Origin: a phage
Reading direction: 5' to 3' (one strand)
NCBI GenBank assembly: GCA_030873995.1
Contig: GCA_030873995.1_4701.1
Length of the DNA stretch: 45,609 bases
Shown here: positions 1 through 45,609 of the stretch, one piece after another
Numbering within the stretch: the first letter of the stretch is position 1
Layout of the letters: each line of letters begins with the position of its first letter
Translations under genes and position numbers: made by a program
The notes under the pieces: model-generated
Databases searched by the model: none
The model's input: only the letters and a program-made list of their open reading frames with translations
What the model was told of the DNA's origin: nothing

Positions 1-270
1 AAAAAATTCAAACTTGCATCTGATAAGTTAGACAACAATATGGTAACTAAGCCTAAGCACTACGAGTTCTTTGATGGCGTAGAGGCAATCACTATCATTG
101 CCCGCAGTATGACCGAGAAGCAATTCGCTGGCTATTGCATGGGTAATGCTTTGAAGTACCGTCTACGTGCAGGTAAGAAATTCAACACTGAAGAAGATCT
201 GAAGAAAGCAGACTACTACAAAGAGTTATTCCAGAAGCATCGTCACGAATGTATTGATGAGGATATTTGA
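1..270 (+). CDS. nucleotide (dNMP) kinase, T7 gp1.7-like, C-terminal part; open to window start and in frame with 45376..45609
   Basis: Block HYEFFDGVEAITIIARSMTEKQFAGYCMGNALKYRLRAGKK matches the T7 gp1.7 C-terminus as recalled; no stop between position 1 and 270 in this frame. Confidence 0.55.
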   Translation, partial: KKFKLASDKLDNNMVTKPKHYEFFDGVEAITIIARSMTEKQFAGYCMGNALKYRLRAGKKFNTEEDLKKADYYKELFQKHRHECIDEDI

Positions 271-271
271 G

Positions 272-460
272 ATGGAAGATAAACTTTATCAAGGCTATTA
301 CGGTATCTTATATAAGATAAGCCAGAATGGTTCTGTATTGGCTTCTTATGATAAAGGTGAAAGATGGCAGGTAAGTGCTTTTGGCTCTAACTTATCACGC
401 TTTAAAGAGGAAATAGCTAAAGGCGCTATGCTGGAGGTGAAGGTAGATGAATATCTTTGA
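272..460 (+). CDS. hypothetical protein (62 aa)
   Basis: ATG at 272 preceded by GAGGA; ORF track 254..460 trimmed to the RBS-supported start. Confidence 0.4.
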   Translation: MEDKLYQGYYGILYKISQNGSVLASYDKGERWQVSAFGSNLSRFKEEIAKGAMLEVKVDEYL

Positions 461-1394
461 GTTCCTAGGTCTTCCAGAAGACCACCGCAATCACCCATTC
501 ATGCTGGTGAAGCATCGCGGTGAAGTTCCTGAGAAGAAATTAACTTTTCCATGTTATGCACAGGTGAAACGAGATGGTATCTTTTCTGCTGTTGTTGTTC
601 GCGCTGATGGTGTCGTTGGCATTTTTGGTCGCACTGGTAAGAAACTGGCAAACACTGAAGGCCTCGAACAAACCTTTGCTACCTTTCCGGTTGGCGTTTA
701 TCTTGGTGAGCTTCAGTCTATGGCCGTTGATATCTACCTTGAGGCGATCTCTGGGGTTGTGAACCCTAACCGCACCGAGCCTCTTGATTTCATAGGTCAG
801 CAGATTAAAGATAACCTGTATATCGACTTCTTCGATATGTTAACTATTAAGGCATTCCACGATGGATTCACTGATGTTTCTTATCTCAAACGTTACGATG
901 CTTTACATCGCCGCATCGGCGCTCATCTTAGCGGGTACAACGCTATCCTTCCTATTACTCCTTGCCATAATGAGCGAGAAGTTGAAGCGTTTGCGCAAGA
1001 GCAGATAGACGCAGGCCGAGAGGGCGCTGTGTTTAAACTGGACTGTGATTATGAAGCAGGCCATAAAGGTTATCGTCAGACTAAAGAAGTCCGTAAGGTA
1101 ACTTATGACCTTACTTGCATTGGCTTTGAAGAAGGTAAAGGCAAGTACAAAGGTAAGGTAGCTAACCTCATTTTCAAATGGAAAGAGGGCAAGACAATCA
1201 AAGCTATGTTAGGTAAAGGGTGGACTCATGCAGATGCAGAACAGATGTTCCACGACATTAAACATGGTGGACGATTGAATGTCATTGGTAAAATCTTTGA
1301 AGTCAAAGGTCTTCAGGATTCAAGCAAGGGCAACATTCGTCTGCCCAAAGCGGGAGAATTAAGACATGACAAAGATGAACCAGATTTCTTTTGA
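447..1394 (+). CDS. ATP-dependent DNA ligase
   Basis: 315 aa; KxDG adenylation motif (VKRDG), EGAVFK and basic KGK-rich C-terminal motifs; RBS GGAGGTGA. Confidence 0.7.
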   Translation: MNIFEFLGLPEDHRNHPFMLVKHRGEVPEKKLTFPCYAQVKRDGIFSAVVVRADGVVGIFGRTGKKLANTEGLEQTFATFPVGVYLGELQSMAVDIYLEAISGVVNPNRTEPLDFIGQQIKDNLYIDFFDMLTIKAFHDGFTDVSYLKRYDALHRRIGAHLSGYNAILPITPCHNEREVEAFAQEQIDAGREGAVFKLDCDYEAGHKGYRQTKEVRKVTYDLTCIGFEEGKGKYKGKVANLIFKWKEGKTIKAMLGKGWTHADAEQMFHDIKHGGRLNVIGKIFEVKGLQDSSKGNIRLPKAGELRHDKDEPDFF

Positions 1395-1581
1395 TAGTAT
1401 GAAGGCAACTCGTGCCGTTGAGGTAGCAGAAGCTATCTTTGAAACTTTATCTTGCGGCATGGAAGTGCCGTATACTTTATTGGCTGATGCAGAAGAACTT
1501 GGTCTTTCTGTAGAAGCTATCCAAGAGAAGGTTGAAGAACTCTATGGTACAGACGAAGAAGAAACCGACGATTTCATTTGA
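1366..1581 (+). CDS. hypothetical acidic protein (71 aa), C-terminus EEETDDFI
   Basis: ORF with GGGAG upstream; acidic tail ending in an aromatic residue. Confidence 0.4.
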   Translation: MTKMNQISFDSMKATRAVEVAEAIFETLSCGMEVPYTLLADAEELGLSVEAIQEKVEELYGTDEEETDDFI

Positions 1582-1585
1582 AGGG

Positions 1586-1714
1586 ATGGAGATGCTTGAG
1601 GTGATCCTCAGGCCTTCCTCACCAAAAGTAACTAAGACTCATGAAGAGTTATTAGTGGACGAAGTTAAACGTTACATTATGGATTGTGTCAAGGCACAAC
1701 TGGTAGTTCAATGA
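1586..1714 (+). CDS. small ORF (about 42 aa) whose stop overlaps the GNAT start (ATGA)
   Basis: ATG 1586 or 1592; stop TGA 1712-1714 overlaps ATG 1711; start uncertain. Confidence 0.25.
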   Translation: MEMLEVILRPSSPKVTKTHEELLVDEVKRYIMDCVKAQLVVQ

Positions 1715-2172
1715 TACGTCAAGCATCTTTCTTAGATATACCTGAGATTATTAATCTTGGTGACAAATATGTAGAAGAGGAAGTTAATGTTGTAGCACAC
1801 CACTCCCCTTCATGGAATGCAGAACAAAGCGCAGCAAACCTGTGTGCATCTCTTGTTCGAGATGATTTATTCTTATGGGTTGCTGTAGATGAGGGTAGTA
1901 TTGTAGGGTTCCTGTGGGCTGGATATCATGACTTAGCCCCTTGGACACAAGTGCGTGTTGCATCTGATATTCTTTTCTACATCGTACCAGAGAAGCGTGG
2001 CACTCTCTTAGGAATGAGGCTTATCAAAGCCTATAAGCAATGGGCTTTTGAGAAGGAATGTGCTGAAGTGAGGCTGTCTATTGCCTCTGGTATCAATGAA
2101 GAGCGTGTCGGGCGTATGTATGAGTTGTTAGGCTTCAAGACGTTCGGCACTGTGTATAACCTAAAACTTTAA
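1711..2172 (+). CDS. GNAT-family N-acetyltransferase (putative)
   Basis: 153 aa; acetyl-CoA motif-A-like PEKRGTLLGMRLI followed by conserved aromatic/acidic residues. Confidence 0.55.
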   Translation: MIRQASFLDIPEIINLGDKYVEEEVNVVAHHSPSWNAEQSAANLCASLVRDDLFLWVAVDEGSIVGFLWAGYHDLAPWTQVRVASDILFYIVPEKRGTLLGMRLIKAYKQWAFEKECAEVRLSIASGINEERVGRMYELLGFKTFGTVYNLKL

Positions 2173-2181
2173 GGAGGCAAT

Positions 2182-2391
2182 ATGGGTGTCGTGAAGAAGG
2201 CATTTAAAGCAATCGGTCTTGCATCTGAGACGCCGAAAATTGAGGCAGCTAAGGCTCCGGCGCAACAGCTAGAGCGTCAGCCTGAGACGGAAGCAGAAGA
2301 TGTAACGCTGGGTCAAGACGATGACACCACAACCACTTCTCGTGGTAAGCGTGGGCTTGTTCGTCCGGTTGCATCTAGTTTAGGAGTATAA
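2182..2391 (+). CDS. small virion protein, T7 gp6.7-like (putative)
   Basis: 69 aa, acidic with basic C-terminal SRGKRGLVRP; AAGGAGG RBS; directly upstream of portal. Confidence 0.45.
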   Translation: MGVVKKAFKAIGLASETPKIEAAKAPAQQLERQPETEAEDVTLGQDDDTTTTSRGKRGLVRPVASSLGV

Positions 2392-2392
2392 T

Positions 2393-3943
2393 ATGAGGCA
2401 AGACACCGACCTTGAATATGGTGGCAAGCGGTCTAAGATACCTAAGCTGTGGGAGAAGTTATCAACTAAGCGTAACCCATTTATGGATAGGGCTAAACAT
2501 TATGCCAGACTCACCTTGCCTTACCTTATGAATGAGGAGGGTGATAACAATACATCTCAAAACGGATGGCAAGGTGTCGGTGCTCAAGCCACTAACCACT
2601 TAGCTAACAAGTTAGCGCAAGTTCTCTTCCCTGCTCAACGCTCTTTCTTCCGAGTTGACTTGACAGCAAAAGGAGAGAAGATATTAAACAACAGAGGTCT
2701 TAAGAAGACCAAATTAGCTACGCTATTTGCTCAAGTAGAGACTGCTGCTATGAAGCAGTTAGAGCAGCGGCAGTTCCGCCCAGCGGTGGTGGAGTGCTTC
2801 AAGCATTTGATTGTTGCTGGCAACTGTATGTTGTACAAGCCAAGCAAGGGTGCAATCAGTGCGATACCGATGCATCACTATGTAGTTAATAGAGATGCCA
2901 ATGGTGAACTGCTGGATATTATCTTACTGCAAGAGAAGGCTCTCAAGACATTCGACCCTGCAACTCGCATGGCTATTGAAGTAGGCATGAAGGGTAAGAA
3001 GTGCAAAGACAGTGATAATGTAAAACTCTACACACACGCCAAGTATGAGGGTGAAGGTTTTTGGGAATTAAAGCAATCAGCAGATGATATTCCTATTGGT
3101 GAATCTAGCAGAATCAAGGCTGATAAACTCCCATTCATCCCTCTTACTTGGAAGAGGTCGTATGGGGAAGACTGGGGTCGCCCTCTTGCAGAGGATTATT
3201 CTGGGGATTTATTCGTAATCCAATTTCTGTCCGAAGCAGTTGCACGTGGCGCTGCTTTGATGTCCGACATTAAATACCTGATTCGTCCAGGTGCTCAGAC
3301 AGATGTAGACCATTTTGTTAACTCGGGAACGGGTGAAGTAATCACTGGCGTGGAAGAGGACATCCATATTGTACAATTAGGGAAGTATGCAGATCTAACA
3401 CCAATAAGTGCGGTGCTAGAAGTTTATACCCGCCGTATCGGCGTAGTCTTTATGATGGAGACTATGACGCGACGAGATGCAGAACGTGTAACTGCTGTAG
3501 AGATACAGCGAGATGCTCTTGAGATTGAGCAGAACATGGGTGGCGTGTATTCCCTCTTTGCTACGACCATGCAGACTCCCGTGGCTATGTGGGGTTTGCT
3601 TGATGCAGGTGACTCTTTCACTAGTGACCTAGTAGACCCTGTTATCATCACAGGCATTGAAGCGTTAGGTCGCATGGCAGAGTTGGATAAGCTGGCTAAC
3701 TTTGCTCAGTATATGGCATTACCTATGAGTTGGCCTGAGCCGGTACAGGCAGCAGTAAACTGGCCGGATTATATGGATTGGGTTCGTGGTCAGATCTCTG
3801 CTGAACTTCCATTCTTAAAGTCAGAAGAGCAGATGAAGCAAGAACAAGCACAGATGGCACAAGCACAGCAAGAGCAGATGCTTAATGAAGGAGTAGCTAA
3901 AGCTGTGCCGGGTGTCATTCAACAAGAACTTAAGGAGGCGTAA
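2393..3943 (+). CDS. portal (head-to-tail connector) protein
   Basis: 516 aa, T7 gp8-like size and position before scaffold and capsid; AGGAG RBS. Confidence 0.85.
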   Translation: MRQDTDLEYGGKRSKIPKLWEKLSTKRNPFMDRAKHYARLTLPYLMNEEGDNNTSQNGWQGVGAQATNHLANKLAQVLFPAQRSFFRVDLTAKGEKILNNRGLKKTKLATLFAQVETAAMKQLEQRQFRPAVVECFKHLIVAGNCMLYKPSKGAISAIPMHHYVVNRDANGELLDIILLQEKALKTFDPATRMAIEVGMKGKKCKDSDNVKLYTHAKYEGEGFWELKQSADDIPIGESSRIKADKLPFIPLTWKRSYGEDWGRPLAEDYSGDLFVIQFLSEAVARGAALMSDIKYLIRPGAQTDVDHFVNSGTGEVITGVEEDIHIVQLGKYADLTPISAVLEVYTRRIGVVFMMETMTRRDAERVTAVEIQRDALEIEQNMGGVYSLFATTMQTPVAMWGLLDAGDSFTSDLVDPVIITGIEALGRMAELDKLANFAQYMALPMSWPEPVQAAVNWPDYMDWVRGQISAELPFLKSEEQMKQEQAQMAQAQQEQMLNEGVAKAVPGVIQQELKEA

Positions 3944-4842
3944 TGTCTTTTGAAATTATTAATGAACCTGTAAGTCAGTCTGACGTTACTGAATCTAAGG
4001 AGGCTGCTGATGTTACTACTACCGACAACGATTCTACTGTTGATTCTTCTGGCAGCGATGTACAAGCTGACACAGGCAGTACAGATGTACAAGACACCAG
4101 AGGAGAAGATGCTGGAGAAGATGGAGCAGGAGCAGAGGCTGGTGGACAGGATGATAAATCTGAGCCAAATGACACCACAGATGCGCGGTTCTTCTTCGGT
4201 GAACAAGAAGTAGAGATTGAGATTCCTGATGACGTGTCAACTGCCTTGAAAGAGAAAGGTATTGATGCTATGCAGGTTGCCAAGGAGTTGTATGGCGAAG
4301 GTGGTAAATTTGAACTCAAGGAAGAGACAAAGCAGAAGTTGTATGATGCTTTTGGTAAGTTTGCTGTAGACGCCTACCTGAATGGCCTTAAGGCCTCCAA
4401 CGAAGCATTCATGCTCAAAGCTGAGACTCAAGCAAAAGAGGCGGAGGCTGCTGATGCTCAGCGCTTCACTGATATTGCATCTGAGGTTGGAGGGGAAGAA
4501 GGCTGGTCACGCCTTGAAGAGTGGGCGCTTGAAACCCTCTCGGATGAGGAGCTAACCGCGTTTAATGCTGTTATGGCCTCTGGCAACCAGTACCTGCAAC
4601 AATATGCTGTTCGTGAACTGGAAGGTCGCCGTAAGCAAGCGCAAGGGGACGATAAGCCGTCTCTGATTGAGCCATCAGCACCTGCTAAGGCTAATGAGGA
4701 TAACGGGCCATTAACTCGCGATCAGTATGTACATGCCATTGCAACTCTGAGCCAGAAGTATGGTAATGACCGTAAGGCTATGGCAGAAGCTCAGGCGAAA
4801 CTGGATGCCCGTCGCCGTGCTGGCATGGCTCGCGGTATCTAA
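3943..4842 (+). CDS. capsid assembly scaffolding protein
   Basis: 299 aa, very acidic, low-complexity N-terminus; start overlaps portal stop (TAATG); between portal and capsid. Confidence 0.75.
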   Translation: MSFEIINEPVSQSDVTESKEAADVTTTDNDSTVDSSGSDVQADTGSTDVQDTRGEDAGEDGAGAEAGGQDDKSEPNDTTDARFFFGEQEVEIEIPDDVSTALKEKGIDAMQVAKELYGEGGKFELKEETKQKLYDAFGKFAVDAYLNGLKASNEAFMLKAETQAKEAEAADAQRFTDIASEVGGEEGWSRLEEWALETLSDEELTAFNAVMASGNQYLQQYAVRELEGRRKQAQGDDKPSLIEPSAPAKANEDNGPLTRDQYVHAIATLSQKYGNDRKAMAEAQAKLDARRRAGMARGI

Positions 4843-4848
4843 TTCAGT

Positions 4849-4871
4849 ATTTACTGGACACTATAGAAGGG
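4849..4871 (+). promoter_or_regulatory. phage-RNAP promoter ATTTACTGGACACTATAGAAGGG (capsid promoter)
   Basis: Exact consensus; +1 G at 4866; followed by 5' hairpin GGGAGAAAAGTTCTCCC (4869..4885). Confidence 0.85.
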
Positions 4872-4921
4872 AGAAAAGTTCTCCCTAGTTATCAATTTGA
4901 TTTATAAGGAGATTATAACAC

Positions 4922-6130
4922 ATGTCTACACCGAATACTCTGACTAACGTTGCTGTATCTGCATCCGGTGAGGTTGACAGTCTTCTCATTGAGAAGTTTA
5001 ATGGTAAGGTGAATGAGCAGTACCTGAAAGGTGAGAACATTCTGTCTTACTTTGATGTACAAACTGTTACTGGCACTAACACAGTGAGCAACAAATATTT
5101 GGGCGAAACTGAGTTGCAGGTGCTAGCACCGGGTCAGTCTCCTAATGCCACCCCTACTCAGGCGGATAAAAACCAGTTGGTAATTGATACCACTGTCATT
5201 GCTCGTAACACTGTGGCTCACATCCACGATGTACAAGGTGACATCGATAGCCTGAAACCAAAACTGGCTATGAACCAAGCCAAGCAACTGAAACGTCTGG
5301 AAGACCAGATGGCAATTCAGCAGATGCTGTTAGGCGGTATTGCTAACACCAAGGCCAAACGTGACAAGCCGCGTGTTAAAGGGCATGGCTTCTCTATCAA
5401 CGTTAACGTAACTGAGAGTGAAGCACTGGCTAACCCTCAGTATGTTATGGCTGCGGTAGAGTATGCTCTGGAGCAACAGCTTGAGCAGGAAGTGGACATC
5501 TCTGATGTAGCTATCATGATGCCGTGGAAGTTCTTCAATGCTCTGCGTGATGCAGACCGAATTGTAGATAAGACTTACACTATCAGCCAGTCTGGTGCAA
5601 CCATTAATGGCTTCGTTCTCTCTTCTTATAACTGCCCTGTGATCCCGTCTAACCGGTTCCCTACCTTCGCTCAGAATCAGGCTCACCACCTGTTGTCTAA
5701 TGAAGATAACGGCTATCGTTATGACCCTATCGCAGAGATGAATGGTGCAGTTGCTGTTCTGTTCACTGCCGACGCACTGCTGGTGGGTCGTACCATTGAA
5801 GTGACTGGTGACATCTTCTATGAGAAGAAAGAGAAGACTTATTACATTGACACCTTCATGGCTGAGGGTGCAATCCCTGACCGTTGGGAAGCAGTGTCTG
5901 TAGTCACTACTAAGCGTAATGGTACTACTGGTGTCGCAGATGGAGAAGGCACAGACCACGCCACTGTTCTGTCCCGTGCGCAGCGTAAGGCTGTATATGT
6001 CAAGACCGCAGGTGCTGCGGCTGCATTCTCTGCTGCACCAGCAGGTATCCAAGCGGAAGACCTTGTAGCGGCGGTACGTGCTGTAATGGCAAATGACATC
6101 AAGCCGACTGCACTGAAACCTACTGAGTAA
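4922..6130 (+). CDS. major capsid protein
   Basis: 402 aa; own phage promoter with 5' hairpin upstream, strong hairpin terminator downstream; T7 gp10 position. Confidence 0.85.
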   Translation: MSTPNTLTNVAVSASGEVDSLLIEKFNGKVNEQYLKGENILSYFDVQTVTGTNTVSNKYLGETELQVLAPGQSPNATPTQADKNQLVIDTTVIARNTVAHIHDVQGDIDSLKPKLAMNQAKQLKRLEDQMAIQQMLLGGIANTKAKRDKPRVKGHGFSINVNVTESEALANPQYVMAAVEYALEQQLEQEVDISDVAIMMPWKFFNALRDADRIVDKTYTISQSGATINGFVLSSYNCPVIPSNRFPTFAQNQAHHLLSNEDNGYRYDPIAEMNGAVAVLFTADALLVGRTIEVTGDIFYEKKEKTYYIDTFMAEGAIPDRWEAVSVVTTKRNGTTGVADGEGTDHATVLSRAQRKAVYVKTAGAAAAFSAAPAGIQAEDLVAAVRAVMANDIKPTALKPTE

Positions 6131-6139
6131 TAACCTATG

Positions 6140-6175
6140 CCCTATCTACCTTGCGTAGGTAGGGTTCTTTTGTTT
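6140..6175 (+). terminator. late hairpin terminator after the capsid gene
   Basis: 10-bp stem CCCTATCTAC/GTAGGTAGGG, 5-nt loop, then TTCTTTTGTTT. Confidence 0.75.
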
Positions 6176-6185
6176 AGGAGGATTC

Positions 6186-6926
6186 ATGCCTTTAATTCAA
6201 AATACAAGTGATGTTGGACGTATCATGGCTGAGGCTTCCTTCAATATCATTGATAGCAAGCTGGAAGCAGTTAACCTGTGTATGCGAGCTATTGGTCGTG
6301 AGGGTGTGGATTCCCTTGACTCTGGCGACTTAGATGCTGAAGATGCTAACAAGATTATTGATATTGTCTCACAACGTTTCCAATACAATAAGGGCGGTGG
6401 TTGGTGGTTTAACAGAGAACCTAACTGGTTACTTAAACCTGACACAAATGGTGAAGTGAACATGCCAAACAATTGCCTTGCTGTTCTCCAATGCTATGCT
6501 CTGGGTGAACGTAAAGTCCCTATGACTATGCGCGCAGGTAAACTGTACTCTGTTTGGAATCACACTTTCGACATGTCAAAGTATGTGAATCAGGATGGGC
6601 GTATTAGGTTGACTTTGGTAACATTGCTGCCTTTTGAGCATCTACCTGCAAGCGTAATGCAAGCCATTGCCTATCAGGCTGCCGTAGAGTTTATTGTGTC
6701 TAAAGATGCAGATAAGACTAAACTACAAGCACACCAGCAGATTGCAGCACAATTGATGATTGATGTTCAGTCAGAGCAGTCTTCTCAGAAGAGACTTAAT
6801 ATACTTGTACATAACCCCACTCAGCGCAACTTTGGCATTATGGCAGGTGGCTCTCAGAATGTACCAGCGTTCTCCTATTCACCTTATGACACTTACCCTG
6901 TAAGGCCGTGGGAGGTTGATAGATAA
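6186..6926 (+). CDS. tail tubular protein A (gp11-like)
   Basis: N-terminal block IGREGVDSLDSGDLDAEDANKII...GGGWWFN resembles the T7 gp11 N-terminus as recalled. Confidence 0.75.
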   Translation: MPLIQNTSDVGRIMAEASFNIIDSKLEAVNLCMRAIGREGVDSLDSGDLDAEDANKIIDIVSQRFQYNKGGGWWFNREPNWLLKPDTNGEVNMPNNCLAVLQCYALGERKVPMTMRAGKLYSVWNHTFDMSKYVNQDGRIRLTLVTLLPFEHLPASVMQAIAYQAAVEFIVSKDADKTKLQAHQQIAAQLMIDVQSEQSSQKRLNILVHNPTQRNFGIMAGGSQNVPAFSYSPYDTYPVRPWEVDR

Positions 6927-9331
6927 TGGAAGTACAAGGCTCTTTAGGTCGTCAGATTCAAGGTATTAGCCAACAACCAGCAGCAGTGCGGTTAGATGGT
7001 CAATGTACTGATATGGTTAATATGGTTCCAGATGTAGTCAACGGTACACAATCTCGCATGGGAAGCACACACATTGCTAGGCTTCTTGATTCTGGTGACG
7101 AAAACATGGCAACACATCATTACCGCAGAGGTGATGGTGTAGAGGAATATTTCTTCATTATGAAGAAAGGTAGCGTGCCAGAAATATTTGACAAAGAAGG
7201 TCGTAAATGCACTGTGACCTCTCAGGATGAACCTATGGCCTATCTTGCTGAGGTTGTGAACCCGAGAGAAGACGTGCAGTTCATGACTATTGCTGATGTA
7301 ACATTTATGCTTAACAGGCGTAAAGTAGTGAAAGCTCGTAGTGATAAGTCTCCAAAGGTGGGAAACAAGGCTATTGTGTTTTCTGCCTACGGGCAGTATG
7401 GCACTTCGTACACTATCTCTATTAACGGCGAGCAAGCGGCGACCTTCAAAACTCCAGATGGAAGCGACCCTAGTCATGTAGAACAGATTCGCACTGAGTA
7501 CCTAGCAACTAAGCTATATGAGAGTTTACAGACATGGAGTAAAGCGTCACAGTACACCTTGCAAAGAGAAGGCACTAGTATCTACATTGAAACTAAAGAT
7601 GGTAGTGATTTCACTATTACTACTACAGATGGGGCCAAGGGTAAGGACTTGGTTGCCATAAAGAACCGAGTGTCATCTACAGACTTACTTCCCTCAAGAG
7701 CACCAGAAGGGTACAAGGTACAGGTGTGGCCTACAGGGAGTAAACCAGAATCTCGGTATTGGCTAGAGGCTGTACCTAAAGAGGGAGGTAACTTAGTTGC
7801 TTGGCAAGAAACTATTGCAGCAGATGTGTTACTTGGCTTTGATAAAGACACTATGCCTTATATTATAGAGCGTACAGGGATTGTCGGAGGTGTGGCACAG
7901 TTTAAGATACGACATGGCGATTGGGAAGACCGTAAGGTAGGCGATGACCTGACTAACCCTATGCCTTCCTTTATTGATGAAGATGTACCACAGGCGATTG
8001 GTGGTATGTTCATGGTGCAGAACCGTCTTTGTGTCACAGCAGGAGAAGCTGTCATAGCAACTAGGACTTCTCACTTCTTTGACTTCTTCCGCTTCTCCGC
8101 AGTGTCTGAGGTTGCAACAGATCCTTTTGATATTTTCTCAGATGCAAGTGAGGTCTACCAGCTCAAACATGCAGTAACCCTAGATGGGGCAACGATATTA
8201 TTCTCAGACACATCTCAGTTCATACTTCCTGGGGATAAAGTATTAGAGAAATCTAATGTCATACTCAAGCCTGCTACAACTTTCGAAGTGGATAATAGGG
8301 TGTCACCTGTGGCAACTGGTGAATCCGTGATGTTTGCTACAAGTGAAGGTGCTTACTCTGGTGTGCGTGAGTTTTATACCGACTCTTACAGCGACACTAA
8401 GAAAGCACAGGCTGTTACTAGTCATGTTAACAAGTTGATAGAAGGTAATATAACTCATATGGTTGCTAGCACTAATATCAACAGGTTACTTGTGGTAACA
8501 GACAGGGACCCTAATATTGTCTATTGCTATGACTGGTTGTGGCAAGGGACAGATCGTGTACAATCTGCATGGCATAAGTGGGTGTGGCCTAAAGATACTT
8601 TGATTCGCTCTATGTTCTATTCCTCAGAGGTATTGTATCTCCTTGTAGAACGAGGTAATACTGGTTTGTATCTAGAGGTGATGGATATGGGTGATGCTCT
8701 TACTTATGGTTTAGTTGACAGAATTAGACTGGATAGGCAAGCAGAGTTGATCTTCACCTATGATGCTAATACAGACCAGTGGGTTTCTAATGAGTTGCCT
8801 TGGAAGCCTACTGACCCAGCCTTACTTGAGTGTGTGATAATTCAAGGGTGGCCTGCTTATATTGGTGGTTCTTTTCATTTTGAATATGATGAAGCCAGTA
8901 ATAAGCTAATTACAACTTTTGATTTATCAGAAGAAGGCACTAATGCTATAGCTGTCGTAGGGCAGTTGTATCAGCAGGAGTTTGAGCCAACACAGGTCGT
9001 TATTCGAGATAACCAAGATAGAGTGTCCTACATAGATGTGCCAGTGGTAGGCCTAGTTCACCTTAACTTGGATAAATACCCTGACTTTGAAGTTCATATC
9101 AAGAACTTAAAGAGTGGCAAATTAAGAAAGGCTTTGGCATCTAACAGGAAAGGCGGGGCACTTAATAATGTTGTTGGTTATGTCAAGCCAGAAGAGGGGT
9201 CATTCAAATTTCCACTAAGATCCCTTAGTACAGATACTGTTTATCGTATCATTGTTAACTCCCCTCATACATTCCAACTCAGGGATATTGAGTGGGAAGG
9301 TTCGTATAACCCAACTAAGAGGAGGGTATAA
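6926..9331 (+). CDS. tail tubular protein B (gp12-like)
   Basis: 801 aa, size and position as T7 gp12. Confidence 0.8.
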   Translation: MEVQGSLGRQIQGISQQPAAVRLDGQCTDMVNMVPDVVNGTQSRMGSTHIARLLDSGDENMATHHYRRGDGVEEYFFIMKKGSVPEIFDKEGRKCTVTSQDEPMAYLAEVVNPREDVQFMTIADVTFMLNRRKVVKARSDKSPKVGNKAIVFSAYGQYGTSYTISINGEQAATFKTPDGSDPSHVEQIRTEYLATKLYESLQTWSKASQYTLQREGTSIYIETKDGSDFTITTTDGAKGKDLVAIKNRVSSTDLLPSRAPEGYKVQVWPTGSKPESRYWLEAVPKEGGNLVAWQETIAADVLLGFDKDTMPYIIERTGIVGGVAQFKIRHGDWEDRKVGDDLTNPMPSFIDEDVPQAIGGMFMVQNRLCVTAGEAVIATRTSHFFDFFRFSAVSEVATDPFDIFSDASEVYQLKHAVTLDGATILFSDTSQFILPGDKVLEKSNVILKPATTFEVDNRVSPVATGESVMFATSEGAYSGVREFYTDSYSDTKKAQAVTSHVNKLIEGNITHMVASTNINRLLVVTDRDPNIVYCYDWLWQGTDRVQSAWHKWVWPKDTLIRSMFYSSEVLYLLVERGNTGLYLEVMDMGDALTYGLVDRIRLDRQAELIFTYDANTDQWVSNELPWKPTDPALLECVIIQGWPAYIGGSFHFEYDEASNKLITTFDLSEEGTNAIAVVGQLYQQEFEPTQVVIRDNQDRVSYIDVPVVGLVHLNLDKYPDFEVHIKNLKSGKLRKALASNRKGGALNNVVGYVKPEEGSFKFPLRSLSTDTVYRIIVNSPHTFQLRDIEWEGSYNPTKRRV

Positions 9332-10056
9332 TGGCAGTAATGGCAACAGTAGGATCAAGCCTAGCCAGTATGTTCTCCAGTAGTGCAGGTGCTGCGGCTG
9401 CTAGTAGTGCTGCTGGTAGTGCCGCCGCTGGGAGTGGTGGTGTGCTTGGCTCTGTCGGAAGTTTCTTAGGTGGAAGCTCTGCTGGCTTTTCTAATGCAGG
9501 TTTGTTGTCTGCTGGACTACAAGGCTTAAACTTACTAGGCGGCCTATTCGGTGGACGAGATACCGCTAAGGCTATGCAGAAAGCACAAGAAGAAGAGTGG
9601 AGACAAAGGCTAGAAGCCACACGTGAAGCCTATTCTTCTGTGGCAAATGCAGAACGGTCTGCTGCAAAGCAATATCATTCTGACTTCCTTAATAATCAAA
9701 TTTCACTGATGCAGCAACGAGCGCAAGTTGCAGTAATGGCAGGTGCTACTGGAACAGGTGGTAGCTCCATCACATCCATGCTCAATGATTTGACGGCAGA
9801 AGGCGGTCGTAATCAGTCAACCATTATAGATAATTATGAGAATCAGCAAATCAGCTTTGCCAACCAGTTGAAGTCTATTCAACGCAGTGGACAGATGCAG
9901 ATGCGAACGTTTGACAAACCTTCCGCTTTGGGTACTTTGGTGAAAGGTATACCAAGCCTTGCATCTTCTTATGTCACCGGAAGTAAAGCAGGTATGGCGC
10001 TTGGCAAGGCTATCACTGAGTCTCGTACTTATTCATCAGGAACTAGAGGAGTTTAA
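9331..10056 (+). CDS. internal virion protein (gp14-like)
   Basis: 241 aa, Gly/Ala/Ser-rich N-terminus; first of three ejection-protein genes after tail tube B. Confidence 0.55.
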   Translation: MAVMATVGSSLASMFSSSAGAAAASSAAGSAAAGSGGVLGSVGSFLGGSSAGFSNAGLLSAGLQGLNLLGGLFGGRDTAKAMQKAQEEEWRQRLEATREAYSSVANAERSAAKQYHSDFLNNQISLMQQRAQVAVMAGATGTGGSSITSMLNDLTAEGGRNQSTIIDNYENQQISFANQLKSIQRSGQMQMRTFDKPSALGTLVKGIPSLASSYVTGSKAGMALGKAITESRTYSSGTRGV

Positions 10057-12999
10057 ATGGCAATTGAACGTCAAGCTGTACAAGGTTTAGAAAGAGTACA
10101 GTCAAGGGGTGCGCCAATGCCTATGTCTTTCACACCACGACAAGTGAGTATCTCAGGGGGCGCTGATGCCTCCGGTAGTAGATTTTTGGAAGACTTAGTA
10201 AACGCCGCAAGTAGTGTGGCTGATGTCACTACTGCTATCCTTAATCAGCAAGTAGAAGACGATAAGGTTCGCCAGATGGATAGGGCTTTGTCTGGCATGA
10301 TGCCTTCTGAGGATGCCACGGTAGGCGGTGCTCGTGCTCATATGCTGGTTAGTTTACAAAATGATGTAATCGCACAGACAACTGCGCTACAAGCAGAAGC
10401 ACAGCGATTTCAAGGTAGTGACGAGGATTGGGAAAACTATGTAGTTCAATCTCGTAATGAGGTACAAAATAGGTTATGGCAAAGTTATCCAGAGCTTCGT
10501 GGTGACAAAGATTCTATGAGGCTTGTCACTAACGCGTTCATGGAGCAGCAACCTAGAATTACTGCAACTAGAGCAGAGGCTAAACTTCGTCAAGAAGAAG
10601 AAGCACGAATGCAATCTATGCAGTCTCGTATTATCATGGCTACAAGGGACGTAGCGCCAGATGCCACTGGTGCAGCTCTTATCCAGCTACAAAAAGAAGC
10701 ACTGGCGATGGGTCTTAGTAAACCTGAGTTTGATCAAATGGTTGCTAAGATTGCATCTGAAAGAGCGGCAGTAGGAGATGATAGTCTTATTCAGGGAACC
10801 AAGGCATTGGTGGATGATAAGGGTGTCTCTTTGTATGACCGTGTTGGTGCTTTGCAAACTGGAGAAATTCAAGCTAACAGAACTTGGGCTGCTCAGAATC
10901 AGGTTGCCCTCTTCGAGAAGAAAGATGCAGCTATAAAGGCATTCGATGCAGGGCAACTTACTCGCGAAGAGTTACTTCAGGTGATGCAGAATCACAATGA
11001 ATTGACTGGTGGCACTGCTTGGTCTGATAGCGAGATCAAGGCTATCTTCGATAGGCAAGCTAAGGTTAATGCAGAGAAAGCAAAGCTAGAAGATCTTATT
11101 GCACGAGGTGAATCTGGGTCGCCTTTAGGCTTACAGGACATTAGTAAGGATGACAGAAAGACATATGCTGAAGCCTTAGTTAGTACCTACACTAAGCTGG
11201 CAGAAGATGAAATTGCCCGTACTGGTGCAACGGGAGAACAGGCTGAAGCTATTCGCGGTAGGTATGAGCAGATGCGTTATCTTAAATTGGGTCAACAGCT
11301 TATTGAAGACCCGATCATTAAGGAAAGGTATTCGTCGCTTATGCAGCTATCCTCTGCCAACCTCAAGGATATGAATGTTGAACCTGAAGCACTGCAAACT
11401 ATCATGCGAGCACGTGATTCTATTCCAGAGGATGCACGTCGTGCTGTTATGGGAGACAAAGAATATGCCTTTGTTGAGAACTATGACTTAGCAACTCGCA
11501 TGGGGTATAACACAGGTCAAGCTATTGAGTTTGCACAGAATGCCTCTCGCGGCGAGAAATTACAAGGTTCTGTGCTCAAAGAACTTAATGATGATGTAGA
11601 TGGAGTAGTTAGTGACATTGCAGGAGGCAGCTGGCTCACTTTTGGTGATAACATGAGTGAAATGGGACGTGACATTATGATGGAGGAGGCAAGTACAATT
11701 GCTAGAGCAATGAAGGTTGCAGGCCATAATAATGACACTATTAAGCGTCACCTTAAATCCTACCTTACAAGCCAGTATACACAATTATCAGAAGGTTTCT
11801 TTACTCAAGGTGTTCTTGTAAAAGGAGACATTCGTACGTTAGGAGATACTATAGGAGTAAACCAAGGAGACGTCCCAATTACTCTCCGTCAGTACCTAGA
11901 TAATAACAAACAAGCCCTGCTAGATGCATCAGGTGGGTTAGAGGAAGGCGACCTATATTTTGATGTAGATGCGAAGCGCGGCCTCTTTACTATACGTGCA
12001 GGCTCTGGTCGTGTGCCTGTTACACAGGCAATGCCTTTGTCTGAAATCAAAGGGCAATCCTTGCTTAAGCAACGGTATGATGCAGAGGTTAAAGCACGTG
12101 ATGAAGGGCGTAAGAACTTTGAAGCACAACAAATGCGAATGTGGGGCGCAGGTGGCTACCAAGCACAACCACCTGCAAAGACTACAGCCAAAACTGTAGG
12201 CTCACGTGGGATTGCTGACTTCTTAATGTCACCTGCCTTTGCATCAGGCGAGAATCTACCAGCAAACTTTGAGTTCGGATATAAGAGAAATAATATGGAC
12301 TTCTACAATTATGTAGCCAAGATGGAGAATAATGCCAATGTAGGTTTTGACCGAGTAGCTGGTGTTTATACACCATACAAAGATGCACATGGTCAGTCTG
12401 TAGGGTACGGTCACTTCCTTACTACTGAAGAGAAGAAGAACGGATACATTATGATTGGTACAGAGAAAGTGCCATTCACTCCGGGACAATCTCAATTAAC
12501 ACCAGAACGAGCCATGCGCCTTCTACAGCAAGACTTGAAGAGTCATGTGCCAAGTACTTCAGGATGGGCTGTTCCCTTCGAAGAGATGCACCCAGGTGTT
12601 CAGCGTGGCCTTATGGACTTGTCCTATAATTTAGGAAAAGGCGGGATCCAGAATGCTCCTAAGGCATACGCTGCATTTAAGGCTGGCAAGTTTACTGATG
12701 GCTTCATCGAGATGCTATCTACTGCATCTACTGAAGGCAAGCGCAGCACTGGATTGTTAGTTCGTAGGGCGGAAGCTTATAACCTTGCACAGAGTGGTGG
12801 TGCTATCCCTAAGATTAGTGAAGTGGAGACACGAGCAGATGGATCTATGTATGTGAAGTTTGCAGGACAGATGTCAGAGGCTTTCGTAAATAAATCAATC
12901 TACAATCAGATTGGTAAGGATGGGTGGATGCAAGTGTATCCTCCAAAGCAAGGTGCACTTGCACCTAACACTCAGATTGGTAGAATCAAACTGAGCTAG
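10057..12999 (+). CDS. internal virion protein (gp15-like) with C-terminal T4-lysozyme-like (GH24) domain
   Basis: 980 aa; region GQSVGYGHFLTTEE...GVQRGLMDLSYNLGKGG aligns to the T4 lysozyme core as recalled. Confidence 0.7.
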   Translation: MAIERQAVQGLERVQSRGAPMPMSFTPRQVSISGGADASGSRFLEDLVNAASSVADVTTAILNQQVEDDKVRQMDRALSGMMPSEDATVGGARAHMLVSLQNDVIAQTTALQAEAQRFQGSDEDWENYVVQSRNEVQNRLWQSYPELRGDKDSMRLVTNAFMEQQPRITATRAEAKLRQEEEARMQSMQSRIIMATRDVAPDATGAALIQLQKEALAMGLSKPEFDQMVAKIASERAAVGDDSLIQGTKALVDDKGVSLYDRVGALQTGEIQANRTWAAQNQVALFEKKDAAIKAFDAGQLTREELLQVMQNHNELTGGTAWSDSEIKAIFDRQAKVNAEKAKLEDLIARGESGSPLGLQDISKDDRKTYAEALVSTYTKLAEDEIARTGATGEQAEAIRGRYEQMRYLKLGQQLIEDPIIKERYSSLMQLSSANLKDMNVEPEALQTIMRARDSIPEDARRAVMGDKEYAFVENYDLATRMGYNTGQAIEFAQNASRGEKLQGSVLKELNDDVDGVVSDIAGGSWLTFGDNMSEMGRDIMMEEASTIARAMKVAGHNNDTIKRHLKSYLTSQYTQLSEGFFTQGVLVKGDIRTLGDTIGVNQGDVPITLRQYLDNNKQALLDASGGLEEGDLYFDVDAKRGLFTIRAGSGRVPVTQAMPLSEIKGQSLLKQRYDAEVKARDEGRKNFEAQQMRMWGAGGYQAQPPAKTTAKTVGSRGIADFLMSPAFASGENLPANFEFGYKRNNMDFYNYVAKMENNANVGFDRVAGVYTPYKDAHGQSVGYGHFLTTEEKKNGYIMIGTEKVPFTPGQSQLTPERAMRLLQQDLKSHVPSTSGWAVPFEEMHPGVQRGLMDLSYNLGKGGIQNAPKAYAAFKAGKFTDGFIEMLSTASTEGKRSTGLLVRRAEAYNLAQSGGAIPKISEVETRADGSMYVKFAGQMSEAFVNKSIYNQIGKDGWMQVYPPKQGALAPNTQIGRIKLS

Positions 13000-13002
13000 T
13001 GT

Positions 13003-13048
13003 TATACTCAAGGTTTGTCTCACATGTGAGACATGCCTTTATGAATGA
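13003..13048 (+). promoter_or_regulatory. RNase III-type processing site candidate
   Basis: GTTATACTCAAGG - extended hairpin around palindrome 13019..13034 - CCTTTATGAAT; same flanks recur at 39984..40021. Confidence 0.45.
13019..13034 (+). repeat. 16-bp perfect palindrome GTCTCACATGTGAGAC (copy 1)
   Basis: Read directly; flanks extend the stem. Confidence 0.9.
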
Positions 13049-13066
13049 CATTAATTAGGAGGTAAC

Positions 13067-16000
13067 ATGGTTGATAGTATTAACCAAAATTGGGTGGCGG
13101 TGACTCAACGCAAGTTACCGCCTACCTTCTCTCAAGTTGCTGAAGCAGAGCGTAAGGCCGAAGCACAGAGAGCTAATGACAAAGTATTCCAAACAGCCAT
13201 AGAGAGTGAGTGGGCTTTGTATGGTGGACAACGTGCCTATGAACGCCACACTACAGAGTTTGCTGAACAAGAAGGTTATGAAGTACCTGAATCAACTAAG
13301 GATGAACTATCCAAGTTGTATGGGTATGAAATAGCGCAAGACATAGTCAAGAATGTGAAGTCTCCAGAAGAGTTGCAATTCCGTATGTCTAATGCTGCTG
13401 CGGATAAAGACAGAGCAGACATCTTAGCACGTAATGGTTTCACAGGTTTCAGCGCACAGATTGCTGCTGGTATTCTTGACCCTGTAGGTTGGGCGGCTTC
13501 TCTAGTAGCTGCACCTGTAGCTGGTGCTGTCAAAGTAGGTCGTCTAGGTAGGATTATCAAGACGGCTGCCTTATCTGGTGCTGAAAATGCTGCATTAGAA
13601 GCTGTGCTTGCACAAGGTGATTACCAGCGAGGTGTCGATGATGTACTGGCTGCTGCCGGGTTTGGTATGATTATGGGCGGTACTATTGGCGCTGCAACTA
13701 GGGAACGCATAGCCAGTGCTGGTTCTCGTACAGCGGCAGAGAGAGCAGAGGCTGTATTTGATGACTTGGACACCGTAGTAAAAGGTGCTGATGAGTTTGA
13801 CTCGTCTGCTGCTCGTGCTGTACGTGAGGCCATGGAGTATGACGCGTATATGGCAGCACGTAATTATGAACCACTTCGTGCAAGAGAGGTGGATGCAGAT
13901 ATGGCAATTCTATCTCACACAGACAACTTGAAAGCCAATGCGTCGGTAAGGATGAGTGCTAGTGAGAAAGGACTACTGAAGAAACAGATACGCCAACTGG
14001 AAGCAGAAGCAGCCACACTTAAGGGGAAGAAGATAGATGCTGTAGCAGAGGCTGCCGCCGCTAAGGGTGCACCTAAATCTGCTGCGGACAGATTGGATTT
14101 AGATGTTCAGAAGAAAGCACTGGCACGTAGATTCGATGAACCACTTGCTGATTTACAAGCGCGTCTTGATGAGTTGAATGCCAAGTTATCTCGTGCGAAC
14201 AATGTAGGTAAGGCTAAGGAGGAGCTTAAGAGATTCTCATCGCTGTCCCGTGAAGATCAAATAAAGGAACTAGGTTTAGACGCACCAATGCGTAAGGTGG
14301 AGATGACCCGTGCTGTACGAGATGCAGTAGCTGCAATCCGTGCCGAACGTAAGAAGACACCTACCGAGATACATGCTGAACAAGCTGCAGAAGAGGTAAT
14401 CAAGCAAAAGGCAGATGACTCTATTGGTGCTAAACGTGTTGAAGGTTCAGAGATTGCAGGCGAGCAGTTTGACTTATCTAAAAACATGGAAGAACTTATG
14501 GATGACTTGGCACGAGAAGCATATCAGTCAGAGGTGCGGCCTATTAATCTTAAGGGTCTAGGTTCAGTGTCTTCTGTGATTCTTAACTCAGAGAATCCTG
14601 TGTTCCGAGGTCTAGGTCTTCGTCTGCTTGAAAACGCTCAAGGTGGTGCATACCAAGGTAAGACAGCTTCTATCTTATCAGATGTGTATGGCAACCTTAT
14701 TCGTCATGCAGAACGTAACAGGTACAATGATGGTTTCTCTCAATTCATCAAAGATAACAACCTACGTGCGGTAGATTATCTTAACCCTGCAACGACACGG
14801 GATTTCAATAATCAGATTTATACAGCAATTGTTCGTGGCATACCAGAAGATACACCTCGTGGTGTTAAACTGGCAGCAGAAGGTATCGCTGATAAACTCA
14901 AGAAAGCACTTGAGATTCGTAAGCAAGCAGGAGAGCATGGATTCGAAGATATACAATCTGCTAAGGATTACATCCCTGTTATCTATGACGGTATCAAGGT
15001 TACTGAGGCAGTTAACAAATTGGGGAGTAGTGAGGCTGTTATTCACTTACTATCCAAAGGTTACCAGACAGGTAAGTACAAACTTGGCAAGAAAGCTGCG
15101 GATGCCCTAGCAAAAGTACAGTACATTCGTGCATCGGACTCCACCCTCTCTAGTCGTGTTGCATTCGATAGGGTGGTATCCCAGCAGCAGCAGGCTCAAT
15201 TGATTGAGGATCTGAAGAAAGCAGGGGTACCAGACCATATCATTGATAATTTCATTGAAGGTACTGAATTAGCAGAAATGGCTGAATCGGTATCCAATCG
15301 AGCTAAAGCTAGTATGGGTATTAATACGCAAGCCGAATATGGCGGTTTGAAGGTGCAGGATTTGCTTAATACAAACGTAGGGGAGCTAGCGGAGAACTAC
15401 GGCAAAGAGGCAGCGGGTGGTGCTGCATTGGCTGCTATGGGTTTCCCTACTCGCCAATCTGTGCTGAACGCAATAGATGCCGCAGAACGCGCAGGCCGCA
15501 ATATGGCGGGGTCAAATGCTAAGGCAATCAAACAGCTTAGGTCTGAGGCAGAAATGCTCAGAGATGCCGTTAAGTTAATTTACGGCAACACTATCGACGC
15601 CGACCCTAACTCTGGAATTGTCAGGGGTACTCGACGTGTCCGTGAGATTACAGGGTTGTTACGATTAGGCCAAATGGGCTTCGCTCAGATACCTGAACTG
15701 GCACGTGCAATCTCTAAGATGGGACTAGGGACTGTGCTGAAGTCTGTACCTGCCACTAAGTTCTTACGTTCGAGAGCGGCTCGTAAAGGTGGCACTGCTC
15801 AGGGTGAGTTGCTTGAACCTGAACTGCGAGAAATGGAGGAACTCTTAGGTTATATCGGGGAGGATAACTGGCTCACAGGGTGGAATGTCCGTCATGATGA
15901 GTTCGGAGAAACTGCGGATAACCTAGGTAAGCTGTCTGCTATTATTGATAACGGATTAGCTATGGGTAGTAGAATCAACACAATACTATCTGGTTTTAAA

Positions 16001-16870
16001 GCAGTACAAGGTGGCTCAGAGAAGATTATAGCTCGCTCTATCAATAAGCGACTAAAGCAACATTTGATGGGGGAGCGACAGTTACCCAAAGCAGATCTTG
16101 AAGAAGTTGGCCTAAGTGAAGATGTCATGAAGAGACTTAAGCGTCACTTTGATGATAACCCAATGTACGCTGATTACAAAGGTGAAAAAGTTCGTATGAT
16201 GAACTTTGATGCTATGGAGCCAGACCTGAGAGAGACAGTGGGTGTTGCTGTGCGAAGAATGTCAGGACGTCTTATTCAGCGTAACTTCATAGGAGATGAA
16301 GGTATCTGGATGAATAAATGGTGGGGCAAGGCATTGACCCAGTTTAAGTCATTCTCTATTGTCTCTATTGAGAAACAGCTAATCCATGATTTACGAGGAG
16401 ATAAGATTCAGGCTGCACAGATCCTTGCATGGTCTACCTTACTAGGCTATGCATCTTATGCACTACAGATGCAGATGCAAGCAATTGGTAGGGAGGACAG
16501 AGACAAGTTCTTGAGGGATAAGTTCGAGACACAGAATATCGCTATGGGTGTCTTTAATAAACTCCCACAAGTTGCAGGCTTCGGTCTTGCTGGTGATGCT
16601 TTGGCAACATTTGGCCTAATGCCAGACTCTATGATGCAAGCGCCTGGACGTATGGGGTTCCGTCAGCAAGGGTTTGGTGATTTGGTAGCAGGTGCTGGTG
16701 TAATCAGTGATACAGTTAATTTGTCACAAGCACTAGTTAAGTACGCCAACGGAGATGATGATGTCTCTACTCGGCAGTTGGTGGACAAGGTTCGTCGCCT
16801 TGTTCCTTTGGCAAATACTATTGGTGTAGGTCAGATGACTAAAGCCAGTGTAGACTTATTGGAGGATTGA
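13067..16870 (+). CDS. internal virion (core/ejection) protein, gp16-like
   Basis: 1267 aa, position and size as T7 gp16; AGGAGG RBS. Confidence 0.7.
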   Translation: MVDSINQNWVAVTQRKLPPTFSQVAEAERKAEAQRANDKVFQTAIESEWALYGGQRAYERHTTEFAEQEGYEVPESTKDELSKLYGYEIAQDIVKNVKSPEELQFRMSNAAADKDRADILARNGFTGFSAQIAAGILDPVGWAASLVAAPVAGAVKVGRLGRIIKTAALSGAENAALEAVLAQGDYQRGVDDVLAAAGFGMIMGGTIGAATRERIASAGSRTAAERAEAVFDDLDTVVKGADEFDSSAARAVREAMEYDAYMAARNYEPLRAREVDADMAILSHTDNLKANASVRMSASEKGLLKKQIRQLEAEAATLKGKKIDAVAEAAAAKGAPKSAADRLDLDVQKKALARRFDEPLADLQARLDELNAKLSRANNVGKAKEELKRFSSLSREDQIKELGLDAPMRKVEMTRAVRDAVAAIRAERKKTPTEIHAEQAAEEVIKQKADDSIGAKRVEGSEIAGEQFDLSKNMEELMDDLAREAYQSEVRPINLKGLGSVSSVILNSENPVFRGLGLRLLENAQGGAYQGKTASILSDVYGNLIRHAERNRYNDGFSQFIKDNNLRAVDYLNPATTRDFNNQIYTAIVRGIPEDTPRGVKLAAEGIADKLKKALEIRKQAGEHGFEDIQSAKDYIPVIYDGIKVTEAVNKLGSSEAVIHLLSKGYQTGKYKLGKKAADALAKVQYIRASDSTLSSRVAFDRVVSQQQQAQLIEDLKKAGVPDHIIDNFIEGTELAEMAESVSNRAKASMGINTQAEYGGLKVQDLLNTNVGELAENYGKEAAGGAALAAMGFPTRQSVLNAIDAAERAGRNMAGSNAKAIKQLRSEAEMLRDAVKLIYGNTIDADPNSGIVRGTRRVREITGLLRLGQMGFAQIPELARAISKMGLGTVLKSVPATKFLRSRAARKGGTAQGELLEPELREMEELLGYIGEDNWLTGWNVRHDEFGETADNLGKLSAIIDNGLAMGSRINTILSGFKAVQGGSEKIIARSINKRLKQHLMGERQLPKADLEEVGLSEDVMKRLKRHFDDNPMYADYKGEKVRMMNFDAMEPDLRETVGVAVRRMSGRLIQRNFIGDEGIWMNKWWGKALTQFKSFSIVSIEKQLIHDLRGDKIQAAQILAWSTLLGYASYALQMQMQAIGREDRDKFLRDKFETQNIAMGVFNKLPQVAGFGLAGDALATFGLMPDSMMQAPGRMGFRQQGFGDLVAGAGVISDTVNLSQALVKYANGDDDVSTRQLVDKVRRLVPLANTIGVGQMTKASVDLLED

Positions 16871-17829
16871 TGAGTTACACATTCACTGAACATACAGCGA
16901 ATGGCACTCAAACTACTTTCCCCTTCCGGTTCGCTGGGAGAGACAAGGGGTACTTGAGGGCTTCTGATATTTTAGTTGAAGTAAGAAATGATGGCGTGTG
17001 GAACACGGTAAGTGGTTGGACACTTACAGGTACTAACCAGATAACCTTTAATGTACCGCCAGCGGCAAATACAAAACTTCGTATCAGGCGCGTTGTAGAG
17101 AAAGAAGAACCTTACGCCGAGTTTGACCGTGGTGTAACCTTGGATATGAAATCTCTCAATAACTCCTTTATACATCTTTTGGAAGTATCTCAGGAGCTAC
17201 TGGATGGTTTCTATCCAGATGGTTACTTTGTAAAGCAAGATGTATCTTGGGGTGGACATAAGATTACTGATTTGGCTGATGGCACAAATCCGGGAGATGC
17301 AGTAAATAAAGGACAGCTTGATTCCATCGACAAGAAGCATACAGATTGGAACGCCAAACAGGACATTGAGATTGCTGGTCTTAAAGCTGGTATGACTTCT
17401 GGTATTGCGCACAGAACTGTTCCTTGGTACACGATAGCCCAAGGTGGTGAGATTTCCGTAAAGCCCCCTTATGAATTTCAAGATGCACTAGTTTTCCTTA
17501 ATGGGGTATTGCAGCACCAAATTGTAGGCGCATACTCTATAAGCAACAACACTATCACTTTCGCAGAGCCGCTTGTGGCTGGTACAGAGGTGTATGTGTT
17601 GGTAGGTAGTCGTGTTGCTACATCTGAACCTAATATTCAGTTAGAGTTGAATTTTGACTTAGTAGAAGGCCAACAAGTAGTAAAGATTGGCTCTGCATTT
17701 AAGTATATTGAGGTTTATCTTGATGGACTATTACAACCTAAACTTACTTATCGGGTAGATGGTGACACTGTTACTTTCTCAGAGGGAGTGCCAGAATGCC
17801 GGATGACTGCTAAGATTATCACAGAATAA
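16870..17829 (+). CDS. tail fiber adaptor (gp17 N-terminal-domain-like)
   Basis: 320 aa resembling only the N-terminal tail-attachment domain of T7 gp17; no receptor-binding part. Confidence 0.7.
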   Translation: MSYTFTEHTANGTQTTFPFRFAGRDKGYLRASDILVEVRNDGVWNTVSGWTLTGTNQITFNVPPAANTKLRIRRVVEKEEPYAEFDRGVTLDMKSLNNSFIHLLEVSQELLDGFYPDGYFVKQDVSWGGHKITDLADGTNPGDAVNKGQLDSIDKKHTDWNAKQDIEIAGLKAGMTSGIAHRTVPWYTIAQGGEISVKPPYEFQDALVFLNGVLQHQIVGAYSISNNTITFAEPLVAGTEVYVLVGSRVATSEPNIQLELNFDLVEGQQVVKIGSAFKYIEVYLDGLLQPKLTYRVDGDTVTFSEGVPECRMTAKIITE

Positions 17830-17838
17830 GGAGGTGGG

Positions 17839-17991
17839 ATGATTAACTCCGAACTGGTAGATAATGGTGTGAAGCTTGCGCCACCTGCACTCGTATCAGG
17901 TGGGTACTTCCTCGGTATCAGTTGGGATAACTGGCTCGTAATTATGACCCTTATTTACACAGTAATGCAAAATGGGTTGGTTTATTTATGA
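17839..17991 (+). CDS. holin, T7 gp17.5-like
   Basis: 50 aa, one TM segment; GGYFLGISWDNWLVIMTLIYTVMQNG resembles the T7 gp17.5 core as recalled; AAGGAGGTGGG RBS. Confidence 0.6.
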   Translation: MINSELVDNGVKLAPPALVSGGYFLGISWDNWLVIMTLIYTVMQNGLVYL

Positions 17992-18027
17992 GAAGGTCCA
18001 GACTATAAAGAAGAGGAGAAAAGCTAA

Positions 18028-18459
18028 ATGTACTCAGAAGTTGAAAGAGCAGGATACATCATAAGAGAAGATGGTGTTATCTTGAGCAAGAAGGGACAAC
18101 CGATGGTTGGTGCTATTCGTGAAAGAGGATACCGCACAGTAACATTAAGGATAGATAATAAATCCAAGACTTATAAAGTACATAGGTTGACTGCATGGAA
18201 GCATGTGCCGAACCCTCATAACTATAAGGTTGTTAACCATAAAGACCGCAACCCATCTAATTGCCATAAAGATAACCTAGAGTGGTGCACTCAACAGGAA
18301 AACACTATACATGCACACTATGGTTGTCTTGACATACAAGATAAAATAGATGAAGCCAAAGCATTAAGAAGCCAAGGCTGGTCTTATCCTAAAATCGGTA
18401 AATACTTTGGGTTAGACCATAAGACTGTTTGGTATTGGATTAATGGGAGAAGAACTTGA
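18028..18459 (+). CDS. HNH homing endonuclease
   Basis: 143 aa; motif HKDRNPSNCHKDNLEWCTQQEN; inserted between holin and terminase small subunit. Confidence 0.75.
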   Translation: MYSEVERAGYIIREDGVILSKKGQPMVGAIRERGYRTVTLRIDNKSKTYKVHRLTAWKHVPNPHNYKVVNHKDRNPSNCHKDNLEWCTQQENTIHAHYGCLDIQDKIDEAKALRSQGWSYPKIGKYFGLDHKTVWYWINGRRT

Positions 18460-18755
18460 GCGTACATAACAAACATGCAGCTACAGAAGACGAGGTTGGC
18501 ATTCTGCATGGTGCTATTACCAAAATCTTCAATAAGAAAGCACAGGCAATACTGGACACTATAGAAGAAGACCCTGATGCAGCACTACATTTAGTCTCTG
18601 GTAAAGACATTGGTGCTATGTGTAAGTGGGTACTGGATAACGGCATCACTGCTACACCTGCTGCACAGCAGGAAGAGTCCAAGTTATCTAAGCGCCTCAA
18701 GGCTATCCGAGAGGCATCCAGTGGTAAGATAATTCAATTCACTAAGGAGGATTGA
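18456..18755 (+). CDS. terminase small subunit (gp18-like), start codon uncertain (TTG)
   Basis: 99 aa ORF immediately upstream of and overlapping the terminase large subunit. Confidence 0.5.
   Translation: MSVHNKHAATEDEVGILHGAITKIFNKKAQAILDTIEEDPDAALHLVSGKDIGAMCKWVLDNGITATPAAQQEESKLSKRLKAIREASSGKIIQFTKED
18547..18569 (+). promoter_or_regulatory. phage-RNAP promoter inside the terminase small subunit gene
   Basis: CAATACTGGACACTATAGAAGAAG; matches consensus from -14 to +6, diverges at -17 to -15. Confidence 0.55.
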
Positions 18756-20653
18756 TGGCTAAGGCAAGAGAATCACAAGCGGAGGCTCTTGCCAGATGGG
18801 AGATGCTACAGGAGTTACAGCAGACCTTTCCTTACACAGCGGAAGGTTTGCTTCTCTTTGCAGACACAGTTATTCATAACTTGATTGCAGGCAACCCTCA
18901 TCTGATTCGTATGCAGGCTGATATCTTGAAGTTCCTATTCTACGGACACAAGTACCGCCTCATCGAAGCGCCTCGTGGTATCGCTAAGACAACACTATCA
19001 GCAATCTATACGGTATTCCGTATTATTCATGAACCGCATAAGCGTATCATGGTTGTGTCCCAAAACGCCAAGCGAGCAGAGGAAATCGCAGGTTGGGTAG
19101 TTAAAATCTTCCGTGGCTTAGACTTTCTTGAGTTTATGCTGCCGGATATCTACGCTGGGGACCGTGCATCCGTTAAGGCGTTTGAGATTCATTACACCCT
19201 ACGTGGTAGTGATAAGTCTCCTTCTGTATCCTGTTACTCAATCGAAGCAGGTATGCAGGGTGCTCGTGCTGATATTATTCTAGCGGATGACGTAGAGTCG
19301 ATGCAGAATGCTCGTACGGCAGCGGGCCGTGCCTTGCTTGAGGAACTGACTAAGGAGTTTGAATCTATCAACCAGTTTGGGGATATCATTTACCTTGGTA
19401 CACCTCAGAACGTAAACTCTATCTACAACAACCTACCTGCTCGTGGTTACTCTGTTCGTATCTGGACTGCGCGTTACCCTTCAGTAGAGCAAGAGCAATG
19501 TTATGGCGACTTCCTTGCACCTATGATTGTTCAAGATATGAAGGACAACCCAGCACTTCGCTCAGGGTACGGGTTGGATGGTAATAGTGGTGCACCTTGT
19601 GCCCCTGAAATGTATGATGATGAAGTCCTGATTGAGAAGGAAATCTCTCAGGGTGCTGCTAAGTTCCAGCTTCAGTTCATGCTTAACACTCGCATGATGG
19701 ATGCTGACAGATACCCATTACGCCTGAACAATCTAATCTTCACCTCGTTTGGTACAGAGGAAGTCCCTGTGATGCCTACGTGGAGTAATGATTCCATAAA
19801 CATCATTGGTGATGCACCTAAGTATGGTAACAAGCCTACGGATTTCATGTACAGACCTGTAGCTCGCCCATACGAATGGGGTGCTGTCTCCCGCAAGATT
19901 ATGTATATTGACCCTGCGGGTGGTGGTAAGAACGGAGATGAGACGGGTGTAGCCATCATATTCCTGCACGGCACATTCATTTATGTGTATCAGTGCTTTG
20001 GTGTACCTGGCGGATACCGAGAGTCGTCCCTGAATCGCATTGTGCAGGCCGCAAAGCAGGCGGGTGTTAAAGAGGTATTCATTGAGAAGAACTTTGGTCA
20101 TGGAGCGTTTGAGGCGGTAATTAAGCCGTACTTTGAACGAGAGTGGCCTGTAACTCTGGAAGAGGATTACGCCACCGGACAGAAAGAGTTGCGTATCATT
20201 GAGACGCTGGAGCCGCTCATGGCAGCCCATAGGCTTATCTTCAATGCAGAGATGGTGAAGTCAGACTTTGAGTCGGTACAGCACTATCCGCTTGAACTAC
20301 GCATGTCCTACAGTCTTTTCAATCAAATGTCGAACATAACGATTGAGAAGAACAGCCTCCGGCACGATGACCGCCTAGACGCCCTGTATGGCGCTATACG
20401 GCAATTAACTTCTCAGATAGACTATGACGAGGTTACACGGATTAATCGCCTCAGAGCGCAGGAGATGCGCGATTACATCCATGCTATGAATACACCTCAT
20501 CTACGCAGGGCAATGCTATATGGAGATTACGGTACTGAGCGAAGAGTGACCAACACTTCCGTAGCGATGCAGCAGCGAGTTTACGGGCAGAACTGCCGAA
20601 ATAAATCGGCAAGCAGAAATACACTTTCTGCAAGGATTTCAAGGACTTATTAA
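18755..20653 (+). CDS. terminase large subunit
   Basis: 632 aa, T7 gp19-like; AAGGAGG RBS; start overlaps upstream stop. Confidence 0.9.
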   Translation: MAKARESQAEALARWEMLQELQQTFPYTAEGLLLFADTVIHNLIAGNPHLIRMQADILKFLFYGHKYRLIEAPRGIAKTTLSAIYTVFRIIHEPHKRIMVVSQNAKRAEEIAGWVVKIFRGLDFLEFMLPDIYAGDRASVKAFEIHYTLRGSDKSPSVSCYSIEAGMQGARADIILADDVESMQNARTAAGRALLEELTKEFESINQFGDIIYLGTPQNVNSIYNNLPARGYSVRIWTARYPSVEQEQCYGDFLAPMIVQDMKDNPALRSGYGLDGNSGAPCAPEMYDDEVLIEKEISQGAAKFQLQFMLNTRMMDADRYPLRLNNLIFTSFGTEEVPVMPTWSNDSINIIGDAPKYGNKPTDFMYRPVARPYEWGAVSRKIMYIDPAGGGKNGDETGVAIIFLHGTFIYVYQCFGVPGGYRESSLNRIVQAAKQAGVKEVFIEKNFGHGAFEAVIKPYFEREWPVTLEEDYATGQKELRIIETLEPLMAAHRLIFNAEMVKSDFESVQHYPLELRMSYSLFNQMSNITIEKNSLRHDDRLDALYGAIRQLTSQIDYDEVTRINRLRAQEMRDYIHAMNTPHLRRAMLYGDYGTERRVTNTSVAMQQRVYGQNCRNKSASRNTLSARISRTY

Positions 20654-20674
20654 TTACTGGACACTATAGAAGGA
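20652..20674 (+). promoter_or_regulatory. phage-RNAP promoter after terminase
   Basis: AATTACTGGACACTATAGAAGGA; +1 G at 20669. Confidence 0.8.
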
Positions 20675-20805
20675 AGGCCCAGATAATAAGAGAAATAACA
20701 AGGATAATATAGTTAACCTAGGTTATATAGGTTACTATAGTATGGGTGTACTCCTGTACACCCTATTCCTACTTACTATTTACTTATATGTATAAGGAGT
20801 ATTAG

Positions 20806-21087
20806 ATGGCTAATGATTATAGTGATCAACCTTTAACTGGTCGATATGACCGTAAGCAGATTACACCGACCAGTGAGGCATTAATGCTCCCTGTTGTTAC
20901 AGAGGAGTCTATTACGAAGAAAGCCAATGTTATCAATGATGCAACCAAATCTGGTAAACAGAAAGCAGCAATGGTATGTCGTCCTGTAGGTGGCACTCTT
21001 GAGGTTGCCATTGCTACTGGTAGCAAAGAGGATGCAGATTGGTTGTCTGTTAAAATGGACAGCGTTGGTCTTATTACACCGGCTTAA
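20806..21087 (+). CDS. hypothetical protein, tandem paralog A
   Basis: 93 aa; shares SGKQK(A/G)AMV...(V/I)AIA(T/R)GS...D.W with 21105..21392; AAGGAG RBS. Confidence 0.5.
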   Translation: MANDYSDQPLTGRYDRKQITPTSEALMLPVVTEESITKKANVINDATKSGKQKAAMVCRPVGGTLEVAIATGSKEDADWLSVKMDSVGLITPA

Positions 21088-21104
21088 TAAAAGGAGAAGA
21101 TAAT

Positions 21105-21392
21105 ATGTCTAAGTATGGCGATGCAGGTACGACTACTGGTCAGGTTTTTCGTGTAAAAGCAGTACAAACTATTGCAACTGCAATTCCTATGCCTATCGTG
21201 GCAGAAGCTGACCTTAAAAAGAAAGATCATCCAATTAATATTGAACACCTATCTGGTAAGCAGAAAGGTGCTATGGTGGTTGTAGATAAAGGAGATAGCC
21301 TTTATATTGCTATTGCGCGTGGCTCTGCACCAACTGACAAGTGGGATGCAACTACTATGGAGGTGACACCTGTCACTCCAGAAGGGGATTAA
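21105..21392 (+). CDS. hypothetical protein, tandem paralog B
   Basis: 95 aa, paralog of 20806..21087; AAAGGAG RBS. Confidence 0.5.
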   Translation: MSKYGDAGTTTGQVFRVKAVQTIATAIPMPIVAEADLKKKDHPINIEHLSGKQKGAMVVVDKGDSLYIAIARGSAPTDKWDATTMEVTPVTPEGD

Positions 21393-21394
21393 TA

Positions 21395-21739
21395 ATGCTT
21401 AACAAATACTTCAAGCGTAAAGAGTTCGCTTGCCGTTGTGGGTGCGGTACATCCACTGTTGATGCTGAATTACTACAGGTAGTCACAGATGTGCGTGAGC
21501 ACTTTGGTTCTCCTGTAGTTATCACTTCGGGGCATCGCTGTGCTAAGCACAATGCTAATGTAGGAGGAGCTAAGAACTCCATGCATCTTACTGGTAAGGC
21601 TGCTGACATTAAGGTACGAGGCATCTTACCTTCTGATGTACATAAGTATCTTACTGATAAGTACCAAGGCAAGTATGGTATTGGTAAGTATACCTCCTTT
21701 ACTCATATTGATGTACGTAACGGGTGTGCACGATGGTAG
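21395..21739 (+). CDS. endolysin, peptidase M15 family
   Basis: 114 aa; zinc-peptidase signature SGHRCAKHN...SMHLTGKAADI; start trimmed from ORF 21341 to the RBS-supported ATG. Confidence 0.8.
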   Translation: MLNKYFKRKEFACRCGCGTSTVDAELLQVVTDVREHFGSPVVITSGHRCAKHNANVGGAKNSMHLTGKAADIKVRGILPSDVHKYLTDKYQGKYGIGKYTSFTHIDVRNGCARW

Positions 21740-21847
21740 GTTGTGTTGCATGGTGTGAACGCATGGTTGCTAAGGCTTCAGAGGAAGGCAACTATGAAGA
21801 TTGGCAGAACTACTCAACTTTATTAGCTCAATGGAAAGGGAGATGCA

Positions 21848-21997
21848 ATGAAAAAGCTGTTCAAATCTAAGAAGGTTGTAGGTGCACTAGTTGCATTGGC
21901 AATTGCTCTTGTTTCTGTAGGTCTTGGTGTAGACCTTGGCTCTGGCACGGAATCCTCTGTGACAGACGTGGTCTGCCAAGTGATCACCTGTGAATAA
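21848..21997 (+). CDS. small membrane protein (49 aa), lysis-associated candidate
   Basis: Not in the 60-aa track; N-terminal TM helix; AAAGGGAG RBS; lies between endolysin and spanin candidates. Confidence 0.45.
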   Translation: MKKLFKSKKVVGALVALAIALVSVGLGVDLGSGTESSVTDVVCQVITCE

Positions 21998-22211
21998 GTT
22001 TCTAGAAGTGCTGGCAGGTCTTATTGGCCTGCTTGTCTCTGCTAAGAAGAAACAAGAAGAGAAGGAGGCACAAAGTGAAGCGAATCATGTTAGTGACAAT
22101 CCTGCTGATTGGTTCGCTGACCACTTCCGGGTGTCAGCAGGCGTTACCAGAGAAAGCAATGGTGAAACCTCTGAGGCCGACGCTGACGGAAGTTTACGAG
22201 GTAGACGATAA
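21990..22211 (+). CDS. i-spanin candidate (GTG start)
   Basis: 73 aa, N-terminal TM followed by charged region; overlaps the o-spanin gene; weak start signal. Confidence 0.35.
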   Translation: MNKFLEVLAGLIGLLVSAKKKQEEKEAQSEANHVSDNPADWFADHFRVSAGVTRESNGETSEADADGSLRGRR

Positions 22212-22284
22212 GGTCTGCTTTAGTAAGCCTGACGCTACAAAATTAGGTTTGTATATTCTTTCGCTAGAACGCGGATATAATTAA
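22075..22284 (+). CDS. o-spanin lipoprotein
   Basis: Lipoprotein signal VKRIMLVTILLIGSLTTSGC with lipobox Cys; GGAGG 7 nt upstream of GTG 22075 (alternative ATG 22087). Confidence 0.6.
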   Translation: MKRIMLVTILLIGSLTTSGCQQALPEKAMVKPLRPTLTEVYEVDDKVCFSKPDATKLGLYILSLERGYN

Positions 22285-22313
22285 TACATAGCTTTATGTA
22301 TCAGTGTCTTACG

Positions 22314-22336
22314 ATTTACTGGACACTATAGAAGAG
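22314..22336 (+). promoter_or_regulatory. phage-RNAP promoter for the tailspike genes
   Basis: ATTTACTGGACACTATAGAAGAG exact consensus; +1 G at 22331. Confidence 0.85.
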
Positions 22337-22415
22337 GTAAGATAGCGCCGTTCTTTTGAGCGGCCTATTACTAGCCAATCTTCATAGGGAGGGTTGGAAA
22401 GTAATAGGAGATAGC

Positions 22416-24314
22416 ATGGCTAAATTAACCAAACCTAATACTGAAGGAATCTTGCATAAAGGACAATCTTTGTATGAGTACCTTGATGCGAGAGTTTTAA
22501 CATCAAAGCCGTTTGGTGCTGTAGGTGACGCCACTACTGATGATACGGAGGTTATAGCTGCTTCATTAAACTCTCAGAAAGCTGTCACAATCTCAGACGG
22601 TGTATTCTCTAGCTCTGGTATTAATAGTAATTACTGTAACTTAGACGGTAGAGGTAGTGGGGTGCTAAGTCACCGTTCCAGTGCAGGTAACTACTTAGTA
22701 TTTAACAATCCACGTACAGGTCGCTTAAGTAATATTACGGTAGAAAGTAATAAGGCGACTGATACAACTCAGGGACAGCAGGTATCTCTTGCTGGTGGAA
22801 GTGATGTTACTGTAAGTGACGTTAACTTCTCAAACGTTAAAGGTACTGGTTTCAGTTTAATCGCATACCCTAATGATGCGCCACCTGATGGACTTATGAT
22901 TAAAGGCATTCGAGGTAGCTATTCAGGCTATGCTACTAATAAGGCAGCCGGATGCGTACTTGCTGACTCCTCAGTTAACTCCCTCATAGATAACGTCATT
23001 GCTAAGAGCTACCCTCAGTTCGGAGCAGTAGAGTTGAAAGGTACAGCCAGTTACAACATAGTCAGTAATGTTATAGGGGCAGATTGCCAGCATGTAACTT
23101 ACAACGGCACTGTAGGGCCAATAGCCCCTTCTAATAACCTTATCAAGGGGGTGGTGGCTAATAACCCTAAGTATGCAGCGGTTGTTGCAGGCAAAGGAAG
23201 TACGAACTTAATCTCAGACGTGCTCGTAGATTACTCAACTTCTGATGCTAGGCAGGCTCATGGTGTTACAGTAGAGGGTTCTGATAACGTCATAAATAAT
23301 GTGCTTATGTCAGGATGTGATGGTACTAACTCTTTAGGACAAGGGCAGACTGCTACAATTGCACGCTTTAGAGGTACAGCTAATAACAACTATGCGTCTG
23401 TATTTCCTAGCTACAGTGCTACAGGTGTTATTACTTTCGAATCCGGCTCTACCCGTAACTTCGTAGAGGTAAAGCACCCTGGCAGGAGAAACGACCTTCT
23501 CAGTTCTGCTAGTACTATTGACGGTGCAGCTACTATTGACGGCACTAGTAATAGTAACGTAGTGCACGCACCTGCCTTAGGGCAGTACATAGGTAGTATG
23601 TCAGGTAGGTTCGAATGGCGGATTAAGTCCATGTCACTCCCTTCAGGTGTTCTTACTTCTGCTGATAAGTACAGAATGCTTGGAGATGGTGCTGTGTCAT
23701 TAGCTGTAGGTGGTGGCACTTCTTCTCAAGTTCGCCTATTTACTTCTGATGGTACTTCTCGGACAGTGTCCCTCACCAACGGTAACGTGCGTCTTTCTAC
23801 CAGTAGCACAGGCTTTTTGCAGTTAGGTGCTGATGCAATGACCCCAGACAGTACTGGTACATACGCATTAGGTTCCGCCAGTCGAGCATGGTCTGGCGGT
23901 TTTACTCAAGCAGCATTCACTGTTACCTCAGATGCTCGGTGTAAAACAGAACCTCTTACTATCTCAGATGCCTTACTAGATGCTTGGTCTGAAGTTGACT
24001 TTGTGCAGTTTCAGTATTTGGATCGTGTTGAGGAGAAGGGTGCAGACTCAGCTAGATGGCACTTTGGCATCATCGCTCAGCGAGCTAAGGAGGCCTTCGA
24101 ACGTCACGGTATAGATGCACATCGCTATGGCTTCTTGTGCTTCGACAGTTGGGATGATGTATACGAGGAAGATGCCAATGGCTCTCGTAAACTGATTACA
24201 CCAGCAGGTTCCCGCTACGGTATTCGTTACGAGGAAGTACTGATATTAGAGGCTGCGTTGATGCGGAGGACTATTAAGCGTATGCAGGAAGCACTAGCTT
24301 CCCTGCCTAAGTAA
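22416..24314 (+). CDS. tailspike 1 with C-terminal intramolecular chaperone (peptidase S74-like) domain
   Basis: 632 aa; N-terminal FGAVGDATTDDT beta-helix signature; C-terminal SDARCK...WHFGIIAQ autoproteolytic motif; promoter 22314 upstream. Confidence 0.75.
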   Translation: MAKLTKPNTEGILHKGQSLYEYLDARVLTSKPFGAVGDATTDDTEVIAASLNSQKAVTISDGVFSSSGINSNYCNLDGRGSGVLSHRSSAGNYLVFNNPRTGRLSNITVESNKATDTTQGQQVSLAGGSDVTVSDVNFSNVKGTGFSLIAYPNDAPPDGLMIKGIRGSYSGYATNKAAGCVLADSSVNSLIDNVIAKSYPQFGAVELKGTASYNIVSNVIGADCQHVTYNGTVGPIAPSNNLIKGVVANNPKYAAVVAGKGSTNLISDVLVDYSTSDARQAHGVTVEGSDNVINNVLMSGCDGTNSLGQGQTATIARFRGTANNNYASVFPSYSATGVITFESGSTRNFVEVKHPGRRNDLLSSASTIDGAATIDGTSNSNVVHAPALGQYIGSMSGRFEWRIKSMSLPSGVLTSADKYRMLGDGAVSLAVGGGTSSQVRLFTSDGTSRTVSLTNGNVRLSTSSTGFLQLGADAMTPDSTGTYALGSASRAWSGGFTQAAFTVTSDARCKTEPLTISDALLDAWSEVDFVQFQYLDRVEEKGADSARWHFGIIAQRAKEAFERHGIDAHRYGFLCFDSWDDVYEEDANGSRKLITPAGSRYGIRYEEVLILEAALMRRTIKRMQEALASLPK

Positions 24315-24398
24315 GCAACAGGCAGTGCGTAAGCACTGCTTTCACGCAACTTTTCTTAAAGGTTATCATGGTGGTAGCCTTTCAGAAAAGGAGGTTAC

Positions 24399-26582
24399 AT
24401 GCTTCAAAGATTAGGGGCAATGTTTGTTCGGTACAAAAATAAAGTAGGTAATGCTATCGAGCGTACACTACAAAGTAAATTACAGGATGTAGTAAGTGTA
24501 AAGGATTATGGCGCTATTGGTGATGGAGTATATCGTTCACTTGGTGCTAAATTTACCACGTTAAGTATGGCACAAGTAGTATACCCGCATGCGGAAAGTT
24601 TAACTCAATCGCAAGATTGGGCGGCTATTCAGGCTGCACTTAATTCTCACTCAAAAGTGTACATTCCAGCAGGTAAGTACATGCTATCTGATACCATTGA
24701 GATGCGCGGCGGTCAAACTCTGCAAGGTGACGGTATTGATTCTTGGGTTGCAGGTTATGCTGGGTTTGTAAAAGATAATCAAGGCACTCACCTCATAATG
24801 GTGGGAGATGGAAATAAGAAGTATACATTAGATCATGTATCTAACTTCGATGTAGAAGGTGGTGTCATAGACAACCCAGCGAAGAGTGATGCTTATACTG
24901 CCACTGCACCTTCCCCTAATTACTCATTTACTAACTTCACTAACGCTAACGCCTCTGGTGCACAACGTGCTACATTGAAACCTTTCAGCGTAGCATTACG
25001 TTGCACAGGTCACGGTGGTGTTTATCTTCGTGACTTCCGTATTGTGCCTAATCACAGAGGGCAAGAAGGTTATAAGGATGAGTTGTCAACTGCATTAGGG
25101 GACGCATGGGATGTAGGTATTTGGCTGGAGAATACATCTGACTCAGTGTTATCTTCTGTGCAAGCAGTTGGTTACTGGCGTATTGCAGGTGTTATGAAGA
25201 CTTGTATTCCACAAGAGGGTTCCTTTGTTGGTGGAGAGCGTGATAGGATATACAATTGCACATTACAAGGTTATCGTGGTTTCTTAGCACGTTCGCATGA
25301 TACTTACCAAGTAGAAGAAGTATCAGGTAACACTGTATCGATTAAGTGGTCTGCATCTCACACTTTCGAACCTTCTGGTAAAGTTCGTATCCAAGGGAAA
25401 GACCGTAGTTATACTAGCCTGTCTGTATCTGGTGACAAATTAGTCTTCAATGGTATTGACGATGTATCAGGTATTAATACCAATAGCTATGTGAGAGTTT
25501 CAGGGTCTTCATTCGGAATGTCTGCTACTCAACTAAATAACACATACATCGCTGCATTAAACCATCATGCTCGCTTGCCAGCAACCTCTAATCTTTTAGA
25601 TAATAGGTTTTCTACTTCGGCAGCTTGCTATGAAGTTGCAGGTGAACCAATTCGTGCCATAAAATTATCTAACTGTACTGTCATTACTTGGGATGACATC
25701 TTAGGTATGACTGGTGGTATTCGGGATTTCCAGACGACAGATACTTACTTCGAGTCTCAGCCTTTCCGTACTTCTGTGCAAGGCTTGGCAAGCACCACAC
25801 AACCTGCTGGTTCTCGCATGATTGCACTTCGTGGACGTCAAGGTTCTAAAACTACAGGATATCAAGCTATCGGTTGTACTTATGGGCCAGGTGTAGACTT
25901 AAGTCCTCGTTATGAAAGCGATGTATCTCGTTACACAACTTCAGGTGGTATGTTCAATCCAAGAGAAGATTTGAACACAACTAAGCAGTTACCAATGAGG
26001 CAAGACGCTACTGAGCTATCTTCTACTTCTGACTTATTCCTTACACATGCTGTAGGGCGGAAGGCCTATGTTGGCGCTACCTCTGGTGATGCAACGCTTC
26101 AATCTAGAACTGGATCATTGAATATCCAATCAGGACTTCGTGTACGGATTGGTGGCACTGATGGTAGTGGTTGGTATATTGCTGACAGTGCTAAGTTGAC
26201 ACCTACTGCTGACAATGCAAGGGCTTGTGGACAGCCTAATGGACGATGGACTGTTGTCTATGCTGTTAATGGTACAATCCAGACTTCTGATGGTAGATTC
26301 AAGGAAATCCTTGAGATTGAACAGGCAGAACTTGATGCTGGTCTTGAATTATCAGCAAACCTAATTAAGTATCGGTGGAATGGGGAAGATAAAATTCACT
26401 TTGGTTGCATAGCACAAGAAGTGATGTTAATACTGGAGAAACATGGCCTAGACCCATTACAATATGATATGGTTCAGTATGATGAGGAGGCAGACATCTT
26501 TGGGGTAAACTATGCTGAACTCAACAGCTTCTGTATTGCAGCATTATCGAGGAAGTTAAATGCCATTAATAAAATCAGTTAA
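24399..26582 (+). CDS. tailspike 2 with C-terminal intramolecular chaperone (peptidase S74-like) domain
   Basis: 727 aa; VKDYGAIGDG signature; C-terminal SDGRFKE...HFGCIAQE; AAGGAGG RBS. Confidence 0.75.
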   Translation: MLQRLGAMFVRYKNKVGNAIERTLQSKLQDVVSVKDYGAIGDGVYRSLGAKFTTLSMAQVVYPHAESLTQSQDWAAIQAALNSHSKVYIPAGKYMLSDTIEMRGGQTLQGDGIDSWVAGYAGFVKDNQGTHLIMVGDGNKKYTLDHVSNFDVEGGVIDNPAKSDAYTATAPSPNYSFTNFTNANASGAQRATLKPFSVALRCTGHGGVYLRDFRIVPNHRGQEGYKDELSTALGDAWDVGIWLENTSDSVLSSVQAVGYWRIAGVMKTCIPQEGSFVGGERDRIYNCTLQGYRGFLARSHDTYQVEEVSGNTVSIKWSASHTFEPSGKVRIQGKDRSYTSLSVSGDKLVFNGIDDVSGINTNSYVRVSGSSFGMSATQLNNTYIAALNHHARLPATSNLLDNRFSTSAACYEVAGEPIRAIKLSNCTVITWDDILGMTGGIRDFQTTDTYFESQPFRTSVQGLASTTQPAGSRMIALRGRQGSKTTGYQAIGCTYGPGVDLSPRYESDVSRYTTSGGMFNPREDLNTTKQLPMRQDATELSSTSDLFLTHAVGRKAYVGATSGDATLQSRTGSLNIQSGLRVRIGGTDGSGWYIADSAKLTPTADNARACGQPNGRWTVVYAVNGTIQTSDGRFKEILEIEQAELDAGLELSANLIKYRWNGEDKIHFGCIAQEVMLILEKHGLDPLQYDMVQYDEEADIFGVNYAELNSFCIAALSRKLNAINKIS

Positions 26583-26709
26583 GCAAAGTGCTGTACGCCA
26601 GAACACAGAAGAACTTATTCAATCAGGACGTAACCCTAAGCAGGCTTATGCCATTGCCAAGGATGTACAACGTCGTGCCTTGAAGAAACCTTCTGCATCT
26701 TCTGCGTAA
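26560..26709 (+). CDS. small basic ORF (49 aa) overlapping the tailspike 2 stop
   Basis: ATG 26560 with AGGAAG 4 nt upstream; not in the 60-aa track. Confidence 0.3.
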   Translation: MPLIKSVKQSAVRQNTEELIQSGRNPKQAYAIAKDVQRRALKKPSASSA

Positions 26710-26843
26710 GCAGGTTAATATCTTAGTGTACACAAGGGTAGACTTATGATAGCTCACAGCACACCTCTGAGTGCCGCTCTGGATTCTATGAATTGTTCCC
26801 TGACTATCTAGGTCTGCTCTTAGTGTATTCCAAAGGAGGTGAC

Positions 26844-26999
26844 ATGATTTGGATTCATACGTATGGTGTAGGGCCATTCAAGCAGAATGTACTCAGGAAG
26901 ATTCATGAGTCCGAGGAATCAGCCTTAGCCAGCCAGAAGGTACTTGGTGGAACTATCCAGTGCTACATGAAGAAGCCACAAGGCTTTGATTTAGGGTAA
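26844..26999 (+). CDS. hypothetical protein (51 aa) at the right end of the gene map
   Basis: ATG 26844 with AAAGGAGGTGA RBS; track ORF 26793 trimmed. Confidence 0.5.
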   Translation: MIWIHTYGVGPFKQNVLRKIHESEESALASQKVLGGTIQCYMKKPQGFDLG

Positions 27000-27686
27000 C
27001 CAAAGGTGGTCACAAAGTAACCAAAGTCAAAATTTTGATGTAGGCGTGTGTGAGGTGTCTCGCCCTCGCCCTCGCCGGGTTGTCCCCATAGGGTGGCCTG
27101 AGGGAATCCGTCTTCGACGGGCAGGGCTGATGTACTCCTTGCCTAGTACAAGGGAGGCGGAGTGAACGCCTGGGACGGCCTAGGGAATGGCTTAGTGGTG
27201 GACAAGGTGATTACCTTAGTGAAGCCTCTTAGTGCATTCCTTAGGCCATTCAGGGCGTTTATGAGGTATTGACAGGGTGGATGGGTGTGGGCTATCTGTT
27301 CGTTTCGCTACGCTTCACTCACTGCTCCTCACTTCGTTCGTCGCTGCGGTAGCCTGATGTGTACCTTAGGTTATTACTTGATGGATAGCTTAGGTTAGCC
27401 TTAGTGGATTACCTTAGTTAAAGCCTTAGTGCTTCACTTAGTATCAGCTTAGTAGTGTACCTTAGTCAGACTTAGTGTCTTCTCTTAGTGATTGCATAGC
27501 TAAAGCTATAAGATGCAAATAGGTCGCGGTCGGTAGACCGCTAAAGAAAGAGAATGGTAATAAGATGCAGTAGGAGGAACACCAGAAACCTAGCCAACCT
27601 AAGCTATCCTAGCTCTATATCTATTGCTTTTCCTTAGTCTAACACGTTAGACAACCTATCTTATTCTTAGTGATGGTAACTTAGTG

Positions 27687-27715
27687 TTGACAAGATAATC
27701 TTAGTGTAATACTAT
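27687..27715 (+). promoter_or_regulatory. sigma70-type early promoter candidate
   Basis: TTGACA, 17-bp spacer, TACTAT; first strong host-type promoter after the repeat-rich terminal region. Confidence 0.55.
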
Positions 27716-27787
27716 GCATCACGTAGGCGGTGCTGAGGCACCTAGTAGCCAGCTAGTAAGGCATACGAAGAGACTAGCGCTTACATT

Positions 27788-27800
27788 GCTCTTTAACAAT
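27788..27800 (+). promoter_or_regulatory. rrn-type boxA element (copy 1)
   Basis: GCTCTTTAACAAT identical to the rrn boxA core; about 65 nt after the predicted start of promoter 27687. Confidence 0.6.
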
Positions 27801-27858
27801 TTGCTTAGTGTAACCTATGTATGCCGTGGTTAATTACTTATTGAATGAGGTATTAACT

Positions 27859-28038
27859 ATGACATTAAACAACCGTGAACTATCCGTTCTCTTCACTCTG
27901 TTGTGCTACATGATTCGTAACAACGAATTGCTTACAGACGATGAGTTAGCCTTGTATCACCGCTTTCTTAACGAAGGTTGGACCGATACAGTTAATCAAT
28001 ACCGTAACATGATAGATGAGTTGAGGGAGGGTAAATAA
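27859..28038 (+). CDS. early hypothetical protein (59 aa)
   Basis: First ORF after a sigma70-like promoter and boxA; TGAGGT RBS. Confidence 0.5.
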   Translation: MTLNNRELSVLFTLLCYMIRNNELLTDDELALYHRFLNEGWTDTVNQYRNMIDELREGK

Positions 28039-28262
28039 TGTATCAACATGAGGTATTCTTTGAATCAGCTAGCGAAGCTATTCGCTTCCGTGATGATATG
28101 ATGCAAGCTGGTGTAGGCGTTGATGTGTATCACTATTTGATAGATTACGACACTGAATATCACCGAGTTACCTTAGTATCTGAGTATGACAACCAAGTCA
28201 TTACTGAGTATCTAGGCAGTGAAGATTACGATTACGATGAAGTAATCACGACAAATCTCTAA
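28038..28262 (+). CDS. early, highly acidic hypothetical protein (74 aa)
   Basis: TAATG coupling to the upstream ORF; GGAGGG RBS; 17 Asp/Glu against 3 Arg. Confidence 0.55.
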   Translation: MYQHEVFFESASEAIRFRDDMMQAGVGVDVYHYLIDYDTEYHRVTLVSEYDNQVITEYLGSEDYDYDEVITTNL

Positions 28263-28270
28263 ATTAACTG

Positions 28271-28299
28271 TTGACAGCCACGGCATACAAGGTTACATT
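28271..28299 (+). promoter_or_regulatory. sigma70-type early promoter candidate 2
   Basis: TTGACA, 17-bp spacer, TACATT. Confidence 0.4.
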
Positions 28300-28332
28300 A
28301 AGCATCAAGACGGCGACGTCTTTAAACATCCC

Positions 28333-28345
28333 GCTCTTTAACAAT
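28333..28345 (+). promoter_or_regulatory. rrn-type boxA element (copy 2)
   Basis: GCTCTTTAACAAT; preceded by hairpin AGACGGCGACGTCT (28308..28321). Confidence 0.6.
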
Positions 28346-28391
28346 ACGGTTTGTGTCTTGATAGGCTAACTAACTAACTAAGGTAATTATC

Positions 28392-28502
28392 ATGAAAGGT
28401 TTAATTTGTGTAGAACGTATGATCAATGGTAAACTTGAAATATTACCACTGGAAAACCAATCTAGCTTCAAAGAGTGGTATGGCTGTTTCTCACTGATTT
28501 AA
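28392..28502 (+). CDS. possible tiny ORF (36 aa) between the second and third boxA
   Basis: ATG with AAGGT upstream; no other support. Confidence 0.2.
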   Translation: MKGLICVERMINGKLEILPLENQSSFKEWYGCFSLI

Positions 28503-28544
28503 AGTAAAGGCTGGCACTAGTCAGCCTATCAAGGCGCAAACCAA

Positions 28545-28557
28545 GCTCTTTAACAAT
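28545..28557 (+). promoter_or_regulatory. rrn-type boxA element (copy 3)
   Basis: GCTCTTTAACAAT; preceded by hairpin AGGCTG-8nt-CAGCCT (28509..28528); upstream of ocr. Confidence 0.6.
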
Positions 28558-28653
28558 TTAGATGGTAGCTTCTTAGTCTGGATAGGTTAAACCTAGGGTA
28601 TTCTTTTGAGTACCCTATAATGTAACCTAACTAACTAAATGAGGATTAATAAC

Positions 28654-29013
28654 ATGGCTATGTCTAATATGACTTACTCTCAGGTTTACAACAACGCTCA
28701 TGCTGCATTAGTTGAACGTATCTGGAATGATGCTATTGATTGTATTGATAACGCACATGATGCAATCCATGATGTGGCGGATAGTGCTGTACCAATCTAT
28801 TATGCTGACATCTTCTCCGTGATGGCGAGTGAAGGAATTGATCATTTCTTCGAAGACTCCGGCCTGATGCCAGACACTAAGGATGTAACGGTAGTATTGC
28901 AAGCCCGTATCTATGAGCAACTCACAATTGATCTATGGGAACGTGTTCAGTATATGATTGTTGAATACATCAACTCCGCCGAATATTTAGAAGAAGAAGA
29001 AGAGGAAGAATAA
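28654..29013 (+). CDS. ocr: Ocr (T7 gp0.3) DNA-mimic anti-restriction protein
   Basis: MAMSNMTY...[49 protein letters not shown] closely matches T7 Ocr as recalled; poly-Glu tail; GAGGA RBS. Confidence 0.9.
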
Positions 29014-29014
29014 G

Positions 29015-29128
29015 ATGGAAAAGCTATACAACTTTATCTTTTCAGACGGTGTAACCCTGAAGTGTTCCCTACGATTCGCACAAATTCGTGAGGAAGTACT
29101 AGGCACTACATACAAACTATTTAGCTGA
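29015..29128 (+). CDS. small ORF (37 aa) directly after ocr
   Basis: ATG 2 nt after the ocr stop; no homology recognised. Confidence 0.35.
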   Translation: MEKLYNFIFSDGVTLKCSLRFAQIREEVLGTTYKLFS

Positions 29129-29141
29129 CACTATAAGAGAA
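29119..29141 (+). promoter_or_regulatory. variant phage-RNAP promoter candidate with A at +1
   Basis: ATTTAGCTGACACTATAAGAGAA; three mismatches at -12 to -10; lies in the early region upstream of the RNAP gene. Confidence 0.4.
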
Positions 29142-29204
29142 GGCTTAACAAGGCGTTGCTACGGTAGCGCCTGATTAAACTTTCACTTACTAGGAGTTAA
29201 GACT

Positions 29205-29432
29205 ATGGATTTAGATAGCATCATTATGGCATTTGCTCTTATTGGCTTAAGCTGGTGCTCCTATCACCTTTACCGTGAGTTCTTATTTGATAAAGCTAAA
29301 CGCAAACTAAGAAAGGAAGGCGGTAATTACCTTTGTGTAAGAGGTGGGCTTGTAGAATACATTGCACCTAACGGCACGGAATGCGCCATTAGCAAAGATG
29401 CATTTATAGAAACGTGGCATTACATCAAGTAA
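29205..29432 (+). CDS. early small membrane protein (75 aa)
   Basis: AGGAG RBS; N-terminal TM helix IIMAFALIGLSWCSY. Confidence 0.55.
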   Translation: MDLDSIIMAFALIGLSWCSYHLYREFLFDKAKRKLRKEGGNYLCVRGGLVEYIAPNGTECAISKDAFIETWHYIK

Positions 29433-29495
29433 CTAGCCTATAGCCTACCTGAGTGGGCTATGTGATATTTACTTACACTATATAAGGTGACTATT

Positions 29496-30419
29496 ATGAC
29501 TACTGAAAACACCCTCCTGTCTGTTCGTGAAGCTGCAACCGCTGAAATCAAGCAGCACTTAGACAATATCGGCACTTCTTACATCAAAGTTGGCGCTTGT
29601 CTGAATGAATTACGCGGTGATTTCGAAGGTCAAAAAGACTTTTTAGCTTATGTAGAATCAGAGTTTGGCATCAAGAAAGCACAATGCTACAAGCTGATGA
29701 GTGTAGCCCGTGTCTTTGAAGGAGACGAACGCTTTAAAGGTGTGGCTATGCGTGTAATGCTGGCGCTTGTTCCTTTCGCTGATGAAAATATAATCATGGA
29801 GAAGGCCGCAGAACTCGCCGCAGCTGGCAAGCTGGACACTAATGCCGTAAATGCCCTGATTGATCCTAAGAAAGAGACAAAGGCCGAGACGGTACAATCT
29901 AAGGCTGAGACAGTAAAACCGCAGGAGAACGCGACTGAGGCCGCAGAAACTATGCAAGGACATGCAACCTTTGAGGATTTCATCTTAGAGAAGGCGAAGG
30001 AGGAGTTACAAAGTGTGCCGCCAGTAAGTGAGTCGGGTAACGACGAATCCGCACCGTGGGAAGATGAAAGCAAGCCGGAAGGCACAAAGGCAGCACCGCT
30101 GGATAACACGGTTAATACCGAAAACGCCGCTATTGCTGGTCTGCTGGCACAAATTAAAGCACTGACCGAGCAATTACAGGCAGCTAATGACCGCATTGCC
30201 TCCTTAAGCAGCGCACGCGAAAGCAAGAAAGCAGCCGCGCCTATGCTGCCGCAATTCAAATCTTCCTGCTTCTATGCTCGCTTAGGTTTAAGCGCTGAGG
30301 AGGCAACGAAGAAAACAGCAGTTAACAAGGCACGCCGCGAACTGGTTAAGCTAGGCTACGGCGAAGGCCATGAAGCATGGCCCTTAATCTCTGAGGCAGT
30401 AGAAGAATTAACTAAGTAA
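29496..30419 (+). CDS. early protein of unknown function (307 aa) immediately upstream of the RNAP gene
   Basis: AAGGTG RBS; Ala/Glu-rich low-complexity middle; occupies the T7 gene 0.7 position but has no kinase motifs. Confidence 0.6.
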   Translation: MTTENTLLSVREAATAEIKQHLDNIGTSYIKVGACLNELRGDFEGQKDFLAYVESEFGIKKAQCYKLMSVARVFEGDERFKGVAMRVMLALVPFADENIIMEKAAELAAAGKLDTNAVNALIDPKKETKAETVQSKAETVKPQENATEAAETMQGHATFEDFILEKAKEELQSVPPVSESGNDESAPWEDESKPEGTKAAPLDNTVNTENAAIAGLLAQIKALTEQLQAANDRIASLSSARESKKAAAPMLPQFKSSCFYARLGLSAEEATKKTAVNKARRELVKLGYGEGHEAWPLISEAVEELTK

Positions 30420-30482
30420 CCTTATCGGTGGCATCTTCTTAGGTGTCACCTATTAAGGTTTCTTTCACTAGGAGTAAACAAG

Positions 30483-33110
30483 ATGCAAGACCTACACGCT
30501 ATTCAACTTCAACTTGAAGAAGAAATGTTTAACGGAGGTATCCGTCGCTTTGAAGCGGACCAACAACGCCAGATTGCATCCGGTAATGAATCCGACACGG
30601 CATGGAATCGCCGCTTATTGTCTGAGTTAATCGCGCCAATGGCTGAAGGCATTCAGGCATACAAGGAAGAGTATGAAGGTAAAAGAGGCCGTGCACCGCG
30701 TGCATTAGCTTTCATTAACTGCGTAGAAAACGAAGTGGCAGCATATATCACGATGAAAATCGTTATGGATATGCTGAACACGGATGTAACCTTGCAGGCT
30801 ATAGCCATGAATGTAGCTGACCGCATTGAGGACCAAGTACGTTTTAGCAAGCTGGAAGGTCACGCCGCCAAATACTTTGAGAAAGTTAAGAAGTCACTTA
30901 AGGCAAGTAAGACTAAATCATATCGCCATGCGCACAACGTAGCGGTCGTGGCTGAGAAGTCAGTAGCTGACCGTGACGCTGATTTCTCTCGCTGGGAGGC
31001 GTGGCCTAAAGATACCTTGCTACAAATCGGTATGACCTTGCTAGAAATACTGGAAAATAGTGTATTCTTCAATGGTCAGCCTGTCTTTCTTCGCACCTTG
31101 CGCACTAATGGTGGCAAGCATGGCGTTTACTACTTACAGACTAGCGAACACGTGGGTGAATGGATAACTGCATTTAAAGAGCACGTAGCTCAGCTGAGTC
31201 CAGCCTATGCGCCTTGCGTTATTCCTCCTCGTCCGTGGGTTTCTCCGTTTAATGGTGGCTTCCATACCGAGAAAGTGGCGAGTCGTATTCGTCTGGTTAA
31301 AGGAAACCGCGAGCACGTCCGCAAGCTGACCAAAAAGCAAATGCCAGCGGTTTACAAGGCTGTTAACGCTTTGCAGGCGACTAAGTGGCAGGTTAATAAA
31401 GAGGTTTTGCAGGTAGTAGAGGACGTTATCCGTCTCGACCTTGGTTATGGTGTGCCTTCCTTTAAACCGCTCATCGACCGTGAGAACAAGCCAGCTAATC
31501 CAGTGCCGTTAGAGTTCCAGCACCTGCGAGGCCGTGAACTTAAAGAGATGCTAACGCCGGAACAATGGCAAGCCTTCATCAACTGGAAAGGCGAATGTAC
31601 CAAGCTGTATACCGCTGAAACTAAGCGCGGCAGCAAGTCGGCGGCAACCGTTCGTATGGTCGGGCAGGCCCGTAAATACAGCCAGTTTGACGCAATATAC
31701 TTCGTGTATGCACTGGATAGCCGTTCACGCGTTTATGCGCAATCTAGCACGCTCTCGCCGCAATCAAACGACTTAGGCAAGGCATTGCTCCGTTTTACCG
31801 AAGGGCAGCGTCTTGATAGCGCTGAGGCGCTTAAGTGGTTTTTGGTGAACGGGGCGAATAACTGGGGTTGGGATAAGAAAACTTTTGACGTGCGCACCTC
31901 TAACGTGCTGGATGGCGAATTTCAAGACATGTGCCGCGACATTGCAGCCGATCCGCTGACCTTCACTCAATGGGTAAATGCTGATTCCCCTTACGGCTTC
32001 CTTGCATGGTGCTTTGAATATGCGCGTTATCTGGATGCACTGGATGAAGGCACGCAAGACCAATTCATGACGCACCTACCCGTCCATCAAGACGGTAGTT
32101 GCTCTGGTATCCAGCACTATAGCGCGATGTTACGCGATGAAGTAGGTGCGAAAGCAGTAAACCTTAAGCCTTCTGACTTCCCTCAAGATATTTATGGCGC
32201 GGTTGCGCAGGTTGTTATCCAGAAGAATTACGCCTACATGAATGCAGACGATGCAGAGACTTTCACATCTGGAAGCGTCACACTTACAGGTGCAGAACTG
32301 CGTAGCATGGCTAGTGCGTGGGATATGATAGGAATAACTCGCGGATTGACCAAAAAGCCCGTAATGACACTACCTTATGGCAGCACACGTCTAACCTGCC
32401 GTGAATCAGTGATTGATTATATCGTTGATTTGGAAGAAAAAGAGGCCCAACGAGCTATTGCGGAAGGGCGTACCGCCAATCCTGTACACCCTTTTGATAA
32501 TGACCGTAAGGACAGCCTGACACCTAGCGCAGCTTATAACTATATGACAGCTTTAATCTGGCCTTCTATTTCGGAAGTGGTTAAAGCTCCTATAGTGGCA
32601 ATGAAAATGATTCGTCAGCTTGCCCGTTTCGCAGCTAAAAGGAATGAAGGCTTAGAGTATACCTTGCCTACTGGCTTCATCTTGCAACAAAAGATTATGG
32701 CTACTGATATGCTCCGCGTATCCACTTGCCTGATGGGAGAAATCAAGATGAGTCTACAGATTGAAACGGACGTAGTGGATGAAACGGCTATGATGGGCGC
32801 TGCTGCTCCTAACTTTGTGCATGGTCATGATGCCAGTCACCTTATCTTAACAGTCTGCGACCTTGTTGATAAAGGGATTACATCTATCGCAGTCATTCAT
32901 GATTCTTTCGGTACTCACGCAGGCCGTACAGCCGATCTTCGTGATAGCTTAAGGGCAGAAATGGTGAAGATGTATCAAGGCCGTAATGCCCTGCAAAGCC
33001 TGTTAGATGAGCATGAAGAACGCTGGTTAGTAGACACCGGAATCCAAGTGCCAGAGCAAGGAGAGTTTGACCTTAACGAAATCTTAGTATCTGACTATTG
33101 CTTCGCATAA
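30483..33110 (+). CDS. single-subunit DNA-dependent RNA polymerase (T7/SP6 type)
   Basis: 875 aa; [17 protein letters not shown] and HDSFGT catalytic motifs; C-terminus ends CFA. Confidence 0.95.
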
Positions 33111-33118
33111 TATTAATA

Positions 33119-33149
33119 GGCCATTCCTTCGGGAGTGGCCTTTTCTTTT
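33119..33149 (+). terminator. intrinsic terminator after the RNAP gene (early terminator analog)
   Basis: 9-bp stem GGCCATTCC/GGAGTGGCC with UUCG tetraloop, then TTTTCTTTT. Confidence 0.8.
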
Positions 33150-33183
33150 ACCTACTACCGGTAACATTTCATTAACATAAAGT

Positions 33184-33199
33184 GTCTCACATGTGAGAC
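33184..33199 (+). repeat. 16-bp perfect palindrome (copy 2), abuts promoter 33202
   Basis: Read directly. Confidence 0.9.
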
Positions 33200-33201
33200 T
33201 T

Positions 33202-33224
33202 ATTTACCGGACACTATAGGATAG
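33202..33224 (+). promoter_or_regulatory. phage-RNAP promoter (origin-flanking, upstream copy)
   Basis: ATTTACCGGACACTATAGGATAG; C at -11; palindrome 33184..33199 abuts it. Confidence 0.75.
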
Positions 33225-33364
33225 CCGTCGGAGACGGGAAAGAAAGGGAAGATAAAGGATATAAAGGAAGTAATAGGTATTAAAGGTTATATAGGTTATC
33301 TAGGAATACCTATTACCTTCTTCTTTCCTCTTATTACCACTTAGAGGAAGGGCAGATCTAGGTT
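33225..33364 (+). other. candidate primary origin of replication: AT/purine-rich repeat region between twin phage promoters
   Basis: GAAAGAAAGGGAAGATAAAGGATATAAAGGAAG and AGGTTATATAGGTTA repeats with a long imperfect inverted repeat; same arrangement as the T7 primary origin. Confidence 0.45.
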
Positions 33365-33380
33365 GTCTCACATGTGAGAC
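33365..33380 (+). repeat. 16-bp perfect palindrome (copy 3), abuts promoter 33386
   Basis: Read directly. Confidence 0.9.
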
Positions 33381-33385
33381 TTCGT

Positions 33386-33408
33386 ATTTACCGGACAGTA
33401 TAGATAAG
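33386..33408 (+). promoter_or_regulatory. phage-RNAP promoter (origin-flanking, downstream copy)
   Basis: ATTTACCGGACAGTATAGATAAG; G at -5; palindrome 33365..33380 abuts it. Confidence 0.6.
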
Positions 33409-33433
33409 ACTAACTTACTTTGGAGATTTAACC

Positions 33434-33562
33434 ATGCGTAACTTTGAGAAGATGACCCGTAAAGCTAACCGTTTTGACATGGAAGAAGGGCAGAAGAAAG
33501 GCAAGAAGCTGAATAAACCTGTCCGTGACCGTGCATCTAAACGCGCTGCGTGGGAGTTCTAA
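33434..33562 (+). CDS. T7 gp1.1-like small basic protein
   Basis: 42 aa MRNFEKMTRKANR... matches the T7 gp1.1 N-terminus as recalled; same position after RNAP and twin promoters. Confidence 0.6.
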   Translation: MRNFEKMTRKANRFDMEEGQKKGKKLNKPVRDRASKRAAWEF

Positions 33563-33565
33563 GTT

Positions 33566-35554
33566 ATGGCTATTATTCAGAATGTACCGTGTCCTGCTTG
33601 CCAAAAGAACGGACATGATATTACTGGCAATCATTTAATGATCTTTGACGACGGGGCAGGGTACTGTAACCGTGGTCACTTCCATGATAACGGTAAACCT
33701 TATTACCACAAGCCGGAAGGTGGCATCGAGATAACCGAGTTACCTATTACTGGCAATATCAAATATACACCTTCTCAATTCAAAGAAATGGAGAAGGAAG
33801 GGAAGATAAGCGACCCTAAGCTACGCGCCATCGCACTTGGTGGTATGCGTATGAAAGACCGTTGGGAGGTTATGAATGAGCAAGAAAGGGCAGACCAAGA
33901 AGCAGAGTGGAAACTTGATGTTGAATGGTTCCTCACGCTTAAGCGTAAGAACCTTGTATCCCGTCACATTCGAGGTGACATCGCAGCAATGTACGATGTG
34001 CGCGTTGGACACGATGAAGAGGGAAGAGTCAACCGTCACTATTATCCACGATATGAAAAGGGTGTGTTTGTTGGAGCAAAATGCCGGACGTTGCCGAAGG
34101 ATTTTAAGTTCGGACACCTAGGTAAACTCTTTGGTATGCAAGACCTTTTCGGTATGAACACTTTGTCTCACGTGTTAGACAAGGGGAGACGAAAGGATTG
34201 CTTGCTTATTGTAGGCGGTGAACTTGATGCACTAGCAGCGCAGCAGATGCTCCTTGATTCTGCCAAAGGTACTAAGTGGGAAGGTCAGCCATACCATGTA
34301 TGGTCTGTCAATAAAGGTGAGTCTTGCCTTGAAGAGATAGTGCAAAACCGTGAGCACATAGCCCAATTCAAGAAGATTATATGGGGCTTTGATGGCGACG
34401 AGGTGGGGCAGAAGCAGAACCAACAAGCTGCTCGCCTGTTTCCTGGCAAATCCTACATCCTCGAATATCCATCTGGTTGCAAAGATGCTAACAAGGCATT
34501 GATGGCTGGCAAGGCTAAAGAGTTTGTAGATGCATGGTTTAATGCCAAGTCATCTGATGAAGTCTTTGGTAGCCAGATTAAATCTATCGCATCTCAAAGG
34601 GATAAGCTCAAGGCTGCACGTCCAGAGCAAGGACTATCATGGCCTTGGCCTAAGCTGAACAAGGTAACGCTAGGTATTCGTAAGAACCAACTTATCATTG
34701 TAGGCGCAGGCTCTGGTGTAGGTAAGACTGAGTTCCTTCGTGAAGTAGTTAAGCACCTCATTGAAGAACACGGTGAATCTGTAGGCATCATTTCTACAGA
34801 AGACCCGATGGTCAAGGTGTCCCGTGCTTTTATCGGCAAGTGGATTGATAAGCGTATTGAGTTACCGCCAACCAACGACCCGAAAGAAGATGGATACCGT
34901 GAGGTGTTCGACTACACCGAGGAAGAGGCTAACGCCGCCATTGATTATGTAGCTGATACAGGTAAGCTGTTTGTAGCTGACCTAGAGGGTGACTATTCGA
35001 TGGAAAAGGTAGAGCAAACTTGCCTAGAGTTTGAGGCTATGGGCATTTCTAATATCATCATTGATAACTTAACGGGGATTAAATTAGATGAGCGTGCTTT
35101 TGGTGGGAAGGTTGGTGCACTTGATGAATGCGTCAAGCGGATTGGTACTATCAAAGACCGACACCCGGTTACTATATTCCTTGTATCACACCTTACACGT
35201 CCTCCGGCAAACCGTACCCAACACGAAGAAGGTGGCGAGGTTATCCTTTCTGACTTCCGAGGTTCAGGCGCTATCGGATTCTGGGCATCTTACGCCTTGG
35301 GGATTGAGCGTAATACAAGAGCTGAAACGCTTGATGAACGGACTACCACGTACATCTCATGTGTCAAAGACCGCGACCAAGGTATCTACACTGGAACCAA
35401 GGTCATGCTTAAGGGTGACATTCAAACCGGACGTTTAATGGAACCACAAGCCCGTACTAAGTCATTTGATACAGGTGAAGCAAGGCAACAAGAAGTGCCG
35501 GATTTACCGGACACTATAGAAGAGACAACTTTTGACGATGAACAGGAGTTTTAA
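33566..35554 (+). CDS. DNA primase/helicase (gp4-like)
   Basis: 662 aa; N-terminal Cys4 zinc ribbon, Walker A GAGSGVGKT; acidic C-terminus ending DDEQEF. Confidence 0.9.
   Translation: MAIIQNVPCPACQKNGHDITGNHLMIFDDGAGYCNRGHFHDNGKPYYHKPEGGIEITELPITGNIKYTPSQFKEMEKEGKISDPKLRAIALGGMRMKDRWEVMNEQERADQEAEWKLDVEWFLTLKRKNLVSRHIRGDIAAMYDVRVGHDEEGRVNRHYYPRYEKGVFVGAKCRTLPKDFKFGHLGKLFGMQDLFGMNTLSHVLDKGRRKDCLLIVGGELDALAAQQMLLDSAKGTKWEGQPYHVWSVNKGESCLEEIVQNREHIAQFKKIIWGFDGDEVGQKQNQQAARLFPGKSYILEYPSGCKDANKALMAGKAKEFVDAWFNAKSSDEVFGSQIKSIASQRDKLKAARPEQGLSWPWPKLNKVTLGIRKNQLIIVGAGSGVGKTEFLREVVKHLIEEHGESVGIISTEDPMVKVSRAFIGKWIDKRIELPPTNDPKEDGYREVFDYTEEEANAAIDYVADTGKLFVADLEGDYSMEKVEQTCLEFEAMGISNIIIDNLTGIKLDERAFGGKVGALDECVKRIGTIKDRHPVTIFLVSHLTRPPANRTQHEEGGEVILSDFRGSGAIGFWASYALGIERNTRAETLDERTTTYISCVKDRDQGIYTGTKVMLKGDIQTGRLMEPQARTKSFDTGEARQQEVPDLPDTIEETTFDDEQEF
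35502..35524 (+). promoter_or_regulatory. phage-RNAP promoter embedded in the primase/helicase C-terminal coding tail
   Basis: ATTTACCGGACACTATAGAAGAG, encodes DLPDTIEE. Confidence 0.75.
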
Positions 35555-35715
35555 TGGAAATTATTAAACCAGTATTGAATATCGGTATTGAGATCCTATT
35601 CATGCTTGTGATCGCAGATTATGCTGCACGATATGGCTTCAAGAAAGCAGTGAAACTTATCGTTGCATCTGGTTTTATGATGTCAATGTTCTTTATTGTA
35701 ACACGCCTTATCTAG
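35554..35715 (+). CDS. small membrane protein (53 aa)
   Basis: TAATG coupling to the primase/helicase stop; two hydrophobic segments. Confidence 0.45.
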   Translation: MEIIKPVLNIGIEILFMLVIADYAARYGFKKAVKLIVASGFMMSMFFIVTRLI

Positions 35716-35732
35716 TGTATTTATCAGGGCTT

Positions 35733-35748
35733 GTCTCACATGTGAGAC
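35733..35748 (+). repeat. 16-bp perfect palindrome (copy 4), extended stem
   Basis: Read directly. Confidence 0.9.
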
Positions 35749-35787
35749 AGGCTCTTATTAAGTACATTAAATAACTGGAGATTGATT

Positions 35788-36471
35788 ATGTATAAATTAG
35801 TATTGAATGTAGGTGATTATGTTCGTAACATCAATGAAGCCTCACGTCGTTATCGTTGCCGTGGTGTAGTGGCTCGTGTAAGTGAGAACATGTATCATGT
35901 AGAATATGATGATGGTATTAAGGCTTCTTATCACAAGAAAACCGCACATAAATATCTTGAAAAGGTTGTAGAGGTAAACAATCAATGTAAGTGCATACAT
36001 GATGAGGTTTGCGATAAATGTGCTCGCCAGATGCTTAAGAATTTCCTAGCCCCTCTTTATTATGGTGCTGGTCCTCAAACACTAGCAGAGTACATGGCAG
36101 AAAAGAAAACCACACTCAAGAAAGAGCGTCGCAATGTAATCACTGGTAAGACTCAAAGTGGGATGATTAAGCAATGTGGCACTGCATTAGGTGTTACACA
36201 GTTCAATACTCGTGCATTGGGTAAATCCACAGGGCAAGCTATGGTGAAAATTGGTGAAGCTATGATGCACCCAAATGTGCCTGTGCGAATCTTGGATGTT
36301 GACCATGCAATCACAGAGCATGGCACACCACGGCGTGTAGCTAATAATCATTTCGCCGACACTATAGAAGGTATTATTCGTAAGCAAGGGTTGAAGGGTC
36401 TTCACATCTTAAATGGTGAAGAATTACTGTACCTACCTATCGTTACTGAAGAAACATACGTGAATATCTAA
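35788..36471 (+). CDS. hypothetical protein (227 aa)
   Basis: GGAG RBS before ATG 35788; Cys cluster CKCIHDEVCDKC; contains a degenerate promoter-like site. Confidence 0.55.
   Translation: MYKLVLNVGDYVRNINEASRRYRCRGVVARVSENMYHVEYDDGIKASYHKKTAHKYLEKVVEVNNQCKCIHDEVCDKCARQMLKNFLAPLYYGAGPQTLAEYMAEKKTTLKKERRNVITGKTQSGMIKQCGTALGVTQFNTRALGKSTGQAMVKIGEAMMHPNVPVRILDVDHAITEHGTPRRVANNHFADTIEGIIRKQGLKGLHILNGEELLYLPIVTEETYVNI
36350..36372 (+). promoter_or_regulatory. degenerate promoter-like site inside CDS 35788..36471
   Basis: ATTTCGCCGACACTATAGAAGGT; four mismatches at -13 to -10. Confidence 0.25.
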
Positions 36472-36481
36472 GGAGTTAATC

Positions 36482-36700
36482 ATGACTAAGGTATTAATTT
36501 ATATGCGTGGACCTCATAAATGCTATGCAGTTGTAGCACCAAATGGCGTTAAGCCTTATCGTACTTCAAAAAGATTGGCATTAATAGGTGCTAGTAGTAG
36601 TGCAAGTTTCCAAATGGAACTTTTTGGTCATTGGACTGAAAGGCAATTCCGTGAGGATTTTAAAGTCATTGGCAGTTTCATGGTGAAATATGCAGAATAA
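36482..36700 (+). CDS. hypothetical protein (72 aa)
   Basis: AAGGAG RBS. Confidence 0.5.
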   Translation: MTKVLIYMRGPHKCYAVVAPNGVKPYRTSKRLALIGASSSASFQMELFGHWTERQFREDFKVIGSFMVKYAE

Positions 36701-36866
36701 ACATAGTCTTAGAATGTTCGATGGTCATGAAGACCTGCAAGCCAAGATTACTAACCAAGCCTTCCTGTTCGCACAGTTAACTATGGCTGAGGCCAAGAAG
36801 AATAGTCTCACTCGTGAACAGGTTATCAAGGAAAGTGAAGTGAAACGTAAGATTCGCAGTCGATAA
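36690..36866 (+). CDS. small ORF (58 aa)
   Basis: Overlaps the upstream stop; followed by an extended hairpin; below track threshold. Confidence 0.3.
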   Translation: MQNKHSLRMFDGHEDLQAKITNQAFLFAQLTMAEAKKNSLTREQVIKESEVKRKIRSR

Positions 36867-36876
36867 GTCAAGGGTT

Positions 36877-36892
36877 GTCTCACGTGTGAGAC
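36877..36892 (+). repeat. 16-bp near-palindrome GTCTCACGTGTGAGAC (copy 5), extended stem
   Basis: Read directly. Confidence 0.9.
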
Positions 36893-36923
36893 AGCCTTTT
36901 ATCATGTTGATTGGAGGTGCATT

Positions 36924-37031
36924 ATGCCACGTGATTATGATTCTGATTGGGACTACTATGACTCAATGAATCCAAAACCAGAACGTTCAGATGATTACTA
37001 CGAAACAGAGGCAATGTATGAAAACTATTAA
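36924..37031 (+). CDS. small acidic Tyr/Asp-rich peptide (35 aa)
   Basis: GGAGGTG RBS; MPRDYDSDWDYYDS... Confidence 0.35.
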   Translation: MPRDYDSDWDYYDSMNPKPERSDDYYETEAMYENY

Positions 37032-37236
37032 AGTCAGTAAGGTTTGCTCTTGCGGTAAAGGTTATCGCAGTCGTATTGATGGTAAGTGTGGACATTGTAG
37101 GTCTAAGAAAGAGGCTGCTTTGTTTGACAAGTACCACAATGAATTAGCCTATAACTACCCACATCTAACACCTAATTCTTTATTAGGGCTTGGTTATAGG
37201 GCTAAATACTTTGGAGCAATCTATGAAATCAATTGA
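37018..37236 (+). CDS. small zinc-ribbon-like protein (72 aa)
   Basis: CSCG...CGHC motif; AGAGG RBS; overlaps the DNAP start. Confidence 0.45.
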   Translation: MKTIKVSKVCSCGKGYRSRIDGKCGHCRSKKEAALFDKYHNELAYNYPHLTPNSLLGLGYRAKYFGAIYEIN

Positions 37237-39769
37237 TTGGAAGAAGGAGGCAGAAGGTCGTATCCTCGTGATGGATGCGGAAGCTAAAGGACTCCTTGAC
37301 GCTATCCGATATGGACACCGTGAAGATGTGCATATCATTTGCTGCATGGATTTGCTTACTACCGAGGAGTTTCTCTTCTTTGACCCGTATGAGATGCGTG
37401 ACCCTGAAGCAAGAGAACGCCTGAAGGAATGGGAAGGTCATCAAGATGGAACCTTGGTTGACGGTGTTAACTTCCTGAAGCACTGTGAGGCTATTGTGTC
37501 GCAGAACTTCCTAGGGTATGACGGTCTTCTCTTTGAGAAAGCATTCCCTGATATTTGGAAAGGCTTTAACTATACCGAGAAGCGCGGTAAGGGCAGACTC
37601 CGTGCTGACCTGTGTCCGGTGCGAGTCATGGATACGCTGGTGATGAGTCGCCTGTTAAACCCCGATAGACGCCTTCCTCCGCAAGCATATGCCAAAGGTA
37701 TGGGTAACGTCGCCCCTCACTCAATTGAGGCGCACGGCATCCGTATAGGTCGCTATAAACCGGAGAACGAGGACTGGTCTAAACTAACTGACCACATGGT
37801 TCACCGTGTACGTGAGGACGTGGCGATTGGTCGTGACTTGTTCCTCTGGCTCTTTAACGGGGAATGGATGGAGCACAAACGCCGTGGCGTGAATAAACGC
37901 ACGGGCCTAGGCATTGAGACAGCCTTCCACATGGAGTCCATTGTGGCGCTGGAGATGAGCCGTCAGGCCGAGCGCGGGTTCCGTCTGGACATCGACAAGG
38001 CTTTGGCCCGATGCGAAGAATTGGACGCTAAGATTGATGAGACAGTCGCAGCGTTCCGCCCTCACATGCCTATGCGTATCAAGTCTAAACCTTTTAAACC
38101 GGAAGAAAAGAATGAAGTATGCCAACGCGCAAATGAGTATGGAGCTAGCAACAATATACCTACTGTCCTTGACCCCTCACACTTTCTTCATGCCGAGAGA
38201 CGAGGAGATCGCAAGACAGTATGGAGTGTCACTACTAAGTCTGGTGATTGGTCGGCTAGTGTCAAGAAAGACTTTCCTCACCTTAGAGGAAACCGTAATG
38301 ACACGCCAAGTATCAAGTGGATTGGTGCTTACTCGCCTGTTACTTTCGAAGAGATTCCCTTGGGTAACAGGGATACAGTTAAGCAAGTGCTCTATGATTA
38401 TGGATGGAAAGGTGTTGAATTTAACGATACCGAGCAAGCGCATCTCGATGAGTATGGCGTATTACCAAAACCTTGGAGTGGAAAGATAAATGAAAAGTCT
38501 CTTACTTTATGGCAAGAGAGAGCCGCACGTGAAGGTAAAACAGTACCCGATTGGTGCTTGGGTATCGCTGCATGGTACATACTCGTATCCCGTCGTGGTC
38601 AGATACTCAACCGTGGTGACGTTGAAGCCTTCAACGAGAAGGGAACGTGGCCCTCGCAGGCTGGTGTACGAAAGTGTCGCGGCCTTGTACCTGTAGCATT
38701 CAACAAGGAGCTAGGAATCAATGCGCAGCAATACTACGAAAGGTACGGATGCTGGCCTACGTCAGACAAGGATGACGGGGAGTGGCGTGTTCCAGCTGTT
38801 GCTATTAGCATTGGCACTTCTACGTTCCGTATGCGTCATCGTAACGTGGTTAATATTCCTGCCCGTGGCTTGTATCCTTTACGTGATTTATTCATAGCAG
38901 GTAAAGGCAAGCTAATCCTTGGTTGTGACGGTGCAGGTCTTGAACTGCGCGTCCTGTCTCACTTCATGAATGACCCTGAGTACCAAGAGATTGTATTGCA
39001 TGGTGACATCCATACACATAACCAGATGAAGGCTGGTCTTCCTAAGCGTGACATGGCGAAGACGTTTATATACGCTTTCCTCTATGGCTCTGGTATAGCC
39101 AACCTTGCAGCAGTATGTGGTGTTACCGAGGAAGAAATGAAGGAAGTTGTGGCAAGATTCGAGATTGAACTGCCGTCTCTTGCACGTCTTCGTGAGAATG
39201 TTATCGCACAAGGTAACAAGTTTGGCTACCTGCAAGCACCTGATGGGCATTGGGGTCGCATCCGCATGTCTGGTGGTGAACTTAAAGAGCACACGATGCT
39301 TAACGTATTACTCCAGATGACTGGCTCTTTGTGTATGAAATATGCATTAGTCAAGGCATTTGCAGTAATGCGCAAGGAAGGTGTAGCCTTGGATGCTATG
39401 GGAAATCCTTGTGGTGTGGCTAACGTGCATGATGAAATCCAGATGGAAGTTCCTGAAGAGGAGGTCTTGTATCTTAACTACGACCTACCTTTCACCTTAG
39501 ATGGGTTCGAAACAGAGAAGGCTGCCGTGCAAGCAGTGTTCGATGCAGAGGAGAAACGTGTTCATGTGGATTCTGAAGGACGTATGTGGTCTGCTGCAAA
39601 CCTCGTTAGTGTTGATGCTGATGCTGGTGTATTGCATTGCCAGCGCCGTTATCACCGTGCAGGTCATATCATTGCCGACGCCATGACTTGGGCAGGGCAG
39701 TATCTGAAGATGCGTTGCCCGATGGCAGGCGAATATAAGATTGGCGCAAGTTGGAAGGAAACACACTGA
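37223..39769 (+). CDS. DNA polymerase (family A, gp5-like) with 3'-5' exonuclease domain
   Basis: Exo motif VMDAEAKGL; pol motifs DGAGLELR, RDMAKTFIYAFLYGSG, VHDEIQ; start placed at RBS-supported ATG 37223. Confidence 0.9.
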   Translation: MKSIDWKKEAEGRILVMDAEAKGLLDAIRYGHREDVHIICCMDLLTTEEFLFFDPYEMRDPEARERLKEWEGHQDGTLVDGVNFLKHCEAIVSQNFLGYDGLLFEKAFPDIWKGFNYTEKRGKGRLRADLCPVRVMDTLVMSRLLNPDRRLPPQAYAKGMGNVAPHSIEAHGIRIGRYKPENEDWSKLTDHMVHRVREDVAIGRDLFLWLFNGEWMEHKRRGVNKRTGLGIETAFHMESIVALEMSRQAERGFRLDIDKALARCEELDAKIDETVAAFRPHMPMRIKSKPFKPEEKNEVCQRANEYGASNNIPTVLDPSHFLHAERRGDRKTVWSVTTKSGDWSASVKKDFPHLRGNRNDTPSIKWIGAYSPVTFEEIPLGNRDTVKQVLYDYGWKGVEFNDTEQAHLDEYGVLPKPWSGKINEKSLTLWQERAAREGKTVPDWCLGIAAWYILVSRRGQILNRGDVEAFNEKGTWPSQAGVRKCRGLVPVAFNKELGINAQQYYERYGCWPTSDKDDGEWRVPAVAISIGTSTFRMRHRNVVNIPARGLYPLRDLFIAGKGKLILGCDGAGLELRVLSHFMNDPEYQEIVLHGDIHTHNQMKAGLPKRDMAKTFIYAFLYGSGIANLAAVCGVTEEEMKEVVARFEIELPSLARLRENVIAQGNKFGYLQAPDGHWGRIRMSGGELKEHTMLNVLLQMTGSLCMKYALVKAFAVMRKEGVALDAMGNPCGVANVHDEIQMEVPEEEVLYLNYDLPFTLDGFETEKAAVQAVFDAEEKRVHVDSEGRMWSAANLVSVDADAGVLHCQRRYHRAGHIIADAMTWAGQYLKMRCPMAGEYKIGASWKETH

Positions 39770-39885
39770 TGGATAGGCTTGACATTGTTTACCTATTCTT
39801 CACTTTCTTTCTTACACTCCTTATGCTTGCTTGTTATGGGAGTATGAGACTAGATATACCTGATGAAGAAGAGGGTTACGACTAA
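39769..39885 (+). CDS. tiny membrane peptide (38 aa), paralog 1
   Basis: ATG overlaps the DNAP stop (TGATG); hydrophobic core then acidic DIPDEEEGYD tail. Confidence 0.4.
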   Translation: MDRLDIVYLFFTFFLTLLMLACYGSMRLDIPDEEEGYD

Positions 39886-39983
39886 TGCAAACTGCTTTTA
39901 TTATTCTTGGTATCATATTATTTATGGTAGTATTCTGGGCTTTCTCTGGCATTGACCCAGATTGTGATGGTAACTACGACTGA
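39885..39983 (+). CDS. tiny membrane peptide (32 aa), paralog 2
   Basis: TAATG coupling; hydrophobic core then GIDPDCDGNYD tail similar to 39769..39885. Confidence 0.4.
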   Translation: MQTAFIILGIILFMVVFWAFSGIDPDCDGNYD

Positions 39984-40021
39984 GTTATACTCAAGGTCAC
40001 TTACGAGTGGCCTTTATGAAT
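39984..40021 (+). promoter_or_regulatory. RNase III-type processing site candidate
   Basis: GTTATACTCAAGG - hairpin GGTCACT-TACG-AGTGGCC - CCTTTATGAAT. Confidence 0.45.
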
Positions 40022-40051
40022 AACTTACTCCCACACATTTTGTCTAACATG

Positions 40052-40074
40052 ATTTACTGGACACTATAGAAGGA
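40052..40074 (+). promoter_or_regulatory. phage-RNAP promoter
   Basis: ATTTACTGGACACTATAGAAGGA exact consensus; +1 G at 40069. Confidence 0.85.
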
Positions 40075-40138
40075 AAGCCTAGGTAATCTAGGTTTATAAG
40101 GTAGTATGGGTAATTAAGTAAATATAGGAGATATAAAT

Positions 40139-40516
40139 ATGTCAATGGTAACTACTCTGGTATTCGTAGCTCAATACTTTCGTGGTTTGGCTAACAAGTT
40201 CAAAGCTAAGGCTATCAAAGCTATTGAGTCTCGCATTGAAGCAGTACATGCAGAGCAGTTTGAAGTTGAAGAACATCGTAGTTCTCAAATGATTGACTGC
40301 CACAATCGCTACTATGCATCTCGTGATGACCTTAATGCACGCCAAGTCAAAGAGGTTGAAGAGATGCTGGCACGTCACCAGCAAGAGCGAGACAGCCTGA
40401 AAGCTGAATTTGAAGAGAACAAGGCATCCATCGCCCTTGTACATCAAGCCGCATCTGACAGCCTGAAGAAAGAGATTGTTATGCTGGAAATTGAGTTAGA
40501 CAACCTGACCAAATAA
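40139..40516 (+). CDS. hypothetical coiled-coil protein (125 aa)
   Basis: Own promoter at 40052 and AT-rich leader with GGAG RBS. Confidence 0.55.
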   Translation: MSMVTTLVFVAQYFRGLANKFKAKAIKAIESRIEAVHAEQFEVEEHRSSQMIDCHNRYYASRDDLNARQVKEVEEMLARHQQERDSLKAEFEENKASIALVHQAASDSLKKEIVMLEIELDNLTK

Positions 40517-40537
40517 TTACTGGACACTATAGAACAA
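40515..40537 (+). promoter_or_regulatory. phage-RNAP promoter
   Basis: AATTACTGGACACTATAGAACAA; +1 G at 40532. Confidence 0.8.
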
Positions 40538-40593
40538 TAGGTCGACTTAGTTCGGCCTATGATTGTGTAGTGTAACAATAGGAGACTAAATAA

Positions 40594-41400
40594 ATGGCAC
40601 GTGGTGATTTTGATTTTGGTGCTCAGGTTACTAAAGCTGAAGGTAAGGTTTTTAAGAACCCTGAAGTTGGTGATCATGAAGCAGTAATCTCTGGCATCAT
40701 TCATGTGGGTTCCTTCCAAGATATCTTTAAGAAAGGTAATACCACTGAAGTTAAGAAGCCAGCAAACTTTGTTCTTGTTAAGATTGTACTGATGGGTGAC
40801 GATGACAAGAACGAAGATGATTCTCGCATGGAACAATGGATGGCTGTTCCTCTGAAGTCTGGTGATAAGGCAACACTGACTAAGTTCCTGAATGCAGTTG
40901 ACCCCAAAGAATTGCTTGGTGGCTTCGATGATTTTATCGGGGAATGCCTGACTGCAACTATGGTTGGCTCTGGTGACAAGAATGACGATGGTTCATTCAA
41001 GTATGTTAACTGGAAAGGATTCGGTGGTATGCCTGACAAGCTTAAGAAACTTGTCATTGCTCAGGTTGAAGAAGAGGGTCTGTCTATGACAGGTCACATC
41101 ACCTTCGACAAGCTGACCAAAGAAATCCTTGATGACATTCCTGCTAACTTGGTACGCCAATACTTCCTTAATGAAACACCTCGTGGTAAGAACCTGTCTG
41201 TTGCTGGTTCTCACGTAGAAGCAATCATTAAAGCTGCTCGTGAAGAAGACCCAGAGTGGAAGAAGGCTAAGAAGAAAGACGAGGAAGATGCTACCCCAGC
41301 TAATCGTAAATCTCTGGATACTGGTGAGTCTGTTCCGCAGGAAGTACCTGAAGCAGAAGATACTCCTGCACCGGAGATGGATGAGGACGCGGAATACTAA
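40594..41400 (+). CDS. hypothetical protein with acidic C-terminal tail (possible ssDNA-binding protein)
   Basis: 268 aa; own promoter 40515; AGGAG RBS; C-terminus EMDEDAEY resembles gp2.5-type acidic tails. Confidence 0.55.
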   Translation: MARGDFDFGAQVTKAEGKVFKNPEVGDHEAVISGIIHVGSFQDIFKKGNTTEVKKPANFVLVKIVLMGDDDKNEDDSRMEQWMAVPLKSGDKATLTKFLNAVDPKELLGGFDDFIGECLTATMVGSGDKNDDGSFKYVNWKGFGGMPDKLKKLVIAQVEEEGLSMTGHITFDKLTKEILDDIPANLVRQYFLNETPRGKNLSVAGSHVEAIIKAAREEDPEWKKAKKKDEEDATPANRKSLDTGESVPQEVPEAEDTPAPEMDEDAEY

Positions 41401-41409
41401 GGAGGGAGA

Positions 41410-41628
41410 ATGAAAGTACAAATCGTAACCCTGCACTGCAAGAAGGGTATCACAACGCTTGGAGGTGGCACTTTCCACTCTTTCTCCGAAGGGGAGATTT
41501 ATGCTGACCTGCACTACATCTGGCGCGACGGACAGCACGTGGTGAACTACAGCGACCCAGCTACGGGGAAACGCCACGGCGTATCGCTTCCGGCGCATGA
41601 CATTGCTCAGGTGAACACAGTTTTATAA
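41410..41628 (+). CDS. hypothetical protein (72 aa)
   Basis: AAGGAGGGAG RBS. Confidence 0.55.
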   Translation: MKVQIVTLHCKKGITTLGGGTFHSFSEGEIYADLHYIWRDGQHVVNYSDPATGKRHGVSLPAHDIAQVNTVL

Positions 41629-41629
41629 A

Positions 41630-41645
41630 GTCTCACGTGTGAGAC
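41630..41645 (+). repeat. 16-bp near-palindrome GTCTCACGTGTGAGAC (copy 6), 15 bp upstream of promoter 41661
   Basis: Read directly. Confidence 0.9.
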
Positions 41646-41660
41646 AAATTGGTGTCCGGT

Positions 41661-41683
41661 ATTTACTGGACACTATAGAAGAG
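41661..41683 (+). promoter_or_regulatory. phage-RNAP promoter
   Basis: ATTTACTGGACACTATAGAAGAG exact consensus; palindrome 41630..41645 upstream. Confidence 0.85.
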
Positions 41684-41733
41684 AAGAATTTTAATCGGCG
41701 ATAATGCCATAACCAACAAAAGGAGAATTTAAT

Positions 41734-42105
41734 ATGTTCAAGATTGAAACTATCGTAAACCGTGTTGTTAAAGGTGCTGCTCTGGTATCCGTTGAGTCTT
41801 TCATTATCGTCGATGAAGCTGATCAACTGGTAGCTGGTACTAAGGCTTACGATACCCGTGAAGAAGCTCAGGCTAAGATTGACAGCATGGGTAACTTCGC
41901 TGCTGGTCTGGAGTTCGCTCGTGCTTGCTTCCCTGAGCAGGCTGACAAAGCTCAGATTGGTAAGGCTAATATCGTAGCTGAATATCTGGATTGGGTTGCT
42001 GCTGGTAAACCAGTGAAAGAAGTTAAGGCTGCTGAAGAAGCTGAAGCTCCAGCAGAAGAAGTAGCTGCACCGGAAACTCCGGTAAGCGAAGAGGAAGAAT
42101 TTTGA
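41734..42105 (+). CDS. hypothetical protein with acidic C-terminal tail ending EEEEF
   Basis: 123 aa; own promoter 41661; AAAGGAG RBS. Confidence 0.6.
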   Translation: MFKIETIVNRVVKGAALVSVESFIIVDEADQLVAGTKAYDTREEAQAKIDSMGNFAAGLEFARACFPEQADKAQIGKANIVAEYLDWVAAGKPVKEVKAAEEAEAPAEEVAAPETPVSEEEEF

Positions 42106-42169
42106 TAATAGCAGGTGTTGCCTCTGTTAGTCCTGGTTGACTATCACGCTCATCTCATCTAATGCCCTG

Positions 42170-42196
42170 TCTGCCTTAGTGTAGGCAGGGTCTTTT
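42170..42196 (+). terminator. hairpin plus T-run, terminator candidate
   Basis: 7-bp stem with 6-nt loop followed by TCTTTTG. Confidence 0.35.
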
Positions 42197-42222
42197 GCGT
42201 AATAGTTATTGGAGAATGAATT

Positions 42223-42513
42223 ATGCCGACTATTGAAGAACGTTTCCTGATTCACGTGAGCTTCTCATCCATACATCTTGGTTATCTTATCACTATTCTC
42301 TTAGGTGAAGAGATTTATCTGCATAACCACTTAATACCAGAGTATGTATGTCACCGAGATAAGATACACCCTACTAATTGGGCGAAAGAGTGGCTGCGTG
42401 AACATGTGCTGAAGGAGTGGCCTACATGCGACCAAACTTCGACTTCGGAGCTACAGTATCGGAAGACAATAACCTGTTGCTGTGGCCGACTGAAGGTAAT
42501 CGAATCGCTTTAA
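42223..42513 (+). CDS. hypothetical protein (96 aa), 3' end overlaps the exonuclease start
   Basis: GGAGAA RBS; preceded by a hairpin terminator candidate. Confidence 0.4.
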   Translation: MPTIEERFLIHVSFSSIHLGYLITILLGEEIYLHNHLIPEYVCHRDKIHPTNWAKEWLREHVLKEWPTCDQTSTSELQYRKTITCCCGRLKVIESL

Positions 42514-43451
42514 TAGATGCTGATATGTTACCCTATATTGTAGGATATACTATCAGTGACATGACTTATGTACGAGCCACAACTCGTGTTAAGTCAGGAC
42601 AAGTCCCATCAATCAAGGATACACCTGAATGTAAGCAAGCATGTGACCGTGTGAACTCCTTGCTTAACTCTTGGGTGTATGCAGCAGAGTGCGATGCAGC
42701 TAAGTTATTCATGACGAAATCAGAAGCTAACTTCCGTGTTCGCCTAGCATTCACCAAGCCTTACAAGGGTCAACGTAAGACCGAGAAGCCTCCATTCTTC
42801 TATGAATTGCGAGAGCATCTCTTAGAGGTTCATGGTGCAATCTTGGCTGATGGTGAGGAAGCAGATGACCTAATGAGCATCGCACAATGGGACAGCCATC
42901 GCCGCTTCCAGCAAGATACAGGTAACGAGTTCCCTATCGGTAGTCCAGAGCATAAAGCATTCTCTGATACTTGCATCGTTTCCTTAGATAAGGATTTGAT
43001 GATTGTTCCCGGTTGGCATCTACAGCCGGGAGGTGAGAAGAAATGGGTAGAGCCTATGGGTTGGCTTGAGCTACGCCGCAAGGCTAATGGTCAAGTGAAA
43101 GACCTTAAAGGTGCTGGCCTCATGTTCCACTATGCACAGATGATTATTGGTGATGACATAGATAATTATGCTGGCATACCGGGACGTGGTGCTAAATATG
43201 CCTATGCTCTTCTCAAAGACTGTAAGACAGAGAAAGAATTGTACATGGCAGTGCTTGGTGCATACAAGGCTAAGTTCGGTCATGGACAAGTTAAGATTAA
43301 GAATTACCGAGGTGGTTATCGTATCGGCAAAGCCTTTGACCTGATGCTTGAATGTGGTCGCCTAGCTCACATGGCAAGATTCAAAGGGGACATATGGCGG
43401 GCCGATAAGAACCCAATCTTGTGGGGAGATGACGATGGATGGATGCATTGA
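42426..43451 (+). CDS. 5'-3' exonuclease (gp6-like, FEN family)
   Basis: Motifs RIALIDADML, GEEADDLMSIA, SLDKDLMIVPG, GDDIDNYAGIPG; GAAGGAG RBS before ATG 42426. Confidence 0.8.
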   Translation: MRPNFDFGATVSEDNNLLLWPTEGNRIALIDADMLPYIVGYTISDMTYVRATTRVKSGQVPSIKDTPECKQACDRVNSLLNSWVYAAECDAAKLFMTKSEANFRVRLAFTKPYKGQRKTEKPPFFYELREHLLEVHGAILADGEEADDLMSIAQWDSHRRFQQDTGNEFPIGSPEHKAFSDTCIVSLDKDLMIVPGWHLQPGGEKKWVEPMGWLELRRKANGQVKDLKGAGLMFHYAQMIIGDDIDNYAGIPGRGAKYAYALLKDCKTEKELYMAVLGAYKAKFGHGQVKIKNYRGGYRIGKAFDLMLECGRLAHMARFKGDIWRADKNPILWGDDDGWMH

Positions 43452-43872
43452 CCATGGGTGTAAAGGTTATGGCATGGGCTACGCTACTGCCTTCTATAAA
43501 GGTAGATGTGGTAAGAAGAAATATACCACTAAGCACAGGCTAGTTTACTGTAAGCACCATAACATTCACCCTGAAGATTTGCCTAAAGATATTGTTATTA
43601 GGCACAAATGTGATAATGCACGTTGTATCAATCCTTTACATTTAGAGTCTGGTACACATCAAGATAACATGAAGGACATGGCTGTCCGTGGCAGAGCCTA
43701 CAAAGGAGGGATGCCAGGAGAAAAGAATGGCAGATGTGTGCTTTCTGATTTACAAGTAGCAGAATTACGCGCCTTACGTGCTAAAGGGTTTACTTGTAAA
43801 GCTCTAGCTGAACGGTATGGCATAGGTACTACTCAAGTATCTAGACTAGCAAGAGGAGAACAACGTGCGTAA
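43435..43872 (+). CDS. HNH endonuclease with C-terminal helix-turn-helix
   Basis: HKCDNARCINPLHLESGTHQDN motif; GGGGAG RBS before ATG 43435. Confidence 0.7.
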   Translation: MDGCIDHGCKGYGMGYATAFYKGRCGKKKYTTKHRLVYCKHHNIHPEDLPKDIVIRHKCDNARCINPLHLESGTHQDNMKDMAVRGRAYKGGMPGEKNGRCVLSDLQVAELRALRAKGFTCKALAERYGIGTTQVSRLARGEQRA

Positions 43873-44275
43873 GATGAAGCAATCTGAACTTGGTGAAGTT
43901 CGTGATATACTGTGTGAAAGACAAGGTTGGCGTTGCCCTATTTGTGGAGGTCATTTAAAACTTATCTCTAAAGCAAATAGGGTCGTTGACCATTCACACG
44001 ATAATGTAGGTGCAGTCCGTGGTGTATTATGCCGTGGGTGCAATGGAGGTATCGGCAAGATAGAAGCGTATGCACAGTCGTATTGTAAGGCTGGCAATAA
44101 TACGCTTGAGGTTATCAAAGTTCTACGTAATCTTGCGGACTACTTAGAACTCCATCGCACACCGCAGACAGAGTGGATTTATTACAAACATCAAACGGAG
44201 GCAGAGAAACGAGAGGCTAAGAATCGTAAGGCTCGCCTTGCTTATGCAAGAAAGAAGGAGGCTAAGAGTGGCTAA
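43865..44275 (+). CDS. recombination endonuclease VII-like (Holliday junction resolvase)
   Basis: CPICGG...VVDHSHDN...RGVLCRGCNGG signature. Confidence 0.75.
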   Translation: MRKMKQSELGEVRDILCERQGWRCPICGGHLKLISKANRVVDHSHDNVGAVRGVLCRGCNGGIGKIEAYAQSYCKAGNNTLEVIKVLRNLADYLELHRTPQTEWIYYKHQTEAEKREAKNRKARLAYARKKEAKSG

Positions 44276-45275
44276 ACTTCGTAGCCTTTATAAAGACTCC
44301 GAGGTGCTTGATGCAATCGAGCAAGCTACCGACGAGAAAGGTAATGTTAACTATAATGAGATGGCGAAGATCCTATCTAGCCACCCTGTGGGTAAGAAGA
44401 TCACCCGTCAACTTGCTCGGTATTGGCATGGTCAATTTAAGAAGACCAAGAAGAATGGCGATTACTACCAGACTCTTCTGCAAGAGGATAAGCGTATCAA
44501 AGAAGAGCGTAAGCTCAGGACTCCTGACCGCTACGAGGATTTGGCTATTGTACCATTGCCTGACTCGCCTCATCGAAGTGTACTGGTAATCCCTGATACT
44601 CATGCACCTTATGAGCACCCAGATACCCTAGAGTTCCTTGCAGCCGTGGCGGCACGTTACCGTCCAGACACAGTGGTACACCTAGGAGATGAGGCAGACA
44701 AACATGCCCTGTCATTCCACGATTCGGACCCAAATCTGGATAGTGCTGGCATGGAGCTAGAGAAGGCTCGTGTCTTCATGCACAAGTTGCACAAGATGTT
44801 CCCTGTGATGCGCCTGTGTCATTCTAATCACGGCTCTATGCACTTCCGTAAGGCAAGCGCCAAGGGTATTCCAGTGCAATATCTTCGCACCTACCGTGAA
44901 GTCTTTTTCCCAAATGGAGGTGGCGACCAGTGGGATTGGCAGCATACACATGTTCTTGAGTTGCCGAATGGTGAACAAGTGGCATTCAAGCATCAACCTG
45001 CTGGCTCTGTCCTAGCAGATGCAGCGCATGAGCGTATGAACCTTGTGTGTGGTCACTTGCACGGTAAGATGTCTGTGGAGTACGCACGTAATACACATGA
45101 ACAGTATTGGGCTGTGCAAGGTGGCTGCTTAATTGATGAGTCATCCCGTGCATTTGCCTATGGGCGTGAGTCTAAATACAAGCCAGCATTAGGTTGTGTG
45201 GTTATTCTGGAGGGTGTACCTCATATTGTCCCGATGCAAACCAATAGCGACAACCGTTGGATTGGCAAGATTTAG
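44268..45275 (+). CDS. calcineurin-like metallophosphoesterase with about 100-aa N-terminal extension
   Basis: Motifs IPDTH, GDEAD, SNHG, GHLHG; AAGGAGG RBS 7 nt before GTG 44268. Confidence 0.65.
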   Translation: MAKLRSLYKDSEVLDAIEQATDEKGNVNYNEMAKILSSHPVGKKITRQLARYWHGQFKKTKKNGDYYQTLLQEDKRIKEERKLRTPDRYEDLAIVPLPDSPHRSVLVIPDTHAPYEHPDTLEFLAAVAARYRPDTVVHLGDEADKHALSFHDSDPNLDSAGMELEKARVFMHKLHKMFPVMRLCHSNHGSMHFRKASAKGIPVQYLRTYREVFFPNGGGDQWDWQHTHVLELPNGEQVAFKHQPAGSVLADAAHERMNLVCGHLHGKMSVEYARNTHEQYWAVQGGCLIDESSRAFAYGRESKYKPALGCVVILEGVPHIVPMQTNSDNRWIGKI

Positions 45276-45292
45276 TTGACACTATAGAACAA
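45270..45292 (+). promoter_or_regulatory. phage-RNAP promoter, SP6-like variant
   Basis: ATTTAGTTGACACTATAGAACAA; differs from the local consensus at -12 and -10. Confidence 0.6.
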
Positions 45293-45375
45293 AGGGCTAG
45301 GTAAGACTTTATCGGCTGGCGTATCCAAATGATATTGCACTAGCCCTTGATTGTATAGTGAATGGAGGATTCAAT

Positions 45376-45609
45376 ATGTCACACTATGAATGTAAGAAGT
45401 GTCATAAGCGTTATGATTACTGTACTTGTGGTCAAGAGAAAACATCTTTTAAAGTTGGAGACAAGGTATTTCGTAATGAAAAAGATTCGATTCCTTGGAA
45501 TCAATACTGCAAAGAAGCTGGTATTGACCCTGATAGCCCTGTAACCATAGATGATATTGATGGCATTAACTTGTGCTTTCGTGAGGTGAGGGGTACAGGT
45601 TGGGATTCC
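45376..45609 (+). CDS. nucleotide kinase gp1.7-like, N-terminal Cys-rich part; runs off the window end in frame with 1..270
   Basis: GGAGG RBS; Cys-rich N-terminus (CKKCH...CTCG); no stop before the window end; promoter 45270 upstream. Confidence 0.5.
   Translation, partial: MSHYECKKCHKRYDYCTCGQEKTSFKVGDKVFRNEKDSIPWNQYCKEAGIDPDSPVTIDDIDGINLCFREVRGTGWDS

Follow-up and report, generated by a model that had tools for sequence, protein, structure and literature searches.

Bxb1 gp47, a metallophosphoesterase (MPE) of a mycobacteriophage, doubles as the Bxb1 recombination directionality factor. A role of gp47 in phage DNA replication (Savinov 2012) is cited in PMC11795197, while in PMC12287305 Savinov et al. 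2012 is cited as having found no phosphoesterase activity for this protein. The cluster A relative of gp47, A10ZJ24 gp48, acts as a phosphodiesterase on bis-pNPP, degrades linear, circular, and genomic DNA, is inactivated by the motif I mutation D10G, and in M. tuberculosis supports replication of the phage DNA (PMC12287305). Published evidence of nuclease activity is weak or qualified by caveats; the authors of PMC11795197 were unable to rule out a contaminating nuclease. Both the requirement for DNA replication and the nuclease or phosphodiesterase activity have been reported for mycobacteriophage members of the PHROG 221 protein family only (PMC11795197, PMC12287305). Literature searches on the function of the SP6, K1-5, and KP34 phosphoesterases returned genome reports only, with no biochemical or genetic data for any member of the Autographiviridae.

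The MPE Gene and Its Transcription Unit

The DNA analysed here (the window, 45,609 nucleotides in full) represents the genome of a Vectrevirus (K1-5/SP6-like) in circularly permuted form. The MPE gene and its surroundings comprise the following features, given in transcription order across the window join:

41661..41680, + strand: nearest upstream phage promoter, heading a unit of a gp18-like ORF, exonuclease, HNH endonuclease, endonuclease VII, and MPE
42417..43451, + strand: 5'-3' exonuclease (T7 gp6-like); phrog_107, E=1.6e-71; Pfam 5_3_exonuc match
43429..43872, + strand: HNH endonuclease with HTH tail; Pfam HNH_3, phrog_59; homing-type insertion, absent in K1-5
43865..44275, + strand: endonuclease VII (junction resolvase); Pfam PF02945, E=2.6e-13; phrog_423, E=1.6e-41
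44255..44261, + strand: Shine-Dalgarno sequence AAGGAGG with a 6-nt spacer to the GTG, read directly from the sequence
44268..45275, + strand: MPE gene, 1008 nt, 335 aa, GTG start at 44268
45270..45289, + strand: SP6-type phage RNA polymerase promoter ATTTAGTTGACACTATAGAA, overlapping the MPE stop codon
45377..45609, + strand: gp1.7-like nucleotide kinase, N-terminal part; K1-5 homologue 504 nt
1..270, + strand: gp1.7-like nucleotide kinase, C-terminal DUF3310 part; PF11753, E=5.8e-26; phrog_2585 'nucleotide kinase'
254..460: 68-aa ORF between kinase and ligase
447..1394, + strand: ATP-dependent DNA ligase; Pfam DNA_ligase_A_M and DNA_ligase_OB_2; phrog_114, E=9e-73

The limits given for the MPE frame in an earlier, sequence-only reading are exact, the stop codon ending at 45275, and the length equals that of the annotated K1-5 gene (1008 nt, 335 aa). 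In the original GenBank numbering this is gene 22 of both K1-5 and SP6 (AY370674, AY370673), and a protein of phage vB_EcoP_KAW1A4500 is 99.7% identical to the window MPE. With 2807 database proteins matching at E<=1e-3 and matches in 657 of the 50,697 phage records, the frame stands far beyond chance; phages of Klebsiella, E. coli, and Pseudomonas, therapy candidates included, account for many of the 657 records. The gene is already annotated and widely conserved in SP6/K1-5-like phages and represents no new kind of system. The GTG lies just ahead of the endonuclease VII stop codon (44273-44275), and the resulting 8-nt overlap of the two genes implies that MPE translation is coupled to that of endonuclease VII. 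An alternative start, TTG at 44238, was rejected, as it has no Shine-Dalgarno sequence and lies inside the endonuclease VII gene.

The order phosphoesterase, gp1.7-like kinase, ATP-dependent ligase in a row across the window join, as described earlier, was confirmed. The joined ends of the window translate as one continuous 167-aa kinase frame, by which a frameshift at the join was rejected. Two features of this row are additions to the earlier description, the 68-aa ORF and the promoter at 45270-45289, which opens the kinase/ligase transcription unit and separates the MPE from both genes. This promoter is one of ten SP6-type matches, none of which lies on the minus strand; shuffling gave an expected number of 0. 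The MPE shares its transcription with the middle, DNA-metabolism genes and not with the early ones, and the genes for DNA polymerase and primase-helicase lie upstream of it.

The Catalytic Domain

The window protein has the MPE fold, with Pfam PF00149 (Metallophos) passing marginally at 21.7 bits against a gathering cut-off of 21.5. Motif conservation was judged in an alignment of 46 sequences (A1) reaching down to 49% identity, in which the features below are located:

44568..45272, + strand: catalytic metallophosphoesterase domain, residues 101-335
44595..44603, + strand: motif I, D110-T-H112, invariant in A1
44685..44699, + strand: motif II, G140-D141-E-A-D144, columns invariant in A1
44823..44831, + strand: motif III, S186-N187-H188, a variant of GNH[DE], invariant in A1
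44991..44993, + strand: motif IV, H242, invariant in A1
45051..45062, + strand: motif V, G262-H263-L-H265, invariant in A1

All five motifs are present and invariant across the 46 sequences, which bears out the earlier description of them as intact, and the same holds for the metal-ligand residues D110/H112, D141, N187/H188, H242, and H263/H265. Motif III opens with S rather than G, and the usual acidic residue after N-H is missing. Motif II is followed by a family-specific, near-invariant loop, KHALSFHDSDPNLDSAG, which has low pLDDT. In homologues motif II serves as an intein insertion site, and inteins are found at motif I too. Conserved sites in proteins of replication and repair are where inteins tend to cluster.

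The N-Terminal Extension

The extension of roughly 100 residues that had been noticed in front of the catalytic domain is real, the latter beginning at about residue 101:

44268..44567, + strand: N-terminal extension, residues 1-100; basic helical HTH-like module, then Lys/Arg-rich linker

Three helices (residues 10-20, 29-37, and 47-57) make up the module, which is basic (pI 9.27). In distant relatives the Pfam domains HTH_24 or HTH_23 precede the same MPE core at the same position. When 19 N-terminal extensions were scanned against Pfam, no more than isolated, scattered matches with E of at least 0.02 came up. As judged from helix pattern, charge, and domain position, the extension is a putative HTH-like module of predicted DNA-binding type.

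Membership in PHROG 221

The sole PHROG match of the window MPE is PHROG 221 'metallo-phosphoesterase' (E=2.3e-105, profile positions 14-358 of 367). Bxb1 gp47 matches the same family over its full length (E=4.5e-116, positions 110-363), as does gp59 of the Gordonia phage Rosalind (E=3.3e-112). In hhalign comparisons of A1 the probability was 87.6% over 191 columns with Bxb1 gp47, the match spanning all five motifs, and 95.6% over 205 columns with Rosalind gp59. By these profile comparisons the window MPE is assigned to PHROG 221 together with Bxb1 gp47, a relation that is new here and remote (about 22% identity). PHROG 221 membership was tested for Bxb1 gp47 itself, while L5 gp54 and A10ZJ24 gp48 are tied to gp47 via the Bxb1 record note and PMC12287305. 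The earlier opinion that the function is not deducible from sequence alone was too pessimistic, given the PHROG shared with Bxb1 gp47 and the experimental study of its relative A10ZJ24 gp48.

Like the window MPE, Bxb1 gp47, L5 gp54, and A10ZJ24 gp48 lie among replication genes near endonuclease VII, and cluster A MPEs have the same best structural neighbours, PolD DP1 and Mre11. The differences are also clear: actinophage MPEs are about 255 aa long and do not carry the N-terminal HTH-like extension, motif I of gp47 is D-T-Q with Q replacing the His of D-x-H, and the loop after motif II is not conserved in gp47. As a strictly lytic phage that encodes no serine integrase, the window phage leaves no room for a directionality-factor role of its MPE.

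Some GenBank records name the protein a 'phosphatase 2a-like protein', and according to this label and the general MPE fold it would be a lambda-type Ser/Thr protein phosphatase. Such an identity is extremely improbable: the window motifs read GDEADKH and SNHGS, not GDxVDRG and GNHE as in PPP-type Ser/Thr phosphatases, the control hhalign comparison of A1 with the lambda phosphatase (NinI) reached only 9.4% over 80 columns, and NinI falls in PHROG 246, not 221.

Comparison with Other Metallophosphoesterases

The proofreading exonuclease DP1 of PolD and two generic phosphodiesterases, YfcE and MJ0936, gave the best fold matches; LpxH and SbcD/Mre11 followed closely, and lambda-type protein phosphatases scored lower. 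At the sequence level neither the protein nor its family profile had a meaningful match in the PDB, the best being an unrelated GST (E 0.49).

DP1, the small subunit of archaeal PolD (PDB 5IHE), is an MPE-type 3'-5' proofreading exonuclease with 12% identity to the window MPE; it contains an OB-fold domain and is an obligate subunit of its polymerase, whereas the polymerase of the window phage belongs to family A. In Mre11/SbcD, including T4 gp47 and T5 D12-type proteins, a DNA-binding/capping domain is located C-terminal to the core, while the window MPE ends with the core at residue 335 and has the N-terminal HTH-like module in its place; motifs II and III differ as well. A Rad50/SbcC partner was not found genome-wide, as every ORF of at least 600 aa in the window was assigned otherwise (tail protein, internal virion protein, terminase, tailspike, RNA polymerase, primase-helicase, and DNA polymerase).

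YfcE, MJ0936, and LpxH share 11-16% identity with the window MPE, are 165-240 aa long without a DNA-binding module, and are bacterial housekeeping enzymes outside phage replication modules. LpxH carries a lipid-binding cap. In the Foldseek search against the PDB LpxH ranked first, and an LpxH-type role was rejected because of the TM of about 0.37 and because lipid A chemistry is senseless in a phage replication gene string.

The fold scores of YfcE and MJ0936 are as high as that of DP1, so that nucleases are not separated from small-molecule hydrolases by this comparison. As a small-molecule phosphodiesterase or pyrophosphatase the MPE would act in anti-defence or host takeover on a cyclic (oligo)nucleotide signal, an Ap4A-type dinucleotide, a nucleotide-sugar, or an alarmone. 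This is unlikely in view of several observations. No PADLOC match was obtained at E<=1, which is a partial test for anti-defence as PADLOC consists of defence-system models; the recurrent fusion to an HTH-type module is unexpected for a soluble signal-degrading enzyme; the gene stands in a replication/recombination string and not among the early host-takeover genes; and Bxb1 gp47 and A10ZJ24 gp48, relatives inside PHROG 221 or close to it, have been connected with the replication and degradation of DNA. The known phage enzymes that degrade such signals, Acb1 and Apyc1, differ from the MPE in fold. The suggestion of a nucleotide-signal-degrading anti-defence enzyme in the sequence-only reading thus gained no positive support.

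Gene Order across Lineages and the Link to Ligase

In 10 of the 15 lineage clusters most or all members encode endonuclease VII directly upstream of the MPE; in an eleventh, a minority do. A ligase gene 0.4-1.9 kb downstream is shared by most or all members in 6 of the 15 clusters and by a minority in a seventh, and all 26 scorable SP6-like loci have it. KP34-like, phiR8-01-like, and several other lineages keep the MPE with the ligase gene lying 5-7 kb upstream or missing from the locus; in KP34-like phages the DNA polymerase gene is located within about 1.1-1.6 kb upstream of the MPE gene. The slot downstream of the MPE is occupied by the DUF3310 kinase or, in other phages, by a P-loop dNMP kinase (phrog_139), and in the unrelated Gordonia phage Rosalind a DUF3310 gene runs into the start of the MPE gene. 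Across lineages it is the exonuclease, endonuclease VII, and a dNMP kinase that stay near the MPE, rather than the ligase.

These data bear on an end-healing and sealing set, in which the MPE would be the partner of the ligase. It would clear 3'-phosphate or 2',3'-cyclic-phosphate blocks, in the manner of the lambda phosphatase and of the phosphoesterase domain of Clostridium thermocellum Pnkp, so that the ligase could close nicks that host or defence nucleases had made in phage DNA. The ligase position in the 6 clusters speaks for such a partnership, together with a weak, short match to PdeM (TIGR04123, E=9e-5), which in the NCBIfam search covered only 33 residues around motifs I-II and scored 21.9 bits against a cut-off of 150. 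PdeM, i.e. the Pseudomonas putida MPE, is a ligase-associated Mn2+ ssDNA endonuclease and like the window MPE is a stand-alone protein encoded near an ATP-dependent DNA ligase; however, an Lhr-type helicase is absent here and the linkage to ligase holds in only part of the phage family.

Against end healing, the MPE persists in lineages where the ligase is distant or missing, and the SP6-type promoter divides it from kinase and ligase, while its start overlaps the endonuclease VII stop. Furthermore, the ligase is a DNA ligase and not an RNA ligase, and the kinase is of the DUF3310 gp1.7 type or is replaced by the P-loop dNMP kinase, neither being a polynucleotide kinase; a Pnkp-type polynucleotide 5'-kinase component is thus not provided by the adjacent DUF3310 gene. 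T7 gp1.7 acts on dNMPs and not on polynucleotide 5' ends, and in T7 the adjacency of kinase and ligase (genes 1.3 and 1.7) exists without any MPE. Considering the kinase type, its replacement, the intervening promoter, and a downstream ligase in only 6 of 15 clusters, the case for the end-healing/sealing set proposed earlier is weak. End healing in partnership with the ligase is thus very doubtful as the function of the MPE.

Proposed Function

Among the three functions offered by the sequence-only reading the evidence favours a nuclease. By homology and gene context there is about an even chance that the window MPE is a metal-dependent DNA nuclease of the phage replication/nucleotide-recycling module. 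The enzyme has two domains: a basic HTH-like module with linker (residues 1-100) would hold on DNA a binuclear MPE domain (residues 101-335) with the full set of metal ligands. Its predicted activity is that of a metal-dependent, probably Mn2+-dependent, DNA phosphodiesterase acting as an exo- and/or endonuclease. Together with the 5'-3' exonuclease and endonuclease VII expressed alongside it, the enzyme would process the DNA of the host chromosome and/or intermediates of replication and recombination, and the likely outcome would be support of phage DNA synthesis and release of dNMPs for recycling by the neighbouring dNMP kinase.

The same chemistry could serve another purpose if the MPE were a counter-defence nuclease destroying the host genome, with shut-down of host transcription including the defence genes as its role. 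This role has been reported for the gp47-type mycobacteriophage MPE A10ZJ24 gp48 (PMC12287305), and the DNA-binding-type N-terminal module fits it. Nevertheless, the homology to gp48 is remote, transcription is with the middle DNA-metabolism genes and not early, and the tight link to dNMP kinases, endonuclease VII, and exonuclease fits salvage and replication better, which makes a primary counter-defence role quite unlikely.

Similarly improbable is a broader proposal, by which the HTH-tethered MPE would be a counter-defence enzyme, either a nuclease that erases the host chromosome and thus silences inducible immunity or a hydrolase that breaks down an immune signal derived from a nucleotide or an alarm molecule arising from DNA damage, with loops 144-161 and 186-202 as its substrate-recognition element. 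If this were true, these near-invariant loops, specific to the family, would form a recognition element not described previously.

For the proposed DNA nuclease of the replication module, the family shared with Bxb1 gp47 turns an 'unknown phosphoesterase' into a testable hypothesis, namely, a DNA-tethered nuclease that would feed or protect phage DNA synthesis. The MPE is one of the conserved DNA-metabolism genes in SP6-like, KP34-like, and many other Autographiviridae, and findings on the enzymes of mycobacteriophages may be transferable to Autographiviridae phages.

Genome and gene layout

Megablast of the region and comparison with the K1-5 annotation identify the window as a complete, circularly permuted Vectrevirus genome of the K1-5/SP6-like type (Autographiviridae, Molineuxvirinae). 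All of its long ORFs lie on the + strand, the large ones encoding tail and internal virion proteins, terminase, two tailspikes, RNA polymerase, primase-helicase, and DNA polymerase; the SP6-type promoters found (10, against none expected by chance) are likewise all on this strand. The tailspike genes stand in succession (22356-24314 and 24399-26582, +), as in dual-tailspike K1-5-type phages.

The closest promoter upstream of the metallophosphoesterase (MPE) gene is at 41661 and is followed by a gp18-like ORF, exonuclease, HNH, endonuclease VII, and MPE, with overlapping starts and stops from exonuclease through MPE.

Features around the MPE gene
42164-42191, +, strong terminator-like hairpin separating the gp18-like ORF from exonuclease, with 6 G-C pairs in its 11-bp stem and a T-rich tail
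43429-43872, +, HNH endonuclease with C-terminal HTH tail, between exonuclease and endonuclease VII and overlapping both
44268-45275, +, MPE gene, GTG start at 44268, stop codon ending at 45275
45270-45289, +, perfect SP6-type promoter overlapping the last codons and stop codon of MPE and heading the kinase/ligase unit
45377..270 across the join of the window ends, in frame, DUF3310 gp1.7-like kinase (167 aa), downstream of MPE
254-460, +, 68-aa ORF of phrog_15259 (unknown function) between kinase and ligase, overlapping both

The hairpin, inside the transcription unit of MPE, may serve as a terminator or as an RNase III-type processing site. The HNH gene is missing from this position in K1-5 and is found in other relatives either here or between endonuclease VII and MPE, and this variability suggests a mobile homing endonuclease. 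The kinase N-terminus is Cys-rich (45377-45440, +; MSHYECKKCHKRYDYCTCG) and resembles a small zinc-binding element placed before the DUF3310 domain. An ATP-dependent DNA ligase lies downstream of the 68-aa ORF; among close relatives, this ORF turned up only in some (loci L008, L012, L013, and L026). The row of phosphoesterase, gp1.7-like kinase, and ligase across the join, described in the sequence-only reading, is present with this small ORF added before the ligase.

The MPE gene and its product

The gene proposed at 44268-45275 is real and its coordinates are exact: AAGGAGG stands 6 nt upstream of the GTG, the start overlaps the end of endonuclease VII (stop codon 44273-44275) by 8 nt, and the length equals that of the annotated K1-5 gene. 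It is gene 22 of the original K1-5 and SP6 records, and its product is 93% identical to that of SP6 and 99.7% to that of phage vB_EcoP_KAW1A4500. Annotations of the gene exist in hundreds of phage genomes, and PHROGs already delineates its family; the literature search found no study of MPE function in Autographiviridae.

The Pfam Metallophos match is marginal (21.7 against a cut-off of 21.5 bits), while PHROG 221, a phage MPE family, is matched at 2.3e-105. The metal-ligand motifs D110xH112, G140D141, S186N187H188, H242, and G262H263xH265, earlier judged intact, proved invariant in an alignment of 46 sequences reaching down to 49% identity. Among MPE homologues, inteins of about 300 aa interrupt two catalytic motifs, motif II (GDE/C...N/C) in P0121, P0131, and P0155 and motif I (DLH/C...N/C) in P0158, whose intein has a LAGLIDADG_3 domain; apart from the inteins, these homologues align collinearly with relatives that have none.

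Two nearly invariant, family-specific loops lie by the active site, residues 144-161 (44697-44750; DKHALSFHDSDPNLDSAG) and 186-202 (44823-44873; SNHGSMHFRKASAKGIP). The AF2 model is least confident there (pLDDT about 47-60), and the loops may become ordered only with substrate, metal, or partner.

No solved structure was found by sequence with either the protein or its profile. In Foldseek the top rank went to LpxH, at low TM, and the next to Mre11. The predicted fold confirms an MPE and leans away from protein phosphatases; it does not tell a nuclease from a small-molecule phosphodiesterase. An enzyme degrading small molecules or nucleotide signals would be compatible with these fold neighbours and with the two near-invariant loops, otherwise unexplained; however, a PADLOC search of MPE was empty, and this reading is considered unlikely.

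The N-terminal extension of about 100 aa is also borne out. The catalytic core starts near residue 101, and since most of the best-scoring relatives listed are cores of about 235 aa that have no extension at all, it is a genuine lineage-specific addition. It is confidently predicted helical and is basic (pI 9.27 in the window; 16 of 19 homologues exceed 9), with L36, L49, Y52, and W53 invariant within a helix-turn-helix-like pattern, MAxxLS...VSxxLARYW. A Pfam scan of the extension gave no match; distant relatives with other extensions carry Pfam HTH domains ahead of the same core (HTH_24 in P0187, 27.4 bits against a cut-off of 21.9; HTH_23 in P0166 and P0144, near cut-off). For these reasons a DNA-binding module is the probable identity of the extension.

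Relationship to the Bxb1 gp47 family

Full-length PHROG 221 matches were obtained for mycobacteriophage Bxb1 gp47 (4.5e-116) and Gordonia phage Rosalind gp59 (3.3e-112). In hhalign the window MPE family scored 87.6% over 191 columns with gp47 and 95.6% over 205 columns with gp59, whereas the lambda phosphatase NinI, used as control, reached 9.4% over 80 columns and falls in PHROG 246. The gp47 link thus goes beyond generic MPE similarity, and at the family level a protein phosphatase of the lambda type is all but excluded. However, gp47 shares only about 22% identity with the window protein and has Q in motif I where the window MPE has His.

According to Savinov et al. 2012, as cited in PMC11795197, Bxb1 DNA replication requires gp47. 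The top structural neighbours of gp47 are Mre11 and DP1, matching those of the window MPE, and a 3' exonuclease activity, weak and seen with Mn2+ or Mg2+, was described, for which contamination is possible (PMC11795197). A10ZJ24 gp48, a relative from cluster A, is reported to be a phosphodiesterase which degrades linear, circular, and genomic DNA; the D10G mutant is inactive, and phage DNA replication in M. tuberculosis depends on the protein (PMC12287305); the same paper reports an earlier study in which gp47 had no phosphoesterase activity. A purely counter-defence nuclease, as claimed for gp48, would be a variant of the nuclease reading and is held to be decidedly unlikely.

Synteny across lineages

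The synteny sample of 80 IMG/VR and 7 GenBank loci formed 15 clusters at 70% core identity. In 10 clusters most or all loci have endonuclease VII directly upstream of MPE, and in an eleventh a minority do. Six clusters have a ligase within 2 kb downstream in most or all of their loci, and a seventh has it in a minority. KP34-like phages carry MPE within about 1.1-1.6 kb of the DNA polymerase gene, on its downstream side, in a locus without ligase; several RNAP-late lineages have the ligase 5-7 kb upstream or show none, and none was seen in the phiR8-01 MPE locus.

The slot after MPE is occupied by the DUF3310 kinase in some phages and by a P-loop dNMP kinase (phrog_139) in others, which is non-orthologous displacement. 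The latter was observed at L021, L022, L024, L025, L029, L033, and L034, and further at L039, L040, L044, L003, and L060. In Rosalind, an unrelated actinophage, the DUF3310 gene gp60 (L007 3579-4028, Pfam 8.8e-19) shares a 4-nt overlap with the start of the MPE gene gp59 (L007 4025-4789), repeating the pairing of the window.

Functional interpretation

Because the steady partners of MPE are nucleases and dNMP kinases, the synteny favours a part in DNA breakdown, nucleotide salvage, and replication over nick sealing. The end-healing and sealing set with kinase and ligase, proposed from their adjacency, is very unlikely, since the kinase is of an unfitting type (DUF3310 gp1.7-like or dNMP kinase), the promoter at 45270-45289 intervenes, the ligase linkage is not conserved, and the PdeM match falls far short of its cut-off (21.9 against 150 bits). 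The best-supported mechanism, with about an even chance of being correct, is that MPE would act as a nuclease of the replication/recombination module, dependent on metal and tethered to DNA.

To the known gene and family the present analysis adds an explicit tie to the Bxb1 gp47 family, the HTH-like character of the N-terminal extension, the synteny with kinases and nucleases, and evidence against a place for MPE in a healing-and-sealing cassette.

Follow-up and report, generated by a model that had tools for sequence, protein, structure and literature searches.

Evidence that a K1-5-like coliphage assembly is a rotated genome opened within its nucleotide kinase gene

Phages of the T7/SP6 supergroup package their DNA from concatemers at fixed sites. 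The record of coliphage K1-5 is linear and carries an exact 234-bp direct terminal repeat, at which the record starts, and its gene 23, at approximately 18 kb, encodes a 167-amino-acid (aa) protein annotated as a “nucleotide kinase” (YP_654124.1). In the relative UAB_Phi78, whose ends have been analyzed with Bal31, the direct terminal repeats measure 179 bp (PMC4837284). In T7 (NC_001604), gp1.7 (NP_041967.1, 196 aa) is reported to convert dTMP and dGMP to the diphosphates independently of divalent cations (PMC7693777, PMC11897194). The enzyme is described as unlike other nucleotide kinases (PMC7693777, PMC11897194, PMC12846349), and known kinase motifs are reported to be absent from it (PMC7693777). 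Furthermore, T7 gp1.7 activates filamentation and NADase activity of EfAvs5 (PMC11897194). Lactococcal SaV, a DUF3310 protein, is toxic and plays a part in the sensitivity of phages to AbiV (PMC8306868), and DUF3310 proteins also include cytotoxic, growth-inhibiting proteins of mycobacteriophages.

The DNA analyzed here, a phage contig of 45,609 nucleotides that is referred to throughout as the window, is densely coding, with all genes on the plus strand. With high confidence, it represents one complete, rotated genome unit of a K1-5-like coliphage (Vectrevirus, Autographiviridae) that was cut inside the nucleotide kinase gene. In essence, the interrupted gene is gene 23 of K1-5; wrap-around genes are routine in rotated phage assemblies, and the finding as such is already known. 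Many rotated Vectrevirus records of the same genome type with arbitrary starts (e.g., OZ035xxx) are present in the database. In the OZ035xxx records, the kinase gene lies at approximately 26 to 27 kb and, as judged by match coordinates, in the interior of the record, whereas the cut in the window falls within the gene, which is arranged as follows:

45376..45609, plus strand: 5' portion of the kinase gene, covering codons 1 to 78, identical to residues 1 to 78 of K1-5 YP_654124.1
1..270, plus strand: 3' portion of the kinase gene, covering codons 79 to 167 and the TGA stop at 268-270; K1-5 base 18095 aligns to base 1
1..6, plus strand: run of six A's (A6) exactly at the cut, the count of which preserves the frame
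43..222, plus strand: region encoding DUF3310, residues 93 to 152 (Pfam PF11753, E 2.5e-25, 88.7 bits)

The 234 nt from the ATG at 45376-45378 to the last base of the window, 45609, form exactly 78 codons, and the frame resumes at position 1 as a new codon and remains open for 89 codons up to the TGA at 268-270. An earlier note on this DNA, made from the letters without database searches, had described an open reading frame (ORF) from 45376 that is open to the window end and continues in the same frame from position 1 to that stop, which the present reading bears out. Its joined frame also stands, but its length of 168 aa for the joined product had counted the stop; the ORF obtained by joining the ends encodes 167 aa. 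The remaining two frames across the joint contain many stops. Frame continuity alone is nevertheless weak evidence of adjacency, because 22.6% of start positions in the window are followed by 89 stop-free codons, compared with 0.3% in a shuffled sequence. The case for contiguous ends, as built from sequence comparison, rests on homology, beyond frame continuity.

Given that frequency of open stretches, the window might be a linear fragment whose ends lie apart in the real molecule and whose two partial genes are aligned in frame by chance, but homology leaves this reading a vanishingly small probability. The joined product corresponds to one K1-5 protein, that of gene 23, which is likewise 167 aa long and is identical at 166 of 167 residues, the single substitution being T94 in the window and I94 in K1-5. 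In a blastn comparison of complete K1-5 with the window, K1-5 16638-18094 aligned to 44153-45609 and K1-5 18095-18368 aligned to 1-274; the adjacent K1-5 bases 18094 and 18095 are therefore window bases 45609 and 1, with zero bases gained or lost at the joint. A 600-nt joint query, consisting of the last 300 and the first 300 bases, was matched as a single piece in 87 records of the phage collection that was searched (K1-5 at 99.1%). In addition, three independent metagenomic contigs, all uncultured sequences, contain the joint in one piece. One is an SRA contig (L004), reached via a cluster representative of the joined protein (P0001); it reads through the joint and encodes this representative, which is 98% identical to the joined product. 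The other two are IMG/VR contigs (L006 and L007) that carry the exact joint-spanning 36-mer in their interior. Protein searches also returned many full-length homologues, of 167 to 181 aa, covering both gene halves, and each K1-5 segment is already present in the window exactly once. No overlap between the two window ends was found. The contiguity of the ends proposed in the earlier note thus finds support in a base-exact alignment as well as in phage, SRA, and IMG/VR sequences that cross the joint.

The homopolymer at the cut agrees with this reading, since A6 is found in the window, in K1-5, and in the SRA contig, so that no base was gained or lost at the joint. In phage AAPEc6 (L008, 491-530), the run at this spot has five A's and the record splits the kinase gene into two annotated ORFs (87 and 92 aa), probably owing to an error in sequencing the homopolymer or to a (frameshift) mutation. 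A6 was also considered as a programmed frameshift site and was rejected: C followed by six A's makes a poor slippery heptamer, and the ORF is uninterrupted in most relatives.

Colinearity with K1-5 extends to the whole genome. K1-5 1-18094 aligns to window 27060-45609 and K1-5 18095-44385 aligns to window 1-27294, and 17 colinear blastn blocks with 79 to 98% identity cover K1-5 1-44385. The best relatives in the phage collection are all Vectrevirus records, and the single-subunit RNA polymerase, an 875-aa ORF at 30483..33110, is 94% identical to the K1-5 RNA polymerase region. A tRNA search of the window returned none. Both termini of the K1-5 record fall on one short interval:

27060..27294, no strand assigned: direct terminal repeat in single copy; K1-5 base 1 aligns to 27060 and K1-5 base 44385 aligns to 27294

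In the window, this repeat is preceded by the right-end unique sequence of K1-5 and followed by the left-end unique sequence, and the repeat and both flanks are conserved at approximately 95% between the two phages. No second copy of the terminal repeat and no other long direct repeat was found in the window. The single flanked copy reads as a concatemer junction or, equivalently, as a circularized assembly in which the repeat copies collapsed, and the missing second copy is as expected after collapse. Because the repeat occurs once with both unique flanks, the virion ends are predicted to lie near 27060 (left) and 27294 (right); the exact physical termini are placed at approximately these positions by prediction, and the window's own ends are arbitrary. 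The view of the earlier note that a whole circularized or concatemer-derived genome had been opened inside a gene is in keeping with the K1-5 colinearity, the presence of every segment once, and the single repeat copy.

Short CTTAGT(G) repeats cluster at 27191-27804, inside and just to the right of the terminal repeat; this interval holds 16 of the 30 copies of CTTAGT in the genome and, for CTTAGTG, 11 of 14. The terminal repeats of T7 adjoin arrays of short repeats, which this cluster resembles.

A window that closes perfectly without terminal duplication would also be produced by a genome that is truly circular, or that is circularly permuted by headful packaging, with no fixed ends and any opening point equivalent. 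This possibility is very improbable. The K1-5 record is linear with its exact 234-bp repeat, and the window retains that repeat and its flanks at approximately 95%; the related UAB_Phi78 has the 179-bp direct terminal repeats, with Bal31-examined ends, noted above (PMC4837284); and the genes present, among them one for a single-subunit RNA polymerase with promoters of its own, are those of the T7/SP6 supergroup. Because phages of this group carry linear virion DNA with fixed direct terminal repeats, the circle most likely reflects assembly or replication rather than the packaged genome. The packaged DNA is most likely linear and approximately 45.84 kb long, counting the second repeat copy. Such packaged DNA would carry a terminal repeat of approximately 234 bp and, upon replication, would form head-to-tail concatemers. 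An assembler would collapse the two repeat copies so that the sequence closes into a circle, and software would then open this circle at an arbitrary base, here between kinase codons 78 and 79. A concatemer-spanning read or manual rotation may also account for the circle.

Once the ends are joined, the kinase gene is intact, with a phage polymerase promoter and a strong ribosome-binding site. Its signals and neighbors are as follows:

45270..45292, plus strand: SP6/K1-5-type phage RNA polymerase promoter ATTTAGTTGACACTATAGAACAA, an exact match to TTGACACTATAGAA
45364..45369, plus strand: Shine-Dalgarno sequence GGAGGA, 6 nt 5' of the ATG, read from the sequence
44238..45275, plus strand: metallo-phosphoesterase gene, the upstream neighbor (PF00149; phrog_221, E 2.3e-105)
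272..460, plus strand: 62-aa ORF, start-coupled to the kinase stop (phrog_15259, E 2.8e-20)
447..1394, plus strand: ATP-dependent DNA ligase gene, downstream (PF01068, PF14743; phrog_114, E 9.2e-73)

The promoter, approximately 90 nt 5' of the kinase ATG, overlaps the stop codon of the gene before it, and both K1-5 and the SRA contig retain this promoter. Core promoter sites of the GACACTATAGAA type occur 10 times on the plus strand of the window, compared with an expectation of 0.55. The promoter, ribosome-binding site, and upstream neighbor of K1-5 gene 23 are alike, and the gene region is 98 to 99% identical at the nucleotide level. In contrast, the 62-aa ORF between the kinase and ligase genes is an addition relative to K1-5, with an alignment gap at 274-447, and is also absent from phage LL11; the SRA contig has a 57-aa ORF in the same position. 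An internal start at ATG 40, which would give a stand-alone DUF3310 protein, was rejected, as it is not preceded by a Shine-Dalgarno sequence.

The DNA metabolism module is ordered exonuclease, HNH, endonuclease VII, phosphoesterase, kinase, 62-aa ORF, and ligase. The kinase gene and T7 gene 1.7 are both located in the class II DNA metabolism region near the ligase gene, but the kinase gene precedes the ligase gene in the window and follows it in T7. The HNH endonuclease ORF (147 aa, 43429-43872, plus strand; PF13392/phrog_59), between the exonuclease and endonuclease VII genes, has no counterpart at that site in K1-5 or LL11 and is therefore probably a mobile homing endonuclease.

In the 167-aa product, a Cys-rich N-terminal module, which is variable, precedes a DUF3310 domain, which is conserved, at the C terminus. 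The 5' part of the gene (45376..45609) encodes a CxxC...CxC cysteine cluster and a small alpha/beta module, which are kept in the full-length homologues of 167 to 181 aa. The Cys-rich N terminus noticed earlier was confirmed, with C6, C9, C16, and C18 in the first 18 residues, followed by C45 and C67, and the cluster is predicted to bind zinc. In an AlphaFold model (pLDDT 81), the N-terminal module is small and of the alpha/beta type, and the C-terminal domain consists of three helices. The DUF3310 match spans profile positions 1 to 59 of 60, above the gathering score of 24 bits that serves as the Pfam cutoff, and the joined protein matches PHROG 1689, “nucleotide kinase,” with an E value of 3.9e-44. 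The resemblance of the C terminus to T7 gp1.7, which the earlier note had suggested, was recovered by alignment of the joined product, with 66% identity over the C-terminal 73 aa (T7 residues 122 to 194; E 3e-31), and is confined to the C-terminal domain. Residues 1 to 92 gave no alignment with residues 1 to 121 of T7 gp1.7, whose N-terminal region is likewise Cys rich; Cys richness is all that the two regions have in common. Among 24 homologues, T7 being one of them, every invariant residue falls within the C-terminal domain: H98, Y99, E106, R113, K130-Y-R-L-R-A-G136, K138, D144, K147, Y151, and C162. The KYRLRAGKK motif is invariant across the same 24 homologues.

By analogy with T7 gp1.7, the joined protein probably phosphorylates dTMP and dGMP to the diphosphates. 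This activity is proposed because the shared domain is 66% identical and the gene lies among DNA metabolism genes, and it is put no higher than probable because sharing is limited to the C-terminal domain and other DUF3310 proteins have been described only as toxic or defense associated. The dTDP and dGDP formed by such a kinase would feed phage DNA synthesis, using degraded host DNA. An unlikely but tangible alternative is that the wrap-around protein is something other than a nucleotide kinase, that DUF3310 serves another role (host shutoff, or a toxic early protein similar to SaV), and that the label has been overpropagated. Likeness to T7 gp1.7 is limited to the C-terminal 73 aa, and no canonical P-loop or Pfam kinase family was found in the joined protein. 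A search of the PDB by fold returned no kinase fold and nothing informative, and a search by sequence gave chance-level SH3 matches only (E ≥ 0.2). In addition, the domain is shared with SaV, linked to AbiV sensitivity, and with the cytotoxic mycobacteriophage proteins, and fold neighbors of the model in BFVD include SaV-like proteins and DUF3310 proteins as well as phage nucleotide kinases. However, canonical kinase motifs are lacking from both the window protein and T7 gp1.7, the latter according to PMC7693777, and T7 gp1.7 is the biochemically characterized protein to which the shared domain is 66% identical. The family-invariant charged residues (H98, E106, R113, K130, R132, R134, K138, D144, and K147) and a position amid DNA metabolism genes next to the ligase gene, a neighborhood like that of T7 gene 1.7, also argue for the kinase assignment.

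The kinase gene is itself a mosaic, with an N-terminal module that differs among relatives. The C-terminal 76 residues of LL11 gp29 (156 aa) are 100% identical to those of the window kinase, whereas its N-terminal module is different and lacks the CxxC...CxC knuckle, and nucleotide similarity starts at window position 20. With LL11, NTNC80A, CrRp3, and others, similarity starts at window 20-40 (window 45376-45609 plus 1-60 versus LL11, L005, 1692-2162), and this interval is the boundary at which the N-terminal module, which is exchangeable, gives way to the conserved DUF3310 domain. Across the family, some N-terminal modules have the zinc knuckle and others lack it, and the “KVGDxVxR..W..C” module varies in number from one to three (P0078, P0081). 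If the sample held mixed phages, the boundary at 20-40 would have been a natural branch point of the assembly graph, which might explain the opening site. It has also been considered that the gene is a two-part mosaic with a recombination boundary at approximately 20 to 40 nt, in which freely exchanged N-terminal modules are attached to an invariant DUF3310 catalytic domain and their swapping represents an arms-race change that alters or masks recognition by host sensors, rather than tuning of the kinase. Such adaptation is conceivable because DUF3310 proteins have twice been tied to abortive infection (EfAvs5 and AbiV), but the proposal is a doubtful one, with little probability attached to it.

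Relationships also change along the genome. The structural module (1-20000) is closest to LL11, at 96.4% overall, with a range of 96 to 99.8% and the maximum of 99.8% over the internal virion protein genes (10300-17100). The early/replication module (20001-45000) is closest to K1-5-like Vectrevirus records, at approximately 94 to 95%. No record in the phage collection closely matched the whole window. Judged by these comparisons, the window genome is a mosaic Vectrevirus.

Two tailspike genes, at 22356-24314 and 24399-26582 (plus strand), each encode a C-terminal Peptidase_S74 chaperone domain. The second has a pectate-lyase-like domain in place of the K1-5 endosialidase, which implies a capsule or O-antigen specificity other than K1, and is common to only two phage records, vB-Eco-KMB14 and LF31P3 (approximately 98.7%). 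A pair of 67-nt direct repeats, at 12991-13057 and 35707-35773, is 78% identical and shares the palindrome GTCTCACATGTGAGAC. Both copies are intergenic, one after the gene for the 980-aa internal virion protein and one after the primase/helicase region; a role as terminators or as hairpins for RNA processing is possible.

No new biology emerges from the gene or from the architecture of the genome, and the finding is useful mainly for record keeping. The window is best handled as a complete Vectrevirus genome, with coordinates rotated to start at the terminal repeat (approximately 27060) and with the kinase gene annotated as a single 167-aa ORF instead of two fragments.
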